Assembly (NCBI GenBank): GCA_963778415.1
Contig: CAVZUI010000002.1
Coordinates: 585,663-649,662, forward strand
Source: an uncultured Acidimicrobiales bacterium
GTDB lineage: Bacteria; Actinomycetota; Acidimicrobiia; Acidimicrobiales; VFJN01
Reading direction: 5' to 3'
Length of the DNA: 64,000 bases
Shown: positions 1 to 64,000 of the stretch, in pieces
Position numbering within the stretch: the first letter of the stretch is position 1
Layout: every line of letters starts with the position of its first letter
Notes under the pieces: model-generated
The model's input: only the letters and a program-made list of their open reading frames with translations
Database searches by the model: none
What the model was told of the DNA's origin: nothing
Position numbers and translations under genes: made by a program

Positions 1-46
1 CTTCCTGCGGGTCGACGCCTGGAACCCGTAGGGCGCGACCGCGCCT

Positions 47-2838
47 TCAGCCGCTGTTGCGCAGGGCGGTGGCCAGCCCGTTGATCGTGAGCTGGATGCC
101 GCGCTTGGTCAGCTCGTGGTGGTCGCCCGACCGCCAGCGCCGCAACAGCTCGACCTGCAGGTGGTTGAGCGCGTCGACGTAGGGGAACCGGTGGCGCAGG
201 CTGCGGGTCATCGCCGGGTTGTCGGCCAGCAGGGTCGGCCGCCCGGTCACGGCCAGCACCATCGCCACCGACCGCTCGTGCTCGGCCACGATCACGTCGA
301 GCACCCGGTCGCGGAGCTCGGGGTCGGTGACGAGGCCGGCGTAGCGCCGGGCGATGCTGAGGTCGGACTTGGCCAGCACCATGTCCATGTTCGACATCAC
401 CGTGCGGAGGAACGGCCACCGGTCGTGCAGGTCGCGCAGCCGGGCCAGGCGGTCCGCGTCGTCGCCGACCCAGTCGGCCAGGGCGGTGCCGGTGCCGTAC
501 CAGCCGGGCAGCATGATGCGCGACTGCGACCACGAGAAGACCCAGGGATCGCCCGCAGGTCCTCGATGCGGCCGGACGCGGTGCGCGAGGCGGGGCGGCT
601 GCCGAGGTTGAGCTCGGCGATCTCGGTGAGCGGCGTCGCCTCGCGGAACCACGTCGCGAACCCGGGGGTCTCGTACACGAGGGCTCGGTAGGCGCGCCGG
701 GCGGAGTCGGCGAGCTCGTCCATCAGGGCGTACGCGGCGGGGGCGTCGTCGCCGAGGCCCTCGACGTCGAGCAGGCTCGACTCGAGCGTGGCCGCCACCA
801 GCGACTCGAGGTTCCGCCGGGCCATCTCGGGGTCGGCGTACTTGGCCGCCCGGACCTCCCCCTGCTCGGTCAGGCGCAGCGAGCCGCGCACGCTGCCCTG
901 GGGCTGGGCGAGGATCGCCTCGTAGCTCGGTCCGCCGCCCCGGCCCACGGTGCCGCCCCGCCCGTGGAACAGCCGCAGGCGCACGCCGGCGGCCCGGAAC
1001 ACCTCGACGAGGTCGACCTCGGCCCGGTAGAGCGCCCAGTTGGCCGCCAGGTACCCGCCGTCCTTGTTCGAGTCGGAGTACCCGAGCATCACCTCCTGCA
1101 CGTCGCCACGCGAGCGCAGCAGGGCGCGGTAGCGGGGGAGCGCGAGGAGCTCGGCCATGGTCGCCCCGGCGCCGCGCAGGTCGTCGATGGTCTCGAACAG
1201 GGGCACGATGCCGGGCCGCAGGTCGGCCTGGTCACCGGCGTGCACGAGGCCGGCCTCCTTCAGCAGGAGCGCCACCTCGAGCACGTCGCTGACGGACTCG
1301 CACCGGGAGATCACGTAGTTGGGCACGGCTTCGGGCCCGAGGTCCGCGATGGCGCCCGCCGCCGCCCGCACGACCGCGAGCTCGTCGCCGGTGCGAGGGT
1401 CGAGGGTCGCGTCGGCGGCGACGAGGGGTCGGCGGGTGCGCAGCTCGGACGCCAGGGTCTCGACCCGCTCGGGCTCGTCGAGCGCGAGGTAGTCGGCCGT
1501 GACGCCCGCCCAGCGCAGCAGATCGGCGACGACGTGCTCGTGCACCGCCGCGTTCTGGCGGAGGTCGAGGCCCGCGAGGTGGAAGCCGAACACGTCGACC
1601 GTGCGGCGCAGCCGGGCCAGGCGATCGTCGGCCAGCGCCGCGGCGCCGTGGCCGCGCAGGGACGTGTCGACGGCGTCGAGATCGGCGCGCAGGTCGGCCG
1701 GCGAGCCGTAGGGCGGCAGGTCGGCGTGGGGTCGGTGGACGCCGGGCACGTCGCCGAGGACACGCGCCGCGGTCGCCGCCACGCGGGCGTGGATGCCCTG
1801 CAGCGCCTGCCGGTAGGGCTCGTCGGCGCTGAAGGTCGACGGTGCGGCGGCCTGGGCCAGGGCCAGCAGCGCGGGCGTCGGTCGGACGAGCCGGATCGAC
1901 ATCGACAGCTCGACGCCGAGGCGGTCGATCTCCTCGAGGTAGTGCCGCAGCGCGGTGGCGGCGTGGCGGTGGACGGCGAGCTCGAGCGACGCGGCGTCGA
2001 CGGAGGGGTTGCCGTCGCGGTCACCGCCGATCCACGACCCGGGCCGCAGGAGCGGCCGGGGGAGCAGGTCGCAGTCGGGCCAGCGGGCCTGCAGCGCCTG
2101 TCGCACCCCGTGGTCGAGGTCGGGGACGACCTCGAACAGCGACAGGTCGTAGTACTGCAGCCCCTCGGTGATCTCGTCGGACAGGCGCAGCCGCTGCAGC
2201 CGCAGCAGCGCCGTCTGCCACAGGGTCAGCACCGTCCGCCACAGCGCACGGTCCCACTCGGCCCGCTCACTCGGGTCGAGGTCGGTGCGGTCGCGGCGGT
2301 GGACGAGCTCGAGGACCCGCCGCTGGACCTCGAACACCGTCTTCCGCCGCACCTCGGTGGGGTGGGCGGTCATCACGGGGCTCACGAGGGCGTCGCGGAG
2401 CGCCTCCTCGACCGCGCCCCCGTCCACGGGGGAGGCGTCGATCCGGGCGAGGGCGGCGGCGACGGTCCCGGGCGGCGGGGGGAGGCCGGCGAGCCGGTGG
2501 CGACGGGCGCGGCGGTCCTCGTCGAGGTCCTCGGCCAGGTTCGCGAGCAGCGAGAAGTGGCTGAAGGCCCGCACGACGTGCAGCGCATCGCGGTGGTCGA
2601 GCGCCCCGAGGTGGGCGATCAGGGCGTGGGCGTCCCCGCCCTCGCGGCGCAGGCGCAGGGCCTCGACCCGGGTCCGCTCGACGAGGCCGAAGACGGCCTC
2701 GCCCGCCTGGTCGCGGATGACGTCACCGAGCACGCGCCCGAGCAGCCGGATGTCGGAGCGGAGCTCGTCGTTCGCGTCGGTCGCCGCCGCGGCGTGCTCC
2801 GCGACGGAGGCACCCCCACGCGGGGAGACGTCGACCAT
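47..2838 (-). pseudogene. ppc: Phosphoenolpyruvate carboxylase, one frameshift near 545-547
   Basis: The 813-aa ORF 397..2838 carries TAHPTEVRRKTV and [13 protein letters not shown] 47..652 carries [17 protein letters not shown] and the canonical tail [14 protein letters not shown]. The frames join at RAIP|WVFSW, where one base is missing from a short C run (minus strand). Confidence 0.9.
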
Positions 2839-2972
2839 GCGGGCAGTATCCCGGGTCGCGGTCGCGATCGGAACCGGGGGCGGCCGGCGTTCTCACGCGG
2901 TTCACGCTCCGGCCGGAGCGCAGCCCGGCGCGGGAATGGCCGCCCGGCGATGCGCGCTCGTAGCCTTGCCTC

Positions 2973-3790
2973 GTGGCCAAGGCCCGCTTCCTCCTGCGTC
3001 CCCGGTGGCTGCTGTCGCACCTGCTCGTGGTGCTGCTCGTCGTCACGATGGTGGCCTTGGGGTTCTGGCAGCTCCGCCGGCTCGACGAGAAGCGCGAGCG
3101 CAACGCGCTCATCGAGTCCCGCATGGAGCAGCCGATCGTGCCGGTCGAGGACGTCCTCGACCCGGCGGGCGACAGCGGCGTCGGCGACGCCCGGTTCCGC
3201 CAGGTCACGGCCACGGGAACCTACGACGACGACGCCACCGTGGTCGTCCGCAACCGCAGCCAGGACGGTGTGGCCGGGGCGTGGCTGGTCACGCCGCTGG
3301 CGCTGGCCGACGGCACGCAGGTGGGGGTGCTCCGGGGGTTCGTCGCCATCGGCGCCGACAACGAGGCGGACCCGGCGGCGGCGCCCGACGGCGAGGTGAC
3401 GGTCGAGGGCCTGGTCGTCGACCCGGGCAGCTTCGACGGCACCGCCCCGAAGGACCTCGAGGGCCTGCTCGCCGAGGAGGACACCCTCCCGGGCCTCGTG
3501 CTGGCGGAGACGTCGACCCCGCCCGAGCCCGACGGGGCGTCGCCCGACGCCTTCGAGACCGGCTCGATCGTGGTGGTGCCCCCGCCCGAGCTGTCCGAGG
3601 GCCCGCACCTCGGGTACGCGGTGCAGTGGTTCATCTTCTCGACGATCGCGGTCGTCGGGTACCCGATCGTTCTGCGCCGGGTCGTGATCCGGCGGGGCAA
3701 GGAGGTCGACGACGACCCGGCGGACGCGACCCGCCCGGCGGCGACGCCCTCGACGCAGAGCTGGACGAGCTGTTGCGCCAGGGGGGCTGA
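2973..3790 (+). CDS. SURF1-like cytochrome oxidase assembly protein (3' end uncertain)
   Basis: GTG start. N-terminal TM followed by GFWQLRRLDEKRERN, and a C-terminal TM with GPHLGYAVQWFIFS. The open frame runs on to 3980 through the next gene. An alternative frame ends ...DALDAELDELLRQGG-stop at 3790. Confidence 0.6.
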
Positions 3791-4387
3791 GCCGTCGCCG
3801 CTCCCGACGAGGCCGGCGCGGCCCGGCGGCGCGTCATCGACGCGGCCTACACGTGCATCGAGCGCGCCGGGATCGGGTCGACCACGGTCGAGGACATCGC
3901 CCGCGAGGCCGGCGTCAGCCGGGCCACGGTGTACCGGTGGTTCCCCGGGGGCCGCGACGAGCTCGTGTCCGCGGCGGTGACGCGTGCCGTGGTCGACTTC
4001 TTCGCCGCGCTCGACGACGAGATCGGCGAGCCCGTCGACGTGGCCACGCTGCTGGAGCAGGGGCTCCTCGCCGGACACCGCCGGCTCGGCGACCACGCCG
4101 CCCTGCAGCGGGCGCTGCGGGACGAGGCCGATCAGATCGTGCCGCAGCTGGCCTCGGTGATGCCGATGGTGATCGAGCTGCTGCGGGCCGAGCTGGTGCG
4201 GAGGCTGCGGCGCGAGCGCCTGCGTCCGGGGGTCGAGCCGGCCGAGGCCGCCGACCTGCTGGCCCGCATGACCCTGTCGTGGATGGGCGCCCAGGGATCG
4301 TGGGACCTGGACGATCCGGCCGCCGTCCGCCGCCTGGTGCGGGATCAGCTGCTGGCGGGGGTGCTGGCGGAGGCGCCCGGCGACTGA
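3791..4387 (+). CDS. TetR family transcriptional regulator (5' end unresolved)
   Basis: HTH TVEDIAREAGVSRATVYRWFPGGRDELV. The frame is open only from 3791 (in-frame TGA at 3788-3790). It has no ATG/GTG/TTG before the HTH, so the start is damaged or miscalled. Confidence 0.7.
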   Translation, partial: AVAAPDEAGAARRRVIDAAYTCIERAGIGSTTVEDIAREAGVSRATVYRWFPGGRDELVSAAVTRAVVDFFAALDDEIGEPVDVATLLEQGLLAGHRRLGDHAALQRALRDEADQIVPQLASVMPMVIELLRAELVRRLRRERLRPGVEPAEAADLLARMTLSWMGAQGSWDLDDPAAVRRLVRDQLLAGVLAEAPGD

Positions 4388-4456
4388 GCAGCCGGGGCCA
4401 GGCCCGCCGACCAGGACTTCTGGACGGTGAGACGAATTCGTGCCTAGTGTCTCGGC

Positions 4457-5104
4457 GTGACCTCGGGCACCGCGACACCCGCCGTAGAGATCGGCGCGTG
4501 GGCCGACTGCGCCGTCGGCGACGCCGCCGACCGCCCCCTGATCCATGCCGCGGCTCGCTGCGTCGCCCGTTGGGGCATCCGCAAGACGTCGCTCGACGAC
4601 ATCGCCCGCGAGGCCGGCGTCAGCCGGGCCACCGTCTACCGCGTGTTCCCGGGCGGGAAGGACCGCGTCGTCGAGGTCCTGTTCCAGCATCGGGCCGGTG
4701 TGCTGTTCCACGAGTGGAGCGTCGAGCTGCAGGCGGCGGAGACGCTCGAGGACCTCCTGGTCGTGGGCGTCGGCGCGGCCCTGCCGGCTCCCGCTGGACG
4801 ACGAGCTCGTCCGGTCGTCCTCGCCCACGAGCCCGAGCTCGTCGTGCCCCACTTCGCCTTCGACCGGCTCGACCGCGTGTTCGCCGTGACCGACGCCCTG
4901 TGCCGCCCGCACCTGGCCCGCTTCCTGCCCGAGGGGCAGATCCGAGGCGCGTCCGAGCTCCTGGCGCGCATCGTCGTCAGCCTCGCCTTCCGGCCCGCCC
5001 CGTGGGTCGACCCGCACGACCCCGACTCCGTCCGCCGTCTCGTCCGCACGTACCTCGTGCCGGCCCTGTCCCCCGACGCACCCTCGCCCCAGGAGAACCC
5101 ATGA
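4457..5104 (+). CDS. TetR family transcriptional regulator (paralogue of the preceding gene)
   Basis: HTH SLDDIAREAGVSRATVYRVFPGGKDRVV, nearly identical to the upstream TetR. The stop overlaps the next start (ATGA). A compensating pair of indels around 4790-4815 is possible: another frame reads LPLDDELVR, which aligns better to the paralogue. Confidence 0.75.
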   Translation: MTSGTATPAVEIGAWADCAVGDAADRPLIHAAARCVARWGIRKTSLDDIAREAGVSRATVYRVFPGGKDRVVEVLFQHRAGVLFHEWSVELQAAETLEDLLVVGVGAALPAPAGRRARPVVLAHEPELVVPHFAFDRLDRVFAVTDALCRPHLARFLPEGQIRGASELLARIVVSLAFRPAPWVDPHDPDSVRRLVRTYLVPALSPDAPSPQENP

Positions 5105-6233
5105 GCGCCACGAACGAAGAGCTGATCGGCCGCGCCGACGTCAACGACCTCGAGGCGATCCTCGCGGTCACCAACACCGACGTCGACGAGGTCATCCACA
5201 CGGTGCAGGACAACGCCGACGCCATCTTCACGTGGGACTACGAGAAGGGGTCGCGCCCGGCCCTCAACCGGCTGTACGAGAAGGCGAAGACGTCGCAGTG
5301 GAACGGCGAGACCGACCTGCCCTGGGACACCGAGGTCGACCAGGAGGCCGTGGTCATGGCCAACGCCAGCGCCAACATGGGTGGCCTGGCCGGTGGGATC
5401 GACCCGTCGGTGATCGCCGACTCACCCTTCGCGACGTGGGGCGAGAAGGAGTGGCTCCAGGTCGGCGTCGAGAGCCAGAACTGGACGCTCAGCCAGTTCA
5501 TGCACGGCGAGCAGGGCGCGCTCGTCTGCACGGCCAAGATCGTCGAGACGGTGCCGTGGATCGACGCCAAGTACTACGCGTCGACCCAGGTGATGGACGA
5601 GGCCCGCCACGTCGAGGTCTTCGCCAAGTACCTCGACGACAAGCTCTCGGGGCACTACCCGATCAACGCCCACCTGCGGCTGCTGCTCGACGACATCGTC
5701 ACCGACAGCCGCTGGGACATGACCTACCTCGGCATGCAGATCATGGTCGAGGGCCTGGCGCTGGCCGCCTTCGGGTTCATGCACCAGCTCACGACCGAGC
5801 CGCTGCTCAAGCAGCTGCTCCGCTACGTGATGAGCGACGAGGCCCGCCACGTGGCGTTCGGCGTGCTGTCGCTGAAGGAGTACTACGCCGAGCTCAGCGA
5901 CGCCGAGCTGGCGCGAGCGCCAGGAGTTCGCCTTCGAGGCCGCCGTCCGCATGCGCGACCGGTTCCTCCAGCAGGAGGTGTGGGAGCGCATGGGCCTCGA
6001 CGTCGAAGGCGGTCATGCCGCTCGTGATGAACTCGCCGCAGCGGCAGCTGTTCCAGTCGATGCTGTTCAGCAAGATCGTGCCCAACTGCAAGAAGCTCGG
6101 GCTGCTCGACGCCAACGACGGCTGGCTGCGCACCAAGTTCACCGAGCTCGGCGTCATCCAGTTCGAGGACAACCCCGACACCGGCGAGGAGTACTCGATG
6201 TTCCAGCTCGCCCAGGGCGAGATCGCCGGCTGA
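5101..6233 (+). pseudogene. Ferritin-like diiron oxygenase (AurF-like), two frameshifts (~5911-5915, ~6006-6010)
   Basis: Diiron ligand pattern HGEQGA, MDEARHVEVF, MVEGLA, SDEARHVAFG (E..ExxH..E..ExxH). N-terminal LYEKAKTSQWNGETDLPWD resembles the AurF family. The protein continues through three frames: ...SDAELA | EFAFEAAVRMRDRFLQQEVWERMGLDVE | AVMPLVMNSPQRQLF...GEIAG. Confidence 0.7.
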
Positions 6234-6255
6234 GGGAGCGTTAGCCTCGCCGGTC

Positions 6256-6897
6256 GTGGACGGCATCCATGACATGGGTGGGATGCACGGGTTCGGTCCG
6301 GTCGAGCCCGAGGCCGACGAGCCCGTCTTCCACGCGCCCTGGGAGGCCCGCACCCTCGGCCTGATGATCGCCACCGGGGCCCGAGGGCTGCGCACCGGGT
6401 CGATCCGCCCCGCCATCGAGCAGATCGACCCCGCCACCTACCTGGCGTCGAGCTACTACGAGCGGTGGGCCCGCGCCGTCGAGGCCCTGGTCGTGGCCGG
6501 CGGCAGCCTCACGCACGCCGAGGTCGACGAGCGGGCCGCGTCGGGTGGCGCCGAGTCGGTGCGCTCCGAGGCGACCGACCCCGATCTCGTGGCCGCGCTG
6601 CCGGCGTTCCTCGATGCGCCGCAGGAGCGGTCGGGCGACCCCGTCCCGGCGCGATTCGCGGTCGGGGACCGCGTCACGGTCGACCGCATGGCCCCGACGG
6701 CGCACCATCGCTGCCCGCGCTACGTGCGGGGCGTCACCGGCGAGGTCGTGCGCGTCCCCGGCGGGTGGCCACCACCGGGGGAGGAGGGCGACGCCGAGGC
6801 GACCTACACGGTGCGCTTCGCCATGCGCGACCTGTGGGGCGACGACGCCGAGCCGGGCTCCCTGTTCATCGACCTGTGGGAGCGGTACCTGACGTGA
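6256..6897 (+). CDS. nthB: Nitrile hydratase beta subunit
   Basis: N-terminus [16 protein letters not shown] and [13 protein letters not shown] are typical of the NHase beta subunit. GTGA overlap with the alpha subunit gene. Confidence 0.9.
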
Positions 6898-7484
6898 CCG
6901 AGGCCGGGCACCACGCGTCCGAACCGTCGCCGATCGAGCGGCGGGTGGCCGCTCTCGAATCGCTGCTCGTCGAGCGCGGGCTCATCACCTCCGACGTCGT
7001 CGACGCGGTGGTCGAGACGTACGAGCGCGACGTCGGTCCCCTCAACGGCGCCCGCGTCGTCGCCCGAGCGTGGACCGACCCGGCGTATCGAGCGAGGCTG
7101 CTCGCCGACGGCACCCGGGCGATCGGCGAGCTCGGCTTCGGGGGAGCCGAGGGTGAGCACCTCGTCGCGCTCGAGAACACGCCCACGGTGCACAACCTGG
7201 TCGTGTGCACGCTGTGCTCGTGCTACCCGTGGCCGGTGCTGGGCCTGCCGCCCGTCTGGTACAAGAGCTTCGCCTACCGGGCGCGGGCCGTGCGCGAGCC
7301 GCGGGCGGTGATGGCCGAGTTCGGGACCGTCGTGCCCGACGACGTCGAGGTGCGGGTGTGGGACTCGAGCGCCGAGGTGCGCTACATGGTGCTGCCGCTG
7401 CGCCCGCCGGGCACCGACGACCTCGGCGAAGACGCCCTCGTGCCGCTCGTGACCCGTGACCACATGATCGGGGTCGTGCGATGA
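6894..7484 (+). CDS. nthA: Nitrile hydratase alpha subunit, cobalt type
   Basis: Metal-site motif [10 protein letters not shown]. Thr in C-T-L-C-S-C marks the Co type; the Fe type has C-S-L-C-S-C. The beta-alpha-activator gene order is typical of Co-type enzymes. Confidence 0.92.
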
Positions 7485-7750
7485 GCTCCGGGCTGATCGG
7501 CAGCGGGCCCGACGGGGTGCTCGACGGCATCCCCGAGGGCGTGCCCCGCCACAACGGCGAGCTGGTCTTCGCCGAGCCGTGGGAGGGCCGGGCGTTCGGC
7601 CTGGCCGCGGCGTACGTCGACGCCACCGGCGTCGGCTGGGCTGGGTTCCGCGCCCACCTCGTGGCCGCCATCGCCGACCTCCCCGCCGGCACGCCGTACT
7701 ACGAGGCGTGGGTCGAGGCGCTCGAGCGCCTGGTGGCCGCACCCGCCTGA
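7481..7750 (+). CDS. Nitrile hydratase accessory (activator/metallochaperone) protein
   Basis: An 89-aa beta-subunit-like peptide, [20 protein letters not shown] overlap with nthA. Confidence 0.8.
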
Positions 7751-7831
7751 CGGCCGTGCTGCTCCGGGTCGATCATCCCGAGGAGCTGACCAAGCCGGCG
7801 CCCCGACTGTCCAGGCCCGCGCGACGGTCGG

Positions 7832-9166
7832 TCAGTTCCAGGTGAAGGTGTCGGCGGTGAGCCGTTCGGCGAGCGGCGGTCTGTAGGCCGACGCTGGTGG
7901 GGGTGGGCCGTCCCTCGGTGGCCGGGTACCCGGAGGTGGGAGGCCGGGCGGGGCGATGGGTCGGCCGAAGCGGTCGAGGAAGCGGAGGGTGCCGGCTTCA
8001 GGGTTGCCCTCGATGGAGAACTCGTCGTGGTGGAGCGCCCGGTGGTGGGACGGGCACAGCAACACGAGGTTGTGGGGCTCGGTCAGGCCTCCGTGTTCCC
8101 AGAAGACCAGGTGGTGGGCGTGGAGCCAGAGTCGTTGGGTGCACAGGGGATGGGTGCAGCCCTGGTCGCGGCGGGCGAGGTAGCGGCGCATCGCCCGGTT
8201 GGGGGTGCGGTGGCTGGGGTGGATGCCGATCAGCTGGCCGAGCCGGTAGGCCATGACCTGGACCTGGGCGTCGCAGCACAGGTAGCGGGCGACCGAATCG
8301 GGCACCACCGGGCCGTTCTCCAACTGGGCGGGGCCGACGCTGCCGTCGGGGTCGACATCGATGTGCACCACCACGGTGTTGCGTTCGCCGCGCTCGCCGG
8401 TGCGTCGAAAGGTGGGATCGAGGGCGTCGGCGGCTTCCGATGCCATGCGCACCAGCCCGTCGGCCCACGACACCGAGCGGGCGCCGTCGGCCGCGGCCTC
8501 GGGGCCCGCGCCGCTGATGTTGCCGTCGTCGGCGGGGTCGGGGTCGGGGAGGTCGTTGCGGTCGCGGAACTCGGCGTCGCGGGCGGTGGCGAGGCCCAGC
8601 CGCACGAGGGCGCCTTCGTCGGCCGGGAGGCAGAACCGGCCCCGCAGCCAGCCGTCGCGGCCGTCGTGCATGTGCAGCACTCGCTCGGGCCCGGGAGTCG
8701 GGGGCCCGTCGGAGCCGTCGGGTTGTTCGGGCAGCGAGCGCAGCAGGCGGTCGAGCTGGGCGATCAACAACGTCGGTGCCAGAGCGGCGACCTCGCCGTC
8801 ACGCGACGGCGGCACGCGGCGGGCGATGCGGACCATGGCGTCCTCGCCCAGGCGCCCGGCCTCGAACAGCGCCCAGCAGGCCGGCAGCTCGCGGGCGCGG
8901 CGGGCGATGGTCACCAGACCTTCGGCCCGGGGCCGGGACACACCGGCCTTCCAGCACAGCCAGTGCTCGGGGGAGCGGATGCCGACGCCTTCCCACCCGC
9001 CGCTGTCCAGCAGCACCTGCACCGCCGCCACCAGCCGGGCCACCGCCACGTTGACCGTGCCCATGACGTCGACGGCCTCTGACTCCGCGAAGTGCCACGC
9101 CGCTTCCTGTGGTGACGGGCCTGCGCCGGCGGGCGGCGGGGCGGTTGGTTCGGCCAGGACGGGCAT
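7832..9166 (-). CDS. DUF222 / HNH endonuclease (REP13E12-like family)
   Basis: C-terminal HNH motif: CTHPLCTQRLWLHAHHLVFWEHGG..HNLVLLCPSHHRALH. The N-terminal DUF222-like region has GIRSPEHWLCWKAGVS. The ATG at 9166 (MPVLAEP) sits 7 nt after a -10-like hexamer. The part of the 602-aa ORF upstream of this does not look coding. Confidence 0.8.
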   Translation of the reverse strand: MPVLAEPTAPPPAGAGPSPQEAAWHFAESEAVDVMGTVNVAVARLVAAVQVLLDSGGWEGVGIRSPEHWLCWKAGVSRPRAEGLVTIARRARELPACWALFEAGRLGEDAMVRIARRVPPSRDGEVAALAPTLLIAQLDRLLRSLPEQPDGSDGPPTPGPERVLHMHDGRDGWLRGRFCLPADEGALVRLGLATARDAEFRDRNDLPDPDPADDGNISGAGPEAAADGARSVSWADGLVRMASEAADALDPTFRRTGERGERNTVVVHIDVDPDGSVGPAQLENGPVVPDSVARYLCCDAQVQVMAYRLGQLIGIHPSHRTPNRAMRRYLARRDQGCTHPLCTQRLWLHAHHLVFWEHGGLTEPHNLVLLCPSHHRALHHDEFSIEGNPEAGTLRFLDRFGRPIAPPGLPPPGTRPPRDGPPPPASAYRPPLAERLTADTFTWN

Positions 9167-9173
9167 GGCTCCA

Positions 9174-9199
9174 ACCGTACTCAGGGGGTGTGACACTTT
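9174..9199 (-). promoter_or_regulatory. RecA-NDp-like promoter (AAAGTGTCACACCCC-N-TACGGT) of the HNH gene
   Basis: The minus strand reads AAAGTGTCACACCCCCTGAGTACGGTtggagccATG. The core TGTCACAC, 8 nt, then TACGGT; the ATG is 7 nt further on. The same 15-mer occurs at recA and the LysM gene. Confidence 0.6.
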
Positions 9200-9669
9200 A
9201 CGGGGTGCAGTGGAAACGGCGGGAAACATTCCTGGTGCACCTCGAGGCGGGAGCGGTGCGACCGGCCCGCGCGTCGCCGTACGATCGCGCGCAGCGCGGT
9301 CGCATCGCGTCCGCCCCTCGATCGTGATCCGCCGGCTCGACTGCGCGCTCGCCGCCACTGACGACGACGACAGCATCGAGCGGTCCGAGCAGAGCGCCAA
9401 CCAGGATGCCCAACGCGGGCGGTGGATGGGCCCGCAGGCCGACAGGGACGGCTCTCGGCAGGGGCGCACGACGCGACGCTCGCCAGGCGCAAGACCAGCG
9501 ACAGAGCCGAGACCCGACCGCGAGTGGTCGACCCGAGGGAAACGACCTGGGCGCAGCCGGTCGCTCACCTCGCTGGCCGACGCCGCGAACGGCGGGGACC
9601 TGCGTGTTCGTGCGATGCTGTCGGACACGCGGGCGGCCACCCCCGGCTGCTCGCCACCCGTGAGGTGAC

Positions 9670-10518
9670 GTGATCTCTCCCCGCATCGCGCTCGCGACGT
9701 CGGCCGACCACCCCGAGGGGCTCGGCGGCGAGGCCTTGCTGGTCAAGGCGTTGCTGACCCGCGACGCCCGCCCTGAATGGGTCGTGTGGAACGACCCCGC
9801 CGTCGACTGGACCGAGTATGCGCTGATCGTCCTGCGGTGCACGTGGGACTACCCCGACCACGTCGACGACTTCCGGGCGTGGGTGCAGTCGCCGGCGGTG
9901 GCGACCCGCCTGGTCAACACCCCCACGCTGGTGCTCGGCAACCTCCACAAGGGGTACCTCGCCGACCTGGGCGAGCTGGCGGTGCCGACCGTCGTGGTGC
10001 CCGCGGGCATGACGCTCGACCTCACCCGCATGCGGTGGCCGTCGTCGGTGGTCAAGCCCGCGGTCGGCGTCGGTGGCGTCGGGGCCGTGCGCGAGGCGGG
10101 ACAGGCCGACCTCGACGCGCTCACGCTGGCCGCCACCGACCCCGTGGACGCCGTCGTGCAGCCCTACCTGTGGGACGTCGAGCACCGGGGGGAGATCTCG
10201 GTCATCAGCATCGGCCGGGTCATGACGCACGCGGTGCAGAAGCTGCCCGCGGCCGGCGAGTTCCGCATCCACGACCACTGGGGCGGGACGGCCGAGCTGG
10301 TCGAGCCCGAGCCGGCCGTCGTCGAGCTCGCACACAGCACGCTCGACACGCTGCGCAGCACGCCGCTCTACTCGCGCGTGGACGTGCTGTTCGACCGCGA
10401 CGGGCCGCGCGTCGTGGAGCTCGAGCTCGTCGAGCCGTACCTCTACCTCGAGATGGCGCCCGAGGCGGCCGAGCGGTTGGCCGGCGAGATCGTGCACCGG
10501 GCGGGGGAGCGCAGCTGA
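9670..10518 (+). CDS. ATP-grasp domain protein (RimK/glutathione-synthetase-like)
   Basis: 282-aa ORF with a GTG start. It has an ATP-grasp-like layout (VVKPAVGVGGVGAV, later ELELVEPYLYLE). The assignment is by general resemblance only. Confidence 0.55.
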   Translation: MISPRIALATSADHPEGLGGEALLVKALLTRDARPEWVVWNDPAVDWTEYALIVLRCTWDYPDHVDDFRAWVQSPAVATRLVNTPTLVLGNLHKGYLADLGELAVPTVVVPAGMTLDLTRMRWPSSVVKPAVGVGGVGAVREAGQADLDALTLAATDPVDAVVQPYLWDVEHRGEISVISIGRVMTHAVQKLPAAGEFRIHDHWGGTAELVEPEPAVVELAHSTLDTLRSTPLYSRVDVLFDRDGPRVVELELVEPYLYLEMAPEAAERLAGEIVHRAGERS

Positions 10519-10595
10519 CGGGGGCACGGCCGAGCGTGGGCGGCCCGTCGTTTCGGGGCGCGGCCCGCGCCAGGTGCCGCGGTACCCTTCGCCCG

Positions 10596-11384
10596 ATGTC
10601 CCCGCCGTCCGATCCGCGCCTGCTCGTGCTGCACGGCCTGCAGCTCAAGGGCAGCGCGTCGGCGCCCGCGCTGGCGGAGACGATCGACCTTCCCGTGGCG
10701 GACGTCGAGCGCGAGCTCCGATCGCTCGCCGACGAGGGGCTGGTGGTCGAGCGCGCCTCCCGTCCCGCGGGGTGGGGGCTCACGCCGGCGGGCCGGGATG
10801 CCGTGTCGCGCCTCGTGGCCGCCGAGGTCGACGCGACCGGGGCGCGGCCCGCGGTCGCCCACGCGTACGGCCGGTTCCGGGCCCTCAACGCCGCGGTGCT
10901 CGACGCCTGCAGCCGGTGGCAGGTGCGCGACGTCTCCGGCACGCCGATCCTCAACGACCACCGCGACGCCTCCTACGACGCCGGTGTCGTCGGCGACCTG
11001 GCCCGGCTGCAGCGGCGCGCCGATCCCGTGGTCGACGACCTCGCGGGCACCCTCGCCCGTTACGGCGCCTACGGGCCTCGCCTCCGTCGGGCCGTCGAGC
11101 GCGTCGAGGCCGGCGAGGGCGACTGGTTCACCAAGCCATCCCTCCCCAGCTACCACACCGTCTGGTTCGAGCTGCACGAAGACCTGCTGACCACGCTCGG
11201 CCTCGAGCGCAGCGACGAATCCGAGCCCGACACCGAGCCCGGGACCGAGCCCGAGCCCGCCGCCGAGCCCCGCCCCGACGCCGACGCGTCCCCCGTCGCG
11301 GCGCCCGGGCCGGCCGGTGACGCGTCACCACGCCGTGATCTCCACACCCTTCCGCCCACCCACCCCGACAGGAGCGCCGTAGAC
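10596..11384 (+). CDS. Hypothetical protein with N-terminal winged-helix-like region; 3' end unresolved
   Basis: MSPPSDPRLLVLHGLQLKGSASAPALAETIDLPVADVERELRSLADEGLVVE looks MarR/wHTH-like. An acidic Pro-rich tail follows. There is no in-frame stop before the dapA ATG at 11385. Confidence 0.5.
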
Positions 11385-12283
11385 ATGGGCAACGCTCGCT
11401 TCGGCAAGGTCCTGACCGCCATGGTCACCCCGTTCCACGACGACGGGAGCCTCGACCTCGAGGGCGCCGCCGCCCTCGCCCGCTGGCTGGTGGCCCAGGG
11501 CAACGACGGCCTGGTCATCGCCGGCACCACCGGCGAGGCGCCGACGCTGTCCGACGACGAGACGGTCGATCTCTGGCGGGCCGTCCGCGCCGCCGTCGAC
11601 GTGCCCCTCCTGGCCGGCACCGGCAGCAACGACACCCGCCACACGATCGGGCTCTCGCAGCGGGCGGCCGAGACGGGGGTGGACGGGCTGCTCGCTCGTG
11701 TCGCCGTACTACAACCGGCCGCCGCAGGCCGGCATCGAGGCGCACTTCCGCGCCGTGGCCGAGGCGACCGACCTGCCCATCGTCATGTACGACGTCCCCA
11801 TCCGCACCGGCCGGGAGATGGCGGTCGACACGATCGTGCGGCTGGCCAACGAGGTGCCGGCGATCGCCGGGCTCAAGGACGCCCGCGGCCGATCCCGGCG
11901 AGGCGGCCGCCATCGTGGACGGGGCGCCCGACGACTTCGACGTCTACTCGGGCGACGACGGTCTCACCCTGCCGCTGCTGGCCGTCGGCGCGGTCGGGGT
12001 GATCGGCGTCGCCACCCACTGGACCGCGGGGCTGCACGCGGAGATGATGGCCGCGCACGACAAGAACGACGTCGACGGGGCACGCGAGATCAACGCCCGG
12101 CTCGTGCCGTCGTTCGAGGTCGAGGTGGGCGACACCTGGGTCCAGACCAGCGCGGCCAAGGCGGCGATGGCGGCTCTCGGCCAGCCGGCGGGCCCGGTGC
12201 GCCTGCCGCTGCCCCCGCTCGACGACGCGGTCCGCGCCGCGGTCGCCCACGTGCTCGACGGTCTGGGGCTCGCCCGTGGCTGA
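11385..12283 (+). pseudogene. dapA: 4-hydroxy-tetrahydrodipicolinate synthase, two frameshifts (~11693, ~11885-11892)
   Basis: AGGAG RBS then [27 protein letters not shown]. The protein continues in a second frame ([30 protein letters not shown]) and a third ([26 protein letters not shown]...). Confidence 0.9.
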
Positions 12284-13944
12284 GCCGGTCAAGGTCACGT
12301 TCCTGGGTGGGCTGGGCGAGATCGGGCGCAACTGCGCCTGCATCGAGGTCGACGGGCGCATCCTCCTGCTCGACGTCGGGCTCATGTTCCCCGACATCGA
12401 CATGCTCGGCGTCGACCTGGTGCTGCCCGACTTCACCTACCTGCGGGACAACGCCGACCGGGTCGACGGGGCGATCATCACGCACGGCCACGAGGACCAC
12501 ATGGGGGGCCTCAGCTACCTGCTGCGCGAGCTGTCGTTCCCCATCTACGGGTCCGAGCTCACCCTCGGCCTCGCCCGCAACCGCATCGAGGAGGCGGGCC
12601 TGCTCGATCGCACCGAGCTGATCCCGGTGCGCGACGGCGAGCGCCGCCGCATCGGCCCGTGCCAGGTCGAGTTCATCCCCGTGACGCACTCGGTGCCCCA
12701 GGGGTTCGCCACCGCCTTCCACACGCCGCAGGGCACGATCCTGCACTCGGGCGACTTCAAGCTCGACCTCACGCCCGTCGACGGCCGCCTCACCGACCTG
12801 GCGCGGATCGGGGCGCTGTCGTCCGGCGACGGCATCCGCCTGCTGCTCAGCGACTCGACCAACGCGGACGAGCCCGGCCACGCCCGCAGCGAGACCTCGG
12901 TGGGCAAGGTCCTCTACAACCTCTTCCACGAGCACGAGGGCCGGCGCATCGTCATCGCCTGCTTCGCCAGCCACGTGCACCGCGTGCAGCAGATCGCCGA
13001 CGCGGCGGTGGCGTTCGGGCGCAAGGTGGCCACCCTCGGGCTGTCGATGAAGAAGAACGTCCGGCTGGCGCGCGAGATGGGGCTGCTGCGCATCCCCGAC
13101 CACGCCCTGGTCGACATCGACGACGTCGCGCGACCTGCCGCCGGGCCAGGTGTGCGTGATCTCCACGGGCAGCCAGGGCGAGCCGATGTCGGCGCTGTCG
13201 CTGATGGCGCAGCGCAACAACCGCTGGCTCGAGATCGACGCCGACGACACGGTGATCCTGTCGTCGCACCCGATCCCGGGCAACGAGATGAACGTGTCGA
13301 AGGTGATCGACGGCCTCGTGCGCCTCGGCGCCGAGGTCGTCCACTCGGGCATCTCCGACGTCCACGCCTCGGGGCACGCCAAGCAGGAGGAGCTGAAGAC
13401 CCTGCTGTCGATCGTGCGGCCCGACCACTTCGTCCCGGTCCACGGCGAGTACCGGCACATGGTGGCCCACGCCAAGCTGGCGAGGGCCGTGGGCGCGGTG
13501 GCCGAGTCCGAGATCCACGTGTGCACCGACGGCGACCAGCTCGTGCTCGACGACGACGGGCTGCGCGTCGAGCGCCAGGCGGTGCCGTCGGGCTACCTGT
13601 TCGTCGACGGCATCATCGGCGACGTCGGCCAGGGAGTGCTGCGTGACCGGCGCGTGCTGGCCGAGGAGGGCGTCGTCGTGGTCGTGGTGACCGTCGACGT
13701 GAAGACCGGCGCCATCCTCGTCGGCCCCGAGGTCATCACGCGGGGCTGGGTCTACGCCCCCGAGGCCGAGCCCCTGCTGTCCGAGTGCGCCGACGCCGTG
13801 CGCATGGCGGTCAAGGAGTCGGTCGCCACCGGCGCCGGTGACATCGAGGCGCTCCAGAAGGTGGTCCGGCGGGCGGCCGGCAAGTTCGTCAACGAGTCGA
13901 CGAAGCGACGCCCGATGATCGTGCCCGTCGTCACCGAGGCCTGA
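12276..13944 (+). pseudogene. rnj: Ribonuclease J, one frameshift (~13129-13131)
   Basis: Metallo-beta-lactamase motif [11 protein letters not shown], plus SDSTNADEPG. The second frame continues VCVISTGSQGEPMSAL..HASGHAKQEEL..VPVHGEYRH. Confidence 0.9.
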
Positions 13945-13972
13945 GCCGCCCCCGTCCGGCGGCGTCCCACCT

Positions 13973-14773
13973 GTGCCCGAGCTGCCCGAGGTCGAGACGA
14001 TCCGCCGGCAGCTCGAGCCGCTGGTGGTCGGCCGCCGGCTCGGCGAGGCGTGGGCGTTCGCCCACCCCAAGTTCACGCCTGCGCTCGAGGTGCCCGGGGC
14101 GGTGGTCGAGGGCGTGGGCCGGCGCGGCAAGTACCTGCTGATCGGGCTCGACGACGACCGCGAGCTGGTCGTGCACCTCGGCATGACCGGGTCGCTGCGC
14201 GTCCGTCCCCCCGGCGATGGGGGCGACGCCTACGTGCGGGCCTGGTGGGCGCTCGACGACGGGGGAGAGGCCCTCGAGTACCGGGACGTCCGCCGGTTCG
14301 GACGCCTGGCCGTCGCCGAGGGCGGGCGCTACGCCGGGACGCTGGCGGTGCAGGGCCCCGACGCGCTCGACCGGTCGCTCACCGCCGAGGCGTTCTGGCG
14401 TTCGTTGCGGTCCAGCCGGCGGGCCGTGAAGACCCAGCTCCTCAGCCAACGGCCGATCGCCGGGGTGGGCAACATCTACGCCGACGAGGCGCTGTGGCGG
14501 GCGCGCATCAACCCCGCCCGCCGGACCGTCACGCGGGCGCAGGCGAGCGCGCTGCTCGACGCGCTGCGAGACGTCCTGGCGGGGAGCCTGCGCTATGGCG
14601 GCACGACGCTGTCCGACTACCGCACGGTCGAGGGGCGCGAGGGCCGGAACCAGCAGCGGCTCGACGTGTACGGCCAGGCCGGCCTGCCGTGCCCGCGCTG
14701 CGGCACCGAGCTGCGCTCGCGGACCCTCGACGGCCGCACCGCGACGTGGTGCCCGACCTGCCAGCCCCGCTGA
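13973..14773 (+). CDS. mutM: Formamidopyrimidine-DNA glycosylase
   Basis: N-terminal PELPEVETIRRQL and the C-terminal zinc finger CPRCGTELRSRTLDGRTATWCPTCQ. Confidence 0.9.
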   Translation: MPELPEVETIRRQLEPLVVGRRLGEAWAFAHPKFTPALEVPGAVVEGVGRRGKYLLIGLDDDRELVVHLGMTGSLRVRPPGDGGDAYVRAWWALDDGGEALEYRDVRRFGRLAVAEGGRYAGTLAVQGPDALDRSLTAEAFWRSLRSSRRAVKTQLLSQRPIAGVGNIYADEALWRARINPARRTVTRAQASALLDALRDVLAGSLRYGGTTLSDYRTVEGREGRNQQRLDVYGQAGLPCPRCGTELRSRTLDGRTATWCPTCQPR

Positions 14774-14804
14774 CCAGAGGCAACCGGGACGCGACCGCCT
14801 GACG

Positions 14805-15545
14805 TCAGGTCGGGCGGCGGTGGACCTGGCGGGCGCCGGCCTGGTCGCGGGCCAGCACGACCATCTGGTCGATGTTCACGTGCGGTGGACGCGCCGCGAC
14901 CCAGCGAACGCACTCGGCGATGTCGTCGGCCGACAGCGGGTCGACGCCCGCGTAGACGGCGGCGGCCCGCTCGGCGTCGCCGCCGAAGCGCACGAGGCTG
15001 AACTCGGTCTCGACCAGGCCGGGGTCGATCTCGCACACCCGGACCGGCCGCCCGAGCAGCTCCTGGCGCAGCACGCCCATGAACGCCCGCACCGCGAACT
15101 TGGCCGCGTTGTAGCCGCCCCCGCCCGCGTAGGGCTCGGACCCGGCGATCGACCCGATGGTCACCACCTGGCCGTCTCCGCTGGCCTCGAGCGCGGGCAG
15201 CAGCCGCTGGGTGACCCGCAGGACGCCGAGCACGTTCGTGTCGTACATCGTGCGCCACTCGGCCTCGTCGGCCTCCGCGATCGGGCTCAGGCCGAGGGCG
15301 CCGCCTGCGCAGTTCACGAGCAGGCGACAGGCGGGCACCGAGGCGACGAAGGCATCGACCGAGGCGGGATCGGTGACGTCGAGCGCGTGAGCACGCCCGC
15401 CGATCTCGTCCGCCAGCGCGTCGAGGCGATCGACGCGCCGGGCGCCCACGACGACGTCCCACCCGTCGCCCGCCAGCGCTCGTGCCGTGGCGGCGCCGAT
15501 GCCCGAGCTCGCGCCCGTGACGACGGCGGTGCCGCGCCCCGTCAT
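14805..15545 (-). CDS. Short-chain dehydrogenase/reductase
   Basis: TGASSGIGAATA Rossmann motif and YNAAKFAV catalytic motif. ATGA overlap with the upstream VOC gene. Confidence 0.85.
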   Translation of the reverse strand: MTGRGTAVVTGASSGIGAATARALAGDGWDVVVGARRVDRLDALADEIGGRAHALDVTDPASVDAFVASVPACRLLVNCAGGALGLSPIAEADEAEWRTMYDTNVLGVLRVTQRLLPALEASGDGQVVTIGSIAGSEPYAGGGGYNAAKFAVRAFMGVLRQELLGRPVRVCEIDPGLVETEFSLVRFGGDAERAAAVYAGVDPLSADDIAECVRWVAARPPHVNIDQMVVLARDQAGARQVHRRPT

Positions 15546-15891
15546 TCCGCCGGCTCCGCCGGCGCCGGGCCGCCGACGCGCAACCTGTTGCCGTCGGGGT
15601 CGGTGAGCTCGACCTCGCGCCCCACGGCTGGGTGGTGACGCGCACGCCGAACTCGTCGGCCACCGCGTCGAGGTCGTCCACGGAGAGGTAGACCAACGTG
15701 CCCGGCCGGGCGTCGCCCGTGTGCTCGGACAGGTGGATGAACACGTCGTCACCACGCTGGAGGAACAGGTAGAGCGGCAGGTCCGGCGCGAACCGGTGCT
15801 CGCCGGTCACCGTGAAGCCGAGCCGGGCGTACCACTCGGCGGCCGCGTGGCCGTCCGCCACGCGGAAGATCGGGGCGATGCTCTCGGGCAC
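15542..15891 (-). pseudogene. Glyoxalase/bleomycin-resistance (VOC) family protein, one frameshift (~15620-15630)
   Basis: GTG start then PESIAPIFRVADGHAAAEWYARLGF..IHLSEHTGD..QPWG. The tail REVELTDPDGNRLRV is in another frame and ends in the ATGA overlap. Confidence 0.65.
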
Positions 15892-16045
15892 GGGCCGACC
15901 GTAATGCGAGGGTCCACCGGCCGGCGCCGCTCGGACGCAAAGATCGCACCGTGCGCTCCTCGTCTCGCCGCGGTCTGCCCGGCAGGTGCCGCCGTCGAAT
16001 GATGCTGATGTTGCGCATGAGGCTCCTGGTAGCTTTGTTGCCGTT

Positions 16046-18597
<2,552 letters not shown>

Positions 18598-18689
18598 GCC
18601 CCGCCACCTCGGCGGTCATCCTCGCGGACGACCGGACGTCGTCGGCACGGACGACGACGTGGCCAGGCGTCACCGATAGCGTCCGGGTG

Positions 18690-19946
18690 ATGCCGCGCCT
18701 GTCGACCCTCTACGCCCGGGTGCGCGACCCGCACCCCGCGGTCATCGACGTCATGGGGGTGATCTGCCTCATCGGCATCGGCGTGGCCACCGACCTCGCA
18801 CCCCCGCAGGGGGTGGGCTTCGAGGCGAACGACGCGCTGAGCATGGCCCTGAGCCTGATCGCCCCGCTGCCGTTGCTCTGGCGGCGCACCCACCCGGCGG
18901 CGGTGATGGCCGCCTCGTGGGTGACGATGACCGTCTACTCCGTGCTGCTGTACCCGGGCGGCGGCCCGTTCCTGGTCCTGCTCACCGCGCTGTACTCGGT
19001 GGCGGCGTTCGGCACGCCACGCGCCGCCCGCCTGGGCCTCGTCTCCGTGCTCGTCGTCCAGCCGCTCGCAGTGCTCGACCCGCGCGACCCGGCCCACGGC
19101 TCGTGGGGAGACGCCCTCGTCGCCACGGTCGTGCTCACCGCGGTGTGGGTGTGGGGGGACAGTCGCCGGGTGCGGCGCGCCCAGGTCGAGATGATCGAGG
19201 AACGGGCCCTGCGCGCCGAGCGCGAGCGGGACGAGCAGGCCCGCCTGGCGGTGCGCGAGGAGCGGTCCCGCATCGCCCGCGAGATGCACGACATCGTGGC
19301 CCACAGCGTGAGCGTGATGGTCGTCCAGGCCGGCGCCGCCCGCCGCCTCGTCGACCGCGATCCGCAGGCCGCGGTCGAGGCGGCCGGCCTGGTCGAGGCG
19401 ACCGGGCGAGACGCGTTGCGCGAGATGCGCCGAGCGGTGGGCGTGCTGCGCGCCGGGGGCGACGGCGAGGGCTCCTCCGAGACGACCGCCCCGGCGAGGC
19501 TCGAGCCGCAGCCGGCGCTGGCCGACGTGCCGGCCCTGATCGCGGGGTACCGGGACGCAGGCCTGGACGTGCGGGTGCGCACCGACGGCGAGCCGTGCCC
19601 GCTGGCCTCGGGCGTCGAGCTGGCCGCCTACCGGATCATCCAGGAGGCGCTCACCAACACGATCAAGCACGCGGGGCCGGCGCGGGCCGAGGTCCGCATC
19701 AGCTACGGGCCCGACGCGCTCACGGTCGTGGTGGCCGACGACGGACGCGGTGCGGGGTTCGAGCCGGCGCAGGGCGGCCACGGGCTGGCGGGCATGCGCG
19801 AGCGGGTCACGGTGTACGACGGCGACCTCGACGCCGGCCCGCATCCGGGCGGCGGGTTCCGCGTGCGGGCCCGACTGCCGTTCGAGGCGACGACCGGTGT
19901 CGGGGCCCGTGTCGGGGCCGGCGTCGCGGGCGGCGTGCGGCTGTGA
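18690..19946 (+). CDS. Sensor histidine kinase (HisKA_3 / NarL-partner type)
   Basis: N-terminal TM helices, H-box REMHDIVAHSVS, and ATPase motifs QEALTNTIKHA and DDGRG..GHGLAGMRER. Confidence 0.85.
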   Translation: MPRLSTLYARVRDPHPAVIDVMGVICLIGIGVATDLAPPQGVGFEANDALSMALSLIAPLPLLWRRTHPAAVMAASWVTMTVYSVLLYPGGGPFLVLLTALYSVAAFGTPRAARLGLVSVLVVQPLAVLDPRDPAHGSWGDALVATVVLTAVWVWGDSRRVRRAQVEMIEERALRAERERDEQARLAVREERSRIAREMHDIVAHSVSVMVVQAGAARRLVDRDPQAAVEAAGLVEATGRDALREMRRAVGVLRAGGDGEGSSETTAPARLEPQPALADVPALIAGYRDAGLDVRVRTDGEPCPLASGVELAAYRIIQEALTNTIKHAGPARAEVRISYGPDALTVVVADDGRGAGFEPAQGGHGLAGMRERVTVYDGDLDAGPHPGGGFRVRARLPFEATTGVGARVGAGVAGGVRL

Positions 19947-20620
19947 CGGGCCGTCCGATCCGCGTCCTCGTCGCCGACGACCAGGAGCTGGTCCGGACCG
20001 GGTTCCGGCTGATCCTCGAGACCGAGGACGACATCACGGTCGTGGGCCAGGCCGCCGACGGCGTCGAGGCGGTCGAGCTGGCTCGCCGGCACCGCCCCGA
20101 CGTGGTGCTGATGGACGTCCGCATGCCGACCCTCGACGGCATCGAGGCCACGGCCCGGCTGGTCGGCCCCGAGGCGGTGCCTGCGGTGCCGGTGCGGGTG
20201 CTGATGCTGACCACGTTCGACATGGACGACTACGTGTACGCGGCCCTGCGGAACGGTGCGAGTGGCTTCCTGCTGAAGGACACGCCGCCCGAGGATCTGG
20301 TGCGGGCCATCCGCGTCGTCGCCGCGGGCGACGCCCTCCTGGCCCCCAGCGTCACCCGACGGCTGATCGAGGACGTCTCCCGGCTGCGCGCCGAGCCGAC
20401 GCTCCCGCCCGGGCTGGCGACGCTCACGGACCGCGAGCGCGAGGTGCTGGGTCTGGTGGCACGGGGTCTGTCGAACGCGGAGATCGCCGACGCGCTCGTG
20501 CTCGGCGAGACCACGGTCAAGACGCACGTCGGTCGGGTCCTCATGAAGCTGGGCCTGCGCGACCGGGTGCAGGCCGTGGTCCTCGCCTACGAGTCGGGCC
20601 TGGTCACACCCGGTCGCTGA
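19943..20620 (+). CDS. NarL/LuxR family response regulator
   Basis: Receiver domain (VLVADDQELV..VVLMDVRMP) plus LuxR HTH (LTDREREVLGLVARGLSNAEIA). GTGA overlap with the kinase gene. Confidence 0.9.
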   Translation: MTGRPIRVLVADDQELVRTGFRLILETEDDITVVGQAADGVEAVELARRHRPDVVLMDVRMPTLDGIEATARLVGPEAVPAVPVRVLMLTTFDMDDYVYAALRNGASGFLLKDTPPEDLVRAIRVVAAGDALLAPSVTRRLIEDVSRLRAEPTLPPGLATLTDREREVLGLVARGLSNAEIADALVLGETTVKTHVGRVLMKLGLRDRVQAVVLAYESGLVTPGR

Positions 20621-20683
20621 GCGGCCGCGCCCCGCTGCCGACGGGCTCGACGTCGTCCTTCGGGATGACGCGGATCAGCGCGA

Positions 20684-21517
20684 ATGGTGACGACACCCCC
20701 TCCCGCGCGGCCTACCGTCGCTGGAATGGATACGACGGCGGATTCGCCCCTTCCCGACGACGGCGCCGCCCCCGGCGCCGTCGGTACCGCACCCGTCCCC
20801 GCTGCCCGCGCCTTCGGGGCCACCAAGATCTACGGCTCCGGCGACACCGCCGTGATCGCCCTCGACGACGTCACGGTCGAGATGCCGAGCGGTCGGTTCA
20901 CCGCCGTCATGGGCCCGTCGGGCTCGGGCAAGTCGACCCTCATGCACTGCATGGCCGGGCTCGACGACCTCACCCGCGGCCAGGTGTTCATCGGCGATCA
21001 GGACCTCGGCCAGCTCACCGAGGACGAGCTGACCCTGCTGCGCCGCGACAGCGTCGGCTTCGTGTTCCAGGCGTACAACCTGATCCCGACCCTGACCGCC
21101 AGCGAGAACATCACGCTGCCGCTCACCCTCGCCGGCCGCTCGCCCGACGACGAGTGGCTGGCCACAGTGGTCAAGACGACCGGGCTGGGCGACCGCCTCG
21201 GGCACCGCCCGAGCGAGCTCTCCGGTGGCCAGCAGCAGCGCGTGGCGGTGGCGCGCGCCCTCGCCAGCCGGCCGCAGATCATCTTCGCCGACGAGCCCAC
21301 CGGCAACCTCGACTCGCGCAGCGGCACCGAGATCCTCGACTTCATGCGCCGTGCCGTCCGCGAGATGGGCCAGACGATCGTGATGGTCACCCACGACCCG
21401 GTGGCCGCGTCGTACGCGGACTCGGCGCTGTTCCTCGCCGACGGCAAGATCGTCGACCAGATGGACGCCCCGACGGCCGAGCGGGTGCTCGACCGGCTCA
21501 AGCAGTTCGGGGAGTAG
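20684..21517 (+). CDS. ABC transporter ATP-binding protein (MacB/LolD-like)
   Basis: Walker A GPSGSGKST, signature LSGGQQQRVAVARAL, Walker B IIFADEPTGNLD. The start may instead be ATG 20726. Confidence 0.9.
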   Translation: MVTTPPPARPTVAGMDTTADSPLPDDGAAPGAVGTAPVPAARAFGATKIYGSGDTAVIALDDVTVEMPSGRFTAVMGPSGSGKSTLMHCMAGLDDLTRGQVFIGDQDLGQLTEDELTLLRRDSVGFVFQAYNLIPTLTASENITLPLTLAGRSPDDEWLATVVKTTGLGDRLGHRPSELSGGQQQRVAVARALASRPQIIFADEPTGNLDSRSGTEILDFMRRAVREMGQTIVMVTHDPVAASYADSALFLADGKIVDQMDAPTAERVLDRLKQFGE

Positions 21518-21519
21518 TC

Positions 21520-24066
21520 GTGCTCAAGGTCGCACTCCGGGGCCTGATGGCCCACAAGGGGCGCATGCTCACGACGTTCGCCGCGGTGGCGCTGGGCGTG
21601 GCGTTCATGGGCGGTGTCCTCGTGCTCACCGACACGATGAACCGGTCGTTCGACGATCTGTTCGCCGACGTGTTCCGCGACACCGACGCCGTGGTCCGGT
21701 CGAGCCAGACGTTCTCCAGCGACTTCGGCGACATCCGGGGCCTGATCGACGCCGACCTCCTCCCCGACGTCGAGTCCTCCGATGGCGTGCGCGCCGCGGC
21801 CGGCAGCAGCGACGGCTTCGCCCAGATCATCGACAAGCAGGGGGACCCCGTGGGCGACCCCACGTTCGGGGCCCCGACGTTCGGGTCCACGTGGATCGCC
21901 GACGACGAGCTCAACCCGTTCGACCTCACCGACGGACACGCTCCCGAGGCCGACGACGAGATCGTGATCGACCGCAAGTCCGCCAAGGACACCGGCTACC
22001 AGGTCGGCGACACGGTGACCGTGCAGTCGCCGGGTGGCGTCAGCGACTTCGAGCTCGTCGGCATCGCCCGCTTCGGCACCACCGACAGCCCGGGCGGCGC
22101 GTCGTACGTGATGTGGACCGAGGAGGCCGCCATGCGGTGGGTGGGCGAGCCCGGCCGCTTCTCGTCCATCTCGGTGGCAGCCGACGACGGCGTCTCCCAG
22201 CAGGAGGTGGCCGACTCGATCGACGCGACGCTCCAGGACGAGGACGTCTCGGGCGTCGAGGTCGTCACCGGCACCGAGATCACCGAGGAGACCCAGAGCG
22301 ACATCAAGCAGTCGCTGTCGTTCATCACGACGTTCTTCCTCGTGTTCGCCGTGATCGCCCTGGTCGTCGGCACGTTCGTCATCTACAACTCCTTCTCGAT
22401 CATCGTGGCCCAGCGCACCCGTGAGATGGCCCTGCTGCGGGCGATCGGCGCCCGCCGCCGCCAGGTGCGCCGGGCGGTGATGATCGAGGCCGTGATCGTC
22501 GGCCTCGTCGGCGCCTCCGTGGGCTTCGTGATCGGGTTGGGCGTGGCCACACTGCTCGGATCGGTGCTGGGCGTGCCCGGCGACGGGCTCGCCATCGTGC
22601 CGTCGTCGGTCGCCGTGGCGATCGTCACCGGCGTGATCGTGACGGTCGTGTCGGCTCTGCTGCCGGCGTGGCGGGCATCCCGCGTGCCACCCCTCGCCGC
22701 CATGCGCGAGGTCGCCGTCGACCGGACGGGTCGATCGCGGGCCCGGTTCGTCGTCGGGCTCGCCGTCCTGGCCGCCGGCCTCGTCGCGGTCGTCGTCGGG
22801 GCCACGGGCAGCACGATCGAGACCGTGGGGCTGGGCGTCGGGCTGGTGTTCCTCGGCCTCATCCTCGTCTGCCCCGGGCTGGCCCGGCCGGTGAGCCGAG
22901 CCATCGGGGCGCCGGTCCAGCGGTTCCGGGGTGCCTCCGGGCGCATCGCCCGCGACAACGCCAGCCGCAACCCGAGGCGCACGTCCGCCACCGCGCAGGC
23001 GTTGATGATCGGCGTGGGCCTGGTGGCCCTGCTCCTCGTGGTCAACTCGTCGATCCGGGCCTCGATCGACAAGACGCTCGACGACAGCTTCGCGGGCGAC
23101 TTCGTCATCCAGTCGGGGGCGTTCGGGATGATCGGCCTGCCGCCCACCGTGGCCGCCGACATCGAGCAGATCCCCGACGTCTCGATCGTGGCGCCGGTGC
23201 GGTTCTCGCCGGCGACGGTCGACGGCGACGACGAGGGCGTGACCGGCACCAACGAGGGCGCGTTCGAGCTGCTGGACCTGACCCTGGTCGAGGGGAACGC
23301 GGACCTGGCGTCCGGCGAGATCGTGATCACGAAGGGCCGGGCCGACGACAGCGGGCTCTCCATCGGCGACGAGATCCCCGTCACCCTCGTCGACGACGAC
23401 CGGCCGGCGTCGGCACAGAACGCCACGGTCGCGGGCATCTACGAGGCGCCTGAGGGGGCTCCCGACCTGGGTGCCTTCATCATCGGGCTCGACGACTTCA
23501 CCGCCGCCGCCCCGAGCTCGAGCGACGCGCAGATCTTCGTGCAGATCGCCGACGGGGCGACGATCGCCGAGGTCGAGCCCGAGATCGAGCAGATCGTGGC
23601 GCCGTACGCGGCGGCCGACGTGCAGAGCGTCGACGAGTACAAGGACAGCATCAAGAGCCAGCTGAACGTCTTCCTCCTGCTGCTCATCGGGTTGCTGCTG
23701 CTCTCGGTGGTGATCGCCGTGCTCGGGATCGCCAACACGATCGCCCTGTCCGTCCTCGAGCGCACCCGCGAGATCGGCCTGCTCCGGGCCGTGGGGATGC
23801 GTCGTCGCCAGGTGCGGGCGACCGTGCGGTGGGAGGCCGTGATCATCTCGCTCTACGGGACGGTCCTCGGCCTGGCCTTCGGGCTGGTCGGCGGGTGGGG
23901 CCTGGTCCGAGCCCTGCGTGACGAGGGGTTCGGGGTGTTCGAGGTCCCCGTGGTGCCGTTCATCGCGGTCGCGTTCCTGGGTGCCGTGATCGGTGTCCTG
24001 GCCAGCGTCCTGCCCGCCTGGCGGGCCAGCAGGATGAACGTCCTCGACGCCATCTCCACCGAGTGA
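21520..24066 (+). CDS. ABC transporter permease with two FtsX domains
   Basis: 848 aa with a GTG start 3 nt after the ATPase stop. Two repeats of TM-extracytoplasmic domain-FtsX, each with the motif REIGLLRAVGMRRRQV or REMALLRAIGARRRQV. Confidence 0.85.
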   Translation: MLKVALRGLMAHKGRMLTTFAAVALGVAFMGGVLVLTDTMNRSFDDLFADVFRDTDAVVRSSQTFSSDFGDIRGLIDADLLPDVESSDGVRAAAGSSDGFAQIIDKQGDPVGDPTFGAPTFGSTWIADDELNPFDLTDGHAPEADDEIVIDRKSAKDTGYQVGDTVTVQSPGGVSDFELVGIARFGTTDSPGGASYVMWTEEAAMRWVGEPGRFSSISVAADDGVSQQEVADSIDATLQDEDVSGVEVVTGTEITEETQSDIKQSLSFITTFFLVFAVIALVVGTFVIYNSFSIIVAQRTREMALLRAIGARRRQVRRAVMIEAVIVGLVGASVGFVIGLGVATLLGSVLGVPGDGLAIVPSSVAVAIVTGVIVTVVSALLPAWRASRVPPLAAMREVAVDRTGRSRARFVVGLAVLAAGLVAVVVGATGSTIETVGLGVGLVFLGLILVCPGLARPVSRAIGAPVQRFRGASGRIARDNASRNPRRTSATAQALMIGVGLVALLLVVNSSIRASIDKTLDDSFAGDFVIQSGAFGMIGLPPTVAADIEQIPDVSIVAPVRFSPATVDGDDEGVTGTNEGAFELLDLTLVEGNADLASGEIVITKGRADDSGLSIGDEIPVTLVDDDRPASAQNATVAGIYEAPEGAPDLGAFIIGLDDFTAAAPSSSDAQIFVQIADGATIAEVEPEIEQIVAPYAAADVQSVDEYKDSIKSQLNVFLLLLIGLLLLSVVIAVLGIANTIALSVLERTREIGLLRAVGMRRRQVRATVRWEAVIISLYGTVLGLAFGLVGGWGLVRALRDEGFGVFEVPVVPFIAVAFLGAVIGVLASVLPAWRASRMNVLDAISTE

Positions 24067-24071
24067 CCTCT

Positions 24072-24106
24072 GCGGGGGCGGCCGTCTTCCCCTGCGGCCG
24101 CCCCCG
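24072..24106 (+). terminator. GC-rich hairpin after the ABC permease
   Basis: GCGGGGGCGGCC-12 nt-GGCCGCCCCCG, an 11-bp stem, 6 nt after the stop. There is no T tract, which is common in high-GC actinobacteria. Confidence 0.4.
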
Positions 24107-24158
24107 ACGAGTCCGAACCTTGCGTGCGCGGTCGGCCGCGCAGCGTAGTATCAGCCCC

Positions 24159-24701
24159 GTGGAGACTGTGGCGGTCGGCGACCTCGTCTCGCGGGCTCGC
24201 GAGGGCGACCAGCGGGCGTGGGACGACCTGGTCGAGCGGTACCTCGGCATGGTGCACGCCATCTGCCGTGGGCACCGTCTGGCGGGCGACGACGCCGCCG
24301 ACGTCAACCAGGTGGTGTGGCTGCGCCTGGTCGAGCACCTCGACCGCATCCACACGCCCGATGCCGTCGGCGGCTGGATCGCGGCCACCACCCGCAACGA
24401 GTGCCTGCGCGTCCTCCGCACGTCGGGTCGCTGCGTGCCCACCGGCGACGAGGCCAGCCTCGACGTCGCCGACGTCCGCGACGCCGGCATCGACACCGGC
24501 CTGCTGGTGTACGAGCGCGACCGGGCGCTGATGACCGCGTTCGGACGGCTCGGCGACCGGTGCCAGCAGCTGTTGCGCCTGCTCATGGCCGATCCTGCCC
24601 CGGCCTACGACGAGATCGCGGCCGCACTCGACATGCCGGTCGGCAGCATCGGCCCGACGCGGGGGCGATGCCTCGAGCAGCTTCGCCACCTGCTCGGATG
24701 A
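24159..24701 (+). CDS. ECF-type RNA polymerase sigma factor
   Basis: Region 2 (DDLVERYLGMVHAICRGH..DAADVNQVVWLRLVEH) and region 4 (YDEIAAALDMPVGSIGPTRGRCLEQLR). I prefer GTG 24159 over 24063 because the hairpin at 24072-24106 lies inside the longer ORF. Confidence 0.8.
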   Translation: METVAVGDLVSRAREGDQRAWDDLVERYLGMVHAICRGHRLAGDDAADVNQVVWLRLVEHLDRIHTPDAVGGWIAATTRNECLRVLRTSGRCVPTGDEASLDVADVRDAGIDTGLLVYERDRALMTAFGRLGDRCQQLLRLLMADPAPAYDEIAAALDMPVGSIGPTRGRCLEQLRHLLG

Positions 24702-24774
24702 CGCGAGACATGTATCACGGGCCGCACAGCCGCCTCTTTGACCTCGGTGGGCCCGCCGCCCAGGAGCCATCCCG

Positions 24775-25272
24775 ATGAACGACAACGCCGCCTTCGCCGA
24801 CCTGCCGGCCGACGATGCCGACGACCTGCTGGTCGCCGAGCTCGGTCGCGTCGCCGGTGTCGCCGACCCGGTCCCCCCGGGCTGGGCGGGCACGGCGCAC
24901 GACGCCTTCGCCTGGGCGGCCGTCCCCGGCCTGGAGGCCCGCCTCACGTACGACTCGCGGTCGGCGGCCGGACGCCGGGGCGACGTCCTCCTCGGCGGTC
25001 CCGCGCAGCGCACGGTGCGCTTCACCGCCGGTGCCGGCCCGGCCCGGGTCGAGGTGGAGCTCGAGCTCGACGTCGGCGCCGACAAGCTGCGCCTGCTCGG
25101 CCACGTCCGTCCCGCCCGCCGCGCCACGGTCGTCGTCGTGTCGACCGCAGGCCGCACGACCGTGCCGGCCGACGAATCCGGCCGGTTCCGGGTGGACGAG
25201 CTGGCCTGCCGACCGTTCTGCGTGGTGGTGGACGGCCCGCAACCCGTGAAGACGGGCTGGGTGGTCACGTGA
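24775..25272 (+). CDS. Hypothetical protein downstream of the ECF sigma factor
   Basis: GGAG RBS, 165 aa. I see no TM segment and no HxxxCxxC motif. The C-terminus GRFRVDEL resembles a carboxypeptidase-regulatory-like beta-sandwich. Confidence 0.5.
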   Translation: MNDNAAFADLPADDADDLLVAELGRVAGVADPVPPGWAGTAHDAFAWAAVPGLEARLTYDSRSAAGRRGDVLLGGPAQRTVRFTAGAGPARVEVELELDVGADKLRLLGHVRPARRATVVVVSTAGRTTVPADESGRFRVDELACRPFCVVVDGPQPVKTGWVVT

Positions 25273-25335
25273 CGCAGCGACGCCGTCGCTCTGCGGATGC
25301 CCTCCCACGCACCCCCGACCAGTAGCCTGCCTCCG

Positions 25336-26593
25336 ATGTCCCGCTCCTTCTGGATCGAGACGCTGGGCTGTCCGAAGAACCAGGTCGACTCGGACAAGCT
25401 CACGGGCACGATGCTCCGAGACGGGCTGGTCCCGGCCGGCGCGCCCGAAGATGCCGACCTGGTCGTCGTCAACACGTGTGCCTTCATCGACGAGGCGCGC
25501 CGCGAGTCGATCGACGTCATCCTCGGGCTGTCCGATCGGCGGTCCGACGGGGCCGAGCTGGTCGTCACGGGCTGCATGGCCGAGCGCTACGCCGACGAGC
25601 TGGCCGACGCCCTGCCCGAGGCCGATGCCGTCGTGGGGTTCGGGGTCCCGGTCACGCTCGGGCCGACCCGCGACCGGGTCACGGCGCCGTCGCTCGACCT
25701 GCTGAACCTGCCCCGGCCGGCCGCGGCCGGCCCGTGGGCCTACGTGAAGGTGGCCGAGGGCTGCGACCGCGCCTGCGGGTTCTGCGCCATCCCGTCCTTC
25801 CGGGGCAAGCAGCGCAGCCGGCCCGACAAGGCCGTGGTCGACGAGGTCGACGCGCTCGCGGCGTCGGGCGTGCGCGAGATCGTCCTGGTGGCCCAGGACC
25901 TGGCCGCCTACGGCCGTGACCAGGGTCAGGGTGAGCGGCGCATCGTCCCGCTGGTCCAGACGCTGGCCCGGCGGGTCGATCGGGTCCGCCTGCTGTACCT
26001 GTACCCCTCCGATCTCACGCCGGCTCTCGTCGACACGATCTGCGCCACGGGCGTGCCCTACTTCGACCTGTCGCTGCAGCACGTCGCGTCCCCGCTGCTG
26101 CGGCGCATGCGCCGCTGGGGCGACGGCGACCGCTTCCTCCGCCGCATCGAGGAGATCCGGGAACGCGAGCCCGACGCCGCCTTCCGGTCGAGCTTCATCG
26201 TCGGCTACCCGGGCGAGACCGAGGAGCACCACGACGAGCTGCTCGACTTCGTGGCCGCGGCCGACCTCGACTGGGCGGGCTTCTTCGCCTACAGCCGCGA
26301 GGACGGCACGTACGCCGCCGACCTCGACGGCCACGTCGCCCCCGACCTGATGGCCGAGCGCCTGGCCGAGCTGCGCGACCTGCAGGACGGCATCACGGCG
26401 CGCGAAGCGCGACGCGCTCATCGGCACGGTCGCCGAGGTGCTGGTGGACGCTCCTGGTGTGGCTCGAAGCCACCGTGAGGCGCCCGAGATCGACGGCATC
26501 GTCGTCGTGCCCGACACGCTGCCCGTCGGCGAGCTCGCCAAGGTGCGGATCGAGGGGGCGGCCGGCCCCGACCTCGACGCCGCACCCCTGTGA
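25336..26593 (+). pseudogene. rimO: Ribosomal protein S12 methylthiotransferase RimO, one frameshift (~26400-26405)
   Basis: GCPKNQVDSD, radical-SAM CDRACGFCAIP, and YLYPSDLT. The TRAM-domain tail (AKRDALIGTVAEVLVD..EIDGIVVVP..ELAKVRIEGA) is in a second frame and ends in a GTGA overlap with pgsA. Confidence 0.9.
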
Positions 26594-27168
26594 GCGGAGC
26601 CGTGGCCACCTCGTTCGGGCCGTCCGCCCTCGCCACCCCCGCCAACGCCGTCACGTTCGCCCGCCTGCTGTGCGCCCCCGCGCTGTGGCTGCTGATCCTC
26701 GCCGCGGCCCCGTCCTACGCGGTGCTCGCGGTCTGGATCGTCCTGGCCGCCACCGACGGGGTCGACGGCTACCTGGCCCGCCGCCACGGCACCACGCGCT
26801 CCGGCGCCTTCCTCGACCCCCTCGCCGACAAGGCCCTCGTGCTCGGAGCGATGTGGGCGCTCGTGGCCACCGACACCTTCTGGTGGCTGCCTGTGGCGCT
26901 CATCACGGCTCGCGAGCTCGGCATCTCCGTGTTCCGCTCGTACTGGGGTCGGCGCGGGCTCGCCGTGCCCGCGTCGTACTGGGCCAAGGTCAAGACGGTC
27001 GTCCAGGCGGTGGCGGTGGGCCTGGCGCTGCTGCCCCTCGTGGCCGAGCACCAGGCCTGGCTGGCGTCGACCGCCCTGTGGATCGCGGTGGCGCTCACGC
27101 TCGCCACCGGCTTCCAGTACCTGGCCGAGGGCAGCCGGGCCACTGCGTCCGGTGGGGTCCGGACCTGA
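26590..27168 (+). CDS. pgsA: CDP-diacylglycerol--glycerol-3-phosphate 3-phosphatidyltransferase
   Basis: CDP-alcohol phosphatidyltransferase motif DGVDGYLARRHGTTRSGAFLDPLADK. Multiple TM helices. Confidence 0.85.
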   Translation: MSGAVATSFGPSALATPANAVTFARLLCAPALWLLILAAAPSYAVLAVWIVLAATDGVDGYLARRHGTTRSGAFLDPLADKALVLGAMWALVATDTFWWLPVALITARELGISVFRSYWGRRGLAVPASYWAKVKTVVQAVAVGLALLPLVAEHQAWLASTALWIAVALTLATGFQYLAEGSRATASGGVRT

Positions 27169-27207
27169 TCGGCATCCCGGCGCAGGTCGCCCGAGGAGGA
27201 GGGGCTC

Positions 27208-28446
27208 GTGCGGTGTGAGGTCGTGGCCGTCGGCACCGAGCTGCTGCTCGGCCAGATCGTCGACACCAACTCGGCCTGGCTGGGCGAGCACCTCGCCCTC
27301 GCCGGCATCGACCGCACGCACGGGCAGGTGGTGGGGGACAACCTCGACCGCATCGTGGCGGCGCTCGAGCTGGCGCTGAGCCGGGCCGACGCGGTGATCG
27401 TGTGCGGGGGTCTCGGGCCGACCCAGGACGACATCACCCGCGACGCCCTCGCGGCCGTCATGGGCGTCGACCTGGTCACCGACGATGCCGCCGCCGACCG
27501 CATCCTCGAGCGCTTCGCGGCGCGGGGCGGCGCATGCCCGCCAACAACCTGCGGCAGGCGCTCGTGCCCGCCGGCGCCACCGCCATCGCCGACCCGCAGC
27601 CGGGCACCGCCCCCGGGCTGATCTGCCCGGTGGGCGACAAGGTCGTCTACGCGGTGCCGGGCGTCCCCTACGAGATGCAGGAGATCGTGCGGGGCGCGAT
27701 CCTGCCCGACCTGGCACGGCGAGCCGGGACGGTGGCCGTCATCCGCTCACGCACGCTGCGGACCTGGGGCGACAGCGAGTCCGGCCTCGCCGAGAAGCTG
27801 GCCGACCACATGGCCGCACTCGACGAGGGCGGGCCGACCGCCCCCACGTTGGCGTTCCTCGCCAGCGGCATCGAGGGTCTCAAGGTGCGGATCACCGTCA
27901 AGGCCGACGACGAGGCCACGGCCGCTGGCTCGTCTCGACGCCGAGGAAACGGTCGTCCGCGGCATCGTCGGCGACATCGTGTTCGGGGTCGACGGCGAGA
28001 CGATGGAGCACGCCGTCGGGCAGGCGCTGCAGGCGCGGGGGCTCACGCTGGCGGTGGCCGAGTCGCTCACGGGCGGGCTCGTGGCGGCCCGGCTGGTCGA
28101 CGTGCCCGGAGCCAGCGCCTGGTTCCGCGGCGGCGTCGTCTCGTACGCGTCCGACGTGAAGTTCTCCGTCCTCGGCGTGCCCGAGGGACCGGTCGTCACG
28201 CCCGAAACGGCGGTGGCGATGGCCGCGGGCGTGCGCGACCTGCTCGGCGCCGACGTCGGCCTGGGCGTCACCGGCGTGGCCGGGCCCGAGAGCGCCGAGG
28301 GTCACCCGCCCGGCACGGTCTACCTCGGCGCCGTGGTCGGCGACGCCGACCCGGTGACGGCGCAGGTCATGCTGCCCGGCGACCGCGTCCGGGTGCGGCA
28401 GTTCGCCTGCATCTCGCTGCTCGACATGCTGCGCCGCCTGCTCTGA
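27208..28446 (+). pseudogene. cinA: Competence/damage-inducible protein CinA, two frameshifts (~27520-27527, ~27918-27925)
   Basis: The MoCF-binding N-terminus (VVAVGTELLLGQIVDTNSAWL..GGLGPTQDDITR), middle part (PNNLRQALVP..GTAPGL) and C-terminal deamidase domain (LAVAESLTGGLVAARL..GVTGVAGP) lie in frames 1/0/1. Confidence 0.85.
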
Positions 28447-28467
28447 CGGGCGCCCGTCGCGGCCGCG

Positions 28468-29364
28468 TCAGCGGGCCGCGTTGGCGAGGTCGAGCCGGTG
28501 GTAGAAGAAGTTCCGGGTCTCGTCGAGGATCTGCGTCCGGTGCGTGTTGTAGGGCACGTGGCCGCTGCCCTCCCAGGTGCGGAGCACGACCAGCAGGCCG
28601 GCCGCCCTCGCCTGGTCGACGGTGGTCGTCGCCCACGAGTAGGAGACGAGCGGGTCGTTCGTGTTGTGGAACATCAGGGCGGGGGCGTCGCCGGCGTTGA
28701 TCGGCCCGCTGGCGAGCTGGGCGCCCGAGATCGACTGGACGGCCCGCACCGCCGACGAGAACCCCTGGTGGTCACCGGGCCCCGGGTTCTCGGGGCTGTA
28801 GCCCACGTTCAGGGCCGTGATGGCGCCGGCGGACGACCCGCCGATGGCGATGCGGTCGGGGTCGATGCGGTAGGTCGACGCCTGCGAGCGGAGGAAGCGC
28901 ACGGCCGTCTGGGCGTCCTCGCGGGCGTGGCCGATGGCGGTCACGCAGCGGACGATGTCGGCGGTGGTGCAGCCGCCGGACGCCAGCCGGTAGTCGATGG
29001 ACACCGTCACGTAGCCCTTGCGGGCGAACACGTTGGCCTCGTCGACGATCTCGGTGGACGTCTTCGACCCGCAGCAGAAGCTGCCGCCGTGCACCCACAC
29101 GATCGCCGGGCGGGCGGTGACGGTGTCGCCGGCGGGCTGGTACATGTCGAGGCGCAGCGTGACGGTCTGCCCGTCCTGGTTCACGGCGCTGCCGTACGTG
29201 ATGTTCGAGGTCTTGGTGACCGAGCTGAACACGTCGTCCCGGTAGCGCAGCGGCGCTTCGCCCCCCGGCGTGGCCAGCGGGTCGCACCCGACCAGCACCA
29301 GTGCGAGCACCACGGCCGCGGCTCCCGTGAGCAGCCGGCGGCCCGGCGTGCGGTGACGACCCAT
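28468..29364 (-). CDS. Alpha/beta hydrolase (carboxylesterase-like) lipoprotein
   Basis: Signal peptide with lipobox LVGC, oxyanion HGGSF, and nucleophile elbow GGSSAG. Confidence 0.75.
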   Translation of the reverse strand: MGRHRTPGRRLLTGAAAVVLALVLVGCDPLATPGGEAPLRYRDDVFSSVTKTSNITYGSAVNQDGQTVTLRLDMYQPAGDTVTARPAIVWVHGGSFCCGSKTSTEIVDEANVFARKGYVTVSIDYRLASGGCTTADIVRCVTAIGHAREDAQTAVRFLRSQASTYRIDPDRIAIGGSSAGAITALNVGYSPENPGPGDHQGFSSAVRAVQSISGAQLASGPINAGDAPALMFHNTNDPLVSYSWATTTVDQARAAGLLVVLRTWEGSGHVPYNTHRTQILDETRNFFYHRLDLANAAR

Positions 29365-29439
29365 CTGACCCCCTCGAGTCGGGCGGGCGCCCGACCGGGC
29401 GCCGCCTCGCCCCGCGAACCTAGTGGGAACCAGTGGGGC

Positions 29440-30576
29440 TCAGGGCAGGATGGTGGTGGAGCCGGGCTCGGGCAGCTCGACCCACGTGCGCCCGGGCGTG
29501 AGGGCGATCGGCGCGCCGGCCGCGTCGAGGTACCGGGTCGGTGAGTTGGCCGCGGTCTTGACCCAGCGGGCCGTGTAGGCGACGCCGCCGGTGAGCACCA
29601 GCGCCTGACCCTGGCCGACGAGCTGGGCCTCGCGGATCGGCACGCCGAACTGGTCGTTGGTGCCGCTGCTGGCGTAGGGGGTGGACTGCACGATCACGTT
29701 CTCGGGAGCGATCTGGTTGCCCTCGGAGTCGACGTGGGGAGTGCCACTCTGCGAGCGGGCCCACCCGGTGCCGTTCCACGCGAACTCGACGGGGGCCGAC
29801 CCGGCCCCGACGGCGAACACGATCCGCACGCCCTTGATCGAGGTGCCGCCGGGCGCCGGGGCCGCGCCGGCGGCGCGGTAGGTGAACAGCGGGGTGGCCG
29901 GCCGCGTCGCCCGGGGATAGCTGCCGGCCCACACCTCCATCGTGCTCTCGAGCATGAGGTTGTGCGGGGCCCTGCGGTCGCCCGCCCGGGCGTAGAACTG
30001 CGGCGCGACGGGTGCGCCGACGTCGACGATCCCCGCGTCCCTGATCCGCGCCTCGAAGATGGCGTTGGCGCCCGACCAGGCGAAGAGCGGCCGGTTGAGC
30101 GGCTGGAACAGGCCGATGTCGGACGTCCGCGCCGAGCGCACGGGACCGATCGGCATGGCGTCGTGGGAGTGGTAGATGGCCATGAAGCGCGTCACGGCCC
30201 CCTCGACCCGCTCCTCGTACACGACGTCGGCGTTGTTGATGCCCGCCTGGGGGCGCGATGCCGGCTCGGCGTTGTCGATCTTCACGATCAGCGTCGGCCG
30301 GGCGAGGGCGGCGGGGTCGGTGACCCGCAGGCCCGTGAGCGGGTAGACGGGCGGCGGCGGGGGAGGGGGCGGAGCCGTGGTGGTGGTCGTGGAGGACGTG
30401 GTCGTCGTCGTCGTGGTCGGGGCACTCGCCTCGGACGACGTCAGGCTCACCGCGGTCACCGCGCACACGGCCAGGACGACGACGGCGGCGGCACCCGCGA
30501 CGACCTTGCCGCGAGGCGTCGACAGGAGGGCCGTGAGGCGGGCCCGCGGCCCGGTCGGGGTCGGTTCACCGGTCAC
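29440..30576 (-). CDS. DUF3048 domain protein (membrane-anchored, Thr/Pro linker)
   Basis: N-terminal TM, poly-T/poly-P linker, then PLTGL..RPTLIVKIDN..ADVVYEERVEGAVTRFMAIYH, typical of DUF3048 (YerB-like). Confidence 0.75.
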   Translation of the reverse strand: MTGEPTPTGPRARLTALLSTPRGKVVAGAAAVVVLAVCAVTAVSLTSSEASAPTTTTTTTSSTTTTTAPPPPPPPPVYPLTGLRVTDPAALARPTLIVKIDNAEPASRPQAGINNADVVYEERVEGAVTRFMAIYHSHDAMPIGPVRSARTSDIGLFQPLNRPLFAWSGANAIFEARIRDAGIVDVGAPVAPQFYARAGDRRAPHNLMLESTMEVWAGSYPRATRPATPLFTYRAAGAAPAPGGTSIKGVRIVFAVGAGSAPVEFAWNGTGWARSQSGTPHVDSEGNQIAPENVIVQSTPYASSGTNDQFGVPIREAQLVGQGQALVLTGGVAYTARWVKTAANSPTRYLDAAGAPIALTPGRTWVELPEPGSTTILP

Positions 30577-30655
30577 GGGCGACGAGAGTGGCGCGGGCGA
30601 CGGTCATGACGCCAATCACCACCGCACGCGGGGTGCGCAGGTGCACACTGCGGGG

Positions 30656-31174
30656 GTGCGCCTGTTCGTCGCCGTCGTCCCGCACGAGCCGGTCCTGGCG
30701 GCGGTGGCGGCGCTCGATCGACCCGAGGCGCCGGGCGTGCGCTGGACGACCCGCGACCAGTGGCACGTCACGCTGCGGTTCCTCGGAGAGGTCGAGGACC
30801 CGGACCCCGTCGCCACCGCGCTCGACGACGCCGCCCTGGCGCCGGCCACCGCGACGCTCGGCCCCCGCGTGACCGCCCTCGGGCGAGGCGTGCTCGTGGT
30901 GCCGGTCGCGGGTCTCGACGCCCTGGCCGGGGCGGTGGTGGCCGCCACCGCGGGCATCGGGCGACCGGCGGGGGATCGGCCGTTCCGTGGGCACCTCACC
31001 CTCGCCCGGGCGCGCCGGGGGGCCTCGGTGCGGGCGCTGGCCGGGGCGGCGGTGGCGGGCACGTTCCCGGTGGACGAGGTGCGGCTGGTGCGGAGCCGCC
31101 TCGGGCCCGGCGGCTCCCGGTACGACGACGTGCACGTCCGGCGGCTCGGCGAAGGAACTCGCCCAGGTCCTTGA
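30656..31174 (+). CDS. thpR: RNA 2',3'-cyclic phosphodiesterase (2H family, LigT/ThpR)
   Basis: Two H-x-T-x motifs, HVTLRF and HLTLAR. GTG start giving VRLFVAV. Confidence 0.8.
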
Positions 31175-31175
31175 A

Positions 31176-31189
31176 CGAACAGGCGTTCG
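31176..31189. promoter_or_regulatory. LexA box (cGAAC-AGGC-GTTCg) upstream of recA
   Basis: Perfect GAAC-N4-GTTC palindrome, the Gram-positive/actinobacterial SOS-box core, about 210 nt before the recA start. Confidence 0.75.
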
Positions 31190-31269
31190 AAACTACAGTC
31201 GTGTCGTTCCTCGAAAGCCGTCGGTCGGTGTTCTCGGATCCTCCGGTGTTCCCCGGTTCCGGCGGCCGC

Positions 31270-31295
31270 AAAGTGTCACACCCCGTCCTTAGGGT
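31270..31295 (+). promoter_or_regulatory. RecA-NDp-like promoter of recA
   Basis: AAAGTGTCACACCCCGTCCTTAGGGT: TGTCACAC (31274-31281), 8 nt, then TAGGGT (31290-31295). The same 15-mer is found at 9185-9199 (-) and 51306-51320 (+). Confidence 0.6.
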
Positions 31296-31399
31296 CGGCA
31301 CCAGTCGGTCGGGCGTCCACCGCCCCCCGTCCTCGCAACGCCGGCCTTCGGGTCGAGCTCCGCCTCACACCTGCACCACCGCACGAAAGGACCACACCG

Positions 31400-32455
<1,056 letters not shown>

Positions 32456-32464
32456 TCCGCTCGC

Positions 32465-32499
32465 GGGTGTGGGGCGGCGCGGCGGCCGCCTTCACACCC
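32465..32499 (+). terminator. Hairpin after recA
   Basis: GGGTGTG..GGCGGC..GCCGCC..CACACCC nested inverted repeat 10 nt after the stop. No T tract. Confidence 0.35.
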
Positions 32500-32574
32500 G
32501 TGCGGTGACCCCGGGCGGGGCTCTCGGGACCACTAAGGTTCCCCGACGTACGACGAGCGTGGCTCTGGGGGACG

Positions 32575-35500
32575 ATGACCGTCGTGAGCACTGCGACACG
32601 CGGCACCGCTGCGGCGGCCGCACTCCGGTCCTACGGGCCGGCCATCGCCATCGTGGCGGTGCAGCAGATCTTCTTCCCGGCGCCTGCGGGCATCGTCGTG
32701 CGCGGCCTCGTGGTGGGCGGGCTCACGGCACTGATCGCCCTGGGCATGGCGCTCGTCTACCGGGCCAACCACATCATCAACTTCGCCCAGGCCGACCTCG
32801 GGCTGGCGCCCGACGATCCTGGCGTTCCTGCTCATCGACCAGTCGGGCCTGCCGTACGCGGTGGCCGTGGTCATCGGCCTGGCCGCCGCGGTCCTCCTCG
32901 GGGCGACGACCGAGCGGGTCGTGATCCGGCGCTTCTCGCACTCGCCCCGCCTGCTCGTCACGGTGGCGACCATCGGCCTCAGCCAGGTGCTGGTGGCCGT
33001 CGCCATGCTGCTGCCGCGGCTCTGGGACCTCGACCTCGTGGCCGGGCGCATCGCGCCGCCGTTCGACGCCACCCGCGAGATCGGCACGATCACCTTCGAC
33101 GCCAACGACCTGCTCGGGCTCGTCGTCACCCCGATCGTCCTCGTGGCCGTCACCGCCTTCCTCCGGCGCAGCGCGGCCGGCACGGCCATCCGTGCCAGCG
33201 CCGACAGCGCCGATCGGGCCGCCCTGCTCGGCGTGCCGGTGGCGCGGCTGCAGACGCTCGTGTGGTCCGTCGCCGGGGCGCTCGCCTTCACGGCCGTGTT
33301 CCTGCGCAGCGGCATCCTCGACGTGCCGACGACGACGGCGCTGGGCTTCGGCGTGCTGCTGCGGGCCCTCGTCGCCCTCGTGCTCGGGCGTCTCACCGAC
33401 CTGCCCGGCGTCGCCTCGGCGGCCGTCGCCCTGGGGGTGCTCGAGCTCGGCATCGGATGGGACCACGACATCTCGCTCATCGACCCCGTGCTCGGCCTGG
33501 TCGTCATCGCCGCGCTGGTGTGGCGGCGCCGTGAGGTCGGTCGGGTCGATCTCGCCGACGCCGCGGCCTGGCGGGCGGCCGACGAGGTCCGACCGGTCCC
33601 GGCCGCGCTGGCCGCCCTGGGCGGTGCCCGCGCCGCTCGTTGGGGCCTCATCGCCATCGCCGGTGTGGTGGCCCTGGCCCTGCCCGCCGTCCTCAGCGCG
33701 GACCAAGAGTTCAAGGCCGCGGCCGTCCTCGATCTACGCCGTGCTGGGCCTGTCCCTGGTGCTGCTGGCCGGGTGGGGCGGCATCGTGTCGCTCGGGCAG
33801 GTGGCCTTCTTCGCCATCGGCGCCGCCGTGACCGGCTTCGTGGTCTCCGAGTGGGGGGCCGACCTGTTCGGCGGGCTGATCATCGCCATGGTCGTGGGGT
33901 CGGTGGTGGCCGCGCTCGTGGGGATACCGGCCCTCCGGCTCCGCGGCCTCTACCTGGCGGTGACCACGTTCGCGTTCGCGCTGGCCACCACGTCCTACCT
34001 GCTCGACGACGACCGGTTCGGCTGGGTGCCCGACGCCCGCATCGAGCGCGCCCCGTTGCTGGGCGGGTTCGAGGTCTCGTCCGAGGCCGCGACCTACTAC
34101 CTCGCCCTCGGGGTGTTCGTGTTGGTCGGCCTGGGCCTGCGCGGCGTGCGGACCAGCCGCTTCGGCCGCGCCCTCGTGGCGGTGCGCGACAACGAGCCGG
34201 CCGCCGAGTCGTACGCCGTCGACCCGATCCGCCTCCGCCTGGTGGCCTTCAGCCTGTCGGGCGCGATCGCCGCCCTGGCCGGTGGGCTGTTCGTCCATCA
34301 CGAGCGTGCCTTCGACCCGTCGTCGTACTCGGCCGTCGAGAACCTCGTCGTGCTCACGATGGTCGTGATCGGGGGGATGACCTCCGTCGCCGGCGCGCTG
34401 CTCGGCGCCCTGGCGCTGCTGGGCTCCCGCTGGTTCCTCGACCCCGAGTGGCAGTTCCTCGCCTCGGGGCTCGGCGTGCTTCTGATCCTGCTGCTGGCGC
34501 CCGGCGGCCTCGCCGGCCTGGCCTACCGGGCCCGTGACGCGTGGCTGCGGCTCGTCGCGGTCCGGGGTGGTCTGCGGGTCCCGGGCTTCGGCGCACCGGC
34601 TCCGGGTCCGGTGACCGAGGCGCCGGAAGACGAGGCCGACGTCGGCGCGCCCGTCGCGGTACAGGCCGGCGCCGGCGCTGGCGCCGTGCTCCTGCGGGTC
34701 CAGGGCGTCGAGGCGGGCTACGGCGGCGTGCCGGTCCTCACCGGCGTCGACCTGATCGTGCACGAGGGCGAGGCCGTGGCCCTGCTGGGCACGAACGGGG
34801 CCGGCAAGTCGACGCTGCTCCGCGCCATCTCGGGGCTGGTCCCCGTCACCGAGGGCTCGATCGCCTGCGACGGCGACGACATCACCGGGCTGGCGCCCCA
34901 CCTGGTGGCGGCCCGCGGCGTCGTGCAGATGCCCGGCGGCGCGGGCGTGTTCCCGTCGCTGACGGTGGCGGAGAACCTGCGGGTGGCCGGGTGGCTCCAC
35001 CGTCACGACGCCGTCGCCGACCCGCTGACCACCGACCTCGGCGAGCTGTTCCCGATCCTCGACGCCCGTGCCGACGAGCAGGCGGGCAACCTGTCGGGCG
35101 GCCAGCAGCAGATGCTGGCCCTGGCGATGGCCGTCCTCATGCGCGCCTCGACTGCTCATGATCGACGAGCTGTCGCTCGGCCTGGCCCCGGCGGTCGTGG
35201 GCGACCTGCTGCGCTTCGTCGACCGCCTGCGCGACGAGGGCACGACGCTGCTGATCGTCGAGCAGTCCGTGAACGTCGCGCTCGAGATCGCCGACCGGGC
35301 GGTGTTCCTCGAGCGGGGCCGGGTGCGCTTCTCGGGGCCTGCGTCCGACCTCCTCGGCCGCACCGACCTGCTGCGCTCGGTGTTCCTCGGCTCGGCCTCG
35401 GCGACGCCGATGGCCGCCTCCGCGCCGGCGGACGGTCCGTCCGCCCCGGCCGTCGGGACGCAGCCCGCGGCGGGCGGTGCCCTGCTGCGGGCGGTCGAGC

Positions 35501-36288
35501 TGAGCGCCTCGTTCGGCGGCGTCCGGGCGGTCGACGGCGTCTCGTTCGACGTGGCGCCGGGCGAGGTGGTCGGGATCATCGGGCCGAACGGCGCGGGCAA
35601 GACCACCGTGTTCAACCTGCTCGGCGGCGCGCAGCCCGTCGAGGCGGGTCGCGTCCTCCTGGCGGGTGACGACGTCACCGGGCTGCCGGCCGCGGCCCGG
35701 GCCCGTCGCGGCCTGGGCCGCTCGTTCCAGGACGCCCGCTTGTTCCCCGCCCTCACGGTCGACGAGACGATCGCACTGGCGCTCGAGCGCTGGGTCGAGG
35801 TCGGCGATCCCTTGTCGGCCGCCTTCCACCTGCCGAACGCGGTCGGCAGCGAGCTGGCCGTCGACGAGCGGGTCGACGAGCTGGTCGAGCTGCTCGGCCT
35901 GGGGGACGTCCGTTCGCTGTTCGTGCGCGAGCTGTCCACGGGCACGCGGCGGGTCGTCGACCTCGCGTGCCTGCTCGCGTTCCGCCCCCGCGTGGTCCTG
36001 CTCGACGAGCCGGCCGCGGGCATCGCCCAGCGCGAGGTCGAGCAGCTCGCGCCGCTGGTGCGCCGCATCCGCGACGAGACCGGTGCCAGCCTGGTCGTCG
36101 TCGAGCACGACCTGCCGTTCGTGCGGGCGATCGCCGATCGCGTGGTGGCGATGGACCAGGGCAAGGTGCTGGCCGACGGCGCGCCCGACTCGGTGCTGTC
36201 CGCACCCGAGGTGGTGGCCGCCTACATCGGTGACGACGAGCGCGCCGCGAGCCGGTCGGGTCCGATCGGCGCAGGGCAGGCACCGTGA
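32575..36288 (+). pseudogene. Fused branched-chain-amino-acid-type ABC transporter (LivH-LivM permeases + LivF-like + LivG-like ATPases), three frameshifts (~32811, ~33731, ~35148)
   Basis: No stop codon separates the four modules. LivH-like TM domain to ~33530. LivM-like IYAVLGLSLVLLAGWGGIVSLGQVAFF..NEPAAESY. First ATPase: GTNGAGKSTLL, LSGGQQQMLA, LLMIDELSLGL. Second ATPase: GPNGAGKTTVFN, LSTGTRRVVDLA, VVLLDEPAAG. Confidence 0.75.
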
Positions 36289-36307
36289 GCGGGGGAGCGA
36301 CCCGACG

Positions 36308-38053
36308 ATGAGCGAGTCCGAGTCACAGCCTGAGCCCGAGACCGAGCCGAAGCCCCGGTTGCCCTCGCAGCCCGAGCCCGATCGGCACCTGCTGCGTCGC
36401 TACGGGCCGATCGGGGCGGTGATGGTGGTCGTCGCCGCGCTCGTGGGGGTGTCGTTCCTCGGCGACGACGAGCCGGCCTCGACGAGCTCCGACAGCACGG
36501 CCCCGACGGCCACGGCCGAGGGTGAGCTGCCCGAGGGCGTCACGACCTGGACCATGGCCGAGCAGCAGGGCCTCGACGTCGACTGGCCCGCGACGTGCGA
36601 CACCGAGACCGGTCAGGTCGCCATCCCGTTCTTCTTCCGCCCCGAGTGCGTGGTCGGCGGCGACGAGAACGACGGCGCCACGGCGCCCGGGGTCACGGGC
36701 GACACGATCACCGTGGTCGCCTGGCTGCCCAACGACTCCGACCCGATCTACGGCATCGTCCGCCAGGCGCTCGGCATCGACGACTCGGTCGACGAGATCC
36801 GTGCCACCTACGAGGGGCTGGCCGAGGTCTTCCAGGCGTCGTACGAGACGTACGGTCGCACGGTCGAGCTCGAGTTCGTGCAGGCGTCGGGCACGATGCT
36901 CGACCCCGTGGCCGCGCGTGCCGACGCCATCCGGGCGGCCGAGTACGAGCCGTTCGCGGTGTGGGGCGGTCCCCTCCTCGCCTCGACGTGGACCGAGGAG
37001 CTGCACGCCCGCGGCATCGTGTGCATGGCGTGCCCGGGCATCGACGACTCCGCGCCCACCTCGTTCGGCATCCAGCCCAGCCAGTCGCAGATCCAGGCCC
37101 ACGTCGTGTCCTACGTGACCGAGAAGCTGGCGGGGGGCACGGCCGAGTTCGCGGGGGAGGGCAGCCAGGGCGAGGAGCGCGTGTTCGGCCTGCTGTACCT
37201 CACCCAGAACGACGCCGACGAGCGACGGGTCGACCGCTACGTCGAGGCCTTCGACGACGAGGGGATCGAGATCGCCGAGACCGGCATGTTCCCGCTCGAC
37301 CCTGGCCGGGCGCAGGAGCTGGCCACCGGCATCATCGCCCGCATGAAGGACGCCGGCGTGACGACCGTGATCGTCCGGGCCGACCCGATCACGCTCCCGG
37401 CGTTCACCCGCGAGGCGACGAAGCAGGGCTGGTACCCCGAGTGGGTGATCGGCGGCTTCCAGTTCACCGACACGTCCACCTTCGCCCGCAGCTTCGACCA
37501 GGAGCAGTGGGCGCACGCCTTCGGCCTCAGCTTCCTGCCGCCGGCGGCGCCCCCCGACATCACCCCCGCGTACAGCCTGTACCAGTGGTTCCACGGCGAG
37601 CCGCCGCCGGCCGATGACAGCCTCATCCTCACCTACCCGCAGGTGGCCCTGTTCTTCACGGCGCTGCACCTCGCCGGTCCCGACCTGACGGCCGAGCACT
37701 ACCGCGACGCCCTGTTCGCCTTCCCGCCCACGCCCGAGGCGCGCACCCAGCCGTCGGTCGACTACGGGTTCGGCATCTGGCACGACCCCACCAAGCCCGA
37801 GGACGAGTACGAGGGTGACTACGAGGGCATCGACGACATGGTCGAGCTGTGGTGGGACGCCGAGGCCGAGGGGCCCGACGAGACCGGCGCGGAGGGCACC
37901 GGGCTGTACCGCTACGTGAACGACGGCCAGCGGTACCTGCCGAGCGACTACACCCCCGAGATCGAGGTGTTCGATCGCGAGCGCTCGGTGACGCAGATCG
38001 TCGACCCGCCGGCGGCCGAGATCCCGCCCGAGTACCCGCCGCCCGCGGGCTGA
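36308..38053 (+). CDS. Large extracytoplasmic solute-binding protein of the adjacent ABC system
   Basis: Intact 581 aa. Acidic Pro-rich N-terminus, one TM anchor (IGAVMVVVAALVGV), then a type-1 periplasmic-binding-protein-like body. The assignment rests mainly on position and general resemblance. Confidence 0.65.
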   Translation: MSESESQPEPETEPKPRLPSQPEPDRHLLRRYGPIGAVMVVVAALVGVSFLGDDEPASTSSDSTAPTATAEGELPEGVTTWTMAEQQGLDVDWPATCDTETGQVAIPFFFRPECVVGGDENDGATAPGVTGDTITVVAWLPNDSDPIYGIVRQALGIDDSVDEIRATYEGLAEVFQASYETYGRTVELEFVQASGTMLDPVAARADAIRAAEYEPFAVWGGPLLASTWTEELHARGIVCMACPGIDDSAPTSFGIQPSQSQIQAHVVSYVTEKLAGGTAEFAGEGSQGEERVFGLLYLTQNDADERRVDRYVEAFDDEGIEIAETGMFPLDPGRAQELATGIIARMKDAGVTTVIVRADPITLPAFTREATKQGWYPEWVIGGFQFTDTSTFARSFDQEQWAHAFGLSFLPPAAPPDITPAYSLYQWFHGEPPPADDSLILTYPQVALFFTALHLAGPDLTAEHYRDALFAFPPTPEARTQPSVDYGFGIWHDPTKPEDEYEGDYEGIDDMVELWWDAEAEGPDETGAEGTGLYRYVNDGQRYLPSDYTPEIEVFDRERSVTQIVDPPAAEIPPEYPPPAG

Positions 38054-38133
38054 GGGCCGGCGAGGCGGGTCGCGTAGCCTGGAGCGGTCCCTGCGGCCGA
38101 TCCCGGCCGCTCCGCCTGCCCGAAGCGAGCCCG

Positions 38134-39555
38134 ATGAGCGACAAGACCTACATCGTCCGCACCTACGGGTGCCAGATGAACGAGCACGACTCAGAGCGCA
38201 TCGCCGGCCTGCTCGAGGCCGACGGCCTGCGCCCGGCGGCGGGCGTCGACGATGCCGACGTCGTGGTCCTCAACACCTGCTGCATCCGCGAGAACGCCGA
38301 CAACAAGCTGTACGGCCACCTCGGGCAGCTGAAGGCGATGAAGGCCGAGCGTCCCGACATGCAGATCGTCGTCGGCGGGTGCCTGGCCCAGAAGGACCGC
38401 GACCTCATCGTCGAGCGGGCGCCCCACGTCGACGTCGTGCTCGGCACCCACAACGTCGGCCGCGCGGCCGAGCTGCTGGGCGAGCAGCGGTCGGCGGGCC
38501 GGTCGATCGTCGAGATCCTCGAGGAGACGGCGGCCGACGACCACGAGTCGTTCCCGAGCGCGCTGCCGGCGCGCCGCGAGGTGCCGTACGCGGGCTGGGT
38601 GACGATCCAGATCGGCTGCGACAACTCGTGCGCGTTCTGCATCGTGCCCGCGGTCCGGGGCCGCGAGATCAGCCGCACGTTCGCCGACGTGGTGGGCGAG
38701 GTCGAGGCGTTGGCCGTCGACGGCGTGACCGAGGTGACGCTGCTCGGGCAGAACGTGAACAGCTACGGGCGCGACCTCACGCTGGCCCGACGGCAGGCCG
38801 GCGACCACGTGCGGGTGCGGCCGCTGTTCGCCGACCTGTTGCGGGCGGTCGGCGGGGTCGACGGCATCCGCCGGGTCCGGTACACGAGCCCGCACCCCAA
38901 GGACCTGCGGCCCGAGACGATCGCGGCGATGGCCGAGGTGCCCGAGGTCTGCGAGCACCTGCACCTTCCGCTGCAGGCGGGCAGCGACCGGGTGCTGGCC
39001 GCCATGCACCGGGGTTACACGGCCGAGCGCTACCTCGAGCGCCTCGCCGCGGCTCGGGCCGCCATGCCCGACCTGGCCGTCACCACCGACATCATCGTGG
39101 GCTTCCCCGGCGAGACCGACGACGACTTCGAGCGCACGCTCGAGGTCACGGCCGAGGCGGGCTACGACAGCGCCTACACGTTCATCTACAGCCCCCGGCC
39201 CGGCACCGAGGCGGCCGAGCGCGTCGACGAGTTCGTTCCGCCCGAGGTCACCCGCGAGCGCTTCGAGCGGTTGCGGGTGGTGGTCGAGCGCTCGGCGCTG
39301 GCCCGCCACCGGGCGCGGGTCGGCACGGTGGAAGAGGTCATGGTCGAGGGGCCCTCCCGCAAGGACCCCGCGATGACCACCGGGCGCACCGAGCACAACA
39401 AGCTGGTCCACTTCGCGTCGCCCGAGCCGCTGCGGGCGGGCACCTACGTGACGGTCCGCGTCACGGGCGCGGCGCCCCACCACCTCACCGGCGACCTCGC
39501 CGCGGTCACGGTGCCGGCCCGCCACCGCACGCGGATCCCGGTGGCCTCGGCGTGA
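38134..39555 (+). CDS. miaB: tRNA-2-methylthio-N6-dimethylallyladenosine synthase
   Basis: Intact 473 aa. YGCQMNEHDSE, LNTCCIRE, radical-SAM CDNSCAFCIVP, and a TRAM tail. Confidence 0.92.
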   Translation: MSDKTYIVRTYGCQMNEHDSERIAGLLEADGLRPAAGVDDADVVVLNTCCIRENADNKLYGHLGQLKAMKAERPDMQIVVGGCLAQKDRDLIVERAPHVDVVLGTHNVGRAAELLGEQRSAGRSIVEILEETAADDHESFPSALPARREVPYAGWVTIQIGCDNSCAFCIVPAVRGREISRTFADVVGEVEALAVDGVTEVTLLGQNVNSYGRDLTLARRQAGDHVRVRPLFADLLRAVGGVDGIRRVRYTSPHPKDLRPETIAAMAEVPEVCEHLHLPLQAGSDRVLAAMHRGYTAERYLERLAAARAAMPDLAVTTDIIVGFPGETDDDFERTLEVTAEAGYDSAYTFIYSPRPGTEAAERVDEFVPPEVTRERFERLRVVVERSALARHRARVGTVEEVMVEGPSRKDPAMTTGRTEHNKLVHFASPEPLRAGTYVTVRVTGAAPHHLTGDLAAVTVPARHRTRIPVASA

Positions 39556-40097
39556 GCGCGGCGGGCGGCGTCGCCGACCCGCAACCGGTGCTCGAGATCA
39601 CTGCGGAGCCCTTCGACGCTCCGGTGTCGCAGGCGCTGGTCGGGGAGCTGATGGACGACCTCGACGAGCGCTACGCCGCGGACGGTGCGGGCGACGGCGA
39701 CAGCCACGAGATGATGGCGCAGTTCACGGTCCGCGCCCACCAGGTCACCCCGCCGGTGGGGATCTTCCTGGTGGCGTGGCTCGACGGCGAGCCGGCGGGG
39801 TGCGGGGCGGTGCGCCAGGTGATCGGCGGTCCGGCCGAGGCCGGCGAGATCAAGCGGATGTACACCGTGCAGGCGGCCCGGCGCAGGGGGGTCAGCCGCG
39901 CCCTGCTGGCCCGCCTCGAAGCCGAGGCGGCCGCGCTGGGGTACGCCAGCCTGCAGCTCGAGACCGGGTTGCGCCAGCCCGAGGCCATCGCGCTGTACGA
40001 GGCGGCGGGCTACCACCGCATCCCGTCGTACGGCCAGTACGAGGGCGACGAGCTGTCGGTCTGCTTCGCGAAGGACCTCGCACCCTTGCCTCTCTAG
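39552..40097 (+). CDS. GNAT family N-acetyltransferase
   Basis: GTGA overlap with miaB. Acetyl-CoA motif IKRMYTVQAARRRGVSRALLARLE. Confidence 0.8.
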   Translation: MSAAGGVADPQPVLEITAEPFDAPVSQALVGELMDDLDERYAADGAGDGDSHEMMAQFTVRAHQVTPPVGIFLVAWLDGEPAGCGAVRQVIGGPAEAGEIKRMYTVQAARRRGVSRALLARLEAEAAALGYASLQLETGLRQPEAIALYEAAGYHRIPSYGQYEGDELSVCFAKDLAPLPL

Positions 40098-40163
40098 AGC
40101 GTTCACTCTAGAGTGCCCGCTCTAGAGTGATCGCTCTACGTGCGGTCGCTCTACGTGTGGTCG
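40092..40163. repeat. Five tandem 14-15 bp units; the first three are centred on CTCTAGAG palindromes
   Basis: Units start at 40092, 40106, 40120, 40134 and 40149: CTCTAGAGCGTTCA / CTCTAGAGTGCCCG / CTCTAGAGTGATCG / CTCTACGTGCGGTCG / CTCTACGTGTGGTCG. CACTCTAGAGTG (40104-40115) is a perfect 12-bp palindrome. TAGAGT doubles as a -10-like hexamer. Confidence 0.8.
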
Positions 40164-40186
40164 CCGTCGAGCCGAGGAGCGCACCC

Positions 40187-41077
40187 ATGCCCGCCATCGA
40201 GCTGTCCGCCGGCACGATCGACTACCTCGACACCGGGGGCGACGGGCCCGTCGTGGTCCCGGTGCACGGCGTGATGATGGACGCCACGGTCTGGCGGGCG
40301 GTCGTCGCAGACCTGCGCACCGACCACCGCTGCATCGTCCCGACCCTGCCGCTCGGCGCGCATCGCCGGCCGATGCGGCCCGGAGCCGACCTGTCGATGA
40401 ACGGCCAGGCCGAGCTGCTCGCCGAGCTCATCGAGCGCCTCGACCTCGACGACCTGACACTGGTGGTCAACGACTGGGGCGGCCCGCTCGTCACCGCGGT
40501 GCGCCATGCCGACCTCATCGACCGCCTTGTCGTCACGCCGTGCGAGGCGTTCGACAACATGCCCCCGGGGCTTCCCGGCCGGTTCGCCGAGATCGCAGGG
40601 CGGATGCCGGGCGGCATCTTCCTCGCCGCCCAGGCGCTGCGGGTGCCGGCGCTGCGCCGCCTGCCGACGACCTTCGGGCCCATGGCCGCCTCCCCGATCC
40701 CGGGCGACCTCGCGGCCGGGTGGATCGTGGCAGCCCGCCACCAGCGGGCCGTGCGGCACGACCTCGAGACCTACATCCGCTCCACCGAGCGCGACGTGCT
40801 CGAGGCCATCGTCGACGACCTGGCCGCGCTCGACATCCCGACTCTCGTCGCCTGGACCACCGACGGGCGGGTCATGCCCGCCGAGCACGGGCCGCGCCTC
40901 GCCGAGCTGTTGCCCCACGGGCACTACGCGGAGATCCCCGGCGGTCGCGTCCTCGTCCAGCTCGACCAGCCCGGCCCCGTCGCCGGCATGATCCGCGCCT
41001 TCATCGCCGACCATCCCCTGGCGTCTCCCCCGAAGCCGTGCCCCGCCGTCGGCGCCAAGGTCGAGCACCGGCCGTGA
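40187..41077 (+). CDS. Alpha/beta hydrolase
   Basis: GAGGAG RBS then MPAIELSAGTIDYLDTGG..VVPVHG, and nucleophile region VVNDWGG. GTGA overlap with the following TetR. Confidence 0.8.
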   Translation: MPAIELSAGTIDYLDTGGDGPVVVPVHGVMMDATVWRAVVADLRTDHRCIVPTLPLGAHRRPMRPGADLSMNGQAELLAELIERLDLDDLTLVVNDWGGPLVTAVRHADLIDRLVVTPCEAFDNMPPGLPGRFAEIAGRMPGGIFLAAQALRVPALRRLPTTFGPMAASPIPGDLAAGWIVAARHQRAVRHDLETYIRSTERDVLEAIVDDLAALDIPTLVAWTTDGRVMPAEHGPRLAELLPHGHYAEIPGGRVLVQLDQPGPVAGMIRAFIADHPLASPPKPCPAVGAKVEHRP

Positions 41078-41646
41078 CCGAGACCCGCGATCGCATCGTC
41101 GACGCGGCCGTCGACCTGTTCCGTGTCCACGGCTACACCGGCACGGCCATGAAGCAGGTCGTCGCCGCGGCCGACGCGCCGTTCGGTTCGGTGTACCACC
41201 ACTTCCGCGGCGGCAAGCAGGAGCTGGCGGCGGCGGCCATCGAGCGGGCCGGCGTCGTCTACCGCGACCTGGTGCTCGGGATACTGGACGCCGAGGACGA
41301 CGTGGTGACCGGGACGCGCGCGGTCTTCGACGCGGCCGCGGCGGTCCTCGACGCCACCGACTATGCCGACGTGTGCCCTGTCGCCACGGTCGCCCTCGAG
41401 GTGGCGAGCACCAGCGAGCCGCTGCGGGCCGCCTGTGACACCGTGTTCGCCGACTGGATCGACACGCTGGCGGGGCGCCTCGAGCAGGGCGGTGCGCCGC
41501 CCGCGGCGGCACGGTCGGCCGCCATCGCCTTCATCTCGCTGCTCGAGGGTGGGTTCCTGCTGTGCCGGACGGCCCGGACCCCCGAGGCGATGCGGGCCAA
41601 CGGTGACGTCGCGGTGGCGGTCGTGGCCGGGGCCGTCGACCGCTGA
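41074..41646 (+). CDS. TetR family transcriptional regulator
   Basis: HTH RDRIVDAAVDLFRVHGYTGTAMKQVVAAADAPFGSVYHHF. Confidence 0.85.
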   Translation: MTETRDRIVDAAVDLFRVHGYTGTAMKQVVAAADAPFGSVYHHFRGGKQELAAAAIERAGVVYRDLVLGILDAEDDVVTGTRAVFDAAAAVLDATDYADVCPVATVALEVASTSEPLRAACDTVFADWIDTLAGRLEQGGAPPAAARSAAIAFISLLEGGFLLCRTARTPEAMRANGDVAVAVVAGAVDR

Positions 41647-41656
41647 CGGCCCCGGA

Positions 41657-42518
41657 TCAGCCGAGCTCGTCGATCGGCCCGGGCGGCCCGGTGCGCACGT
41701 ACCACTCCCACCCGTAGACCTCGGCGAAGTGGTGCGCAGGGAGCTGCAGAGCCGAGGTCGACTCGGGGATCTGGCTGGCGTGGGCACCCATGGCCGCCCG
41801 CTTGACGTCGAGCACGGCGCGCACGTCGACCGTGGCGCCGATCTCGACCGACGCCACCCCGATGTGCGACCGGACGAGGCCCAGGTCGCCGGCGAGGATG
41901 GCCTCCTCCACCAGGTGCGTCTCGACGAAGTGGAGGTACTCGCGGTCGACGGTGGCGTCGTAGACGGTGGTCACGCCGGCCGCGCTGGCGGCGCGGCGTC
42001 CGACGCGATGGACCTGCACGTGGTCGGGGTGCCCGTAGATGCCTTCGGCGTCGTAGACGACGACGGCGGCCGGTTCCTCCTCCTCGAGCACGGCCGCCAG
42101 GCGGTCCGCGGCCTCGGTCTCGTCGGCAGACCAGAACGATCCCTCGGCGTGGTTGGCGGGGTCACCCGCCATGCCCGAGTCGTGGTAGCCGAGCCAGGCC
42201 ACGCGGGCGACGCCCAGCAGACGCGGCCGCGGCGTCCGTCTCCGCGTTCCGCCGCGCCGCCAGCGCGCCGACGTCGCGGCCCGCCGCCCAGGCCGACACG
42301 CCGTCAGGCAGCAGCCCGAGCTCCCCGCCGGTGGCGACGACGAGCACGACACGGTGACCGGCCGACGAGAGCCGACGCATCGTCCCGCCCGTGAAGATCG
42401 CCTCGTCGTCGGGATGGGCGTGCACGAAGACGACGGTCTGTCCCGGGCGGCTCACCGACCCCAGTGTGGTCGCGCCCCGCGGCCGTCGCGCACCGTCGAG
42501 GGGCGGTCGCCCGGCCAT
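41657..42518 (-). pseudogene. PIG-L family deacetylase (LmbE/MshB-like), one frameshift (~42235-42250)
   Basis: [17 protein letters not shown] in ORF 42162..42518. YHDSGM and GHPDHVQVH in ORF 41657..42352. The start may be GTG 42455. Confidence 0.75.
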
Positions 42519-42595
42519 GCCTACCGCACCTCTGGGGTGCGGCTGCCGGTCAGGGCTTGGGGCCCGGCCGGGCGACCGCGAACCTGGGGCGGCGC

Positions 42596-43054
42596 TCAGA
42601 CGTGAAGCGCCACCGAACGGCCGAGCGCCGATTCGAGCGAATCGGCCGCGGCCACGACGAGCTGGTGCGAGACGTCGGCCAGGGCACGGGCCACCGCGAG
42701 CTCCTCGCCCACGACCGGCATCTCGGGGTCGGCCGGGTGCCGGCGGGCGCGGCCCCAGCCGGAGAACTCGCGGCCCCGCACGTGGACGCGGGCCACGGCC
42801 TCGCAGTGGTGGGAGTCCTCGGCCACGCTGACGTCGACGTGCATGGTCGCCCTCTCGAGCACGGGGGCGTCACCCGGCTCGACGTGGGTGTCGGGCCCAG
42901 GTGCGAGCACTGTCTCGTGGGCCGTGTCGTCCCACCGCACGCGCAGGCGCGGCCCGCCGGCGCCCTGCAGGATCTCGAGCACCTCGCCGCGCCGGCGGCC
43001 CTGGCCGACCTTGGTGCCCTCGACCACGAGGTGGTCGCCGACATGCGCTTCCAT
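42596..43054 (-). CDS. DUF1918 + DUF1876 fusion protein
   Basis: [38 protein letters not shown] (DUF1918-like) followed by [40 protein letters not shown] (DUF1876-like). Confidence 0.7.
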
Positions 43055-43171
43055 GGTCACCTCCTGCGACGGATGGGAGGTCCGCGGTGCCCGTTGCCAC
43101 GCGAGCGTAGGGCGCGCCCGGCGGGTTCCGAAAGGGGCAGGCCGTGGCGCGACAGGTACGGTCCGTCGGCG

Positions 43172-44147
43172 ATGGCCTCGGCCCCCTCCGCCCCCCGGCC
43201 CGTCGCCCTCGTCGGCACGACGGCGTCGGGGAAGTCGGCGCTCGCCCTCGCCCTGGCCCGGCGCGACCCCGCGGTGGAGCTCGTGTCGGTCGACTCGATG
43301 CAGGTCTACCGGGGCATGGACATCGGCACCGCCAAGCCGACCCCCGCCGAGCAGGCCGAGGTCCGGCACCACCTGCTCGACATCGCCGACCCGTGGGACG
43401 AGTTCACGGTGGCCGCGTTCGCCGCCGAGGCCCGGCGGGCCGTCGCCGACATCGCGTCGCGGGGCCGGCGGGCGCTCCTCGTCGGCGGCACCGGGCTCTA
43501 CCTGCAGGCCGTCGTCGACGACCTGCGACGTCCCGGGTCGGTTCCCCGACGTGCGCGCCGCGCTCGACGCCGAGCCCGACACCGTCGCCCTGCACCGGCG
43601 GCTCGCCGCCCTCGATCCCACCGCCGCCGGGCGCATGGAGCCGACGAACCGGCGCCGGGTCGTCCGGGCGCTGGAGGTGACGCTGGGCAGCGGTCGTCCG
43701 TTCTCCTCCTTCGGGCCCGGCCTCGGGGCGTACCCGCCGAGCCCGTTCCTCCTGGTCGGCGTGCGGCTGCCGCACGACGTCGTGGCCGACCGCATCGCCG
43801 CCCGCTACGAGCAGCAGATGGCGGCCGGCTTCCTGGACGAGGTCGAGCGGCTGCTGGCCGATCCCCGGGGCCTGTCGCGCACGGCCGGGCAGGCGCTCGG
43901 CTACCGCGAGCTGGTGGCCCACGTCACCGACGGGGTGCCCCTCGACGAGGCCCTCGACCTGGCGGTCCGGCGGACCCGGCGCTTCGCCCGGCGCCAGGCG
44001 TCGTGGTTCCGCCGCGATCCCCGGATCCGCTGGCTGGACGCGGCCGCCGACCCGTCGACGCTGCTCGGCGCCCTCGAGGGCGAGGTGGCGGGCGCGGGCG
44101 ACGGAGGGGAAACGGGCACGCACGCCGCTCGCCGTCGGGCAGACTGA
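43172..44147 (+). pseudogene. miaA: tRNA dimethylallyltransferase, one frameshift (~43525)
   Basis: P-loop [16 protein letters not shown] and [18 protein letters not shown]. The second frame carries RRVVRALEV and [23 protein letters not shown]. Confidence 0.9.
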
Positions 44148-44155
44148 ACCCCGAC

Positions 44156-45002
44156 ATGCGTCTCACCAAGCACCACGGCCTGGGCAACGACTTCCTCGTC
44201 CTGCTCGACCCCGACGCCTCCCACCCGCTCGATGCCGAGGTGGCGCGCGCCCTGTGCGACCGCCACACGGGCATCGGCGCCGACGGCCTCATCCGGGCCA
44301 CGCCGGCCGAGCCGGGCGAGGGCGCGACGTCACCGATGGAGCTGCTCAACGCCGACGGCTCCCGGGCCGAGATGAGCGGCAACGGCATCCGGTGCCTGGC
44401 CCAGGCGCGTCCTCCTCGCCGATCCCGGGCTCGGCCCCACCGATCCCCATCGTCACCGACGCCGGGCTGCGCACGGTCACGGTCCACGACCAGGTCGACG
44501 CCGTGACCCACAGCCTGTCGCGTCGGCGATGGGCACCGGCCGAGGTCGAGGGCGAGGCGCCCGAATGGGACGGCGGCGCCGTCGGCCGCGCCGCTGCTCG
44601 TCGACATGGGCAACCCGCACCTCGTGCTCGACCTGTCGGCCGCCGGCCCGGGCGCGCTCGACGCCGTCGACCTGGTCGAGCTCGGCGAGACCGTCAACGG
44701 CAAGGTCCCGGGCGGCGCCAACGTGCGAGCTGCTCACCGCGGCCGACCAGCCCGGCGACCGTCGCCATGCCGCGCCTACGAGCGCGGGGTCGGGCCGACG
44801 CTGGCCTGCGGCACCGGGGCGTGCGCGGCCGCGGCCGCCGCCACGAGTCTGGGGCCTGGCCGGCGACCGGGTGCCGGTCGCGCAGCCGGGCGGCACCGCC
44901 GAGGTCACGCTCGGCGAGCCGGCCGCCGGCGACGAGGTCGTTCTCCGGTGGCCGGCCACCTACGTGGCCGAGATCGGCCTCGGAGCGTCGCCGTGGCGCT
45001 GA
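44156..45002 (+). pseudogene. dapF: Diaminopimelate epimerase, at least 5 frameshifts
   Basis: [12 protein letters not shown] and [13 protein letters not shown] (frame 2). [12 protein letters not shown] (frame 1). MGNPHLVLDL (frame 2). ELLTAADQPGD (frame 0). YERGVGPTLACGTGACAAA (frame 2). GDRVPVAQPGGTAEVTL..stop (frame 0). Confidence 0.85.
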
Positions 45003-46293
45003 TCGAACGGACCTTCCGGGAGAGGATCGTCCTGGTCGGCGTCACCATCCCGCCCGAGACGCGTCGAGGACACCGAGCAGCCGGCTCGACGAGCTGGCCC
45101 TGCTGGTCGACACCGCCGGCGCCGACGAGGTCGGCCGGGTCGTCCAGCGCCGCCAGTCGCCCGATCCGCCCACCTACGTCGGCAAGGGCAAGGCCGAGGA
45201 GCTGCGCGAGGTGGCGCTCGCCATCGACTGCGACACGGTCGTGTTCGACGACGAGCTCACGCCCGCCCAGCAGTGCAACCTCGAGAAGATGCTCGGTCGC
45301 ACCGCCATCGACCGCACCGCGGTGATCCTCGACATCTTCGCCCAGAACGCCCACAGCCAGGAGGGCAAGGCCCAGGTCGAGCTGGCCCAGCTCCGCTACC
45401 GGCTGCCGCGGCTGCGGCGCCGGGCACGGCGCGCTGTCGCAGCAGGCCGGCGGCATGTCGGCCGCGGGCGGCGCCCGCATCGGCACCCGTGGCCCGGGCG
45501 AGACGCAGCTCGAGGTCGACCGCCGGCGCATCGTGCGCCGCATCCACAAGCTCGAGGCCGACCTGCGCGAGATCGACCGCCACCGCGCGACCCAGCGCAA
45601 GGCGCAGCGCCGGGGCCAGCTCGCCAACGGTCGCCATCGTCGGCTACACGAACGCCGGCAAGTCGACGCTGCTCAACCGGCTCACCGACGCCGGCGTGCT
45701 GGTCGAGGACCGCCTCTTCGCCACCCTCGACGCCACCACCCGCCGGCTCGAGCTGCCCGGCGGCGAGGCCGTGCTGCTCACCGACACCGTCGGGTTCATC
45801 CGCAAGCTGCCCCACCAGCTCGTCGAGGCGTTCCGGTCGACGCTCGACGGTCGCGGTCGACGCCGACCTCCTCGTGCACGTGGTCGACGCCGTCGGCCCC
45901 CGACCCCGAGTGGCAAGATGCGACGCCGTCCGCGACGTGCTCGCGCGAGATCGGCGCCGACGACGTGCCCGAGCTGGTGGCGTTCAACAAGGCCGACCTG
46001 GCACCCGACGAGGCCGAGCGGCTGCGCGACGACCCACGAGGGCTCGGTGGCGTTCAGCGCCGCCACGGCGAGGGCATCGACGAGCTGCTCGTGGCCACGA
46101 TCGGCGACCGGCTCCGCGCGCTGACGACGGTCGTCGAGCTGGTCGATCCCCTTCGACCGCGGCGACGTGCTGGCCGCCGTCCACCGGGAGGGCGAGGTGC
46201 TCGAGCGAGGAGGCCGGCGAGGGCGGCATGCGCCTGCGCGGCCGCTTCGACGACGCCTCGGTCGGCCGCTTCCGCGAGTACGTGGTCGGCTGA
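44993..46293 (+). pseudogene. hflX: GTPase HflX, about 11 frameshifts
   Basis: Conserved blocks are scattered over all three frames: ERIVLVGV; [50 protein letters not shown]; [15 protein letters not shown]; [33 protein letters not shown]; LLVHVVDA; LVAFNKADL; GEGIDELL. Confidence 0.85.
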
Positions 46294-46294
46294 C

Positions 46295-47402
46295 GTGGGC
46301 GCTCCCCGCGGCTTCGAGCCGCCGCCGTACCCGTACGACCGGCTCGACGTGCTGCACAAGGAGGCCGAGAAGGTCCCCGGCGGGGTCGTCGACCTGTCGA
46401 TCGGCACGCCCTGCGACCCGCCGCCGGCGGTCGTCGTCGAGGCGCTCGGATCGTCGGGCGCCGAGCGCGGCTACCCGCCGTCGGTCGGCACCGCCGCGTT
46501 CCGCGAGGCGGCCGCGGGCTGGCTCGACCGCCGCTTCGGCGTCGCCGTCGACCCGCAGCACCTGGCCGCCTGCATGGGCACCAAGGAGTTCGTGGCCGGG
46601 GTCCCGCACTGGCTGCGCCTCCGCTCGCCCGACCGCGACACCGTGCTGTACCCGCGATCAGCTACCCGACCTACGCCATGGGGGCGACCCTCGCCGGGTG
46701 CCGGGCGGTGCCCTACGCCGACGCTCGCCGACGTCGACCCGGCCGACGCGGCCCGTGCGCTGTGCCTGTGGGTGAACTCACCGGCCAACCCGACCGGCGA
46801 GCTCGACGACCTCGGCGCCGCCGCGGCGTGGGGTCGGGCGCACGACGTCCCGGTCCTGTCGGACGAGTGCTACATCGAGTTCACCTGGGACGGGCCCGGC
46901 GCGCACGATCCTCGGCACGAGGGCCTCGACGGCGTGCTGGCCGTCCACTCGCTGTCGAAGCGCTCGAACCTCGCCGGCGCCCGGGCCGGCTTCTACGCCG
47001 GCGACCCCGATCTCGTCCACTACCTGTCCGAGGTGCGCAAGCACGCCGGGTTCATGGTGCCCGGGCCCGTGCAGGCCGCGGCGGTGGCCGCCTTCGGCGA
47101 CGACGCCCACGTCGACGAGCAGCGGGCCCGCTACCAGGGCCGCCTCGACGCTGATGGTCGACGCGCCTCGCGACCGCCGGGGTCGACTGCCCGTCGCCCG
47201 ACGGGGCGTTCTACGTGTGGGCGCCGGCACCGGACGGCGACGCCTGGGCGCTGGCCCACCGGCTCGCCGCCGAGGGCGGGGCCATCGTGGCGCCCGGGCG
47301 AGCTTCTACGGCGAGGCGGGCGCCGGTCACGTGCGCATCGCCGTGGTGCAGCCCGACGAGAAGATCGCCCTCGTCGCGCGGCGACTCGCCGCGGCGCGGT
47401 GA
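46295..47402 (+). pseudogene. dapC: Succinyldiaminopimelate aminotransferase, at least 5 frameshifts
   Basis: PYPYDRLD..DLSIGTPCDPPP..GYPPSVGT, then SYPTYAMGATLAG in another frame. NSPANPTG..SDECYIEF..HSLSKRSNLAGARAGFYAGD (PLP lysine block). FYVWAPAPDGDAW and FYGEAGAGHVRIAVVQP lie in further frames. Confidence 0.8.
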
Positions 47403-47415
47403 CGAGCTGACCCAG

Positions 47416-48243
47416 ATGCATCCCTCGCCCACCGGCTCGGCCGCACCGCCGGGCTGGCCCACGTCGACCGCCGGTGTCCCGCCCGCACGCCCGTCGGCGG
47501 GGCCGTCATGGTGGTGGTTCGTCGTCGCCGGCCTCGTGGCTGTCCTCGGCGTGGCCGTGGGGGTGGCCGTGATCGTGGCCGGCGTCGTCGGCCTCGCCGA
47601 CAAGGTCGAGGACTTCGATCGTGCCTTCATGCCCACGACCCTCGAGGTCGAGATCACCGATCCCGGCGGCTACTCGATCTACCACGAGTACGACGGGCTC
47701 TCGTCGGTCGAGCTCCGCGACGACCCGAACGTCGCGGTCACCGACCCGTCCGGGAGCGACGTGCCCCTCCGCCCGTACGGCTCGTCGGTGAGCTACGGCG
47801 TGAGCGGCCACGACGGGGTGGGCGTGTACACGTTCCGTGCCGACGAGCCCGGCACCTACGAGGTTCAGGCGTCGATGCCGTTCTCGGACTCGAGTCGCGA
47901 CGTGATCGCCGTCGGACCCGGGCTCGGCACGGGCCTGGCGGTCGCCATCGTCGCCGGCATCGCCCTCATCGGCGTGGGAGTCGTCGGGGGCATCGTCATC
48001 GCCATCGTCGTCGGGGTGATGCGGGGTCGCCGCCGTCGCGCCGCGATGCCTCCGCCCGTCATCGGGTGGGGTCCGCCGGCCGGCCAGTGGGGTCCGCCCG
48101 CCTGGCCGGCGGGGCCCGCCGCACCCGGGTGGGGGCCGGGACCAGCCGCCCCCTCGGCCCCGGGTGCCTGGTCGAACCCGCCGCCACCGCCGCCCCCGCC
48201 GCCTCCGGCGCCGCCTCAGGACGCACCCGGGCGCGACGCCTGA
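47416..48243 (+). CDS. Membrane protein with two TM helices and a Pro-rich tail
   Basis: Intact 275 aa. First TM is WWWFVVAGLVAVLGVAVGVAVIVAGVV, followed by a ~130-aa extracytoplasmic domain. Second TM is LAVAIVAGIALIGVGVVGGIVIAIVVGV. The tail includes PPPPPPPPPP. Confidence 0.6.
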   Translation: MHPSPTGSAAPPGWPTSTAGVPPARPSAGPSWWWFVVAGLVAVLGVAVGVAVIVAGVVGLADKVEDFDRAFMPTTLEVEITDPGGYSIYHEYDGLSSVELRDDPNVAVTDPSGSDVPLRPYGSSVSYGVSGHDGVGVYTFRADEPGTYEVQASMPFSDSSRDVIAVGPGLGTGLAVAIVAGIALIGVGVVGGIVIAIVVGVMRGRRRRAAMPPPVIGWGPPAGQWGPPAWPAGPAAPGWGPGPAAPSAPGAWSNPPPPPPPPPPAPPQDAPGRDA

Positions 48244-48249
48244 AGAGGG

Positions 48250-49290
48250 TCAGGCGTTGCTGTGCAGATCGGCGTTGAGCTCGACCTGGCCGCCCGCACG
48301 GTTGAGGACCTCCACGGCGCCGCTCGTGCTGTTGCGCCGGAACAGCAGCCCGTCGGCGCCGCTGAGCTCGGCCGCCTTCATCACGGCGCCGTCGGGCAGG
48401 GTCACGCGGGTCCCGGCCGTGACGTAGAGGCCCGCCTCGACCACGCAGTCGTCCCCGAGCGAGATGCCGATGCCGGCGTTGGCGCCGATGAGGCACCGCT
48501 TGCCGACGTGGATCACCTCCTTGCCGCCGCCCGACAGCGTTCCCATGATCGAGGCGCCGCCCCCGACGTCCGACCCGTCGTCGACGATCACGCCCGCGCT
48601 GATGCGGCCCTCGACCATCGCCGTGCCGAGGGTGCCGGCGTTGAAGTTCACGTAGCCCTCGTGCATCACGGTCGTGCCCTCGGCCAGGTGCGCCCCCAGC
48701 CGGACGCGATCGGCGTCCGCGATGCGCACGCCGGTCGGCACGACGTAGTCGGTCATGCGGGGGAACTTGTCGATGCCGAACACCTGCACCGGGGCGCCCG
48801 CGGCCCGCAGCGCCAGCCGGGTGCGCTCGAACCCGTCGGGGGAGCACGGCCCCGCGCTGGTCCACACCACGTTGTTGAGCACGCCGAACAGGCCGTCGAG
48901 GTTGATGGCCCGCGGGCGGACGAGCCGGTGCGACAGCAGGTGGAGGCGCAGGTAGGCGTCGTGTGCGTCCACCGGCGGGTCGGCGAGCGAGGCGATGCCG
49001 GTCACCACCGCCACACGGTCGACGCCCCGCGCCGCGTCGGGACCGCAGAGGCGGTCGACGTCCACACCGAGCTGGGCCGATGCCGCCGCGGGATCGAGGC
49101 GGGCGGTGCCGGGGGCCCCGCCGTCGCCGAGTGCGGCCCCGACCGCGTCGGTGACCGCCCGGTCGACGTCGCCGGCGCCACCGCCCACGAGGGCGGGGGA
49201 GGGGTACCAGGTGTCGAGGACCTGGCCATCGCCGGTCACGGTGGCCAGGCCGACGCCCCAGGCGCCGGCGTTCGTCGAGGAGTCAGTCAC
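48250..49290 (-). CDS. dapD: 2,3,4,5-tetrahydropyridine-2,6-dicarboxylate N-succinyltransferase
   Basis: Intact 346 aa from a GTG start. Left-handed beta-helix hexapeptide region [58 protein letters not shown]. Confidence 0.85.
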
Positions 49291-49391
49291 GGCCGCACAC
49301 GGTATTCGTGCGTCGTCCCCACCGGCGACACAGATGTCGCACCCGTCGACCCCGCATGCCCGCGCCAGGCTCGGCACTAGCCTCGACCGCC

Positions 49392-50456
49392 GTGACCGAC
49401 CTGATCGAGGCGACCGCCGCCCTCGTCGCCGTCCCCTCCGAGAGCCACCACGAGGGTGCGCTGGCCGACCTCGTCGAGCAGCGGCTCCGAGCCGCACCCC
49501 ACCTGCGCGTCGATCGGGTCGGTGACAACGTCGTGGCCCGCACCGACCTCGGGCGCGAGCAGCGACTCGTCGTCGCCGGACACCTCGACACGGTGCCCGC
49601 CGACGGCAACGGCAGCCCCCGCGTCGACGGTGACGTCCTGTGGGGCCTGGGGTCCGCCGACATGAAGGGCGGCCTCGCCGTCATGCTCGAGCTCGCCACC
49701 ACGGTCGCCGAGCCCGCGGTCGACGTCACGTGGGTGTTCTACGCGGGCGAAGAGGTCGCCGCGGTGCACAACGGCCTCCGCACCCTGTTGGCCGAGCGGC
49801 CCGACCTCGTCGACGGCGACGCAGCCCTGCTGGGCGAGCCCACCGACGGCGTGCTCGAGGTCGGGTGCCAGGGCTCGATGCGCCTGGCGGTGACGCTGCG
49901 CGGGGCGCGGGCCCACACCGCCCGCCCCTGGATGGGCCGCAACGCCCTGCACCGGGCCGGCCACCTGCTGGCGGCGCTCGACGCCTACGAGGGCCGCCGT
50001 CCGGTGCTCGACGGCTGCGAGTACCGCGAGGCCCTCCAGGCGGTGTTCGTCGAGGGCGGAGTGGCGGGCAACGTCGTGCCCGATCTCGCCGTCGTGACGC
50101 TGAACCATCGGTTCGCTCCCGATCGCACGGCGGCCGAGGCCCGAGCCCACGTCGAGCAGGTGATCGCACCGCACCTCGAGCCTGGCGACGACGTCGAGGT
50201 GGTCGACGTGGCCGACGCCGCCCCGCCGGGATTGCAGCACCCCCTGCTGGCCACGCTGCGGGCGCGCAACGACCTCGATGTGCGCGCCAAGTTGGGTTGG
50301 ACCGACGTCAGCCGGTTCGCCGCGGCCGGCATCCCGGCTGCGAACTTCGGCCCCGGCGACTCGGCGTTGGCGCACACACGCGACGAGCGTGTCGAGCGCT
50401 CGTCGCTCGAGGTCGTCCGCGATGCGCTGGGCGACCTACTGCGCCACGGCGCCTGA
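49392..50456 (+). CDS. dapE: Succinyl-diaminopimelate desuccinylase (M20 peptidase)
   Basis: Intact 354 aa. [36 protein letters not shown]. Confidence 0.85.
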
Positions 50457-50486
50457 CGTGCACGTGTGGGACCGACGCCGTGGACC

Positions 50487-50523
50487 AGCGGCGCCGGCCC
50501 CCACGAGACCTGGCCGCGCCGCT
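50487..50523. terminator. Bidirectional hairpin between convergent dapE and lexA
   Basis: AGCGGCGCCGGCC-12 nt-GGCCGCGCCGCT, a 12-13 bp stem with one bulge. Confidence 0.45.
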
Positions 50524-51155
50524 CAGAGGCGACGCATCACGGTGACCACCCGGCCGAACACCTGGACCTCGGCGGGCGAATAGACCATCGGACCGAGGCG
50601 GGGGTTCGCCGGCTGCAGGACGACCCGGTCGCCGTCGGTGGTGAAGGTCTTGACCGTGGCTTCGTCGCCCGGGATGCCTGCGACCACGATGTCGCCCTCG
50701 TCGGCCGTCGACTGCGAGCGGCAGACGACGTAGTCGCCGTCGAGGATGCCGGCCTCGATCATCGAGTCGCCGCGCACCCTGAGCATGAAGAGGTCTCCCT
50801 CGCCGGTGAAGTCGGCCGGGAGCGGCAGCACCTCTTCGACGTTCTCCTGGGCGAGGACGTCGGTGCCGGCGGCCACGTCGCCCACGAGGGGGACGTGGCG
50901 GACCGGGCGCCGGTCGATGACCGCGTCGGACGTCGGGTCCCACCGGACCTCGAGGGCGCGCGGCTTGGTGGGGTCGCGGCGGAGGTAGCCGCGCTTCTGC
51001 AGCGCGGCCAGGTGGGCGTGGACGGTGGAGGGCGAGGTGAGGCCGACGGCCTCGCCGATCTCGCGCACCGAGGGCGGGTACCCCCGCTCGCGCATGTGCT
51101 GCTCGATGATCTCGAGGACCTCACGTTGGCGGGCGGTGAGTGTCTGCTGGGCCAT
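50523..51155 (-). CDS. lexA: SOS repressor LexA
   Basis: MAQQTLTARQREVLEIIEQHMRERGYPPSVREIGEAVGL.. wHTH domain, then the S24 peptidase with GDSMIEAGI and GDIVVA. The ATG at 51155 is preferred over the longer ORF. Confidence 0.93.
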   Translation of the reverse strand: MAQQTLTARQREVLEIIEQHMRERGYPPSVREIGEAVGLTSPSTVHAHLAALQKRGYLRRDPTKPRALEVRWDPTSDAVIDRRPVRHVPLVGDVAAGTDVLAQENVEEVLPLPADFTGEGDLFMLRVRGDSMIEAGILDGDYVVCRSQSTADEGDIVVAGIPGDEATVKTFTTDGDRVVLQPANPRLGPMVYSPAEVQVFGRVVTVMRRL

Positions 51156-51180
51156 GGTGCGCTCCTTCACGCAGAACGGC

Positions 51181-51192
51181 GAACGCACGTTC
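51181..51192. promoter_or_regulatory. LexA box GAACGCACGTTC (lexA proximal)
   Basis: GAAC-N4-GTTC, 26 nt upstream of the lexA ATG. Confidence 0.75.
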
Positions 51193-51257
51193 TGGTGGGA
51201 ACGTACCACCGGCCCCTCGCGAAGACAAACACCCGTTCGGGGGAAACGGTTGACGGC

Positions 51258-51269
51258 GAACGCAGGTTC
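51258..51269. promoter_or_regulatory. LexA box GAACGCAGGTTC
   Basis: GAAC-N4-GTTC in the lexA/LysM divergent region. Confidence 0.7.
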
Positions 51270-51286
51270 GTGGTTTGGTGGCACTC

Positions 51287-51298
51287 GAACGGGCGTTC
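51287..51298. promoter_or_regulatory. LexA box GAACGGGCGTTC
   Basis: GAAC-N4-GTTC, immediately upstream of the RecA-NDp-like element of the LysM gene. Confidence 0.7.
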
Positions 51299-51305
51299 GT
51301 CCCGC

Positions 51306-51331
51306 AAAGTGTCACACCCCCTCAGGAGACT
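51306..51331 (+). promoter_or_regulatory. RecA-NDp-like promoter of the LysM gene
   Basis: AAAGTGTCACACCCCCTCAGGAGACT: TGTCACAC (51310-51317), 8 nt, then GAGACT. The ATG is 6 nt further on, which implies a leaderless mRNA. Confidence 0.55.
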
Positions 51332-51337
51332 GGGCCC

Positions 51338-51754
51338 ATGGTCGCCATCCAGATCCCCCGCCCGGCAGTCGAATGGGCTCCGGTCCCCGAGACCTCGCCC
51401 GACGTCGCACCGGGGGCGGTCCCGTCCCGCCGTCCCGCCCCCCGTCTGCCCGACCGGGCCACCCGCATCCGTCGGCGGCGGCTCGTCGCCCTCCTGGCCG
51501 TCGTGGTGCTCGCGTTCGCCCTCGTCGCCGCCGTCCGGGCGGTGTCGGGCCTGGCGGCGGTCGACAGCTCGCCCCGGCCCGAGCCGATCTCGGGCACCGA
51601 GTACGTCGTCCAGCCGGGCGACACGCTGTGGACGATCGCGGGGCGCATCGCCCCCGACGACGATCCGCGGGCGGTCGTCGATGCGCTCCGCGCCGCCAAC
51701 GGTGGCCGCGCCGAGCTCGAGGTGGGCACGCGGCTCGACCTCGCGGTCGGCTGA
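51338..51754 (+). CDS. LysM domain membrane protein (Rv2719c-like, divergent from lexA)
   Basis: A TM anchor (LVALLAVVVLAFALVAAV) followed by the LysM motif YVVQPGDTLWTIAGRI. Its position opposite lexA matches mycobacterial synteny. Confidence 0.8.
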   Translation: MVAIQIPRPAVEWAPVPETSPDVAPGAVPSRRPAPRLPDRATRIRRRRLVALLAVVVLAFALVAAVRAVSGLAAVDSSPRPEPISGTEYVVQPGDTLWTIAGRIAPDDDPRAVVDALRAANGGRAELEVGTRLDLAVG

Positions 51755-52393
51755 TCAGCGCTCGGGCGCCAGCTTCTCGAACTCGTACGACAGCGCCTCG
51801 CGCGCGGTGCGGAGCTGGGTCTCGACCGACTCGAGGGAGGCGAGGAACGTGCGGGACCAGGCGAGGCGACGTTCGAGGTCCTCCAGCTCGGGCGAGTGGT
51901 TCTCGCCCTCGCGGGCTCGTAGCTCGACGACCGCCTGCTCCGCCGCCGCGTCGGCCTGCGAGGTCGCATCGTCCAACACTCGCTGCGCGTGGTCGTGCGC
52001 CTCTGCCGCCAGGCGGCGGCAGTACTCCTGCGTCTGGGCGACGTAGGCGTCGGCCTCCTGTTGCGCCCGCGACAGGATGTTCACGGCGTCGACGGTGGCC
52101 GACGAGGTGTCGGGCGACCGACCGTTCACGTCCTCGGTGCGCGACTCGCTCTGCTCCCGCTGCCATTGCACCAGCGTGTTCTTGTAGTGCGTGACCTTGG
52201 CCCGCAGCGAGGTCTCGGCCGCGTCGCGGGTGGCGATCTCGTCGGCGACGCGCTGGAGGAACGACGCCACCTCGTCGTCGGCCAGGCCGCGACGCCCGAT
52301 CGGCGTGCGCGAGAACTGCATGGACCGCACTCGGTCGGGGGTGAGGCGCTGGACCGTCCGCCTGGCGTACTGCTCGTCGGCGGTATCGGTCAT
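51755..52393 (-). CDS. DivIVA domain protein
   Basis: DivIVA N-terminal signature LTPDRVRSMQFSRTPIGRRGLADDEVASFLQRVADEI followed by coiled-coil-like sequence. ATGA overlap with the upstream globin/FNR gene. Confidence 0.75.
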   Translation of the reverse strand: MTDTADEQYARRTVQRLTPDRVRSMQFSRTPIGRRGLADDEVASFLQRVADEIATRDAAETSLRAKVTHYKNTLVQWQREQSESRTEDVNGRSPDTSSATVDAVNILSRAQQEADAYVAQTQEYCRRLAAEAHDHAQRVLDDATSQADAAAEQAVVELRAREGENHSPELEDLERRLAWSRTFLASLESVETQLRTAREALSYEFEKLAPER

Positions 52394-53521
52394 GGCGTCG
52401 TCTCCTGGCTCCCGAACTCCTCGACATGCACGAGCGTGGCTGTGGCGCCCGCCTGCATCACCGTTGCGCGGCTGCCGCGCACCATCTCGGGTGAGCCGCA
52501 GATGTAGATCTCCTGTTCCGGCCAAGCTCCGGTGCGCAGCGCCACGTCGACCACCGTGCCCGACTCGACCGTGCCGGTGCGACTCGGCTCCTCCGACACG
52601 CACGGCACGAGGCGCAGCCAGTCGAGCCTGTCGGCCAGCGCGGCCATGGCCGGACAGGTCGTAGAGCTCGCGGTGGTAGCGGGCGCCCCAGAACAGGTGC
52701 ACGCGGCGGAACCCGCCGTCGGACTCGATCTGGGCGATCAGCGCCTTCATGGGGGCCAGCCCGGTGCCGCCCGCCAGCATCACGACGTCACGCCCCGGGC
52801 CGAGCGGCATCGTGAGGCGGGTGCCGACGGCGGCGCCCCCGCGCAGGACGTCACCCGTGTGGGTGCTCTGCACGATGGCCGTGCTGACCGGACCGCCGCC
52901 CACGAGGCGCACGTGCAGCTCGAACGAGCCGTCGGGCCCCGGGAGGGATGCAGGCGTGTAGTACCGCCACAGGCGAGGGCGTTGCGGGACCTCCACGGCG
53001 ATCGACTGGCCGGCGAGGTAGGGGAGCGGGGCGTGCGGCGCCACCCGCAGCACGGCGACGTCGACGCTGCGCCGCTCGATGTCCACCACCGTGAGGTCCC
53101 ACCACGGGGGCTGGTCGACGACGGCGTCGGCGGCACCGATCATCACCTCGGCGACGATGCCGTAGGCGGTCGCCCAGTCCTGCGCCACGTCGGTCGTCCA
53201 ATCGGAGCCGCTGAAGTGCTCGAGCGTGGCCAGCAGCGCCTGGCCGACCGCGGGGTAGTGGTCGCGGACGACGGCGAACTTCCGGTGGTCGCGCCCGAGC
53301 TGCTGCAGCACGGGCACCACCGAATCGAGGTCGTCGACGCCGCTGACCACCTGACCGAGGGCGGTCACGAGCTTGTCGCGCTGGTTCGCCATGCTGACGG
53401 GGAACATCTCGCGCGTGTGGGGGTGGTGGAGGAACAGGTACGAGTAGAAGAACAGCGGGACCTGGTCGCCGTGCGCGGCGACCAGGCCCCAGCTCTTCTT
53501 CAGGCGTATCGGGTCGACCAC
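52390..53521 (-). pseudogene. Globin-FNR fusion (flavohemoprotein-like oxidoreductase), one frameshift (~52648-52655)
   Basis: N-terminal globin domain (KKSWGLVAAHGDQVPLFFYSYLFLHHPHTREMF). FAD motif RYYTPAS and NAD(P) motif VMLAGGTGLAPM. The C-terminus (IYICGSPEMV) is in ORF 52390..52647. Confidence 0.75.
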
Positions 53522-53523
53522 GC

Positions 53524-53925
53524 CTACGCGGTGGCGGGGATCTCGACGATGTCGGCCTTGACCCCCGCCACGACGCCCCCGGCCGCGGCCAACACCTCGT
53601 CGTCGGCCCCGAGGTCGGTGAGCACGGCGACGAGGTAGCCGACCACCTTGTCGTAGTGGTCGCTGGTGATGCCGAGGCCGCGGTGGGCCTCGCCGAGGTC
53701 GCGCCCGTCGTACTCGGCCGGGCCGCCGAGCACCTGCGACAGGAGCAGGACCTGGTGGCGCTTCACCTGGGACACGTCGGCGTCGGCGAAGTACGGCGCC
53801 AGCTCGTCGTCGTCGAGGACACGGGCGTAGAACTGCTCGACGACCTCGCGGATCGCCGGCGTCCCGCCGACCCGGTCGTAGTGGCTCTCAGGGGTCGCGG
53901 ACGCGTCGGTCGTCTCGGCAGCCAT
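53524..53925 (-). CDS. glbN: Group I truncated hemoglobin (trHbN)
   Basis: GGGAGG RBS. YDRVGGTPAIREVVEQFYARVLDDDELAPYF..QVLGGPAEYDGRDLGEAHRGLGIT aligns by eye with mycobacterial GlbN. The stop is 2 nt before the next gene's start. Confidence 0.85.
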   Translation of the reverse strand: MAAETTDASATPESHYDRVGGTPAIREVVEQFYARVLDDDELAPYFADADVSQVKRHQVLLLSQVLGGPAEYDGRDLGEAHRGLGITSDHYDKVVGYLVAVLTDLGADDEVLAAAGGVVAGVKADIVEIPATA

Positions 53926-54064
53926 GGGGTGGACCTCCCAGCACTCAGTCCGTGAGCGTCGCGGCAACGCTCGGACAGGACGCTACCGCAGTCCCCGGGG
54001 TGCCGGACCAAACGCTGTGCGTGGGTAGGAAGGTGAGGCCCTACCTGGCGTATAGCTTTCAGAC

Positions 54065-54535
54065 GTGCGCTGCGCCGCCTGTGGGCATCTCGACTCGAAG
54101 GTGGTCGACTCGCGCCAGTCCGACGACGGCGGGGCCATCCGCCGTCGCCGCCAGTGCCTGGCGTGCGGCACCCGGTTCACGACGTTCGAGCGGCCCGAGT
54201 CCTCGGGGCTGACGGTGCTCAAGCGTTCGGGCGAACGCGAGGCGTTCGACCGCGCCAAGGTGGTCTCGGGCATCCAGGCCGCGGTGAAGTCCCGCCCCGT
54301 CGGCTCGGGCGAAGCCGAGGCCCTGGCGCTCGCGGTCGAGGACGAGATGCGGGGGCTGCCGAGCGGCGAGGTCACGAGCGAGCGCATCGGTCGGGCCGTG
54401 CTCGAGGGCCTGCGCGAGCTCGACGTCATCGCCGCAGTGCGGTTCGCGTCGGTCTACAAGGGGTTCGACGACCTGGCCGACTTCGAGCGCGAGCTGACGC
54501 TGCTGACCAAGCGCACCGCGCCCAAGCGGCACTGA
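54065..54535 (+). CDS. nrdR: Transcriptional repressor NrdR
   Basis: Zinc ribbon MRCAACGHLDSKVVDSR..RRRRQCLACGTRFTTFE followed by an ATP-cone. Confidence 0.93.
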   Translation: MRCAACGHLDSKVVDSRQSDDGGAIRRRRQCLACGTRFTTFERPESSGLTVLKRSGEREAFDRAKVVSGIQAAVKSRPVGSGEAEALALAVEDEMRGLPSGEVTSERIGRAVLEGLRELDVIAAVRFASVYKGFDDLADFERELTLLTKRTAPKRH

Positions 54536-54545
54536 TCGCGCCGGT

Positions 54546-55322
54546 TCAGCGGGCGCGCACGTACCGCAGGAAGAGGTTGCCGTCGGCGAGGACCACGCGG
54601 GCGAGCGCGTGATGGCGGCCGACCACGGGCGCCGGGCCACGGGCGATGCGCGCTCCGGTGCCCGCCACCATGGTGGGCGAGATCGTGAGGCACAGCTCGT
54701 CGAGCAGGTCGTCGGTCACGAGCTGGCCGAGCGTGAGGGGCCCGCCCTCGCACACCACGACGTGGGCGCCCAGCTCGTCGTGGAGCAGCGCGAAGGCGCG
54801 TGCCCAGTCGACCTGCTCGTCGCCGACGACGTGGACGTCGGCCACCTCCTCGAGGGCGCGGCGCCGGGCGGGGTCGGCGGACGCCACGGTGAGGACGAGG
54901 GGGCGGGCGTCGGGTGGCGCCTCGGCGAAGAACCGGCGAGTCGGCTCGATGGCGAGCGAGGCCGAGGTCACCGCGATGCGCGGCGTCGGCGACTGACCCC
55001 GGGCGACCCGCTGCTCGCGGACGCGGGCCGCCGGGCGGCTGGGGCCGTAGTCCTCGGTGGTGACCGTGGCGGCTCCGGCCACGATGACGTCGGCCACCCC
55101 GCGGATGGCGGCGAACATGGCCTTGTCGTCGGGGCCCGCGAGGCCGCCCGAGCGGCCCTCCGTGTCGGTGGCGCTGCCGTCGATCGATCCGATCATGTTG
55201 GCGAGGACCCAGGGGCGGCCCGAGGGTGCGGGGCGATCGTCGCCGGCGACCATCGCCACCGGATCGAGGGGGTCGTCGTCTCCGCGGTCGTCCGTCGGAG
55301 GGGCCGGCCACAGGATCCGCAT
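54546..55322 (-). CDS. RibD C-terminal domain / pyrimidine reductase family protein
   Basis: WVLANMIGSIDGSAT..GPDDKAMFAAIRGVADVIVAGAATV..VVCEGGPLTLGQL..DELCLTISP. Confidence 0.75.
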   Translation of the reverse strand: MRILWPAPPTDDRGDDDPLDPVAMVAGDDRPAPSGRPWVLANMIGSIDGSATDTEGRSGGLAGPDDKAMFAAIRGVADVIVAGAATVTTEDYGPSRPAARVREQRVARGQSPTPRIAVTSASLAIEPTRRFFAEAPPDARPLVLTVASADPARRRALEEVADVHVVGDEQVDWARAFALLHDELGAHVVVCEGGPLTLGQLVTDDLLDELCLTISPTMVAGTGARIARGPAPVVGRHHALARVVLADGNLFLRYVRAR

Positions 55323-55795
55323 GCAGCGTGCACGGTAGCGAGGCCGGCCGGACCGGTGGACAAGATGGCCGGCTGGGGAAATCGCGGTGACCTTTCCACC
55401 CGCAATTCACAGGTTCATCCTCTAGTCGTCCACAGCCCATTGCCCGTAGGTTGCCCTTCGTGCAACTGTGCTCCGGCGCGGACGAGCGGAATGGCGGTTG
55501 TCGCTTCCGTGTCTGTGGTGGGCTGAGCGACTCCTGAGGGCGAGCCGTCCACCGGGTGGTGGGGGGTTGCGGTCTTCAACCTGCGAGTCCGCGCCGGGCC
55601 GGTCGCACGAGAGCTGGGTCGGGTCGACGGGGGGCATCCTCTTCGGGGGTGTCTGCGCCGTGCCCCACCGCCGCGTCTCGTGCGCTCGACGCCGTCCGCG
55701 CCGGGGACAGGGGCACAGATCCGGGAAGTTTCAGGGTCCTCGCAGCGTTGAACAAGTGCTGTCCGGAACGGGTGCGTCACGATGTCGGGAAGCCC

Positions 55796-55824
55796 TTGAC
55801 GGTGTAGTTACACGGCTGTAGTTT
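55796..55824 (+). promoter_or_regulatory. Sigma-70-like promoter of nrdJ (TTGACG-17 nt-TAGTTT)
   Basis: Read directly. The -35 is at 55796-55801 and the -10 at 55819-55824, about 105 nt before the nrdJ ATG. Confidence 0.45.
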
Positions 55825-55828
55825 CCAC

Positions 55829-55841
55829 CCACATCTTGTGG
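55829..55841. promoter_or_regulatory. NrdR box candidate 1 (CCACATCTTGTGG)
   Basis: Palindrome with an ACA..TGT core, resembling the NrdR-box consensus. It starts 5 nt after the -10. Confidence 0.55.
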
Positions 55842-55854
55842 CTCCCCGGTCAGT

Positions 55855-55871
55855 TACCACAAGCCCTGGTA
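55855..55871. promoter_or_regulatory. NrdR box candidate 2 (TACCACAAGCCCTGGTA)
   Basis: Second palindrome about 28 nt centre-to-centre from box 1. NrdR boxes usually occur in pairs about three helical turns apart. Confidence 0.45.
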
Positions 55872-55929
55872 GCTGGCTCAGGTCGCAACTCTCCCCACCG
55901 CGATCTCCGAACGACCTGGAGGAATCCCC

Positions 55930-58867
55930 ATGGCACTCGCACCCGAGCAGGCCGGCATCGGCATCCGCCGCCACTTCACCACCGACGGCGTCCACCCCTA
56001 CGACGAGGTCGACGTGGGAGCGGCGCGACGCCCGGATCACCAACTTCCGGGACGGGTCGGTCGCCTTCGAGCAGCTCGGCGTCGAGTTCCCCACCACCTG
56101 GTCGCTGAACGCCACCAACATCGTCGCCCAGAAGTACTTCCGCGGCACCCTCGGCACCCCCGAGCGCGAGTCGTCGCTGCGCCAGGTCATCGACCGGGTC
56201 GCCGACACGATCACCCAGTGGGGCGTCGAGGGCGGCTACTTCGTCGACGACGACGAGGCCGAGACCTTCAACGCCGAGCTCAAGCACCTCCTCGTCACCC
56301 AGAAGGCCGCCTTCAACTCGCCGGTGTGGTTCAACATCGGCGTCCCGGGCGTGCCCGCAGCAGGCGCTCGGCCTGCTTCATCCTGTCGCGTCGACGACAA
56401 GATGGACTCGATCCTCAACTGGTACGTCGAGGAGGGCACGATCTTCAAGGGCGGCTCCGGCTCGGGCATCAACCTGTCCCGCATCCGCTCGTCGGTCGAG
56501 CTGCTCAAGGGCGGCGGCACCGCCTCGGGCCCGGTCAGCTTCATGCGGGGCGCCGACGCGTCGGCCGGCACCATCAAGTCGGGCGGCAAGACCCGCCGCG
56601 CCGCCAAGATGGTCATCCTCAACGTCGACCACCCCGACGTCGAGGAGTTCATCTGGGTGCAAGGCCCGCGAGGAGAAGAAGATCCGCGTCCTCGAGGAGG
56701 CCGGCTTCGACATGAGCCTCGACGGCACGGACATGGCGCTCGGTCCAGTACCAGAACGCCAACAACTCGGTGCGGGTCACCGACGAGTTCATGCAGGCCG
56801 TCGTCGACGACGCCGACTGGCACCTGCGCGGCCGTCACCACCGGCGAGGTCGTGCAGACCGTGCAAGGCCCGCGACCTGATGCGCCAGATCTCGCCAGGC
56901 GGCCTGGGAGTGCGCCGACCCCGGCATGCAGTTCGACACCACGATCAACCACTGGCACACCGCCGCCAACACCGGCCGCATCAACGGCTCGAACCCGTGC
57001 AGCGAGTACATGCACCTCGACAACTCGGCGTGCAACCTGGCCAGCCTCAACCTGCTGAAGTTCCTCGACCTCCGACGACGGGCGCCGGCACCACCGACAC
57101 CTTCGACGTCGAGGGCTTCAAGCACGCCGTCGAGGTCATCTTCACCGGCCAGGAGATCCTCGTCGGCCGGGCCGACTACCCGACCGAGGCGATCGGCGAC
57201 ACCTCCCGGCGCGTTCCGCCAGCTCGGCATCGGCTACGCCAACCTCGGCGCCCTGCTGATGGCGCTCGGCCTGCCCTACGACACCGACGAGGGCCGGGCC
57301 TACGCCGCGGCCATCACCGTCGCTGATGACCGGCCACTCCTACGCCACGCTCGGCCCGCACCGCCGCCCGCATGGGCCCCTTCGCCGGCTACGCCGAGAA
57401 CCGCGAGCACATGCTCCGCGTCCTGCGCCAGCACCAGGAGGCGGCCGCCGCAGATCGACGAGGAGCTCGTGCCCGCCGAGCTGCTCGCGCGCCGCCCAGC
57501 AGTGCGTGGGACGAGGCCGTGCGAGCTCGGCGAGCCGCTACGGCGTGCGCAACTCGCAGGCGTCCGTGCTCGCCCCCACCGGCACGATCGGCCTGATGAT
57601 GGACTGCGACACCACCGGCATCGAGCCCGACCTCGGCCTCGTGCAAGATGAAGAAGCTGGTCGGCGGCGGCACGATGTCGATCGTCAACCAGACGGTGCC
57701 GCGGGCGCTGCGCCGCCTCGGCTACACGCCGGAGCAGATCGACGAGATCGTCGCCTACATCGACGAGCACAAGTCGATCCTCGGCGCCCCGCACCTGGCC
57801 GCCGAGCACCTGCCCGTGTTCGCCTGCTCGATGGGCGACAACACCATCCACTACTCGGGCCACGTGCGGATGATGGCGGCGGTCCAGCCGTTCATCTCCG
57901 GCGCCATCTCCAAGACGGTGAACATGCCCGAGGAGGCCACGGTCGAGGAGGTCGAGCAGCTCCACATCGACGCCTGGAAGCTCGGCGTGAAGGCCATCGC
58001 CATCTACCGCGACAACTGCAAGGTCGCCCAGCCGCTCTCGACGGCCAAGAAGGAGGCGGTGAAGGACGAGCTCGCCGAGGGCCTGATCGCCGCCGGCGCC
58101 GAGCCGCAGGTGGTCGAGAAGATCGTCGAGCGGGTCGTCGAGAAGGTCATCAAGGTGCCGACCCGCGAGAAGCTGCCCGCGCAACCGCACCTCGCGCACC
58201 TTCGAGTTCCGGGTGGCCGACTGCAAGGGCTTCGTCACCGTCGGCGAGTACGAGGACGGCCGCCCCGGCGAGATCTTCCTGCGGATCTCGAAGCAGGGCT
58301 CGACCCTCGCCGGCATCATGGACGCCTTCGCCATCTCGGTGAGCTACGGCCTCCAGTACGGCGTGCCGCTGCGGGTCTACGTCGAGACGTTCACCAACAC
58401 CCGCTTCGAGCCGGCCGGCATGACCGACGACCCCGACCTGCGGATCGCCACGCTCCCTCCTCGACTACATCTTCCGCCGCCTGGCGGTCGACTACCTGTC
58501 GCTCGAGGAGCGGCCGGAGCTCGACATCCTCACCACCGGCGAGCGCACCCAGCCGACGCTGCCCGGCGTCGAGGAGACGGTCACCGAGACCCGCCAGGGC
58601 ACCGACGATGCCGGCCGACCCGCCGAGCCTCGATCGCCAGTCAGCCCACGCTGCTCGACGACCTCAGCGACGCCCCGAAGGAGCCTCAGCCTCCTCGAGC
58701 GGGCCGGCGTCACCGACGCCGGCGCCGGCCAAGCCGATCGCCGGCCATCCCGCCCGAAGGCCAGCCACAGCGACGCCCCGTACTGCATGCAGTGCGGCGT
58801 CCAGATGCAGCGCGCCGGCTCCTGCCACGCCTGCCCCAGCTGCGGCAGCACCAGCGGCTGCAGCTGA
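55930..58867 (+). pseudogene. nrdJ: Adenosylcobalamin-dependent (class II) ribonucleotide reductase, roughly 20 frameshifts
   Basis: Conserved blocks are spread over all three frames. They include SLNATNIVAQKYFRG; AAFNSPVWFNIG; SACFILS; IFKGGSGSGINLSRIR; GTASGPVSFM; TRRAAKMVILNVDHPD; GSNPCSEYMHLDNSACNLASLNL; FRQLGIGYANLG; [19 protein letters not shown]; ISKTVNMP; and [28 protein letters not shown]. The C-terminal zinc finger is CMQCG..CHACPSCG. Confidence 0.9.
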
Positions 58868-58877
58868 TCCACCCAGT

Positions 58878-59366
58878 TCACGTCATCTCGCCGGGCAGCC
58901 TGCTGGCCTGCTCGATCCAGGAGACGAGTCGGTCTTCGTCGATGTCGTCGGCCTCGTGGATGTCGAAGTAGCGCACCTCGTCGTGCTTCGAGGCCTTGGG
59001 CGGGGCCGGATCGAGTGATGTCCCTCGGAAGAACGTCAGCTGGACGTACTGGGTGTAGCAGCGGAACGCGAGGAACCAGCCTTCTCCCTCGAAGCCGTAG
59101 AACGGTTGGTTCCACTTCACGGCCTTGTGCACGTGCGGGACCGTGCGAACGATGAGGTCGTCGAGCCGCTGGCCGATGCCTCGTTTCCACCCGGGCATGG
59201 CGGCGATGTAGTCCTGAACGGGGCCGTCACCTTCCCCTTTGGGGATCTGCGGGTTGCCGCCCGACAACAGCCTGGGTCCCGTGCCGGACTTCGCACGAGG
59301 GGTCCGGGACCTCTTGTTGGTCGAGTTCGTGCGGTCGCTCATCGGCACTCCATCGTCGGCTGGCAC
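58878..59366 (-). CDS. DUF1801 (YdhG-like) domain protein
   Basis: DYIAAMPGWKRGIGQRLDDLIVRTVPHVHKAVKWNQPFYGFEGEGWFLAFRCYTQYVQLTFFRG. The start may be the second Met at 59342. Confidence 0.7.
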   Translation of the reverse strand: MPADDGVPMSDRTNSTNKRSRTPRAKSGTGPRLLSGGNPQIPKGEGDGPVQDYIAAMPGWKRGIGQRLDDLIVRTVPHVHKAVKWNQPFYGFEGEGWFLAFRCYTQYVQLTFFRGTSLDPAPPKASKHDEVRYFDIHEADDIDEDRLVSWIEQASRLPGEMT

Positions 59367-59400
59367 CCCGCGGTGGGGTTGTGGGACGAGGTTCTCGTCA

Positions 59401-59799
59401 TCACGGCAGGCTGAGCTGCCAGGTCACGCCATGGCGATCACCGACCCAGCCGAAACGGGTGCTGAACCCGTAGTTGTCGAGAGGCATGAACACCTGGCCG
59501 CCATCGCTGAGTCGATCGAAGAGTCGCTGAAGTTCCTCGTTGTCGTCGCAGTCGATCCAGAGTGACACCGCAGGGGTGAAGCCCCATTGGTGACGGACGG
59601 GGCTGTCGGAACAGCTGAAGTCGCTGCCGGCGAGACGGAACATCGCGACCTTGACGGTGCCCTCGGGTCCGCCGTCCCCCGGGCCGTAGTGGTCGATCTC
59701 GACGAGTTCGAAGTCGTCGAAGACGTCGCGGTAGAGATCGAGTGCCGCAGTGGCGGCGCCATCCTGGAACGTCAGGAAGGTTCGAAGACCCTGGGTCAT
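59401..59799 (-). CDS. PhnB-like VOC superfamily protein (3-demethylubiquinone methyltransferase-like domain)
   Basis: MTQGLRTFLTF..VKVAMFRLAGSDFSCSDSP..FTPAVSLWIDC..FGWVGDRHGVTWQL. Confidence 0.7.
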   Translation of the reverse strand: MTQGLRTFLTFQDGAATAALDLYRDVFDDFELVEIDHYGPGDGGPEGTVKVAMFRLAGSDFSCSDSPVRHQWGFTPAVSLWIDCDDNEELQRLFDRLSDGGQVFMPLDNYGFSTRFGWVGDRHGVTWQLSLP

Positions 59800-59997
59800 G
59801 GGATCGACCCTAACGACGTGTCGTCGCATCTGTCCGGCCCCCGGTGGTGGCGGTCGGACGTCAATCGGAACTCCGCCGACATGACGTCGTTCGACGTGGG
59901 TGTGCGGGGGGTTTGGTGGCGGTTCACCGGGACGTTCCGTCCTCGCAAGGCACCCTTCCTAGATTCCAGGCCATCGTCCGCCGCCCAGGGAGGCATC

Positions 59998-61354
59998 GTG
60001 ACCGAATCCAGGACCTCGTTGAATCGCAGGTCGTTCCTGCAGACCGCGATCGGCGCCGGCGCGGGTGTCGCGCTCGCCGGCCCGTTCGGCGCCCTCGGCG
60101 CCCGTGCGGCCGGCGCCGCGCCGAGCAAGCCGTCGGGGCTCGGTTACGGGCCGCTCGCTCCCGTGCGGGACCAAACGACCGGGCTCGAGCTGCTCAACCT
60201 GCCGAGGGGCTTCGAGTACATGAGCTTCGGCTGGCGCAACGATGTCATGTCCGACGGCACGCCGACGCCCAGCGCCCACGACGGCATGGCCGCCTTCCGC
60301 GACGGCGACCTCGTCCGCGTGGTCCGTAACCACGAGCGCGGCAACGGCACGCCGTTCGCCCCGTCGTCCGCCACCTACGACCCGCTGGCCAGCGGCGGCA
60401 CCACCACGCTCGTGTTCGATCCCGACGCGGGCGCGCTGGTCGAGGACTACTCCAGTCTCAGCGGCACGATCCGCAACTGCGCAGGCGGGCCCAACCCGGC
60501 GGGCTGGCTCACCTGCGAGGAGACGACCGACATCAACGGCACGACCCGCCACGGGTACGTCTTCGTCGTCCCTGCCAACGGTCTGTCCGACGCGGCGCCG
60601 ATCGTCGGCATGGGGCGGTTCTCGCACGAGGCCACGGCCACCGACCCGACCACCGGGATCGTCTACGAGACCGAGGACACCGGCAGCTCGGCGCTCTACC
60701 GGTACGTGCCCACCGATCCGGCCGACCTGGCCGCCGGCGGCGTGCTCGAGGCCATGGCGCTCGAGGGCACCGTCGACACGCGGCTGTGGGGCACTGGCGA
60801 CGAGCGCGGCGGCCGAGTGGGTGGTCGTCGACTCGCCCGACTGGGGACCCGGGCGAGCCGACCCCGTGGCAACAGGCCCAGGCCAAGGGCGCGGCGCGCA
60901 TCGTCCGCGGCGAGGGCGCCTGGTACGGCAACGGTGTCATCTACATCATCTCCACCAGCGGCGGGGTCGGCCGGGCAGGGCCAGGTGTTCGCCTACGACC
61001 CCATCGCCGCCACGTTCACGTGCGTCTTCGCCTCACCGTCGTCGGACGTGCTCAACGCTCCCGACAACGTGTGCGTCAGCCCGCGCGGTGGCCTGGTCCT
61101 GTGCGAGGACGGCAGCGGCCGGGAGTTCATGCACGGCCTCACGCCCGATGGCGACGATCTTCCCGTTCGCCGAGAACAACGTCGTGCTGCCTCCCGAGTA
61201 CCAGGACCTCAAGGGCTATGCGGGCGACTTCACCGGTTCGGAGTGGGCGGGTGCCACGTTCGAGCCGCGGAACGGCAACTGGTTGTTCGCCAACCTCCAG
61301 AGCCCGGGCATCACGTTCGCCATCACGGGTCCCTGGCGGCAAGGCGCCCTCTGA
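59998..61354 (+). pseudogene. PhoX/DUF839 family secreted phosphatase-like protein, four frameshifts (~60805, ~60850, ~60965, ~61150)
   Basis: GGGAGG RBS and GTG start. Tat signal SLNRRSFLQTAIGAGAG. Blocks include PRGFEYMSFGW, NCAGGPNPAGWLTCEE, GMGRFSHEA and GAWYGNGVIYIISTSGG. Further blocks are APDNVCVSPRGGLVLCEDG and EWAGATFEPRNGNWLFANLQSPGITFAITGPW. Together they span four frame segments. Confidence 0.75.
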
Positions 61355-61419
61355 GGGGGCGAGCCCTGACGGGCGCGGCGCGGCGGCGGCCGTCCACCAC
61401 TGAGGGCGAGTGTCGGGGA

Positions 61420-61748
61420 TCAGGGCTGCACGACGACCCAGCCGCGCCGCTGCAGCTCGGCAGCCAGCAGCTCGGCCGGCATGTGGCGCAGCGCCTGCTC
61501 GGCGGCCGACTGCCGGGGGTTCGAGGGCGGGGGTGCGGCGGGCTCGCCCGACGCCTCGGCCTCCTCCAGCTGGGCGATGAACGCCGCTGCCTCGTCGCGG
61601 TGAACTTGCCCGCCGCCTGGCGCTGGGTGAACGCCATCGGCCCTCGGGCGTCGCGAAAGTCGGTGTGTCCGGCGTCCTGGAGCAACTTGAGCAACTTCTC
61701 CACCTCGCGCCGCGACGCCGGCGGCCCTGCCTGCTGTCCGAATGCCAT
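61420..61748 (-). pseudogene. Small hypothetical protein, one frameshift (~61598)
   Basis: MAFGQQAGPPASRREVEKLLKLLQDAGHTDFRDARGPMAFTQRQAAGKFT joins RDEAAAFIAQLEEAEASGE...ELQRRGWVVVQP if one C is restored in ACC(C)GCG. Confidence 0.45.
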
Positions 61749-61799
61749 GCCACCAGTGTCCCCGCCCGGCCACGCAGTCCCGGGGATGGGCCCGCGACA

Positions 61800-62386
61800 T
61801 CAGGTCGCCTCGAGCGCAGCTCCACCGCACCGACCGGTCAGATCCAGCAGCCGCTCCAGCGGGCTGGCCCCGACCCCGACACGTCCGCAGGGTTCGATGC
61901 CGAAGCCCATACCGGGCGGCTCGCGTTCGATCACGTCGAGCACGTCGTCGACCAGCTCGTCGTCGAGGCCGGCGTCCCGACCGAGCGCTGCCGCGAGATC
62001 CCACGTGTGGACGGTGACGTCGAAGACGCGCATGCCGAGGAAGCGCACTCCGGGCATGTCGCCGAGGGGATGGCTGACGATCCCCCGAGTGCGCCGTCTG
62101 CACGGAACCGAGTGCGCTGGTCCTCGACGCTGTCGTCGTAGTCGCCGAGCGGGTCGGTTCCGAGCTGGGCCGAGCCCATCACGGCCTCCATCGCCTCGGC
62201 GGCCGTGTGGCCACCCAGGATCATCGAGGCGAACCGGTTGCCACCCACGACGTGAGCCACGAGGTAGCGCACGTCCCACTCCGTGCAGGGCGTCGCCCGG
62301 GCCCAGTCCCCGGCGGAGACCGCGACGAGGTGTCCCCGGAACGTCGCCGCCGTTCGGTCGAGGGCACGGAGGAGCTGGTCGCTCAT
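61800..62386 (-). pseudogene. DinB/mycothiol-maleylpyruvate-isomerase N-terminal domain protein (TIGR03086-like), one frameshift (~62085-62095)
   Basis: MSDQLLRALDRTAATFRGHLVAVSAGDWARATPCTEWDVRYLVAHVVGGN in one frame. HPLGDMPGVRFLGMRVFDVTVHTWDLAAALG in the next. Confidence 0.7.
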
Positions 62387-62513
62387 CCGGCGAGTCTCGC
62401 AGTCCGGGCCGTCCAGTCCTGCGTGTCCGGCCCTGTCGTCTGGGCCACGACCACGGCCACGCCTCAGCGCGTGCTGACCACGTGGCCGCGGCCGGGTTCT
62501 CGACCGAGGCGGT

Positions 62514-63161
62514 TCAGGCAACCGCACGGGTGAACGTCATGTGCGTGACTCCGCTGGGCGAGGAGGTGGCCTCGACCTCGTAGTCCTTCTCGAGGCCCTC
62601 CAGCCCGTCCAAGAGGAGCACGCCTCGGCCGAGCAGGATCGGGACCACCGCGATGTGCATGTGGTCGACGAGCCCGGCCGCGAGGAAGTCCCGGATCATG
62701 GTGGGACCCCCGCCGAGGCGTACGTCCTGGCCGCCGGCAGCCTCACGGGCCGTCTCGGTCGCCTCGGCCGGCGACGCGTCGATGAAGTGGAACGTCGTGC
62801 CGCCCTCCATCTCGATCGACGGACGCGGGTGATGGGTGAGGATGAAGGTCGGTGTGTGGAACGGCGGGTTGGGACCCCACCAGCCCTTCCATTCCGGGTC
62901 GTCGTGCCATCCGGGCGGGCCGAACTTGCCGGCACCCATGATCTCGGCGCCGATGCCCGCAGCGAACAGCCGCAAGAAGGCGTCATCGACGCCGCCGCTA
63001 CCGCCGGGCTGGCCGTCCCTCTCGTGCCACCAGCGGGTGGCGAACATCCACTCGTGCAGCCTTTCGCCGGCATGACCGAACGGTGCGTCGTGGCTCTGAC
63101 CGTCGCCGGTGGCAAAGCCGTCGAGCGAGACGGAGATCTGTTGGACGCGGACGAGTGACAT
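62514..63161 (-). CDS. Dihydrofolate reductase family protein (RibD C-terminal domain)
   Basis: MSLVRVQQISVSLDGFATG..GGGPTMIRDFLAAGLVDHMHIAVVPILLGRG. Confidence 0.8.
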   Translation of the reverse strand: MSLVRVQQISVSLDGFATGDGQSHDAPFGHAGERLHEWMFATRWWHERDGQPGGSGGVDDAFLRLFAAGIGAEIMGAGKFGPPGWHDDPEWKGWWGPNPPFHTPTFILTHHPRPSIEMEGGTTFHFIDASPAEATETAREAAGGQDVRLGGGPTMIRDFLAAGLVDHMHIAVVPILLGRGVLLLDGLEGLEKDYEVEATSSPSGVTHMTFTRAVA

Positions 63162-63258
63162 GGCTGGTGCTCCTTCGGTAGTCGGGTCATCGCCGACCCA
63201 GGATCTGCACCCCTGAGTCGAAGCCGCCAACGCGTTCTCGACACGCCAACGCCTGGTG

Positions 63259-63735
63259 TCACGCCGTCCCGGTGGCGAGCTCGAAGACGACCACGGGCGT
63301 TTCGGTCGACCGCCGAACCGCATACGCGTCGAGCTTCGGGTCGACCGCCACCCAGCGTTGCCACAGCCGGTCACGCTCCTCGCCGGTCGCGGCGCGGGCG
63401 TGCGCCCGGCGCGGTTGCTGGTGCGCCAATCGAACGACGGCGTCGTGGTGCGCCTCGAGGTTGAGCCACCAGGCGGGATGGCCCTCGTCCCAGCCGTTCA
63501 TCGCGAGCGCGACGAGGTCAGGACCGTCTTCGATGTAGCCGACGATGACGCTGCGCTCCTGCCCGGACCTCCGCCCGGTGGTCGTGAGGAGGAGCGCACC
63601 CCAGCCGCGCTTGTTCGAGGTGGTCCACAGGAACCGGCCGCCACTGAGCCGGTACAGCGCGCGGTGAGCGCGCCAGGCCGTGTGCACGAACCACGGCGGC
63701 GGGACCCTCGGCGGTCGATCCGCCGCCTCGCTCAT
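63259..63735 (-). CDS. Deazaflavin (F420)-dependent nitroreductase family protein (Ddn-like)
   Basis: LLLTTTGRRSGQERSVIVGY..LVALAMNGWDEGHPAWWLNLEAHHDAVV. ATGA overlap with the upstream gene. Confidence 0.8.
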   Translation of the reverse strand: MSEAADRPPRVPPPWFVHTAWRAHRALYRLSGGRFLWTTSNKRGWGALLLTTTGRRSGQERSVIVGYIEDGPDLVALAMNGWDEGHPAWWLNLEAHHDAVVRLAHQQPRRAHARAATGEERDRLWQRWVAVDPKLDAYAVRRSTETPVVVFELATGTA

Positions 63736-64000
63736 GGCGTGTCCGACCGGGTCGACTCTGCCTCGCGCTTCAGGTTGGCCAGCGTCTCGGGCATCCCGCT
63801 CTCCGCCATCGCCTTCATGAAGTCGAGGCGCTGCTCGAGCGTCATCCCCGGGTTCTCCTCAGCGCCGAAGCCGTCGGCATAGGCGGGAAGCACGTCCCAG
63901 CTCTGCGTGACGTCGGTGCCGCCGCCAGGCGACGGCTCCAGGACGAAGCCCCACCGCACCATCGCGAAGCGGCCGTCGCGCCCGTGGTTCACGAAGGCGA
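63732..64000 (-). CDS. SRPBCC-like protein, partial (5' end beyond the window)
   Basis: The frame is open to the window edge. The C-terminal part is WGFVLEPSPGGGTDVTQSWDV..MKAMAESGMPETLANLKREAE. The family call is weak. Confidence 0.45.
   Translation of the reverse strand, partial: AFVNHGRDGRFAMVRWGFVLEPSPGGGTDVTQSWDVLPAYADGFGAEENPGMTLEQRLDFMKAMAESGMPETLANLKREAESTRSDTP

Follow-up and report, generated by a model that had tools for sequence, protein, structure and literature searches.

A probable PafBC-type (RecA-NDp) damage promoter upstream of recA and other DNA-repair genes in Acidimicrobiia

The mycobacterial RecA-independent promoter, or RecA-NDp, has the form tTGTCRgtg-N8-TAnnnT (Gamulin 2004, as far as it is quoted in PMC5656591), and ChIP-seq of the activator PafBC gave the consensus tGTCgg(N10)tA(N3)T, in which lower-case letters mark positions conserved at 50% or less (PMC8635444). 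In M. smegmatis the GTC alone is highly conserved and read base-specifically, its two guanines being read by PafB residues R46 and R50, and GTC is strictly conserved in actinobacterial recA promoters (PMC8635444). PafBC sits between the DNA and region 4 of SigA, where it substitutes for recognition of a -35 element, and mycobacterial PafBC promoters are transcribed by the SigA holoenzyme together with PafBC (PMC8635444), which is itself activated by ssDNA (PMC11804915). Targets of RecA_NDp in M. tuberculosis are recA, Rv2719c, which is divergent from lexA and has four SOS boxes, and the 13E12 family (PMC3381160), and recA in this species has promoter P1 plus the LexA-controlled P2 (PMC3381160; PMC11804915). 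The published alignments of PafBC promoters and proteins comprise 14 and 23 species, all of the class Actinomycetes and including Blastococcus and an Arthrobacter species. The 13E12 family is here taken to be the same as the DUF222-HNH proteins. For the recA genes of Streptomyces and Mycobacterium, Ahel et al. 2002 reportedly described a 'new type of promoter', TTGTCAGTGGC-N6-TAGggT. Outside the actinobacteria, Caulobacter DriD is a homodimeric ssDNA-sensing HTH-WYL activator of an SOS-independent damage response, and turns on damage genes, among them a cell-division inhibitor, independently of LexA (PMC9186387, PMC13004042). A literature search found no paper linking Acidimicrobiia with PafBC, and searches with strings of the variant motif described below returned unrelated primer sequences only.

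The window, by which we mean the whole stretch of 64,000 nucleotides that was analysed, has a G+C content of 74%. Codon-based gene calling and Pfam gave the gene order dapA - rnj - fpg - ftsK ... cinA - recA - miaB - miaA - hflX - dapD - lexA / LysM - nrdR - nrdJ. Frameshifts interrupt many genes of the window, consistent with a metagenome-assembled genome from long reads. An exact look-up of the window's RecA sequence found no record, probably due to indel errors in the window. The closest RecA proteins share up to 97% identity with it and bear the name [Acidimicrobiales bacterium]. No Rfam family matched anywhere in the window. The earlier note had claimed that an exact 15-mer recurs at three promoters here, and this recurrence is real: AAAGTGTCACACCCC is present in exactly three copies, each of them intergenic and oriented toward the start of a gene (recA, a LysM gene divergent from lexA, and a DUF222-HNH gene). 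The features of these three regions are as follows.

31171..31199, + strand: putative LexA-repressed recA promoter, TTGAAC-N17-TACAGT, with an SOS box in its spacer.
31176-31189: recA SOS box CGAACAGGCGTTCG, within the 17-nt spacer of TTGAAC/TACAGT.
31270..31284, + strand: 15-mer, exact match, the '-26 element' of the putative recA damage promoter.
31290..31295, + strand: -10 hexamer TAGGGT of the putative recA damage promoter, at the fixed N5 spacing, its T, A and T fitting TAnnnT.
31400..32455, + strand: recA (Pfam RecA, 2.8e-141), with a GTG start at 31400.
50523..51284, - strand: lexA (Pfam LexA_DNA_bind and Peptidase_S24), start uncertain, 51284 or 51188 (coding-potential call).
51180-51193, 51226-51239, 51257-51270 and 51286-51299: four SOS-type boxes in the lexA-LysM intergenic region, two exact and two with one mismatch.
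51306..51320, + strand: 15-mer, exact match, -26 element of the predicted LysM-gene promoter.
51326..51331, + strand: -10-like hexamer GAGACT of the LysM gene, from the sequence.
51338..51754, + strand: LysM-domain membrane protein (Pfam LysM), Rv2719c/ChiZ-like by position and architecture.
9185..9199, - strand: 15-mer, exact match, -26 element of the predicted DUF222-HNH gene promoter.
9174..9179, - strand: -10 hexamer TACGGT of the DUF222-HNH gene, from the sequence.
7832..9166, - strand: DUF222-HNH (13E12-family-like) gene (Pfam DUF222, 3.9e-16).

The translated LysM protein is arginine-rich at its N-terminus and has a single transmembrane helix, with the LysM domain at the C-terminal end, and the C-terminus of the DUF222 protein holds the HNH motif CTHPLC...HHLVFWEHGG...LLCPSHHRALHH.

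We read the 15-mer as the upstream half of a damage-inducible promoter that lacks a -35 element, probably the Acidimicrobiia version of the PafBC (RecA-NDp) promoter, and put the probability of this reading at about 70%. An alternative would be that the 15-mer has no promoter role, whether as a repressor operator, as a dispersed repeat or as a sequence recurring by chance; it is after all short, and a strict sigma-70 scan calls nothing there. In 100 dinucleotide-preserving shuffles, however, the mean number of matches with up to three mismatches was 0.59 per window and the observed four were never reached, so that practically no exact copies are expected by chance. The fourth match (29736-29750, three mismatches) lacks GTC, lies within a gene and was set aside as a chance occurrence. 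When the three copies are aligned, identity extends over only some 19 nt, CCG(C/T)AAAGTGTCACACCCC, beyond which the flanks are unrelated, and therefore the 15-mer is not part of a dispersed mobile repeat. The earlier note had allowed that the 15-mer might prove to be a repeat scattered through coding sequence, and both the flanks and the intergenic location of the copies argue against this.

The predicted damage promoter also has a downstream half. A hexamer of the form nAnnnT begins 5 nt after each copy of the 15-mer, or exactly 8 nt after the core TGTCACAC, as had been claimed: TAGGGT before recA, GAGACT before the LysM gene and TACGGT, on the minus strand, before the DUF222-HNH gene. Counted from the TGTC, the three copies read TGTCAC-N10-TAGGGT, TGTCAC-N10-GAGACT and TGTCAC-N10-TACGGT. 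They thus fit tGTCgg(N10)tA(N3)T with the GTC retained, bearing out the proposed match to the RecA-NDp geometry, and the three genes are of the target types described for RecA_NDp in M. tuberculosis (PMC3381160), as had likewise been proposed. The start codon follows the hexamer after 6 nt in the LysM gene (ATG, 51338) and 7 nt in the DUF222-HNH gene (ATG, 9166), and after 104 nt in recA. If transcription begins about 7 nt after the hexamer, the recA damage promoter would start near 31302, the GTG would follow a leader of about 97 nt, and the TGTC of its element would lie at about -28 to -25. When the window was scanned for the mycobacterial form TGTCRGTG-N8-TAnnnT, no sites were found.

The genome scan described further below picked its sites by the exact 15-mer, and to be free of this bias we also examined promoters from another source. 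We fetched the recA loci of genomes whose RecA is 86-92% identical to that of the window, picked regardless of the motif, and these yielded seven independent promoters. TGTC(A/g)CACC(C/g)(C/g)-N5-TAnnnT is found in all seven, with an SOS box 60-70 nt upstream of it. Their cores are TGTCACACCCC in four promoters and TGTCACACCCG, TGTCACACCGG and TGTCGCACCCC in one each. The 5' flanks seen among them (gaaag, gaagg, gaggg, cgcac, cagac and cttct) vary, and therefore AAAG is preferred and not required. The earlier note had described a conserved block extending through AAAG upstream and CCC downstream; in the window the 15-mer is indeed exact, and across the seven recA promoters AAAG turns out to be optional and the last two C positions are sometimes g. 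The asymmetric core TGTCRCACC is what these independent promoters conserve.

This also bears on the symmetry of the site. In the window the 15-mer contains the 9-bp palindrome GTGTCACAC (GTGT-C-ACAC), and it had been suggested that a different, dimeric regulator might bind there. The base 5' of TGTC in the seven recA promoters is G, G, G, C, G, C and T, and one core reads TGTCGCAC; therefore GTGT-C-ACAC symmetry is not the conserved unit. It is broken in three of the seven promoters, all of which keep the asymmetric core with CACC on its right side, and we rejected the idea of a palindromic operator for a symmetric dimeric regulator. On the evidence of these promoters the palindrome is incidental.

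The same seven promoters allow a closer comparison with the PafBC class. TGTC, with its GTC triplet predicted at about -27 to -25, is present in all three window copies and all seven recA promoters, and the spacing tGTCgg-N10-tAnnnT (TGTCRGTG-N8-TAnnnT) is kept in both sets. What follows the triplet differs. In mycobacteria GTC is followed by R-g-t-g; here the R is kept (A, once G) and is followed by CAC(C), so that over the four positions after TGTCA Acidimicrobiia have CACC where mycobacteria have GTGg, or, for the whole element, CACC(C/g)(C/g) after TGTCR in place of GTG(g). These positions are a weak guide to class membership because they are conserved at 50% or less in M. smegmatis. The Streptomyces/Mycobacterium recA promoter resembles the window's in its location upstream of recA, in the position of its TTGTCA and in the total distance to a TAGGGT-type -10, and differs in having GTGGC where the window has CACCC. 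The two types separate by lineage: TGTCGGTG-N8-TAnnnT and the CAC type were found three times and not at all, respectively, in 760 kb of Actinomycetes pafB loci, as against none and seven in the Acidimicrobiia recA loci. Thus the substitution of CAC for the mycobacterial GTG, which had been claimed for the window, recurs in all seven recA promoters, and the suggestion of a lineage-specific variant holds as well: by these counts the change is class-wide in Acidimicrobiia and not peculiar to the source genome. As delineated from the promoters compared here, the Acidimicrobiia-wide element is TGTC(A/g)CACC(C/g)(C/g), in many cases with AAAG in front of it, and it takes the place of the TGTCRGTG of Mycobacterium and other Actinomycetes. 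The Acidimicrobiia promoters are a lineage variant of a known promoter class and not a new kind of system. Their host is of the class Acidimicrobiia, while the published alignments hold only Actinomycetes.

Upstream of the motif in the recA region lies a second candidate promoter. The TTGAAC/SOS box/TACAGT arrangement is kept in three relatives' recA loci (L234, L235 and L242), and from this arrangement we infer that the TTGAAC/TACAGT pair serves as a second, housekeeping-type promoter repressed by LexA. Scanning around recA with a strict sigma-70 consensus called no promoter, either at this pair or at the 15-mer site. SOS boxes in the window have the form CGAAC-N4-GTTCG, and the last of the four between lexA and the LysM gene ends 7 nt before the 15-mer. 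The possibility that the 15-mer is itself a LexA SOS box was rejected, as the GAAC-N4-GTTC repeat is absent from it and the SOS boxes are separate sites nearby. The SOS box of Actinobacteria is a repressor operator of unrelated sequence that is missing from the other motif-bearing promoters; what it shares with the element is its co-occurrence at recA and lexA/LysM and a common stress response. The separate upstream LexA promoter at recA and the SOS boxes at the LysM gene divergent from lexA are both features shared with the RecA-NDp / PafBC promoters.

In order to view the promoter over a larger number of sites, we scanned 185,579 species genomes with the pattern 15-mer plus N6-A-N3-T and obtained at least 114 matches. 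This large set was chosen on the exact 15-mer, and the seven recA promoters alone provide the unbiased view of its variability. Among 95 unique high-GC sites from the matches listed, 65 have the hexamer followed after exactly 6 or 7 nt by an ATG or GTG, with other offsets accounting for 0-6 sites each. A spacing of 6-7 nt is the expected distance from -10 to start site, and therefore most of the genes would be leaderless; leaderless transcripts, which the earlier note had predicted for two of the window copies, are strongly supported by this spacing for most motif-bearing genes. The predicted proportion, about two thirds of the sites among the matches listed, sets the Acidimicrobiia element apart from the mycobacterial promoters. 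The profile of the 95 sites shows a flat base composition over the 20 nt that precede the 15-mer, with no -35-like signal, and no TG of an extended -10. The first position of the hexamer is T in 62% and never A, positions 2 (A) and 6 (T) having been fixed by the search pattern. At the LysM gene, 12 orthologous promoters in Acidimicrobiia among the matches listed carry the 15-mer with hexamers of the GAGAnT type. A promoter that has a housekeeping-type -10 and neither a -35 nor an extended -10 would need an activator. A housekeeping-type -10 and the lack of a recognisable -35 are also properties of the RecA-NDp / PafBC class, in which TGTC(R) is equally far from a TAnnnT -10.

A bipartite conserved motif at a fixed spacing upstream of start sites could also be the mark of a damage-induced alternative sigma factor of the ECF type, the element then being the equivalent of its -35 and not an activator site. 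We regard this as very unlikely, since the hexamer fits the housekeeping TAnnnT and not the -10 motifs of ECF sigmas; only 10 nt separate TGTCAC, and 14 nt AAAGTG, from the hexamer, where -35/-10 pairs of the sigma-70 family need 16-19 nt; and the homologous mycobacterial promoters use the SigA holoenzyme and PafBC (PMC8635444). The same profile weighs on the idea of a pure repressor operator, as without a -35 and an extended -10 there would be nothing there to repress.

The matches are mainly from one class. Among those listed, and judged by record title, at least 67 are from Acidimicrobiia: 65 are titled Acidimicrobiia, Acidimicrobiales, Ilumatobacter, Iamiaceae or Microthrixaceae, and two more are Candidatus Spongiisociales, which are also Acidimicrobiia. 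The list further contains about 20 unclassified Actinomycetota or sponge-associated 'bacterium' MAGs, which have the gene families described below, about 15 Actinomycetes (Actinoplanes, Paractinoplanes, Dactylosporangium, Arthrobacter, Bifidobacterium, Blastococcus and some MAGs) and about 12 low-GC non-actinobacteria, the last being consistent with chance. Some genomes have several sites: MFD05454.bin.1.266 and MFD04850.bin.1.220 contribute at least five each. MFD04850.bin.1.220 shows synteny to the window, its recA and LysM sites being 20.1 kb apart as compared with 20.0 kb. The exact 15-mer is kept before a LysM-like gene even in a single-cell Acidimicrobiia genome (L047) of 33% GC.

We clustered the first open reading frame downstream of each site and ran Pfam on the cluster representatives. 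Among the matches listed, RecA and the LysM protein follow 12 sites each, DUF222(-HNH) 10, and a second HNH family, RmuC and a 62-66 aa protein of unknown function six each. A 54-aa Cys protein was found at four sites, RadA at three and a ComF-like protein at two, and single sites precede UvrB, an SbcD-like phosphoesterase, a 1051-aa PD-(D/E)XK protein (AdnA-like), a UvrD-HRDC helicase, DnaB and rpsF. The earlier note had proposed a motif scan and an association with repair genes, and both the number of sites and the genes downstream, mainly in Acidimicrobiia, support the conclusion that the motif marks a DNA-repair regulon across the class. The mycobacterial PafBC regulon overlaps this gene set (PMC8223512). 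Shared between the two are recA, the Rv2719c-like gene and the 13E12/DUF222-HNH family, together with repair genes (radA, uvr and adnA-like). The functional coherence of the downstream genes spans about 80 genomes, and most of the Acidimicrobiia sites lie 6-7 nt before a start codon; taken with the near-zero chance expectation, this leaves a 15-mer of no promoter function as an extremely improbable explanation.

Within the regulon, SOS-like boxes occur up to 120 nt upstream of the element at 12 of 15 recA/radA sites and all 12 LysM sites. No SOS-like box was seen at the other motif-bearing families, DUF222/HNH included, against a background of about 0.01 per 160 nt. Because the boxes are confined to the recA/radA and LysM sites, two overlapping regulons can be distinguished, one controlled by LexA and one by the motif. 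A regulon only some of whose members are also under LexA control, with SOS boxes at recA and at lexA/Rv2719c, is likewise characteristic of the PafBC class, and the SOS layout of Acidimicrobiia mirrors that of M. tuberculosis.

We then turn to the protein that reads the element. No WYL, pafB or pafC gene was found in the 64-kb window with Pfam, a regular expression and HMMs run on all ORFs, nor did a PafB regular expression and two HMMs (N-terminus and full-length) find one in about 0.9 Mb of Acidimicrobiia loci from about 80 genomes. The N-terminal sequence of M. smegmatis PafB, whose AFSRMFERDK contains R46 and R50, was taken from PDB 7P5X, an entry located with a M. tuberculosis PafB probe. 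A protein homologue search with this N-terminus returned only short, close fragments. A metagenome scan with the PafB alignment gave, as its closest 80 loci, sequences of 57-85% identity, whose closeness to mycobacterial PafB leads us to assign them to Actinomycetes. In a profile search of a representative library, the best 150 of 3165 matches all have the RMFERDK-type helix, and those named among these 150 are from Marmoricola, Naumannella, Glycomyces, Propionibacteriaceae and Arachnia, all of them Actinomycetes. A scan of viral sequences found no PafB. Acidimicrobiales do carry a pupylation locus (PMC3511204), to which pafBC is tightly linked (PMC8223512), and according to PMC8635444 nearly all actinobacterial species have PafBC. 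For one Acidimicrobiia MAG a 316-aa class A HTH-WYL-WCX protein is listed.

These results leave room for another regulator. The architecture could be the same, activator-dependent and without a -35, and the reader a lineage-specific protein other than PafBC, such as a homodimeric WYL protein like DriD or an unrelated HTH protein that reads the extended element of 11-15 bp. The different bases 3' of TGTCA, the near-invariance of the element over 11 nt even at 33% GC when M. smegmatis reads only GTC base-specifically, the symmetry of GTGT-C-ACAC in the window copies and the searches that found no PafBC would all suit such a protein. We nevertheless consider it unlikely. The element shares TGTCR, its distance from the -10 and its regulon with PafBC promoters, and the palindrome is not what the recA promoters keep. 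Moreover, the exact 15-mer lies with the same geometry before genes in Actinoplanes, Dactylosporangium, Bifidobacterium, Blastococcus and Arthrobacter; of these genera, Blastococcus and Arthrobacter (one species) are represented in the published PafBC alignments. The PafBC search, for its part, covered about 0.9 Mb from some 80 genomes. DriD resembles the proposed activator of Acidimicrobiia in being an ssDNA-sensing HTH-WYL protein that turns on damage genes independently of LexA. It differs in being a homodimer, where the Acidimicrobiia site is asymmetric and its half-symmetry is not conserved, and in the phylum of its host. The most likely reader would be an orthologous PafBC with an altered or extended readout.

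With a PafBC orthologue as the reader, the promoter would work much as modelled for mycobacteria. The core TGTCACACC, at about -28 to -20, would serve as the upstream recognition element of a promoter with a housekeeping-type -10 (TAnnnT) and no -35. Upon damage, an HTH-WYL activator loaded with ssDNA would bind the element and connect it with the housekeeping sigma factor at region 4 ('sigma adaptation'), and transcription would begin about 7 nt after the hexamer. In the LysM and DUF222-HNH genes this would be at the ATG itself, and in the case of recA about 97 nt ahead of the gene. Since recA and the LysM gene carry LexA SOS boxes, they would be under dual control by the activator and LexA; the DUF222-HNH gene would be controlled by the activator alone.

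Conservation of the Acidimicrobiia element spans 11 nt, and 15 at many sites, as against essentially GTC in M. smegmatis, and its regulator may accordingly make other or further DNA contacts. It is conceivable, if doubtful, that the damage activator of Acidimicrobiia has evolved a wider readout of 11-15 bp (AAAG-TGTCACACCCC) in place of little beyond GTC. If so, it may be a PafBC that has diverged so that these bases are read by its second HTH, wing or sigma contacts, or a replacement regulator that has settled on an ancestral PafBC-type regulon, and the fact that the element hardly varies between genomes of 33% and 75% GC, together with its apparent use on phage contigs, would amount to a distinct class-wide regulatory code.

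A LexA-independent, activator-driven damage response has so far been studied in mycobacteria and inferred for Actinomycetes, and the promoters described here would extend it beyond Actinomycetes to the deep-branching, mostly uncultured Acidimicrobiia. The change from GTG to CACC beside an invariant GTC is a natural experiment on which positions matter for 'sigma adaptation'. For organisms of this kind, the sequence rule TGTCRCACC-N7-TAnnnT predicts a damage regulon straight from metagenome-assembled genomes, and among the genes so predicted are several conserved, leaderless ones whose function is unknown.

Upstream of recA, the region around the 15-mer promoter contains a further promoter-like arrangement.

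31171-31199 of the window, upstream of recA: TTGAAC-N17-TACAGT pair with a LexA box in its spacer

This pair, LexA box included, is kept upstream of recA in the window and in three loci from other genomes (L234, L235 and L242), and it lies 60-70 nt from the 15-mer promoter, on the upstream side. It is likely a second, LexA-repressed recA promoter, and as such this putative promoter would be the counterpart of mycobacterial recA P2. At another recA promoter (L106), the exact copy is immediately preceded, some 20 nt on the upstream side, by a tandem second 15-mer with one mismatch, AAAGTGTCACAGCCC. A recX gene following recA was not recognised; the genes found 3' of recA, which encode a branched-chain amino-acid ABC transporter, show a strongly negative AT skew (-0.24; window 32000-36000), and in a relative (L246) the ABC transporter permease and ATPase form a single 1288-aa product.

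Numerous window genes are broken up or joined through changes of reading frame (11915-13944, 16250-18597, 27208-28446, 43551-47410, 51755-53521 and 55838-59018). For example, ftsK is present as two ORFs and the class II ribonucleotide reductase as four; fragments are seen for cinA, RNase J, dapA, miaA and hflX, and a globin-FAD reductase is joined to a DivIVA-like ORF. The pattern resembles what indel errors would leave in a MAG assembled from long reads, and such errors are probably also why the window RecA has no exact record match.

The exact 15-mer, although G+C-rich, is retained in a single-cell Acidimicrobiia genome of only 33% G+C (L047:4591-4616), where it is followed by TAATAT and, 6 nt later, by the ATG of a gene for a LysM-like membrane protein. 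Such retention is a strong sign that the 15-mer is constrained by protein binding.

Multiple conserved leaderless genes of unassigned function lie directly 3' of the element, and none of the following products has a match in Pfam.

L044, L065, L069, L127, L137, L138: 62-66 aa protein, MASAQLQLIHSDDSWKLD...
L045, L057, L107, L135: 54-aa Cys-containing protein, sponge-associated Acidimicrobiia
L097, L144 and L113, L121: proteins of ~120 aa and ~150 aa, respectively

Identical copies of 15-mer-TATAAT with identical flanks were also seen at the ends of three contigs (L054:51-76, L064 and L081) of one MAG, Actinomycetes bacterium TL1-2.bin40 (GC 0.51), in which this unit is an assembly-breaking repeat of unassigned nature.

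Finally, the exact 15-mer is present, with the same N5-TAYAAT geometry, on phage-like contigs.

L002:2219-2244, L026:5921-5946, L027:4571-4596, L036, L038: 15-mer and N5-TAYAAT, IMG/VR contigs, GC ~0.54
L028:1693-1718: 15-mer and N5-TAYAAT, phage-like contig

A hairpin, GGGGTGTGGCAC-gacaaa-GTGTCACACCCC, stands here right behind a stop codon, with the 15-mer as its 3' arm, and the element is followed by a ~30-nt leader with AAGGAG and then a small ORF. Phages may exploit the host damage promoter.

Follow-up and report, generated by a model that had tools for sequence, protein, structure and literature searches.

The closest characterised relatives of the repressor considered here are the Bacillus subtilis TetR-family regulators QdoR (YxaF) and LmrA, for which LmrA/YxaF boxes were reportedly described by Hirooka et al. 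in 2007. QdoR has TAGA...TCTA boxes, of which its target promoter contains two and PqdoR one (PMC8481877), and the PqdoI promoter contains TAGAACGGTCTA and TAGACTGGTCTA (PMC8481877 supplement). Two dimers of a TetR regulator can bind from different faces of the helix with footprints that overlap (PMC4150764; PMC3241653), and in QacR, CgmR, SlmA and CprB they do so without touching, at an angle of 130–145 degrees to each other (PMC4150764). EthR of Mycobacterium tuberculosis binds a 55-bp operator cooperatively (PMC3326297). The autoregulatory Tn10 TetR has duplicated palindromic operators of 15 bp, tetO1 and tetO2, placed over its promoters.

An array of short palindromic repeats at 40092–40163 of the window (the whole 64,000-nucleotide stretch of DNA that was analysed) is very probably the operator region of the TetR-family repressor encoded at 41074–41646, which would autoregulate a hydrolase-TetR operon. 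The system resembles QdoR/LmrA in the shared PF21993 domain, in the TAGA and TCTA arms, and in a repressor that is predicted to control an adjacent enzyme gene as well as itself. The box geometry is not shared, being TAGA-N4-TCTA in B. subtilis and TAGA-N8-TCTA with a GATC core here; the two boxes are separate there, whereas the sites overlap here; and the targets are a quercetin dioxygenase (for LmrA, an efflux pump) there and an alpha/beta hydrolase here, with low protein identity. The 30-bp composite TAGAG-N6-CTCTAGAG-N6-CTCTA found in orthologues resembles the long inverted repeat of the dimer-of-dimers systems (QacR IR1, CgmR, SlmA and CprB). There, however, two dimers interleave on one 22–28 bp site, whereas the 16-bp palindrome is complete alone in many relatives of the present locus, the predicted dimer centres are 14 bp apart, and the spacing in relatives ranges from 14 to 28 bp. 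With EthR, which loads several dimers, the array shares an extended operator of repeated units before the target gene, but EthR acts as an octamer in the divergent ethA-ethR region and the present array would offer three sites at most. The tet operators are separate and serve divergent promoters, whereas three end-sharing sites and one co-directional promoter are predicted here.

Gene context and anatomy of the array

The array is preceded by a GNAT acetyltransferase gene (39588–40097, forward strand; Pfam PF00583, E = 1.8e-13), the GTG start of which at 39588 is provisional, and is followed by an alpha/beta-hydrolase gene (40187–41077, forward strand; PF00561, E = 4e-10), the presumed regulated target. 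An NCBIfam search of the hydrolase gave only sub-threshold haloalkane-dehalogenase and BchO-like matches. The TetR-family repressor gene (41074–41646, forward strand; PF00440, E = 1.8e-10; PF21993, E = 4.9e-27, 94.6 bits) has its GTG start in a 4-nt overlap (GTGA) with the hydrolase stop; hence the two genes were taken as one operon. The C-terminal domain of the repressor is LmrA/YxaF-like (PF21993), and among solved structures the repressor comes closest to B. subtilis YxaF (1SGM, E = 8e-24), all PDB matches being to members of the TetR family. The recognition helix of its HTH domain, APFGSVYHHF, is nearly invariant across the subfamily. A MiaB-type radical-SAM gene (miaB) lies upstream together with the GNAT gene, and genes for a PIG-L deacetylase and an Rv2632c-like protein are also nearby. 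The locus therefore combines the features of a TetR module, namely HTH and helical C-terminal domains, a palindromic putative operator by a candidate promoter, and a motif that co-occurs with homologues of the repressor. The scan revealed no terminator between the GNAT gene and the hydrolase gene, so transcripts reading through from the GNAT gene would include the array.

Five repeat units start at 40092, 40106, 40120, 40134 and 40149, the same positions as those given in the preliminary description. Units 1–3 are CTCTAGAGCGTTCA, CTCTAGAGTGCCCG and CTCTAGAGTGATCG, respectively; unit 4 (40134–40148, forward strand) is CTCTACGTGCGGTCG and unit 5 (40149–40163, forward strand) is CTCTACGTGTGGTCG. 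Tandem Repeats Finder resolved them into two arrays, 40092–40138 with a period of 14 and 40131–40164 with a period of 15. The first CTCTAGAG contains the stop codon of the GNAT gene (TAG, 40095–40097), and CACTCTAGAGTG is located at 40104–40115. Past the end of the array, a Shine-Dalgarno sequence GAGGAG was recognised in the sequence at 40174–40179 (forward strand), 7 nt 5' of the hydrolase ATG, which is itself at 40187, 23 nt past the array end.

The host genome is a 4.79-Mb draft with 73.4% GC, in which the window lies on a 938-kb contig. TCTAGA occurs 15 times in it, whereas base composition predicts ~200, and the array accounts for three of the 15, in agreement with the earlier argument that this hexamer is avoided and that three copies here are not due to chance. 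Likewise, CTAG is found 615 times against ~11,400 expected; three of five genomic copies of CTCTAGAG and three of four exact matches to TAGA-N8-TCTA fall within the array. No array units were found elsewhere in the genome at up to one mismatch. The array is real, local and improbable by chance. A dispersed intergenic repeat of the REP or MITE-like type was considered and rejected, as exact searches and searches with 1–2 mismatches of the genome gave nothing comparable off the locus. The host genome also carries a true dispersed hairpin repeat, which is quite unlike the array.

The predicted recognition unit and its distribution in related loci

Three sets of loci were compared: hydrolase loci, both orthologues and paralogues, of 60 related genomes, 21 loci of TetR homologues from a species-representative collection, and 51 metagenome loci containing TCTAGAGYGATCGCTCTA. 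As judged by this comparison, the predicted recognition unit is a 16-bp palindrome, TAGAG-N6-CTCTA, and not a 14-bp direct repeat or the CTCTAGAG palindrome. Twenty distant loci, from other genera, classes and phyla (Acidimicrobiia, Solirubrobacterales/Thermoleophilia, Dormibacterota), encode TetR homologues of 45–62% identity; in 12 of these loci an exact TAGA-N8-TCTA is present, exactly one in each, 30–90 bp upstream of the TetR start, and most of the remaining loci have variants with 1–2 mismatches at the same place. The distant sites have the 16-bp palindromic consensus TAGA(T/G)(A/T/C)GATCG(C/T)TCTA, in which the central GATC is invariant. A C usually precedes and a G usually follows them, so that the palindrome would be 18 bp long, and the operator may extend accordingly to C-TAGA...TCTA-G.

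None of the distant single sites contains TCTAGA; hence CTCTAGAG, which had been proposed as the palindromic unit, appears to be merely the junction of overlapping 16-bp sites. A TCTAGA-centred palindrome was rejected as the recognition unit on the same ground, since the single site of distant relatives has the form TAGA...GATC...TCTA. A unit with the QdoR geometry, TAGA-N4-TCTA inside TAGATAGATCGCTCTA, was also rejected: its inner TAGA gives way to TTGA, GTGA or GCGA in other loci and is thus not conserved. In the window, three sites designated O1, O2 and O3 overlap such that neighbours share a terminal TA, the right arm CTCTA of one running into the left arm TAGAG of the next. The 14-bp period and the CTCTAGAG junctions both follow from this overlap.

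A position weight matrix was built from 18 distant single sites, none from the genus of the window, which themselves score 21–35 bits, and all 16-mers of the host genome were scanned with it. O3 (TAGAGTGATCGCTCTA, 40123–40138) ranked first in the genome with 29.4 bits, within the training range; other genomes and metagenomes have the same 16-mer in front of orthologues and paralogues. O1 (TAGAGCGTTCACTCTA, 40095–40110), the first three bases of which are the GNAT stop codon, ranked second with 22.3 bits and is conserved in the nearest species (G023) and in L078, an independent JGI metagenome contig with hydrolase and TetR proteins 98% identical to those of the window. O2 (TAGAGTGCCCGCTCTA, 40109–40124) ranked fourth with 15.2 bits and is the weakest of the three. 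Off the array, matches to the matrix reach no more than 17 bits genome-wide. O1 and O2 lack the GATC core that is invariant elsewhere; hence these two predicted operators may bind weakly or not at all. Together, the candidate operators occupy 40095–40138, 49–92 nt before the first operon gene. Neighbouring operators overlap by 2–4 bp, with ~3 bp between their inner half-sites, a crowding that may keep adjacent sites from being filled simultaneously. O1 and O3, 28 bp apart, can certainly be filled together, and more than one repressor dimer probably binds the array.

All five units of the preliminary description were confirmed, and its interpretation was supported in part; only units 1–3 are operator-like, and units 4 and 5 are degenerate. 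No 16-mer starting after O3, in units 4–5, scored above 0 bits with the matrix. In unit 4 only the opening five bases, which form the right arm of O3, are operator sequence, and unit 5 adds one orphan CTCTA half-site. When the window was aligned to L078 and G023, a clean 15-column gap appeared in both, with one CTCTAC... unit in place of the two of the window. The spacer of unit 4 that follows the operator arm reads CGTGC in the window, CGTAC in L078 and CCTGC in G023, and these differences point to weak constraint on the spacers of the two units. Indel errors in long-read assemblies usually involve 1 nt, and the two 15-bp copies differ by one base, so the duplication is probably genuine. Being missing from L078 and from the nearest species, unit 5 is best read as a private 15-bp tandem duplication of this assembly, the product of recent slippage, and neither unit 4 nor unit 5 is predicted to be an operator.

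The motif is found upstream of TetR homologues in >40 loci across phyla, in any gene order. The hydrolase homologues are paired with a TetR gene in several arrangements. The order GNAT-[sites]-hydrolase-TetR is that of the genus of the window (L001–L004, L006, L007 and L064), and tblastn placed a GNAT gene before the hydrolase gene in L001–L007, L064 and L099. A divergent TetR-[sites]-hydrolase arrangement is present in L011, L035, L038, L054, L060, L080, L086, L097 and L101, among others; in L041 the TetR gene precedes the hydrolase gene and the motif is retained. Some loci with the motif have a TetR gene without a hydrolase match in the fetched DNA. The preliminary description had interpreted the array as a regulatory site of the hydrolase-TetR operon and had proposed to look for dispersal of the units in the genome and for absence of the array from relatives. 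Both were looked for: the units are not dispersed, the array is conserved in relatives, and it tracks the TetR gene, all of which agrees with that interpretation.

All seven orthologous GNAT-hydrolase loci from whole genomes of the genus carry one strong site of 26–33 bits, and the TetR gene is also present in six of them. In most of these loci the strong site is accompanied by 1 or 2 weaker sites, in the others by none, always in 14-bp register; among the collected loci, three sites of at least 12 bits were found only in the lineage of the window (the window, G023 and L078). Where a collected locus has at least two sites, their starts are separated by 14 bp in 13 loci with 16 such junctions, a class favoured and inflated by the metagenome search pattern, which required TC before the site, by 21–24 bp in six loci, and by 28 bp in a single locus. 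Thus, with sites of relatives 14, 21–24 or 28 bp apart, or single, helical phase is not fixed in this TetR/operator family.

TetR paralogues of 35–39% identity have a different repeated motif, TAGACCGATCGTCATA, which occurs twice, and no other TetR locus of the host genome carries the motif. As judged by these comparisons, the motif is associated exclusively with this TetR subfamily. In one genome (G016) the hydrolase gene keeps upstream operators (TAGAGTGATCGCTCTAGAGCG...) without a downstream TetR gene, and the best TetR homologue of that genome is a 44% identical paralogue located elsewhere, with a similar upstream site, TGTATCGATCGCTCTA. A number of low-GC metagenome matches (L055, L058, L077, L079, L087, L089–L091, L104 and others) have no TetR or hydrolase neighbour and were treated as chance. 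They were retrieved because the search pattern contains GCGATCGC, the cyanobacterial HIP1 palindrome.

Candidate promoter and predicted mode of repression

A strict sigma-70 consensus scan of the region found no promoter. With a looser pattern, TTGnnn-16/17-TAnnnT, a candidate -35 element TTGCCT was recognised at 40086–40091 (forward strand), 17 nt 5' of TAGAGT at 40109–40114, which is the left arm of O2. The GNAT gene is upstream in all orthologous loci, and its last codons hold the candidate -35. The pattern TTGnnn-16/17-TAGAGT is present in five of seven orthologues, with the -10 coinciding every time with an operator left arm; it reads TTGCCT-17-TAGAGT in the window, TTGCGT-17-TAGAGT in G023, TTGACG-16-TAGAGT in L003 and TTGAGC-17-TAGAGT in both L004 and L005. 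TAGAGT probably serves as the -10 element, as had been suggested. The upstream hexamer named with it, TTCACT (40102–40107), is 15 nt and not 16 nt before the TAGAGT at 40123, and TTGCCT-17-TAGAGT with the -10 at 40109 fits better.

Given this candidate promoter, transcription would start near 40121. O1 would then lie over the spacer, O2 over the -10 to ~+3, and O3 over ~+2 to +17, and the three sites together would cover the promoter from ~-27 to +17. Since the operators span the candidate promoter, a repressor bound at O3 and aided by O1 and O2 would exclude RNA polymerase from it. O3 would be the canonical high-affinity site and O1 and O2 weaker auxiliaries. The GATC core would be ancestral, and the three copies in 14-bp register would share a self-complementary TA (or CTAG). 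A small-molecule ligand, probably related to the substrate of the hydrolase, would release the repressor. The locus is, on the evidence of its sequence and of its relatives, best described as a case of classical TetR autoregulation, with a conventional operator in an expanded, end-sharing form.

Alternative interpretations and significance

The array might instead be used as a single cooperative complex, in which three TetR dimers would sit on O1–O3 at once, each turned by ~120 degrees relative to the last, with cooperativity arising from distortion of the DNA or from direct contacts, as for EthR or the dimer-of-dimers regulators; such a complex is conceivable, if on balance doubtful. Its geometry is attractive in that two sites are most often 14 bp apart in the loci compared, a 14-bp step amounts to ~1/3 of a turn, near the inter-dimer angles of 130–145 degrees reported (PMC4150764), and cooperative binding is precedented by EthR on its 55-bp operator (PMC3326297). 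However, the 14-bp count is inflated by the TC-requiring metagenome pattern, and relatives that share both the operator and the recognition helix space their two sites by 21, 22, 23, 24 or 28 bp or have only one. O2 is weak (15 bits), and the distance of ~3 bp between inner half-sites is tighter than in QacR-type complexes, where they are an estimated ~5–6 bp apart. Hence, of the earlier proposal that a 14-bp phase reflects binding of multiple dimers, the binding of more than one dimer is probable, but the phase is not required. The array could also be regarded as a fast-evolving, tunable cooperative stack, which grows by in-register slippage of 14–15 bp such that three dimers spiral by ~120 degrees per step and the self-complementary CTAG junction lets each new unit complete a palindrome. 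We consider this unlikely; if true, the abutting, end-sharing geometry would be one undescribed for TetR regulators and distinct from the interleaved QacR type.

That the sites serve mainly a different regulator and not the linked TetR, be it a TetR paralogue from a separate locus or a protein of another kind, is quite improbable. The persistence of the hydrolase operators in G016 without a TetR gene means that a paralogue or another protein may use them there, and the 44% identical paralogue has a similar site; in the host genome, however, no second TetR locus has the motif and off-array matches do not exceed 17 bits, and the motif is tied to this subfamily in >40 loci across phyla. It is more improbable still that the array acts as RNA, with a hairpin in the 3' end of the GNAT transcript or the 5' leader of the hydrolase serving as a stabilising stem, an attenuator or a roadblock. 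The segment 40092–40195 folds at -52.2 kcal/mol (z = -5.0 as compared with shuffled sequences), and read-through from the GNAT gene, with no terminator between, would carry the array. Yet arrays of palindromes always fold well, and the palindromic content explains the strong fold. The sequence itself (TAGA, GATC, TCTA), and not merely its pairing, is conserved, and the motif is kept in single-site relatives, whose transcripts could form no more than a negligible 5-bp stem. The region lacks a U-tract, and an Rfam search of the region gave no match above gathering score, the hits being sub-threshold microRNA noise only. Finally, it is scarcely credible that the array is a functionless tandem repeat arisen by VNTR-like slippage, an iteron array or an origin of replication. 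A private slippage product is just what unit 5 is, and close relatives differ freely in the spacers of units 4 and 5, but units 1–3 are conserved across species and match a cross-phylum motif, and the array is not dispersed. The iteron-like reading offered earlier finds no replication gene nearby, on a 938-kb chromosomal contig; the neighbours are miaB and the GNAT, hydrolase, TetR and PIG-L genes, and the palindromic units travel with the TetR gene.

Read as the operator region of an autoregulated hydrolase-TetR operon, the array leaves the current understanding of TetR regulation unchanged. The predicted operator and its repressor may provide an orthogonal regulatory part for high-GC hosts, once the ligand is known. 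The comparison assigns a predicted operator consensus, TAGA(G/T)-N-GATC-G-N-TCTA, to an uncharacterised LmrA/YxaF-like TetR subfamily that accompanies alpha/beta hydrolases in uncultured Acidimicrobiia, Thermoleophilia and Dormibacterota from soil. In the window, a single palindromic site of this type appears to have multiplied into an end-sharing array, and the natural variants, with 1, 2 or 3 sites spaced by 14, 21–24 or 28 bp, would form a set in which the effect of operator number and spacing on repression can be studied.

Junction of the GNAT gene and the candidate promoter

The gap between the GNAT gene and the candidate promoter has collapsed in the lineage of the window (40086–40097). 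Here the GNAT gene exceeds its counterparts in congeners by two or three codons, the candidate -35 hexamer falls within the final codons of the gene, and the TAG of the first operator serves as its stop codon; in congeners, 60–110 bp separate the GNAT stop from the first operator.

Putative operators and TetR genes at related loci

In a congener, G016, the locus L005 (G016:C7:265507–269346) retains the GNAT–operators–hydrolase order, and a TetR gene is absent 3' of the hydrolase gene. The closest TetR homologue in this genome, L046, shares 44% identity, lies on a separate contig and has a similar site, TGTATCGATCGCTCTA, 5' of its gene. The L005 operators may be orphaned and served by a paralogue. 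At L008 (G026:C213), upstream of the hydrolase gene, a divergent TetR-like reading frame adjoins a double operator. This frame is apparently frameshifted or truncated (MDEQVLTRGSRWRWRRYAATGSTSSS*), reflecting either an indel in the draft assembly or a decaying regulator gene.

In the single-operator relatives L023, L027 and L035–L039, a TAnnnT hexamer (TAGAGT, TAGACT, TACACT or TAAGCT) is located 5 nt past the operator, in the region ~5–25 nt upstream of the TetR start codon. Only 7–12 nt separate the hexamer from the start codon, which suggests that the TetR transcripts would be leaderless or have a very short leader.

Hairpin repeat in the genome of the window

A perfect hairpin repeat of ~48 bp, GATTTCCCCGCGAGATCGGTCGC-TCCA-GCGACCGATCTCGCGGGGAAATC, was detected solely through weak matches (11.3 bits) to the operator matrix. 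Outside the window, the genome carries at least 13 dispersed copies (C1:109436, C1:119360, C2:367694, C3:27040, C3:99592, C5:212791, C5:252474, C5:415984, C6:243090, C6:348871, C7:176044, C10:594869 and C10:708981). These are all intergenic, the majority being directly 3' of stop codons, and the repeat resembles a REP or terminator element.

Putative operators of more distant paralogues

More distant TetR paralogues (35–36% identity) in the genus of the window are accompanied by another motif, TAGACCGATCGTCATA / TAGACCGGTCGTCATA, which occurs twice at a spacing of 21 bp (L052, 1442–1478; L048, 2069–2105). This shows that the predicted operators have diverged inside the TetR subfamily.

Follow-up and report, generated by a model that had tools for sequence, protein, structure and literature searches.

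A window of 64,000 nucleotides represents a draft-quality contig of an uncultured, Acidimicrobiales-like bacterium with high G+C content, and very probably stems from the assembly of a long-read metagenome. Four consecutive genes in it (miaA, dapF, hflX and dapC) are broken by about 30 frame changes in less than 4 kb. Independent contigs of the same species read these genes in open frames, which argues that the breaks are consensus errors of the draft assembly and not mutations of the organism or gene loss. From the sequence comparisons described below, we put the probability of this reading at about 0.88.

The window has a G+C content of 74%, so that third-position G+C readily reveals the coding frame. 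Based on both the third-position G+C plot and the Viterbi path of a codon-usage HMM, positions 44144–47375 consist of approximately 18 frame segments, and elsewhere the segments span 0.5–2.5 kb. The codon HMM alone cannot separate gene junctions from frameshifts, and an in-frame stop test at segment ends and the detection of Pfam domains across stitched junctions were added to it. A frameshift-aware protein-to-DNA alignment, as suggested in the initial annotation, was performed with intact orthologues from related contigs as queries, and required 9 frame moves over dapF (aligned at 44156–44999), 13 over hflX (44993–46290) and 7 over dapC (46295–47393), as well as 1 in miaA. The frame hopping first noted in dapF, hflX and dapC was thus seen in the frame plot, the Viterbi path and the alignment, but its earlier counts (at least 5, approximately 11 and at least 5, respectively) were too low. 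The three proteins aligned end to end at 81–92% identity with no in-frame stops, and the repaired genes were likewise stop-free, in agreement with the earlier description of the fragments; the conserved motifs quoted at that time (51 protein letters and SLSKRSNLAG) are all present, in different frames. For tblastn, default settings were used, since searches without composition correction or the low-complexity filter gave spurious matches to off-frame high-G+C ORFs.

The affected stretch, hereafter hot spot 1, was placed at about 43500–47400 (no strand assigned), its bounds following from the higher divergence and denser indels in comparison with the sister contig (L081). Hot spot 1 differs from this contig by 10–25 mismatches and 4–12 indels per 500 bp, compared with 0–11 mismatches and 0–2 indels per 500 bp at 47.5–55.5 kb, and the pairwise divergence is 4.0% in the hot spot versus approximately 0.5% in its flanks. 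The initial annotation had set the hot spot at 44156–47402; this stretch itself was upheld, but the start lies earlier, as the miaA break is at approximately 43527 and the divergence from L081 rises from approximately 43.5 kb. At a background of about 0.37 breaks per kb, calculated from approximately 20 HMM-flagged candidates outside both hot spots, 16 of which were confirmed, the probability of at least 30 breaks in 3.8 kb is approximately 3e-29.

All four genes lie on the + strand. The gene miaA (tRNA dimethylallyltransferase; 43172–44147) carries one +1 break at approximately 43527–43529, which forms the upstream edge of hot spot 1; its alignment spans residues 1–329 of 329 with one frame move, and tblastn passes from frame 2 to frame 3 at approximately 43537. 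Nine frame-breaking insertions were located in dapF (diaminopimelate epimerase; 44156–45002), at approximately 44409, 44439, 44519–20 (+2), 44544, 44593, 44727, 44756, 44769 and 44843, in addition to an in-frame +3 at 44917–44923. The 13 breaks in hflX (ribosome-associated GTPase; 44993–46293) are at 45062, 45085, 45426, 45628, 45849, 45895, 45909, 45923, 45945, 46027, 46066 (‒1), 46145 and 46206, and this gene also carries an in-frame +3 (GAG) at 46082. The dapC-like gene for a class I/II aminotransferase (46295–47402) contains 7–8 frame breaks: the protein alignment, covering residues 1–364 of the 366-aa orthologue on contig L084, showed 7 frame moves, and the DNA alignment showed 8 separate indels, at 46655 (‒1), 46720, 46901, 46915 (+2), 47148, 47166, 47293 and 47304.

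Evidence for consensus errors came from independent contigs. The JGI contig Ga0190270_10158571 (L088), a 1.85 kb sequence of the same species corresponding to 43568–45434, is 96.0% identical to the window and 97.7% identical to L081. Over its reach, which is the first half of hot spot 1 only, L088 lacks all 12 frame-breaking window indels between 44409 and 45426, and it reads the 3′ end of miaA, the whole of dapF and the 5′ part of hflX each in one open frame. Confirmation of the indels by independent sequence had been named beforehand as evidence against an artefact; the outcome in L088 was the opposite. The sister contig, ENA contig_72211 (L081), which is 96.7% identical to the window, lacks 24–28 of the window's indels, and the MEGAHIT contig L086, 99.2% identical over 49473–52821, differs there by a single indel, an extra base in the window that breaks hmp. 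These three contigs bear out the preference for local consensus indel errors expressed in the initial annotation. Two further relatives (86–90% identical) are also free of the breaks. The gene calls of the related contig L082 are full-length for miaA (329 aa), dapF (277 aa) and hflX (428 aa, with no breaks), whereas dapC, called at 456 aa, is too long there and has a probable frameshift at the 3′ end. In a four-way DNA alignment of 43937–47378, 24 frame-breaking insertions and 3 deletions were confined to the window, and 4 further events coincided with indels of L084, including one in-frame +4/‒1 pair. A protein search for same-species short-read fragments with the C-terminal 149 aa of HflX gave no match above 86% identity.

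L081 itself contains 5–7 breaks, at positions that differ from those of the window and with only one inside hflX. This independent assembly also shows elevated breakage across the same 3.9 kb, which speaks against the artefact reading, as the stretch of hot spot 1 would have some property common to both assemblies. The two sequences each carry a +1 no more than 3 nt apart at approximately 44436–44440. In the automatic annotation of L081 these genes are already split, the pieces being 90, 396 and 161 aa long.

Removal of the private indels left MiaA (324 aa), DapF (277 aa) and HflX (429 aa) full-length and stop-free, and DapC open across the 358 codons that the reference spans. The repaired proteins scored above the NCBIfam curated cut-offs of their families, at 237 bits for MiaA (TIGR00174; cut-off 149), 171 bits for DapF (TIGR00652; cut-off 115) and 430 bits for HflX (TIGR03156; cut-off 217), and the repaired HflX is 92% identical to full-length HflX proteins of 428 aa. 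The best family for DapC was TIGR03539 (DapC_actino, the actinobacterial succinyldiaminopimelate transaminase), which the L082 orthologue, used as the query with its probably frameshifted 3′ end, matched at 311.5 bits (cut-off 355.65); the location beside dapD fits this assignment. As predicted from these proteins, the genes beneath the breaks are functional, with MiaA, DapF and HflX complete after repair and DapC over 358 codons.

Next to their absence from related contigs, the window-private indels have a distinct spectrum. Between 38 and 59 kb, 58 insertions and 13 deletions were found (n=71; approximately 10 of these, at 38.3–43.9 kb, were compared with L081 alone and are hence unpolarised). 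Almost all are +1 events outside homopolymers, and same-base neighbours of the inserted bases are under-represented, so that the classic Nanopore signature of deletions in homopolymer runs does not describe them. In 13 of 26 cases, the added base and the adjoining third-position base make up a C/G pair (6.2 expected for random insertion, P=0.002), or in 13 of 22 in the set of 22 insertions (5.1 expected, P=0.0004). Insertion beside third codon positions as such (20/26) showed no excess over chance (P=0.18), and the other 6 of the 26 fall between codon positions 1 and 2. Several insertions look as if the two alleles of a G/C polymorphism had been placed next to each other; at most insertion sites, the supposed second allele is absent from the four relatives.

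The private substitutions behave differently from noise. They are distributed over the codon positions as 15:16:17, with a modest first- and second-position excess, and the class of 'private' substitutions is poor in fast third positions. An interpretation as pure noise, based on the even 15:16:17 distribution, was dropped in view of this third-position depletion, of the 94–96% G/C among new third-position bases and of the avoidance of conserved HflX sites. For the latter, conservation was derived from 120 homologues, in which 69% of positions are at least 95% conserved: only 4 of the 18 window-private HflX residue changes fall on such positions, compared with 12.5 expected, and 13 of the 18 private residues occur in homologues. 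Judged by these patterns, most substitutions in the hot spot are true alleles, and the errors appear to be confined to the indels, with perhaps some substitutions among them; approximately 4 of the 18 HflX changes, together with the first- and second-position excess, could be substitution errors or a sign of relaxed selection. A search for block-wise mosaicism between haplotypes found none, and alleles common to other relatives interleave site by site.

The same phenomenon is present in a second hot spot, a class II ribonucleotide reductase gene at 55945–58870 (+ strand) with 27 frame moves, which is an intact ORF of 960 aa in L081. Its allele is 11% divergent from three relatives, its private substitutions are bunched (103 spacings do not exceed 2 nt, compared with 40 expected), and it is followed by 2.5 kb without homology to the sister contig.

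The coincidence of hot spot 1 with raised true divergence makes it look like a stretch of mixed or poorly supported haplotype, and favours strain mixing or such a haplotype as the source of the errors. Over two stretches of approximately 3–4 kb, the contig may follow or mix a haplotype unlike the well-supported one, with a divergence of 4% in miaA–dapF–hflX–dapC and of 11% in the ribonucleotide reductase gene. With scant or conflicting read support, the consensus caller would then make approximately 8–9 single-base errors in each kb, almost always by insertion. We infer both the sequencing platform and the exact cause, whether mixed strains, a local drop in coverage or a retained bubble branch. 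In ENA, the nearest contigs carry names of the type contig_NNNNN. Bins of related genomes labelled MFD come from a Nanopore project with Flye assembly and one round of Medaka, and Nanopore assemblies below approximately 40-fold coverage are documented to retain indels that fragment gene calls.

A plain local lack of coverage, in which just one or two error-prone long reads, maybe of a rarer strain, carry the path across each hot spot and polishing would have been unable to clear their raw errors, needs no mixing of haplotypes; it is still an artefact explanation rather than a competing biological one. It is a possibility that we entertain with reserve. The hot-spot edges are sharp at the kb scale, the noise levels differ between the two hot spots, the private substitutions of hot spot 2 come in bursts, and the 2.5 kb without sister homology behind it look like a path that switched genome. 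However, raw Nanopore reads typically err by deletion and in homopolymers, whereas insertions dominate here, and most private substitutions appear selected rather than random. In addition, the project that probably made such contigs removed low-coverage contigs, although this link is presumed.

Tentatively, the insertions might be technical while the hot spots themselves are true recombination tracts between co-existing strains of one soil population of Acidimicrobiales, a combination that we consider conceivable but would not bet on. Alleles 4–11% apart would then lie in genomes that are otherwise approximately 99.5% identical, and the divergent ribonucleotide reductase allele would adjoin a swapped 2.5-kb segment with phoX. 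If this were true, frameshift hot spots in long-read metagenome contigs could be cheap markers of strain-level recombination.

A systematic basecalling or polishing error at given sequence or methylation contexts is improbable. The C/G pairing of the inserted bases and the neighbouring +1 events of the window and L081 are in its favour, but such an error would be expected along the whole contig, whereas the indel density changes approximately 25-fold at the hot-spot edges at constant composition; moreover, no common motif was visible by eye in the insertion flanks.

We also weighed recent, real pseudogenes, with dapF, hflX, dapC and the ribonucleotide reductase gene lost and neighbours or other pathways compensating. 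The deposited sequence does contain the indels, divergence in the stretch genuinely exceeds that of the flanks, and the small first- and second-position excess of substitutions points the same way. In contrast, approximately 30 indels versus approximately 48 private substitutions within 3.4 kb is far off natural ratios, and the majority of insertions runs against bacterial mutation, which is deletion-biased. The repaired genes contain neither stops nor larger deletions. Private HflX changes avoid conserved sites, which indicates purifying selection on the gene and is a misfit with 13 accumulated frameshifts. The private lesions are absent from four related contigs (the 4 further events align with L084 indels), and essential genes are broken too, since in the same 64 kb frameshifts occur not only in the reductase gene but also in ftsK and rnj, as well as in dapA, ppc and rimO. 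The pseudogene alternative left standing in the initial annotation is thus contradicted by the indel direction, the indel/substitution ratio and the selection tests, and we regard it as very improbable. Hardly more credible are real frameshifts in part of the population, with neighbours making up for the loss, which would be far more surprising. Programmed recoding that restores the frames (ribosomal frameshifting, transcriptional slippage or RNA editing) can practically be dismissed: its sole support is that the fragments are conserved and stop-free, but it would need approximately 30 sites in 3.2 kb without a common motif seen by eye, the orthologues in L082, L084 and L088 have single frames at these sites, and we know of no bacterial recoding system with so many sites.

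Compared with known systems, the breaks resemble the 'pseudo-pseudogenes' of Nanopore assemblies, in which single-base indels split conserved genes into recognisable pieces, are absent from accurate assemblies and disappear after correction; such gene-splitting long-read indels were the motive for tools such as proovframe. The documented Nanopore error is mainly in homopolymers, whereas here insertions make up 58 of 71 events, homopolymers are almost never the site, and the events are concentrated in two truly divergent stretches of 3–4 kb. Collapsed strain heterogeneity would match the agreement of the hot spots with allelic divergence (4% and 11%, versus approximately 0.5% in the flanks), the interleaved alleles without blocks and the insertions resembling paired G/C alleles, but not the second allele, mostly unseen in four relatives, or the 6 of 26 insertions that separate the first codon position from the second.

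Reductive pseudogenisation, as in Mycobacterium leprae and recent symbionts, brings stops, deletions, relaxed substitutions and lesions common to related strains. The frameshifts in biosynthetic and housekeeping genes beside intact neighbours are reminiscent of it, but a test of the window for these hallmarks found none. Programmed frameshifting of the prfB or dnaX type, in which a gene is likewise read in more than one frame, relies on a single conserved site with a slippery motif in each gene, unlike the 7–13 unconserved sites per gene in the window.

We see no biological novelty in the frame breaks. Taken at face value, they would mean loss of lysine/diaminopimelate synthesis, HflX and ribonucleotide reductase; with the breaks being assembly errors, such metabolic or pseudogene inferences from contigs of this kind would be wrong. 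The value of the observation is in quality control only, and frameshift-aware correction or re-polishing is required before use. The dense errors are located exactly where strains diverge, and the +1 C/G pairs at third positions are unlike textbook homopolymer error; developers of polishers for mixed strains may find this C/G-pair insertion signature relevant.

Across most of the window the consensus is of good quality, with stray indels at about 0.35 per kb, and at least 16 dispersed single frameshifts were found outside the hot spots. The earlier statement that the neighbouring genes are intact was correct for miaB over the part with homology and for dapD and dapE, but not for miaA and many other genes with single breaks. 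As controls, dapD (48253–49290, ‒ strand), the protein of which is 100% identical to P0001, dapE (49380–50435, + strand), lexA and nrdR each showed no frame moves.

The window has a G+C content of 74% throughout, so that the real reading frame is visible as approximately 95–100% G+C at third codon positions. Between 44144 and 47375, the plus-strand frame switched approximately 18 times, as judged from the frame plot and a codon-usage Viterbi path; frame segments elsewhere in the window were typically 0.5–2.5 kb long. Successive parts of the same proteins fell in different frames in tblastn searches with ORFs of related Acidimicrobiales contigs, and the motifs cited in the initial annotation were all found, distributed across the three plus frames.

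Frame breaks in hot spot 1 (miaA, dapF, hflX and dapC, approximately 43.5–47.4 kb) were counted by a frameshift-aware protein-to-DNA alignment written for the purpose, using intact orthologues as queries. One frame move was detected in miaA, nine in dapF and 13 in hflX, each aligned end to end, and seven in dapC, for which residues 1–364 of 366 were aligned; identity was 81–92%, and no in-frame stop was present, as had been noted at first reading. The breaks described in dapF, hflX and dapC were thus confirmed; many breaks per gene had been correctly recognized, but the original figures (at least five, approximately 11 and at least five) were too conservative. The same break sites were recovered by four-way DNA alignment. 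With the same method, dapD, dapE, lexA and nrdR of the window showed no frame moves, and miaA, dapF, hflX and dapC of the sister contig L081 showed one, two, one and one, respectively. Given a background of approximately 0.37 per kb, based on approximately 20 flagged candidate breaks outside both hot spots, 30 breaks within 3.8 kb would be expected with a probability of approximately 3e-29.

Close relatives were reached via DapD, an intact neighbour of hot spot 1. L081 (ENA ERZ25039591 contig_72211, 75.7 kb) encodes a DapD protein identical to that of the window and is 96.7% identical to window 38228–58892. Two further contigs, L082 (1.37 Mb) and L084, are approximately 86 and 89% identical; in L082, miaA (329 aa), dapF (277 aa) and hflX (428 aa) are called at full length and the dapC call (456 aa) is over-long, while dapC of L084 is 366 aa. 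The window and L081 are separate records, differing by 506 mismatches and 137 gaps, which cluster at 43.5–47.5 kb and 56–58.9 kb; just 0–11 mismatches and 0–2 indels per 500 bp were found at 47.5–55.5 kb. The sample of L081 also yielded a second related contig (ERZ25039591 contig_49972), approximately 86% identical to the window, with fragmented calls for ribonucleotide reductase, nrdR, globin and dapD, indicating that related strains or species co-occur there, with lower-quality contigs alongside.

In the region common to all four sequences (43937–47378), 24 frame-breaking insertions and three deletions were private to the window, and L081 carried four private frame-breaking events at other sites. 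When JGI metagenomes were searched for the pattern of a conserved 31-mer across one insertion site, a single contig was identified, Ga0190270_10158571 (L088, 1851 bp). It is 96.0% identical to window 43568–45434 (21 gaps) and 97.7% identical to L081 (two gaps). In L088, an uninterrupted frame runs through each of the miaA 3′ end, the complete dapF gene and the hflX 5′ part, and all 12 frame-breaking indels of the window within its span are absent. A contig assembled with MEGAHIT from a different sample matches window 49473–52821 at 99.2% identity, and its sole indel relative to the window is an extra window base at approximately 52652, which breaks hmp. The private indels comprised 58 insertions and 13 deletions (approximately 10 of them, from 38.3–43.9 kb, compared with L081 only), and nearly all were +1.

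Removal of the private indels gave stop-free MiaA (324 aa), DapF (277 aa) and HflX (429 aa), and a DapC open across 358 reconstructed codons; no stops or larger deletions were left. Repaired DapF, HflX and MiaA exceeded the NCBIfam cut-offs, and HflX matched 428-aa HflX proteins over the full length with up to 92% identity. The top family for the aminotransferase was actinobacterial DapC, with a score under the cut-off of that family. The absence from L088 of the window indels within its span, the restoration of open frames and the un-biological indel spectrum support the earlier preference for an artefact. The frame breaks are a real observation and reveal nothing new biologically; what is mildly unusual is solely the signature of the errors, together with its link to divergence between strains.

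The dense errors fall where true divergence is raised: between the window and L081, it is 4.0% in hot spot 1 and 11% in the reductase gene of hot spot 2, against approximately 0.5% in the flanks. L081, an independent assembly, has five to seven breaks in the same 3.9 kb, more than elsewhere in L081. Alleles common to other relatives alternate from one site to the next and form no blocks, and private substitutions occur in short bursts, near indels more often than by chance. The inserted base and the adjacent third-codon-position base formed a C/G pair in 13 of 26 cases at 44409–47304 (approximately six expected; P = 0.002) and in 13 of 22 at 56013–58690 (approximately five expected; P = 0.0004). 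Together, these features favour a consensus that would have drawn on sparse or mixed reads of a divergent haplotype. Alternatively, one or two noisy reads may simply have bridged a gap in coverage. Classic homopolymer error does not match the signature, as no homopolymer context of inserted bases was found in either interval. The contig names and related bins labelled MFD fit a putative Nanopore assembly with Flye and Medaka. Several insertions give the impression that a synonymous G/C polymorphism was retained with its two alleles next to each other. At 44436–44440, for example, the window reads ACCG, L088 ACG and L081 ACC with an extra G before it (GACC); the +1 insertions of the two independent assemblies lie within 3 nt of each other, and the position may be polymorphic or locally prone to error.

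Private substitutions were distributed over codon positions as 15:16:17 in the window and 4:2:26 in L081. The window ratio had suggested pure noise, a reading dropped after three tests. At third positions, 94–96% of the new bases were G/C, matching genuine coding sequence; in HflX, only four of the 18 private residue changes fell at positions conserved at ≥95% in 120 homologues, although such positions make up 69% of the protein, and 13 of the 18 residues also occur in homologues; and plain pairwise counts against L081 were third-position-rich (34:26:76). These sequence comparisons indicate that most of the substitutions represent true allelic variation under selection. Real pseudogenes are thereby strongly argued against, since drift long enough for 13 frameshifts would bring far more random substitutions. 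The indel spectrum, with its excess of +1 insertions and a repair that leaves no stops, is likewise un-biological, and joint loss of ftsK, rnj, reductase, hflX, dapA and dapF is impossible while all fragments stay stop-free.

Hot spot 2, the class II ribonucleotide reductase gene (55945–58870), is the same phenomenon as this assembly artefact, with 27 frame moves in the window and an intact 960-aa ORF in L081. It also carries private insertions of 20, 14 and 7 nt, and the window allele is 11% from L081, L082 and L084, which are only 3–5% apart. The 2.5 kb 3′ of it (58919–61412) contains a phoX-like gene (PF05787) with three frameshifts and lacks homology to its 2.9-kb counterpart in contig_72211 (L087 14807–17688); homology returns at 61412 (98.6%). 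Either this segment has been replaced in a strain-specific manner or the join is chimeric.

Scattered single frameshifts affect ppc, an AurF-like gene (two), dapA (two), rnj, ftsK, rimO, cinA (two), a PIG-L gene, hmp and phoX, at approximately 547, 5913, 6004, 11693, 11887, 13127, 17818, 26401, 27531, 27923, 42221, 52652 and 60813–61155. They were confirmed by Pfam domains spanning most stitched junctions or by other comparisons, and their density, approximately 0.35 per kb, indicates draft quality of the whole contig. Further breaks are possible at 32814, 33730 and 35150, in branched-chain ABC transporter genes. At 38134–40097, the window encodes MiaB in frame 1, with a proper stop at approximately 39555, and in frame 3 a GNAT acetyltransferase (39546–40097); in L081 and L082, the two are called as a single fused product of 654–658 aa. 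The window and L081 differ here by one indel, at 39242. Truncated HflX fragments of 119–238 aa (P0286, P0343, P0352 and P0355) were found on other ENA contigs of 214–730 kb, and broken hflX calls may be common in such assemblies. The window recA (31400–32455) is a plain 351-aa gene; RecA ORFs of 780–1156 aa occur in several related Acidimicrobiales contigs (L003, L006 and L016), where the homology is interrupted by approximately 355-aa blocks whose sequence looks like one or two inteins.

Follow-up and report, generated by a model that had tools for sequence, protein, structure and literature searches.

The window, that is, the 64,000-nucleotide stretch of DNA analyzed here, has a G+C content of 74% and corresponds to positions 585,663-649,662 of contig C2 in a source genome of 4.79 Mb, which is assembled into 13 contigs and has a completeness estimate of only 63%. 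The relatives found in database scans are all metagenome-assembled genomes (MAGs) of Acidimicrobiales/Acidimicrobiia. The region considered here contains a class II ribonucleotide reductase (RNR) gene, nrdJ, with the following features at and upstream of it:

44228-47527, plus strand: the dapF-hflX-dapC segment (hot spot 1), a divergent tract with extra bases, used as a replicate
54065-54535, plus strand: nrdR, an intact open reading frame (ORF) of 156 residues with PF22811 (Zn_ribbon_NrdR) and PF03477 (ATP-cone) domains
54546-55322, minus strand: an intact RibD_C-family reductase gene (PF01872, E = 7e-25)
55796-55824, plus strand: a promoter-like sequence, TTGACG (55796-55801), 17 nt and TAGTTT (55819-55824), whose function is predicted from its sequence
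55829-55872, plus strand: two palindromes, CCACATCTTGTGG (55829-55841) and CCACAAGCCCTGGTAG (55857-55872), conserved in an alignment of upstream regions
55930-58867, plus strand: nrdJ, encoding a class II (adenosylcobalamin-dependent) RNR, delimited by Pfam pieces and frameshift-aware alignment
55935-58867, plus strand: a tract about 12% divergent from a conspecific contig, with a mismatch every 8-15 nt up to the stop codon

The deposited DNA holds no continuous reading frame for nrdJ. Instead, class II RNR domains are spread over at least five overlapping plus-strand ORFs in differing frames between 55838 and 59018, with the individual Pfam pieces (Ribonuc_red_2_N; Ribonuc_red_lgC barrel positions 1-107, 188-315, 373-412, and 412-523; TSCPD) falling in ORFs of all three frames. 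The same precomputed set of Ribonuc_red_2_N, Ribonuc_red_lgC barrel, and TSCPD is found in all close homologues. When the DNA is aligned with the protein of its closest intact orthologue (L095, 90.9% nucleotide identity), with frameshifts allowed, the result is a conceptual read-through of 970 residues with zero stops; one apparent in-frame stop is seen solely in MAFFT-guided codons, where the columns are alignment-dependent, and is absent from the alignment-optimized read-through. This product matches the NCBIfam model NF005122 with 1443.5 bits (cut-off 859) over profile positions 20-960 of 960, which bears out an earlier reading of the sequence alone (hereafter the sequence-only reading) that nrdJ is recognizable from its start to its C-terminal zinc finger. 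The catalytic blocks were likewise correctly described as preserved, since NPCSEY, TVNMP, and the C-terminal CMQCG...CHACPSCG all occur in the read-through. The read-through also aligns with a solved NrdJ (PDB 7b9q, E = 2e-179), including the active-site region. It is thus alike end to end to the NrdJ of Actinomycetota (NF005122; PF08471 + PF02867 + PF12637; 7b9q), with which it shares the NPCSEY block, TVNMP, TSCPD, and the C-terminal CxxC...CxxC tail, as well as the presence of NrdR and operator-like palindromes upstream. It differs in that the DNA lacks a continuous frame, a loss that we attribute to the assembly and not to the organism. In a collection of 5.8 billion proteins, the best relatives share 92% identity with it as well as the length of 970 residues. 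No intact, nearly identical version of the allele was found among genome contigs, metagenome contigs, and the same protein collection, where the best matches reach 90.9% at the nucleotide and 92% at the amino acid level, and the intact state is therefore deduced from orthologues.

In contrast to the coding sequence of nrdJ, the genes and elements directly upstream of it are undamaged. An exact look-up of the NrdR protein led to an independent conspecific contig (contig_72211 of ENA ERZ25039591, 75.7 kb), which encodes an identical NrdR and has the same gene order. The sequence-only reading had described nrdR, the promoter, and NrdR-type boxes as intact, and domain matches and alignment agree as far as intactness is concerned; nrdR is not adjacent to nrdJ, as the opposite-strand RibD_C gene lies between the two, an arrangement also present on the conspecific contig. 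The promoter-like element is kept in same-genus loci and is identical in the conspecific contig. The palindromes, the centers of which are about 30 bp apart, are likewise identical between the window and this contig and are conserved across both of the nrdJ clades described below. They resemble the NrdR-box consensus and are candidate NrdR operators. A GGAGGAA ribosome-binding site precedes nrdJ, and all these leader elements are kept in relatives from either clade. An Rfam search of positions 53500-59500 returned no riboswitch or other family.

The breaks that split the frame were located as follows:

about 56014, 56354, 56367, 56389, 56660, 56739, 56830, 56864, 56895, 57213, 57319, 57350, and 57450, plus strand: the first 13 single extra bases in nrdJ
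about 57490, 57506, 57522, 57529, 57641, 58176, 58453, 58607, 58635, 58684, 58727, 58737, and 58750, plus strand: the other 13 single extra bases in nrdJ, for 26 in all
57069-57081, plus strand: a complex break within a short loop insertion, FLD-L-(S)DD-G-AGTT, identified by three-frame translation and orthologue alignment

The complex break can be read as two +1 shifts (f2 to f0 to f1) or, equivalently, as one -1 shift, and the loop insertion around it is also present in the closest orthologues, L095 and L096. Together with the 26 +1 breaks, it brings the total to about 27 breaks in 2,938 nt, that is, one per ~110 nt, leaving about 28 frame segments. The gene is therefore split in the way that had been noted, and the figures proposed at the time, about 20 segments with a frame change every 150 nt, were slight underestimates. 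The breaks are nearly all of one sign, with 26-27 of +1 and at most one of -1.

Taken at face value, this sequence would describe an organism unable to synthesize deoxyribonucleotides. The sequence does not support such a reading. Profile searches of the entire 4.79 Mb genome gave a single PF02867 locus, namely nrdJ of the window, and no match to PF00268 (class I small subunit) or PF13597 (class III), although the assembly may be incomplete. The observation that the window holds no other RNR thus extends to the whole genome, and the suggested search for other classes yielded no nrdA/E, nrdB/F, or nrdD. In sister genomes with a completeness of 90% or more and a contamination of 5% or less, there is likewise just one RNR locus, and its nrdJ is intact, with 950-1000 codons. 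Two relatives have a split nrdJ, one being a same-genus assembly and the other coming from another family of the order. The substitution pattern, compared with the immediate neighborhood of the breaks excluded, is that of an intact gene. The differences from the nearest intact orthologues at the three codon positions (0.060/0.045/0.156) are close to those between two intact orthologues (0.066/0.041/0.167), and nrdJ of the window has 78-79 non-synonymous codon differences, compared to 71-80 for the intact pair. Neither these substitutions nor the read-through show signs of relaxed selection. An apparent excess of private amino acid changes relative to a same-genus set (85% nucleotide identity) proved false and was resolved when closer orthologues were used.

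These observations bear directly on whether nrdJ is a genuine pseudogene in a decaying genome. Such an origin would fit the lack of an open nrdJ frame in the deposited sequence and the many other genes that are broken too. However, with no other RNR class found in the genome, the function of nrdJ would be neither dispensable nor backed up, its substitutions follow the intact-gene pattern, its read-through contains no nonsense codon, and its regulator, promoter, and operator-like palindromes are unchanged. Bacterial gene decay typically favors deletions, whereas nrdJ has 26-27 insertions and 0-1 deletions. Genuine mass pseudogenization is known from Mycobacterium leprae, in which many genes have several frame breaks. 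The present genome is similar in that here too many genes have several breaks, but the breaks in the window differ in being one-signed, in lacking accompanying nonsense codons and deletions, in affecting the sole RNR, and in being absent from the conspecific contig over most of the 20 kb compared. The one-signed breaks, the status of nrdJ as sole RNR, the substitution pattern, the genome-wide excess of breaks, and the state of other assemblies together make real decay very unlikely, to the point that we give a pseudogene hardly any credence. Even less credible, to a degree that makes it negligible, is expression of nrdJ across the breaks by programmed frameshifting or recoding. This would account for a shift that is always +1, but for nothing further: it would require 27 sites in nrdJ and about 3,900 across the genome, the sites share no slippery motif, and the extra bases are missing from the orthologues and from the differing allele of the conspecific contig.

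The genome as a whole points in the same direction. A codon-usage hidden Markov model (HMM), which counts same-strand switches of frame without a nearby stop, detects 3,891 frameshift-like switches genome-wide (0.81 per kb), 81% of which are +1. The breaks are strongly over-dispersed and occur in patches of 3-10 kb, with G+C content explaining little of their density (Spearman rho 0.11). Applied to samples from three genomes of the genus that are at least 90% complete, the same detector gave 0.15, 0.07, and 0.0 switches per kb, and for two other few-contig, low-completeness assemblies it gave 0.28 per kb, mostly +1. For several relatives, the assemblies stem from a project (PMC12313526) in which metaFlye and a single Medaka round were applied to Nanopore reads only, and software of the Flye/Medaka type may also have produced the errors here. 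The many one-base breaks in otherwise conserved genes, the low completeness estimate despite few contigs, and the occurrence of the same defect in few-contig sister assemblies are all features of indel artefacts in long-read assemblies. The sequence-only reading had preferred assembly error to real decay, and the sole RNR, the stop-free 970-residue read-through, the substitutions, the +1 bias, and the genome-wide excess all speak for that preference. We are accordingly highly confident that the breaks were introduced in the consensus of an error-prone metagenome assembly, probably built from long reads only, and that the real organism has an intact NrdJ of 970 residues as its sole RNR.

The question of why the errors are clustered, raised when the hot spots were first noted, can be approached through the conspecific contig. 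Its nrdJ is intact and encodes 960 residues, but as it is a different allele (87.7% nucleotide identity) it is not a base-for-base control for nrdJ of the window. Between 47.5 kb and position 55,934, the two sequences are about 99-100% identical, with 0-7 differences per 300 nt and almost no indels; the last part of this stretch, 55300-55934, contains 1 difference. The divergent nrdJ tract then sets in with the sixth nucleotide of the gene. Beyond the nrdJ stop codon the two are unrelated, and the DNA downstream of nrdJ in the conspecific contig has no homologue in the genome of the window. Hot spot 1 (44.2-47.5 kb) is also a divergent tract, differing by 4-6% from the conspecific contig, and contains extra bases of the same type. 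Across 20.6 kb, the 26 divergent 300-nt bins hold 103 inserted bases and the 43 near-identical bins hold 8, and divergence and the number of inserted bases per bin are correlated (Spearman rho 0.64, P = 2e-9). Because the hot spots coincide with divergent tracts, the clusters probably mark tracts in which more than one allele was merged into one consensus. That the breaks are an artefact with a clustering tied to divergent tracts is our core claim, and we consider it very probable.

The context of the breaks sets them apart from classic homopolymer indel artefacts, as they are almost all insertions, typically in the form of C/G wobble doublets, and are confined to tracts that diverge from the conspecific contig. 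Short G/C runs or a methylation motif had been proposed as a shared context for the indels. Neither idea held up: only 4 of the 26 extra bases extend a homopolymer, against an expected fraction of 0.51, and no shared sequence or methylation motif was found at 52 insertion sites. The extra base instead forms a C/G doublet at the third codon position in 21 of 26 cases (null 0.277 under generous placement, P = 3e-8), such that the wobble base of the codon appears doubled, with one copy being C and the other G. Codon phase alone is a weak argument, because a phase-blind null that places C beside G, or the reverse, already yields 70% wobble doublets, compared to 23/26 (88%) observed with an alignment-based classification (P = 0.02). 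A reading in terms of polymorphism therefore rests mainly on the location of the errors in divergent tracts and on two further enrichments: orthologues carry both C and G at 14 of 19 doublet sites (43% expected, P = 0.007), and 16 of 19 doublets are at codons where C and G are synonymous (55% expected, P = 0.009). A chemistry error would not distinguish synonymous or orthologue-variable wobble sites from others. In the replicate, hot spot 1, 15 of 26 single-base insertions relative to the conspecific contig are C/G wobble doublets (P = 0.001). We found no description of a C/G wobble-doublet error mode in the literature consulted.

A systematic base-calling error at a sequence or methylation motif, inserting C beside G or the reverse, would explain why the inserted base almost always creates a CG or GC step, and the phase-blind insertion model accounts for much of the wobble association. 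However, the 52 sites have no common motif, and the enrichment of CGCG/GCGC at them is only 2-3.6-fold and is produced by the doublets themselves. An error of this type should also spread genome-wide, whereas 17 kb of near-identical sequence of the same composition has almost none, and it would show no preference for synonymous, orthologue-variable sites. We thus regard it as improbable.

Low coverage is a more serious contender as the origin of the artefact. The divergent tracts would then be strain-specific branches with few reads and ordinary noise, and polymorphism would have no direct part. Errors and divergent tracts would be expected to coincide also if a minor strain alone covers the tracts, and the genome-wide +1 bias shows that the pipeline has a general tendency to insert. 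Random noise would nevertheless lengthen homopolymers about half the time, which contrasts with the 4 of 26 seen here, and it would be blind to the synonymous and orthologue-variable sites at which the doublets are enriched (P = 0.009 and P = 0.007). On balance, we rate this origin as unlikely, though still worth about one chance in a handful.

We consider it somewhat more likely than not that mixed-allele reads produce the clustered C/G doublets. The breaks can be described as wobble C/G doublets in tracts that diverge from the conspecific contig, and we infer mixed reads as their cause. According to this model, the reads piled on the contig would carry more than one allele in some tracts. 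At a site where the alleles have C and G, respectively, usually a synonymous third position, the consensus would keep both, adding one base and shifting the frame. Where the co-assembled populations are identical, a clean tract would result, and where they differ, a hot spot, as in the nrdJ coding sequence and in dapF-hflX-dapC. The specificity for C and G could arise if "two bases, each deleted in half of the reads" scores better than "one base, substituted in half of them". In indel-dominated error models, a substitution between C and G is very improbable, and where third-position G+C is very high, C versus G accounts for most of the synonymous variation. The second allele of such a mixture would not simply be that of the conspecific contig, since the 24 private bases of the latter are all missing from nrdJ of the window.

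Neither this assembly nor its few-contig sisters can be trusted for gene calls, "pseudogenes", or estimates of completeness. As the errors are not of the homopolymer kind, polishing that targets homopolymers would leave them in place. That they are restricted to tracts in which conspecific contigs differ amounts to a testable rule for where such an assembly fails. On a broader level, it is conceivable, though unlikely, that clustered +1 "frameshifts" in long-read MAGs are the footprint of recombined or strain-variable tracts in which each balanced C/G polymorphism has been turned into two bases; in that case, indel density could be used to map microdiversity, and the errors could be corrected by rule.

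The origin of the nrdJ allele itself is a separate matter, as the conspecific contig and the genus have alleles of another clade. Its closest matches form clade B: L095 and L016, each sharing 90.9% identity with it, and three further loci at 88-89%, all with flanks that do not align with the window. Identity falls to 87.7% for the conspecific contig and to 85-86% for genomes of the genus; these make up clade A, whose upstream flanks do align. A site-by-site mosaic with the conspecific allele was rejected on the basis of the private bases mentioned above. The allele itself has only 17 private bases, the fewest of twelve sequences (24-85 in the others), and fewer synonymous differences than intact clade B pairs. 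It has clade A states at 25% of the diagnostic sites, compared to 4-13% for clade B members, and by these measures looks somewhat "central". Moreover, no more than five bases separate the start codon from the beginning of the divergent tract, cross-taxon similarity begins at the same place, and the upstream alignment shows no homology able to host a crossover. The central allele, the absence of a mosaic, and the start of the tract at the start codon favor a collapsed consensus, and we therefore favor the view that nrdJ reads of several Acidimicrobiales populations were collapsed, or hijacked, into one consensus here. Replacement of the sole essential RNR by a foreign clade B allele, transferred between genera to a position behind the species' own promoter and operator-like palindromes, is in our estimate unlikely, at about one chance in several. 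Downstream of nrdJ, exact-protein look-ups with three intact genes retrieved no other contig, and there may be a mis-join or a strain-specific island after the gene. This downstream DNA is 80-93% identical to genomes of the genus, at scattered places, which makes a chimera between families unlikely.

The class II ribonucleotide reductase gene nrdJ (window 55935-58867) and its counterpart on contig_72211, an independent conspecific contig (ENA ERZ25039591), at L175:8865-11747, are only 87.7% identical at the nucleotide level and fall into different clades, the window allele into clade B and the conspecific allele into clade A, together with the alleles of the genus. Upstream of nrdJ, the two contigs are ~99-100% identical, and within the 600-nt non-coding leader the sole difference is one additional C in the window, at position 55638. 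An Rfam search of the leader region at window 55322-55795 returned no match, and no obvious gene is found there. The switch between alleles occurs no more than 5 bases from the nrdJ start codon, and synteny between the contigs stops at the nrdJ stop codon. The clade difference reflects either a real gene replacement or a consensus collapsed from multiple populations.

At the protein level, the window allele shares with its closest intact clade-B orthologues (L095 and L096) a short loop insertion of ~6 residues after the motif NLLKFLD (window 57069-57090), which in L095 reads D-L-S-D-D-V-G-A-G-T; the clade-A nrdJ genes of the genus lack it. Intein/homing-endonuclease domains (PF14528 and PF14890) occur in some close nrdJ homologues (P0051 and P0070), whose length is ~1,370 residues.

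Frameshift-like switches, that is, same-strand frame changes with no stop nearby, called by a codon-usage HMM, occur at 0.33 per kb on contig_72211. Two gene calls of this contig, at L176:11892-12377 and L176:14274-14546, correspond to the dapF-hflX-dapC tract with dense +1 breaks in the window (44228-47527, + strand):

aminotransferase (dapC-like), fragment, 161 aa
DAP epimerase, fragment, 90 aa

Since both calls are fragmented, this tract is troublesome in the second assembly too. Elsewhere in the window, at 51755-53521, a globin-FNR gene and a DivIVA-domain gene appear as a single 588-codon ORF, within which the HMM places frame changes at ~52403 and ~52649; on contig_72211, the two genes are separate and encode 376 and 211 residues.

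In samples of two assemblies of this genus that consist of few contigs and are 63-67% complete (G005:C5 and G007:C24; L189-L192), frameshift-like switches occur at 0.28 per kb, the majority of them +1. A split nrdJ is also found in G007 and in G015, an assembly from another family of the order. The same class of artefact appears to extend to an entire group of related public MAGs.
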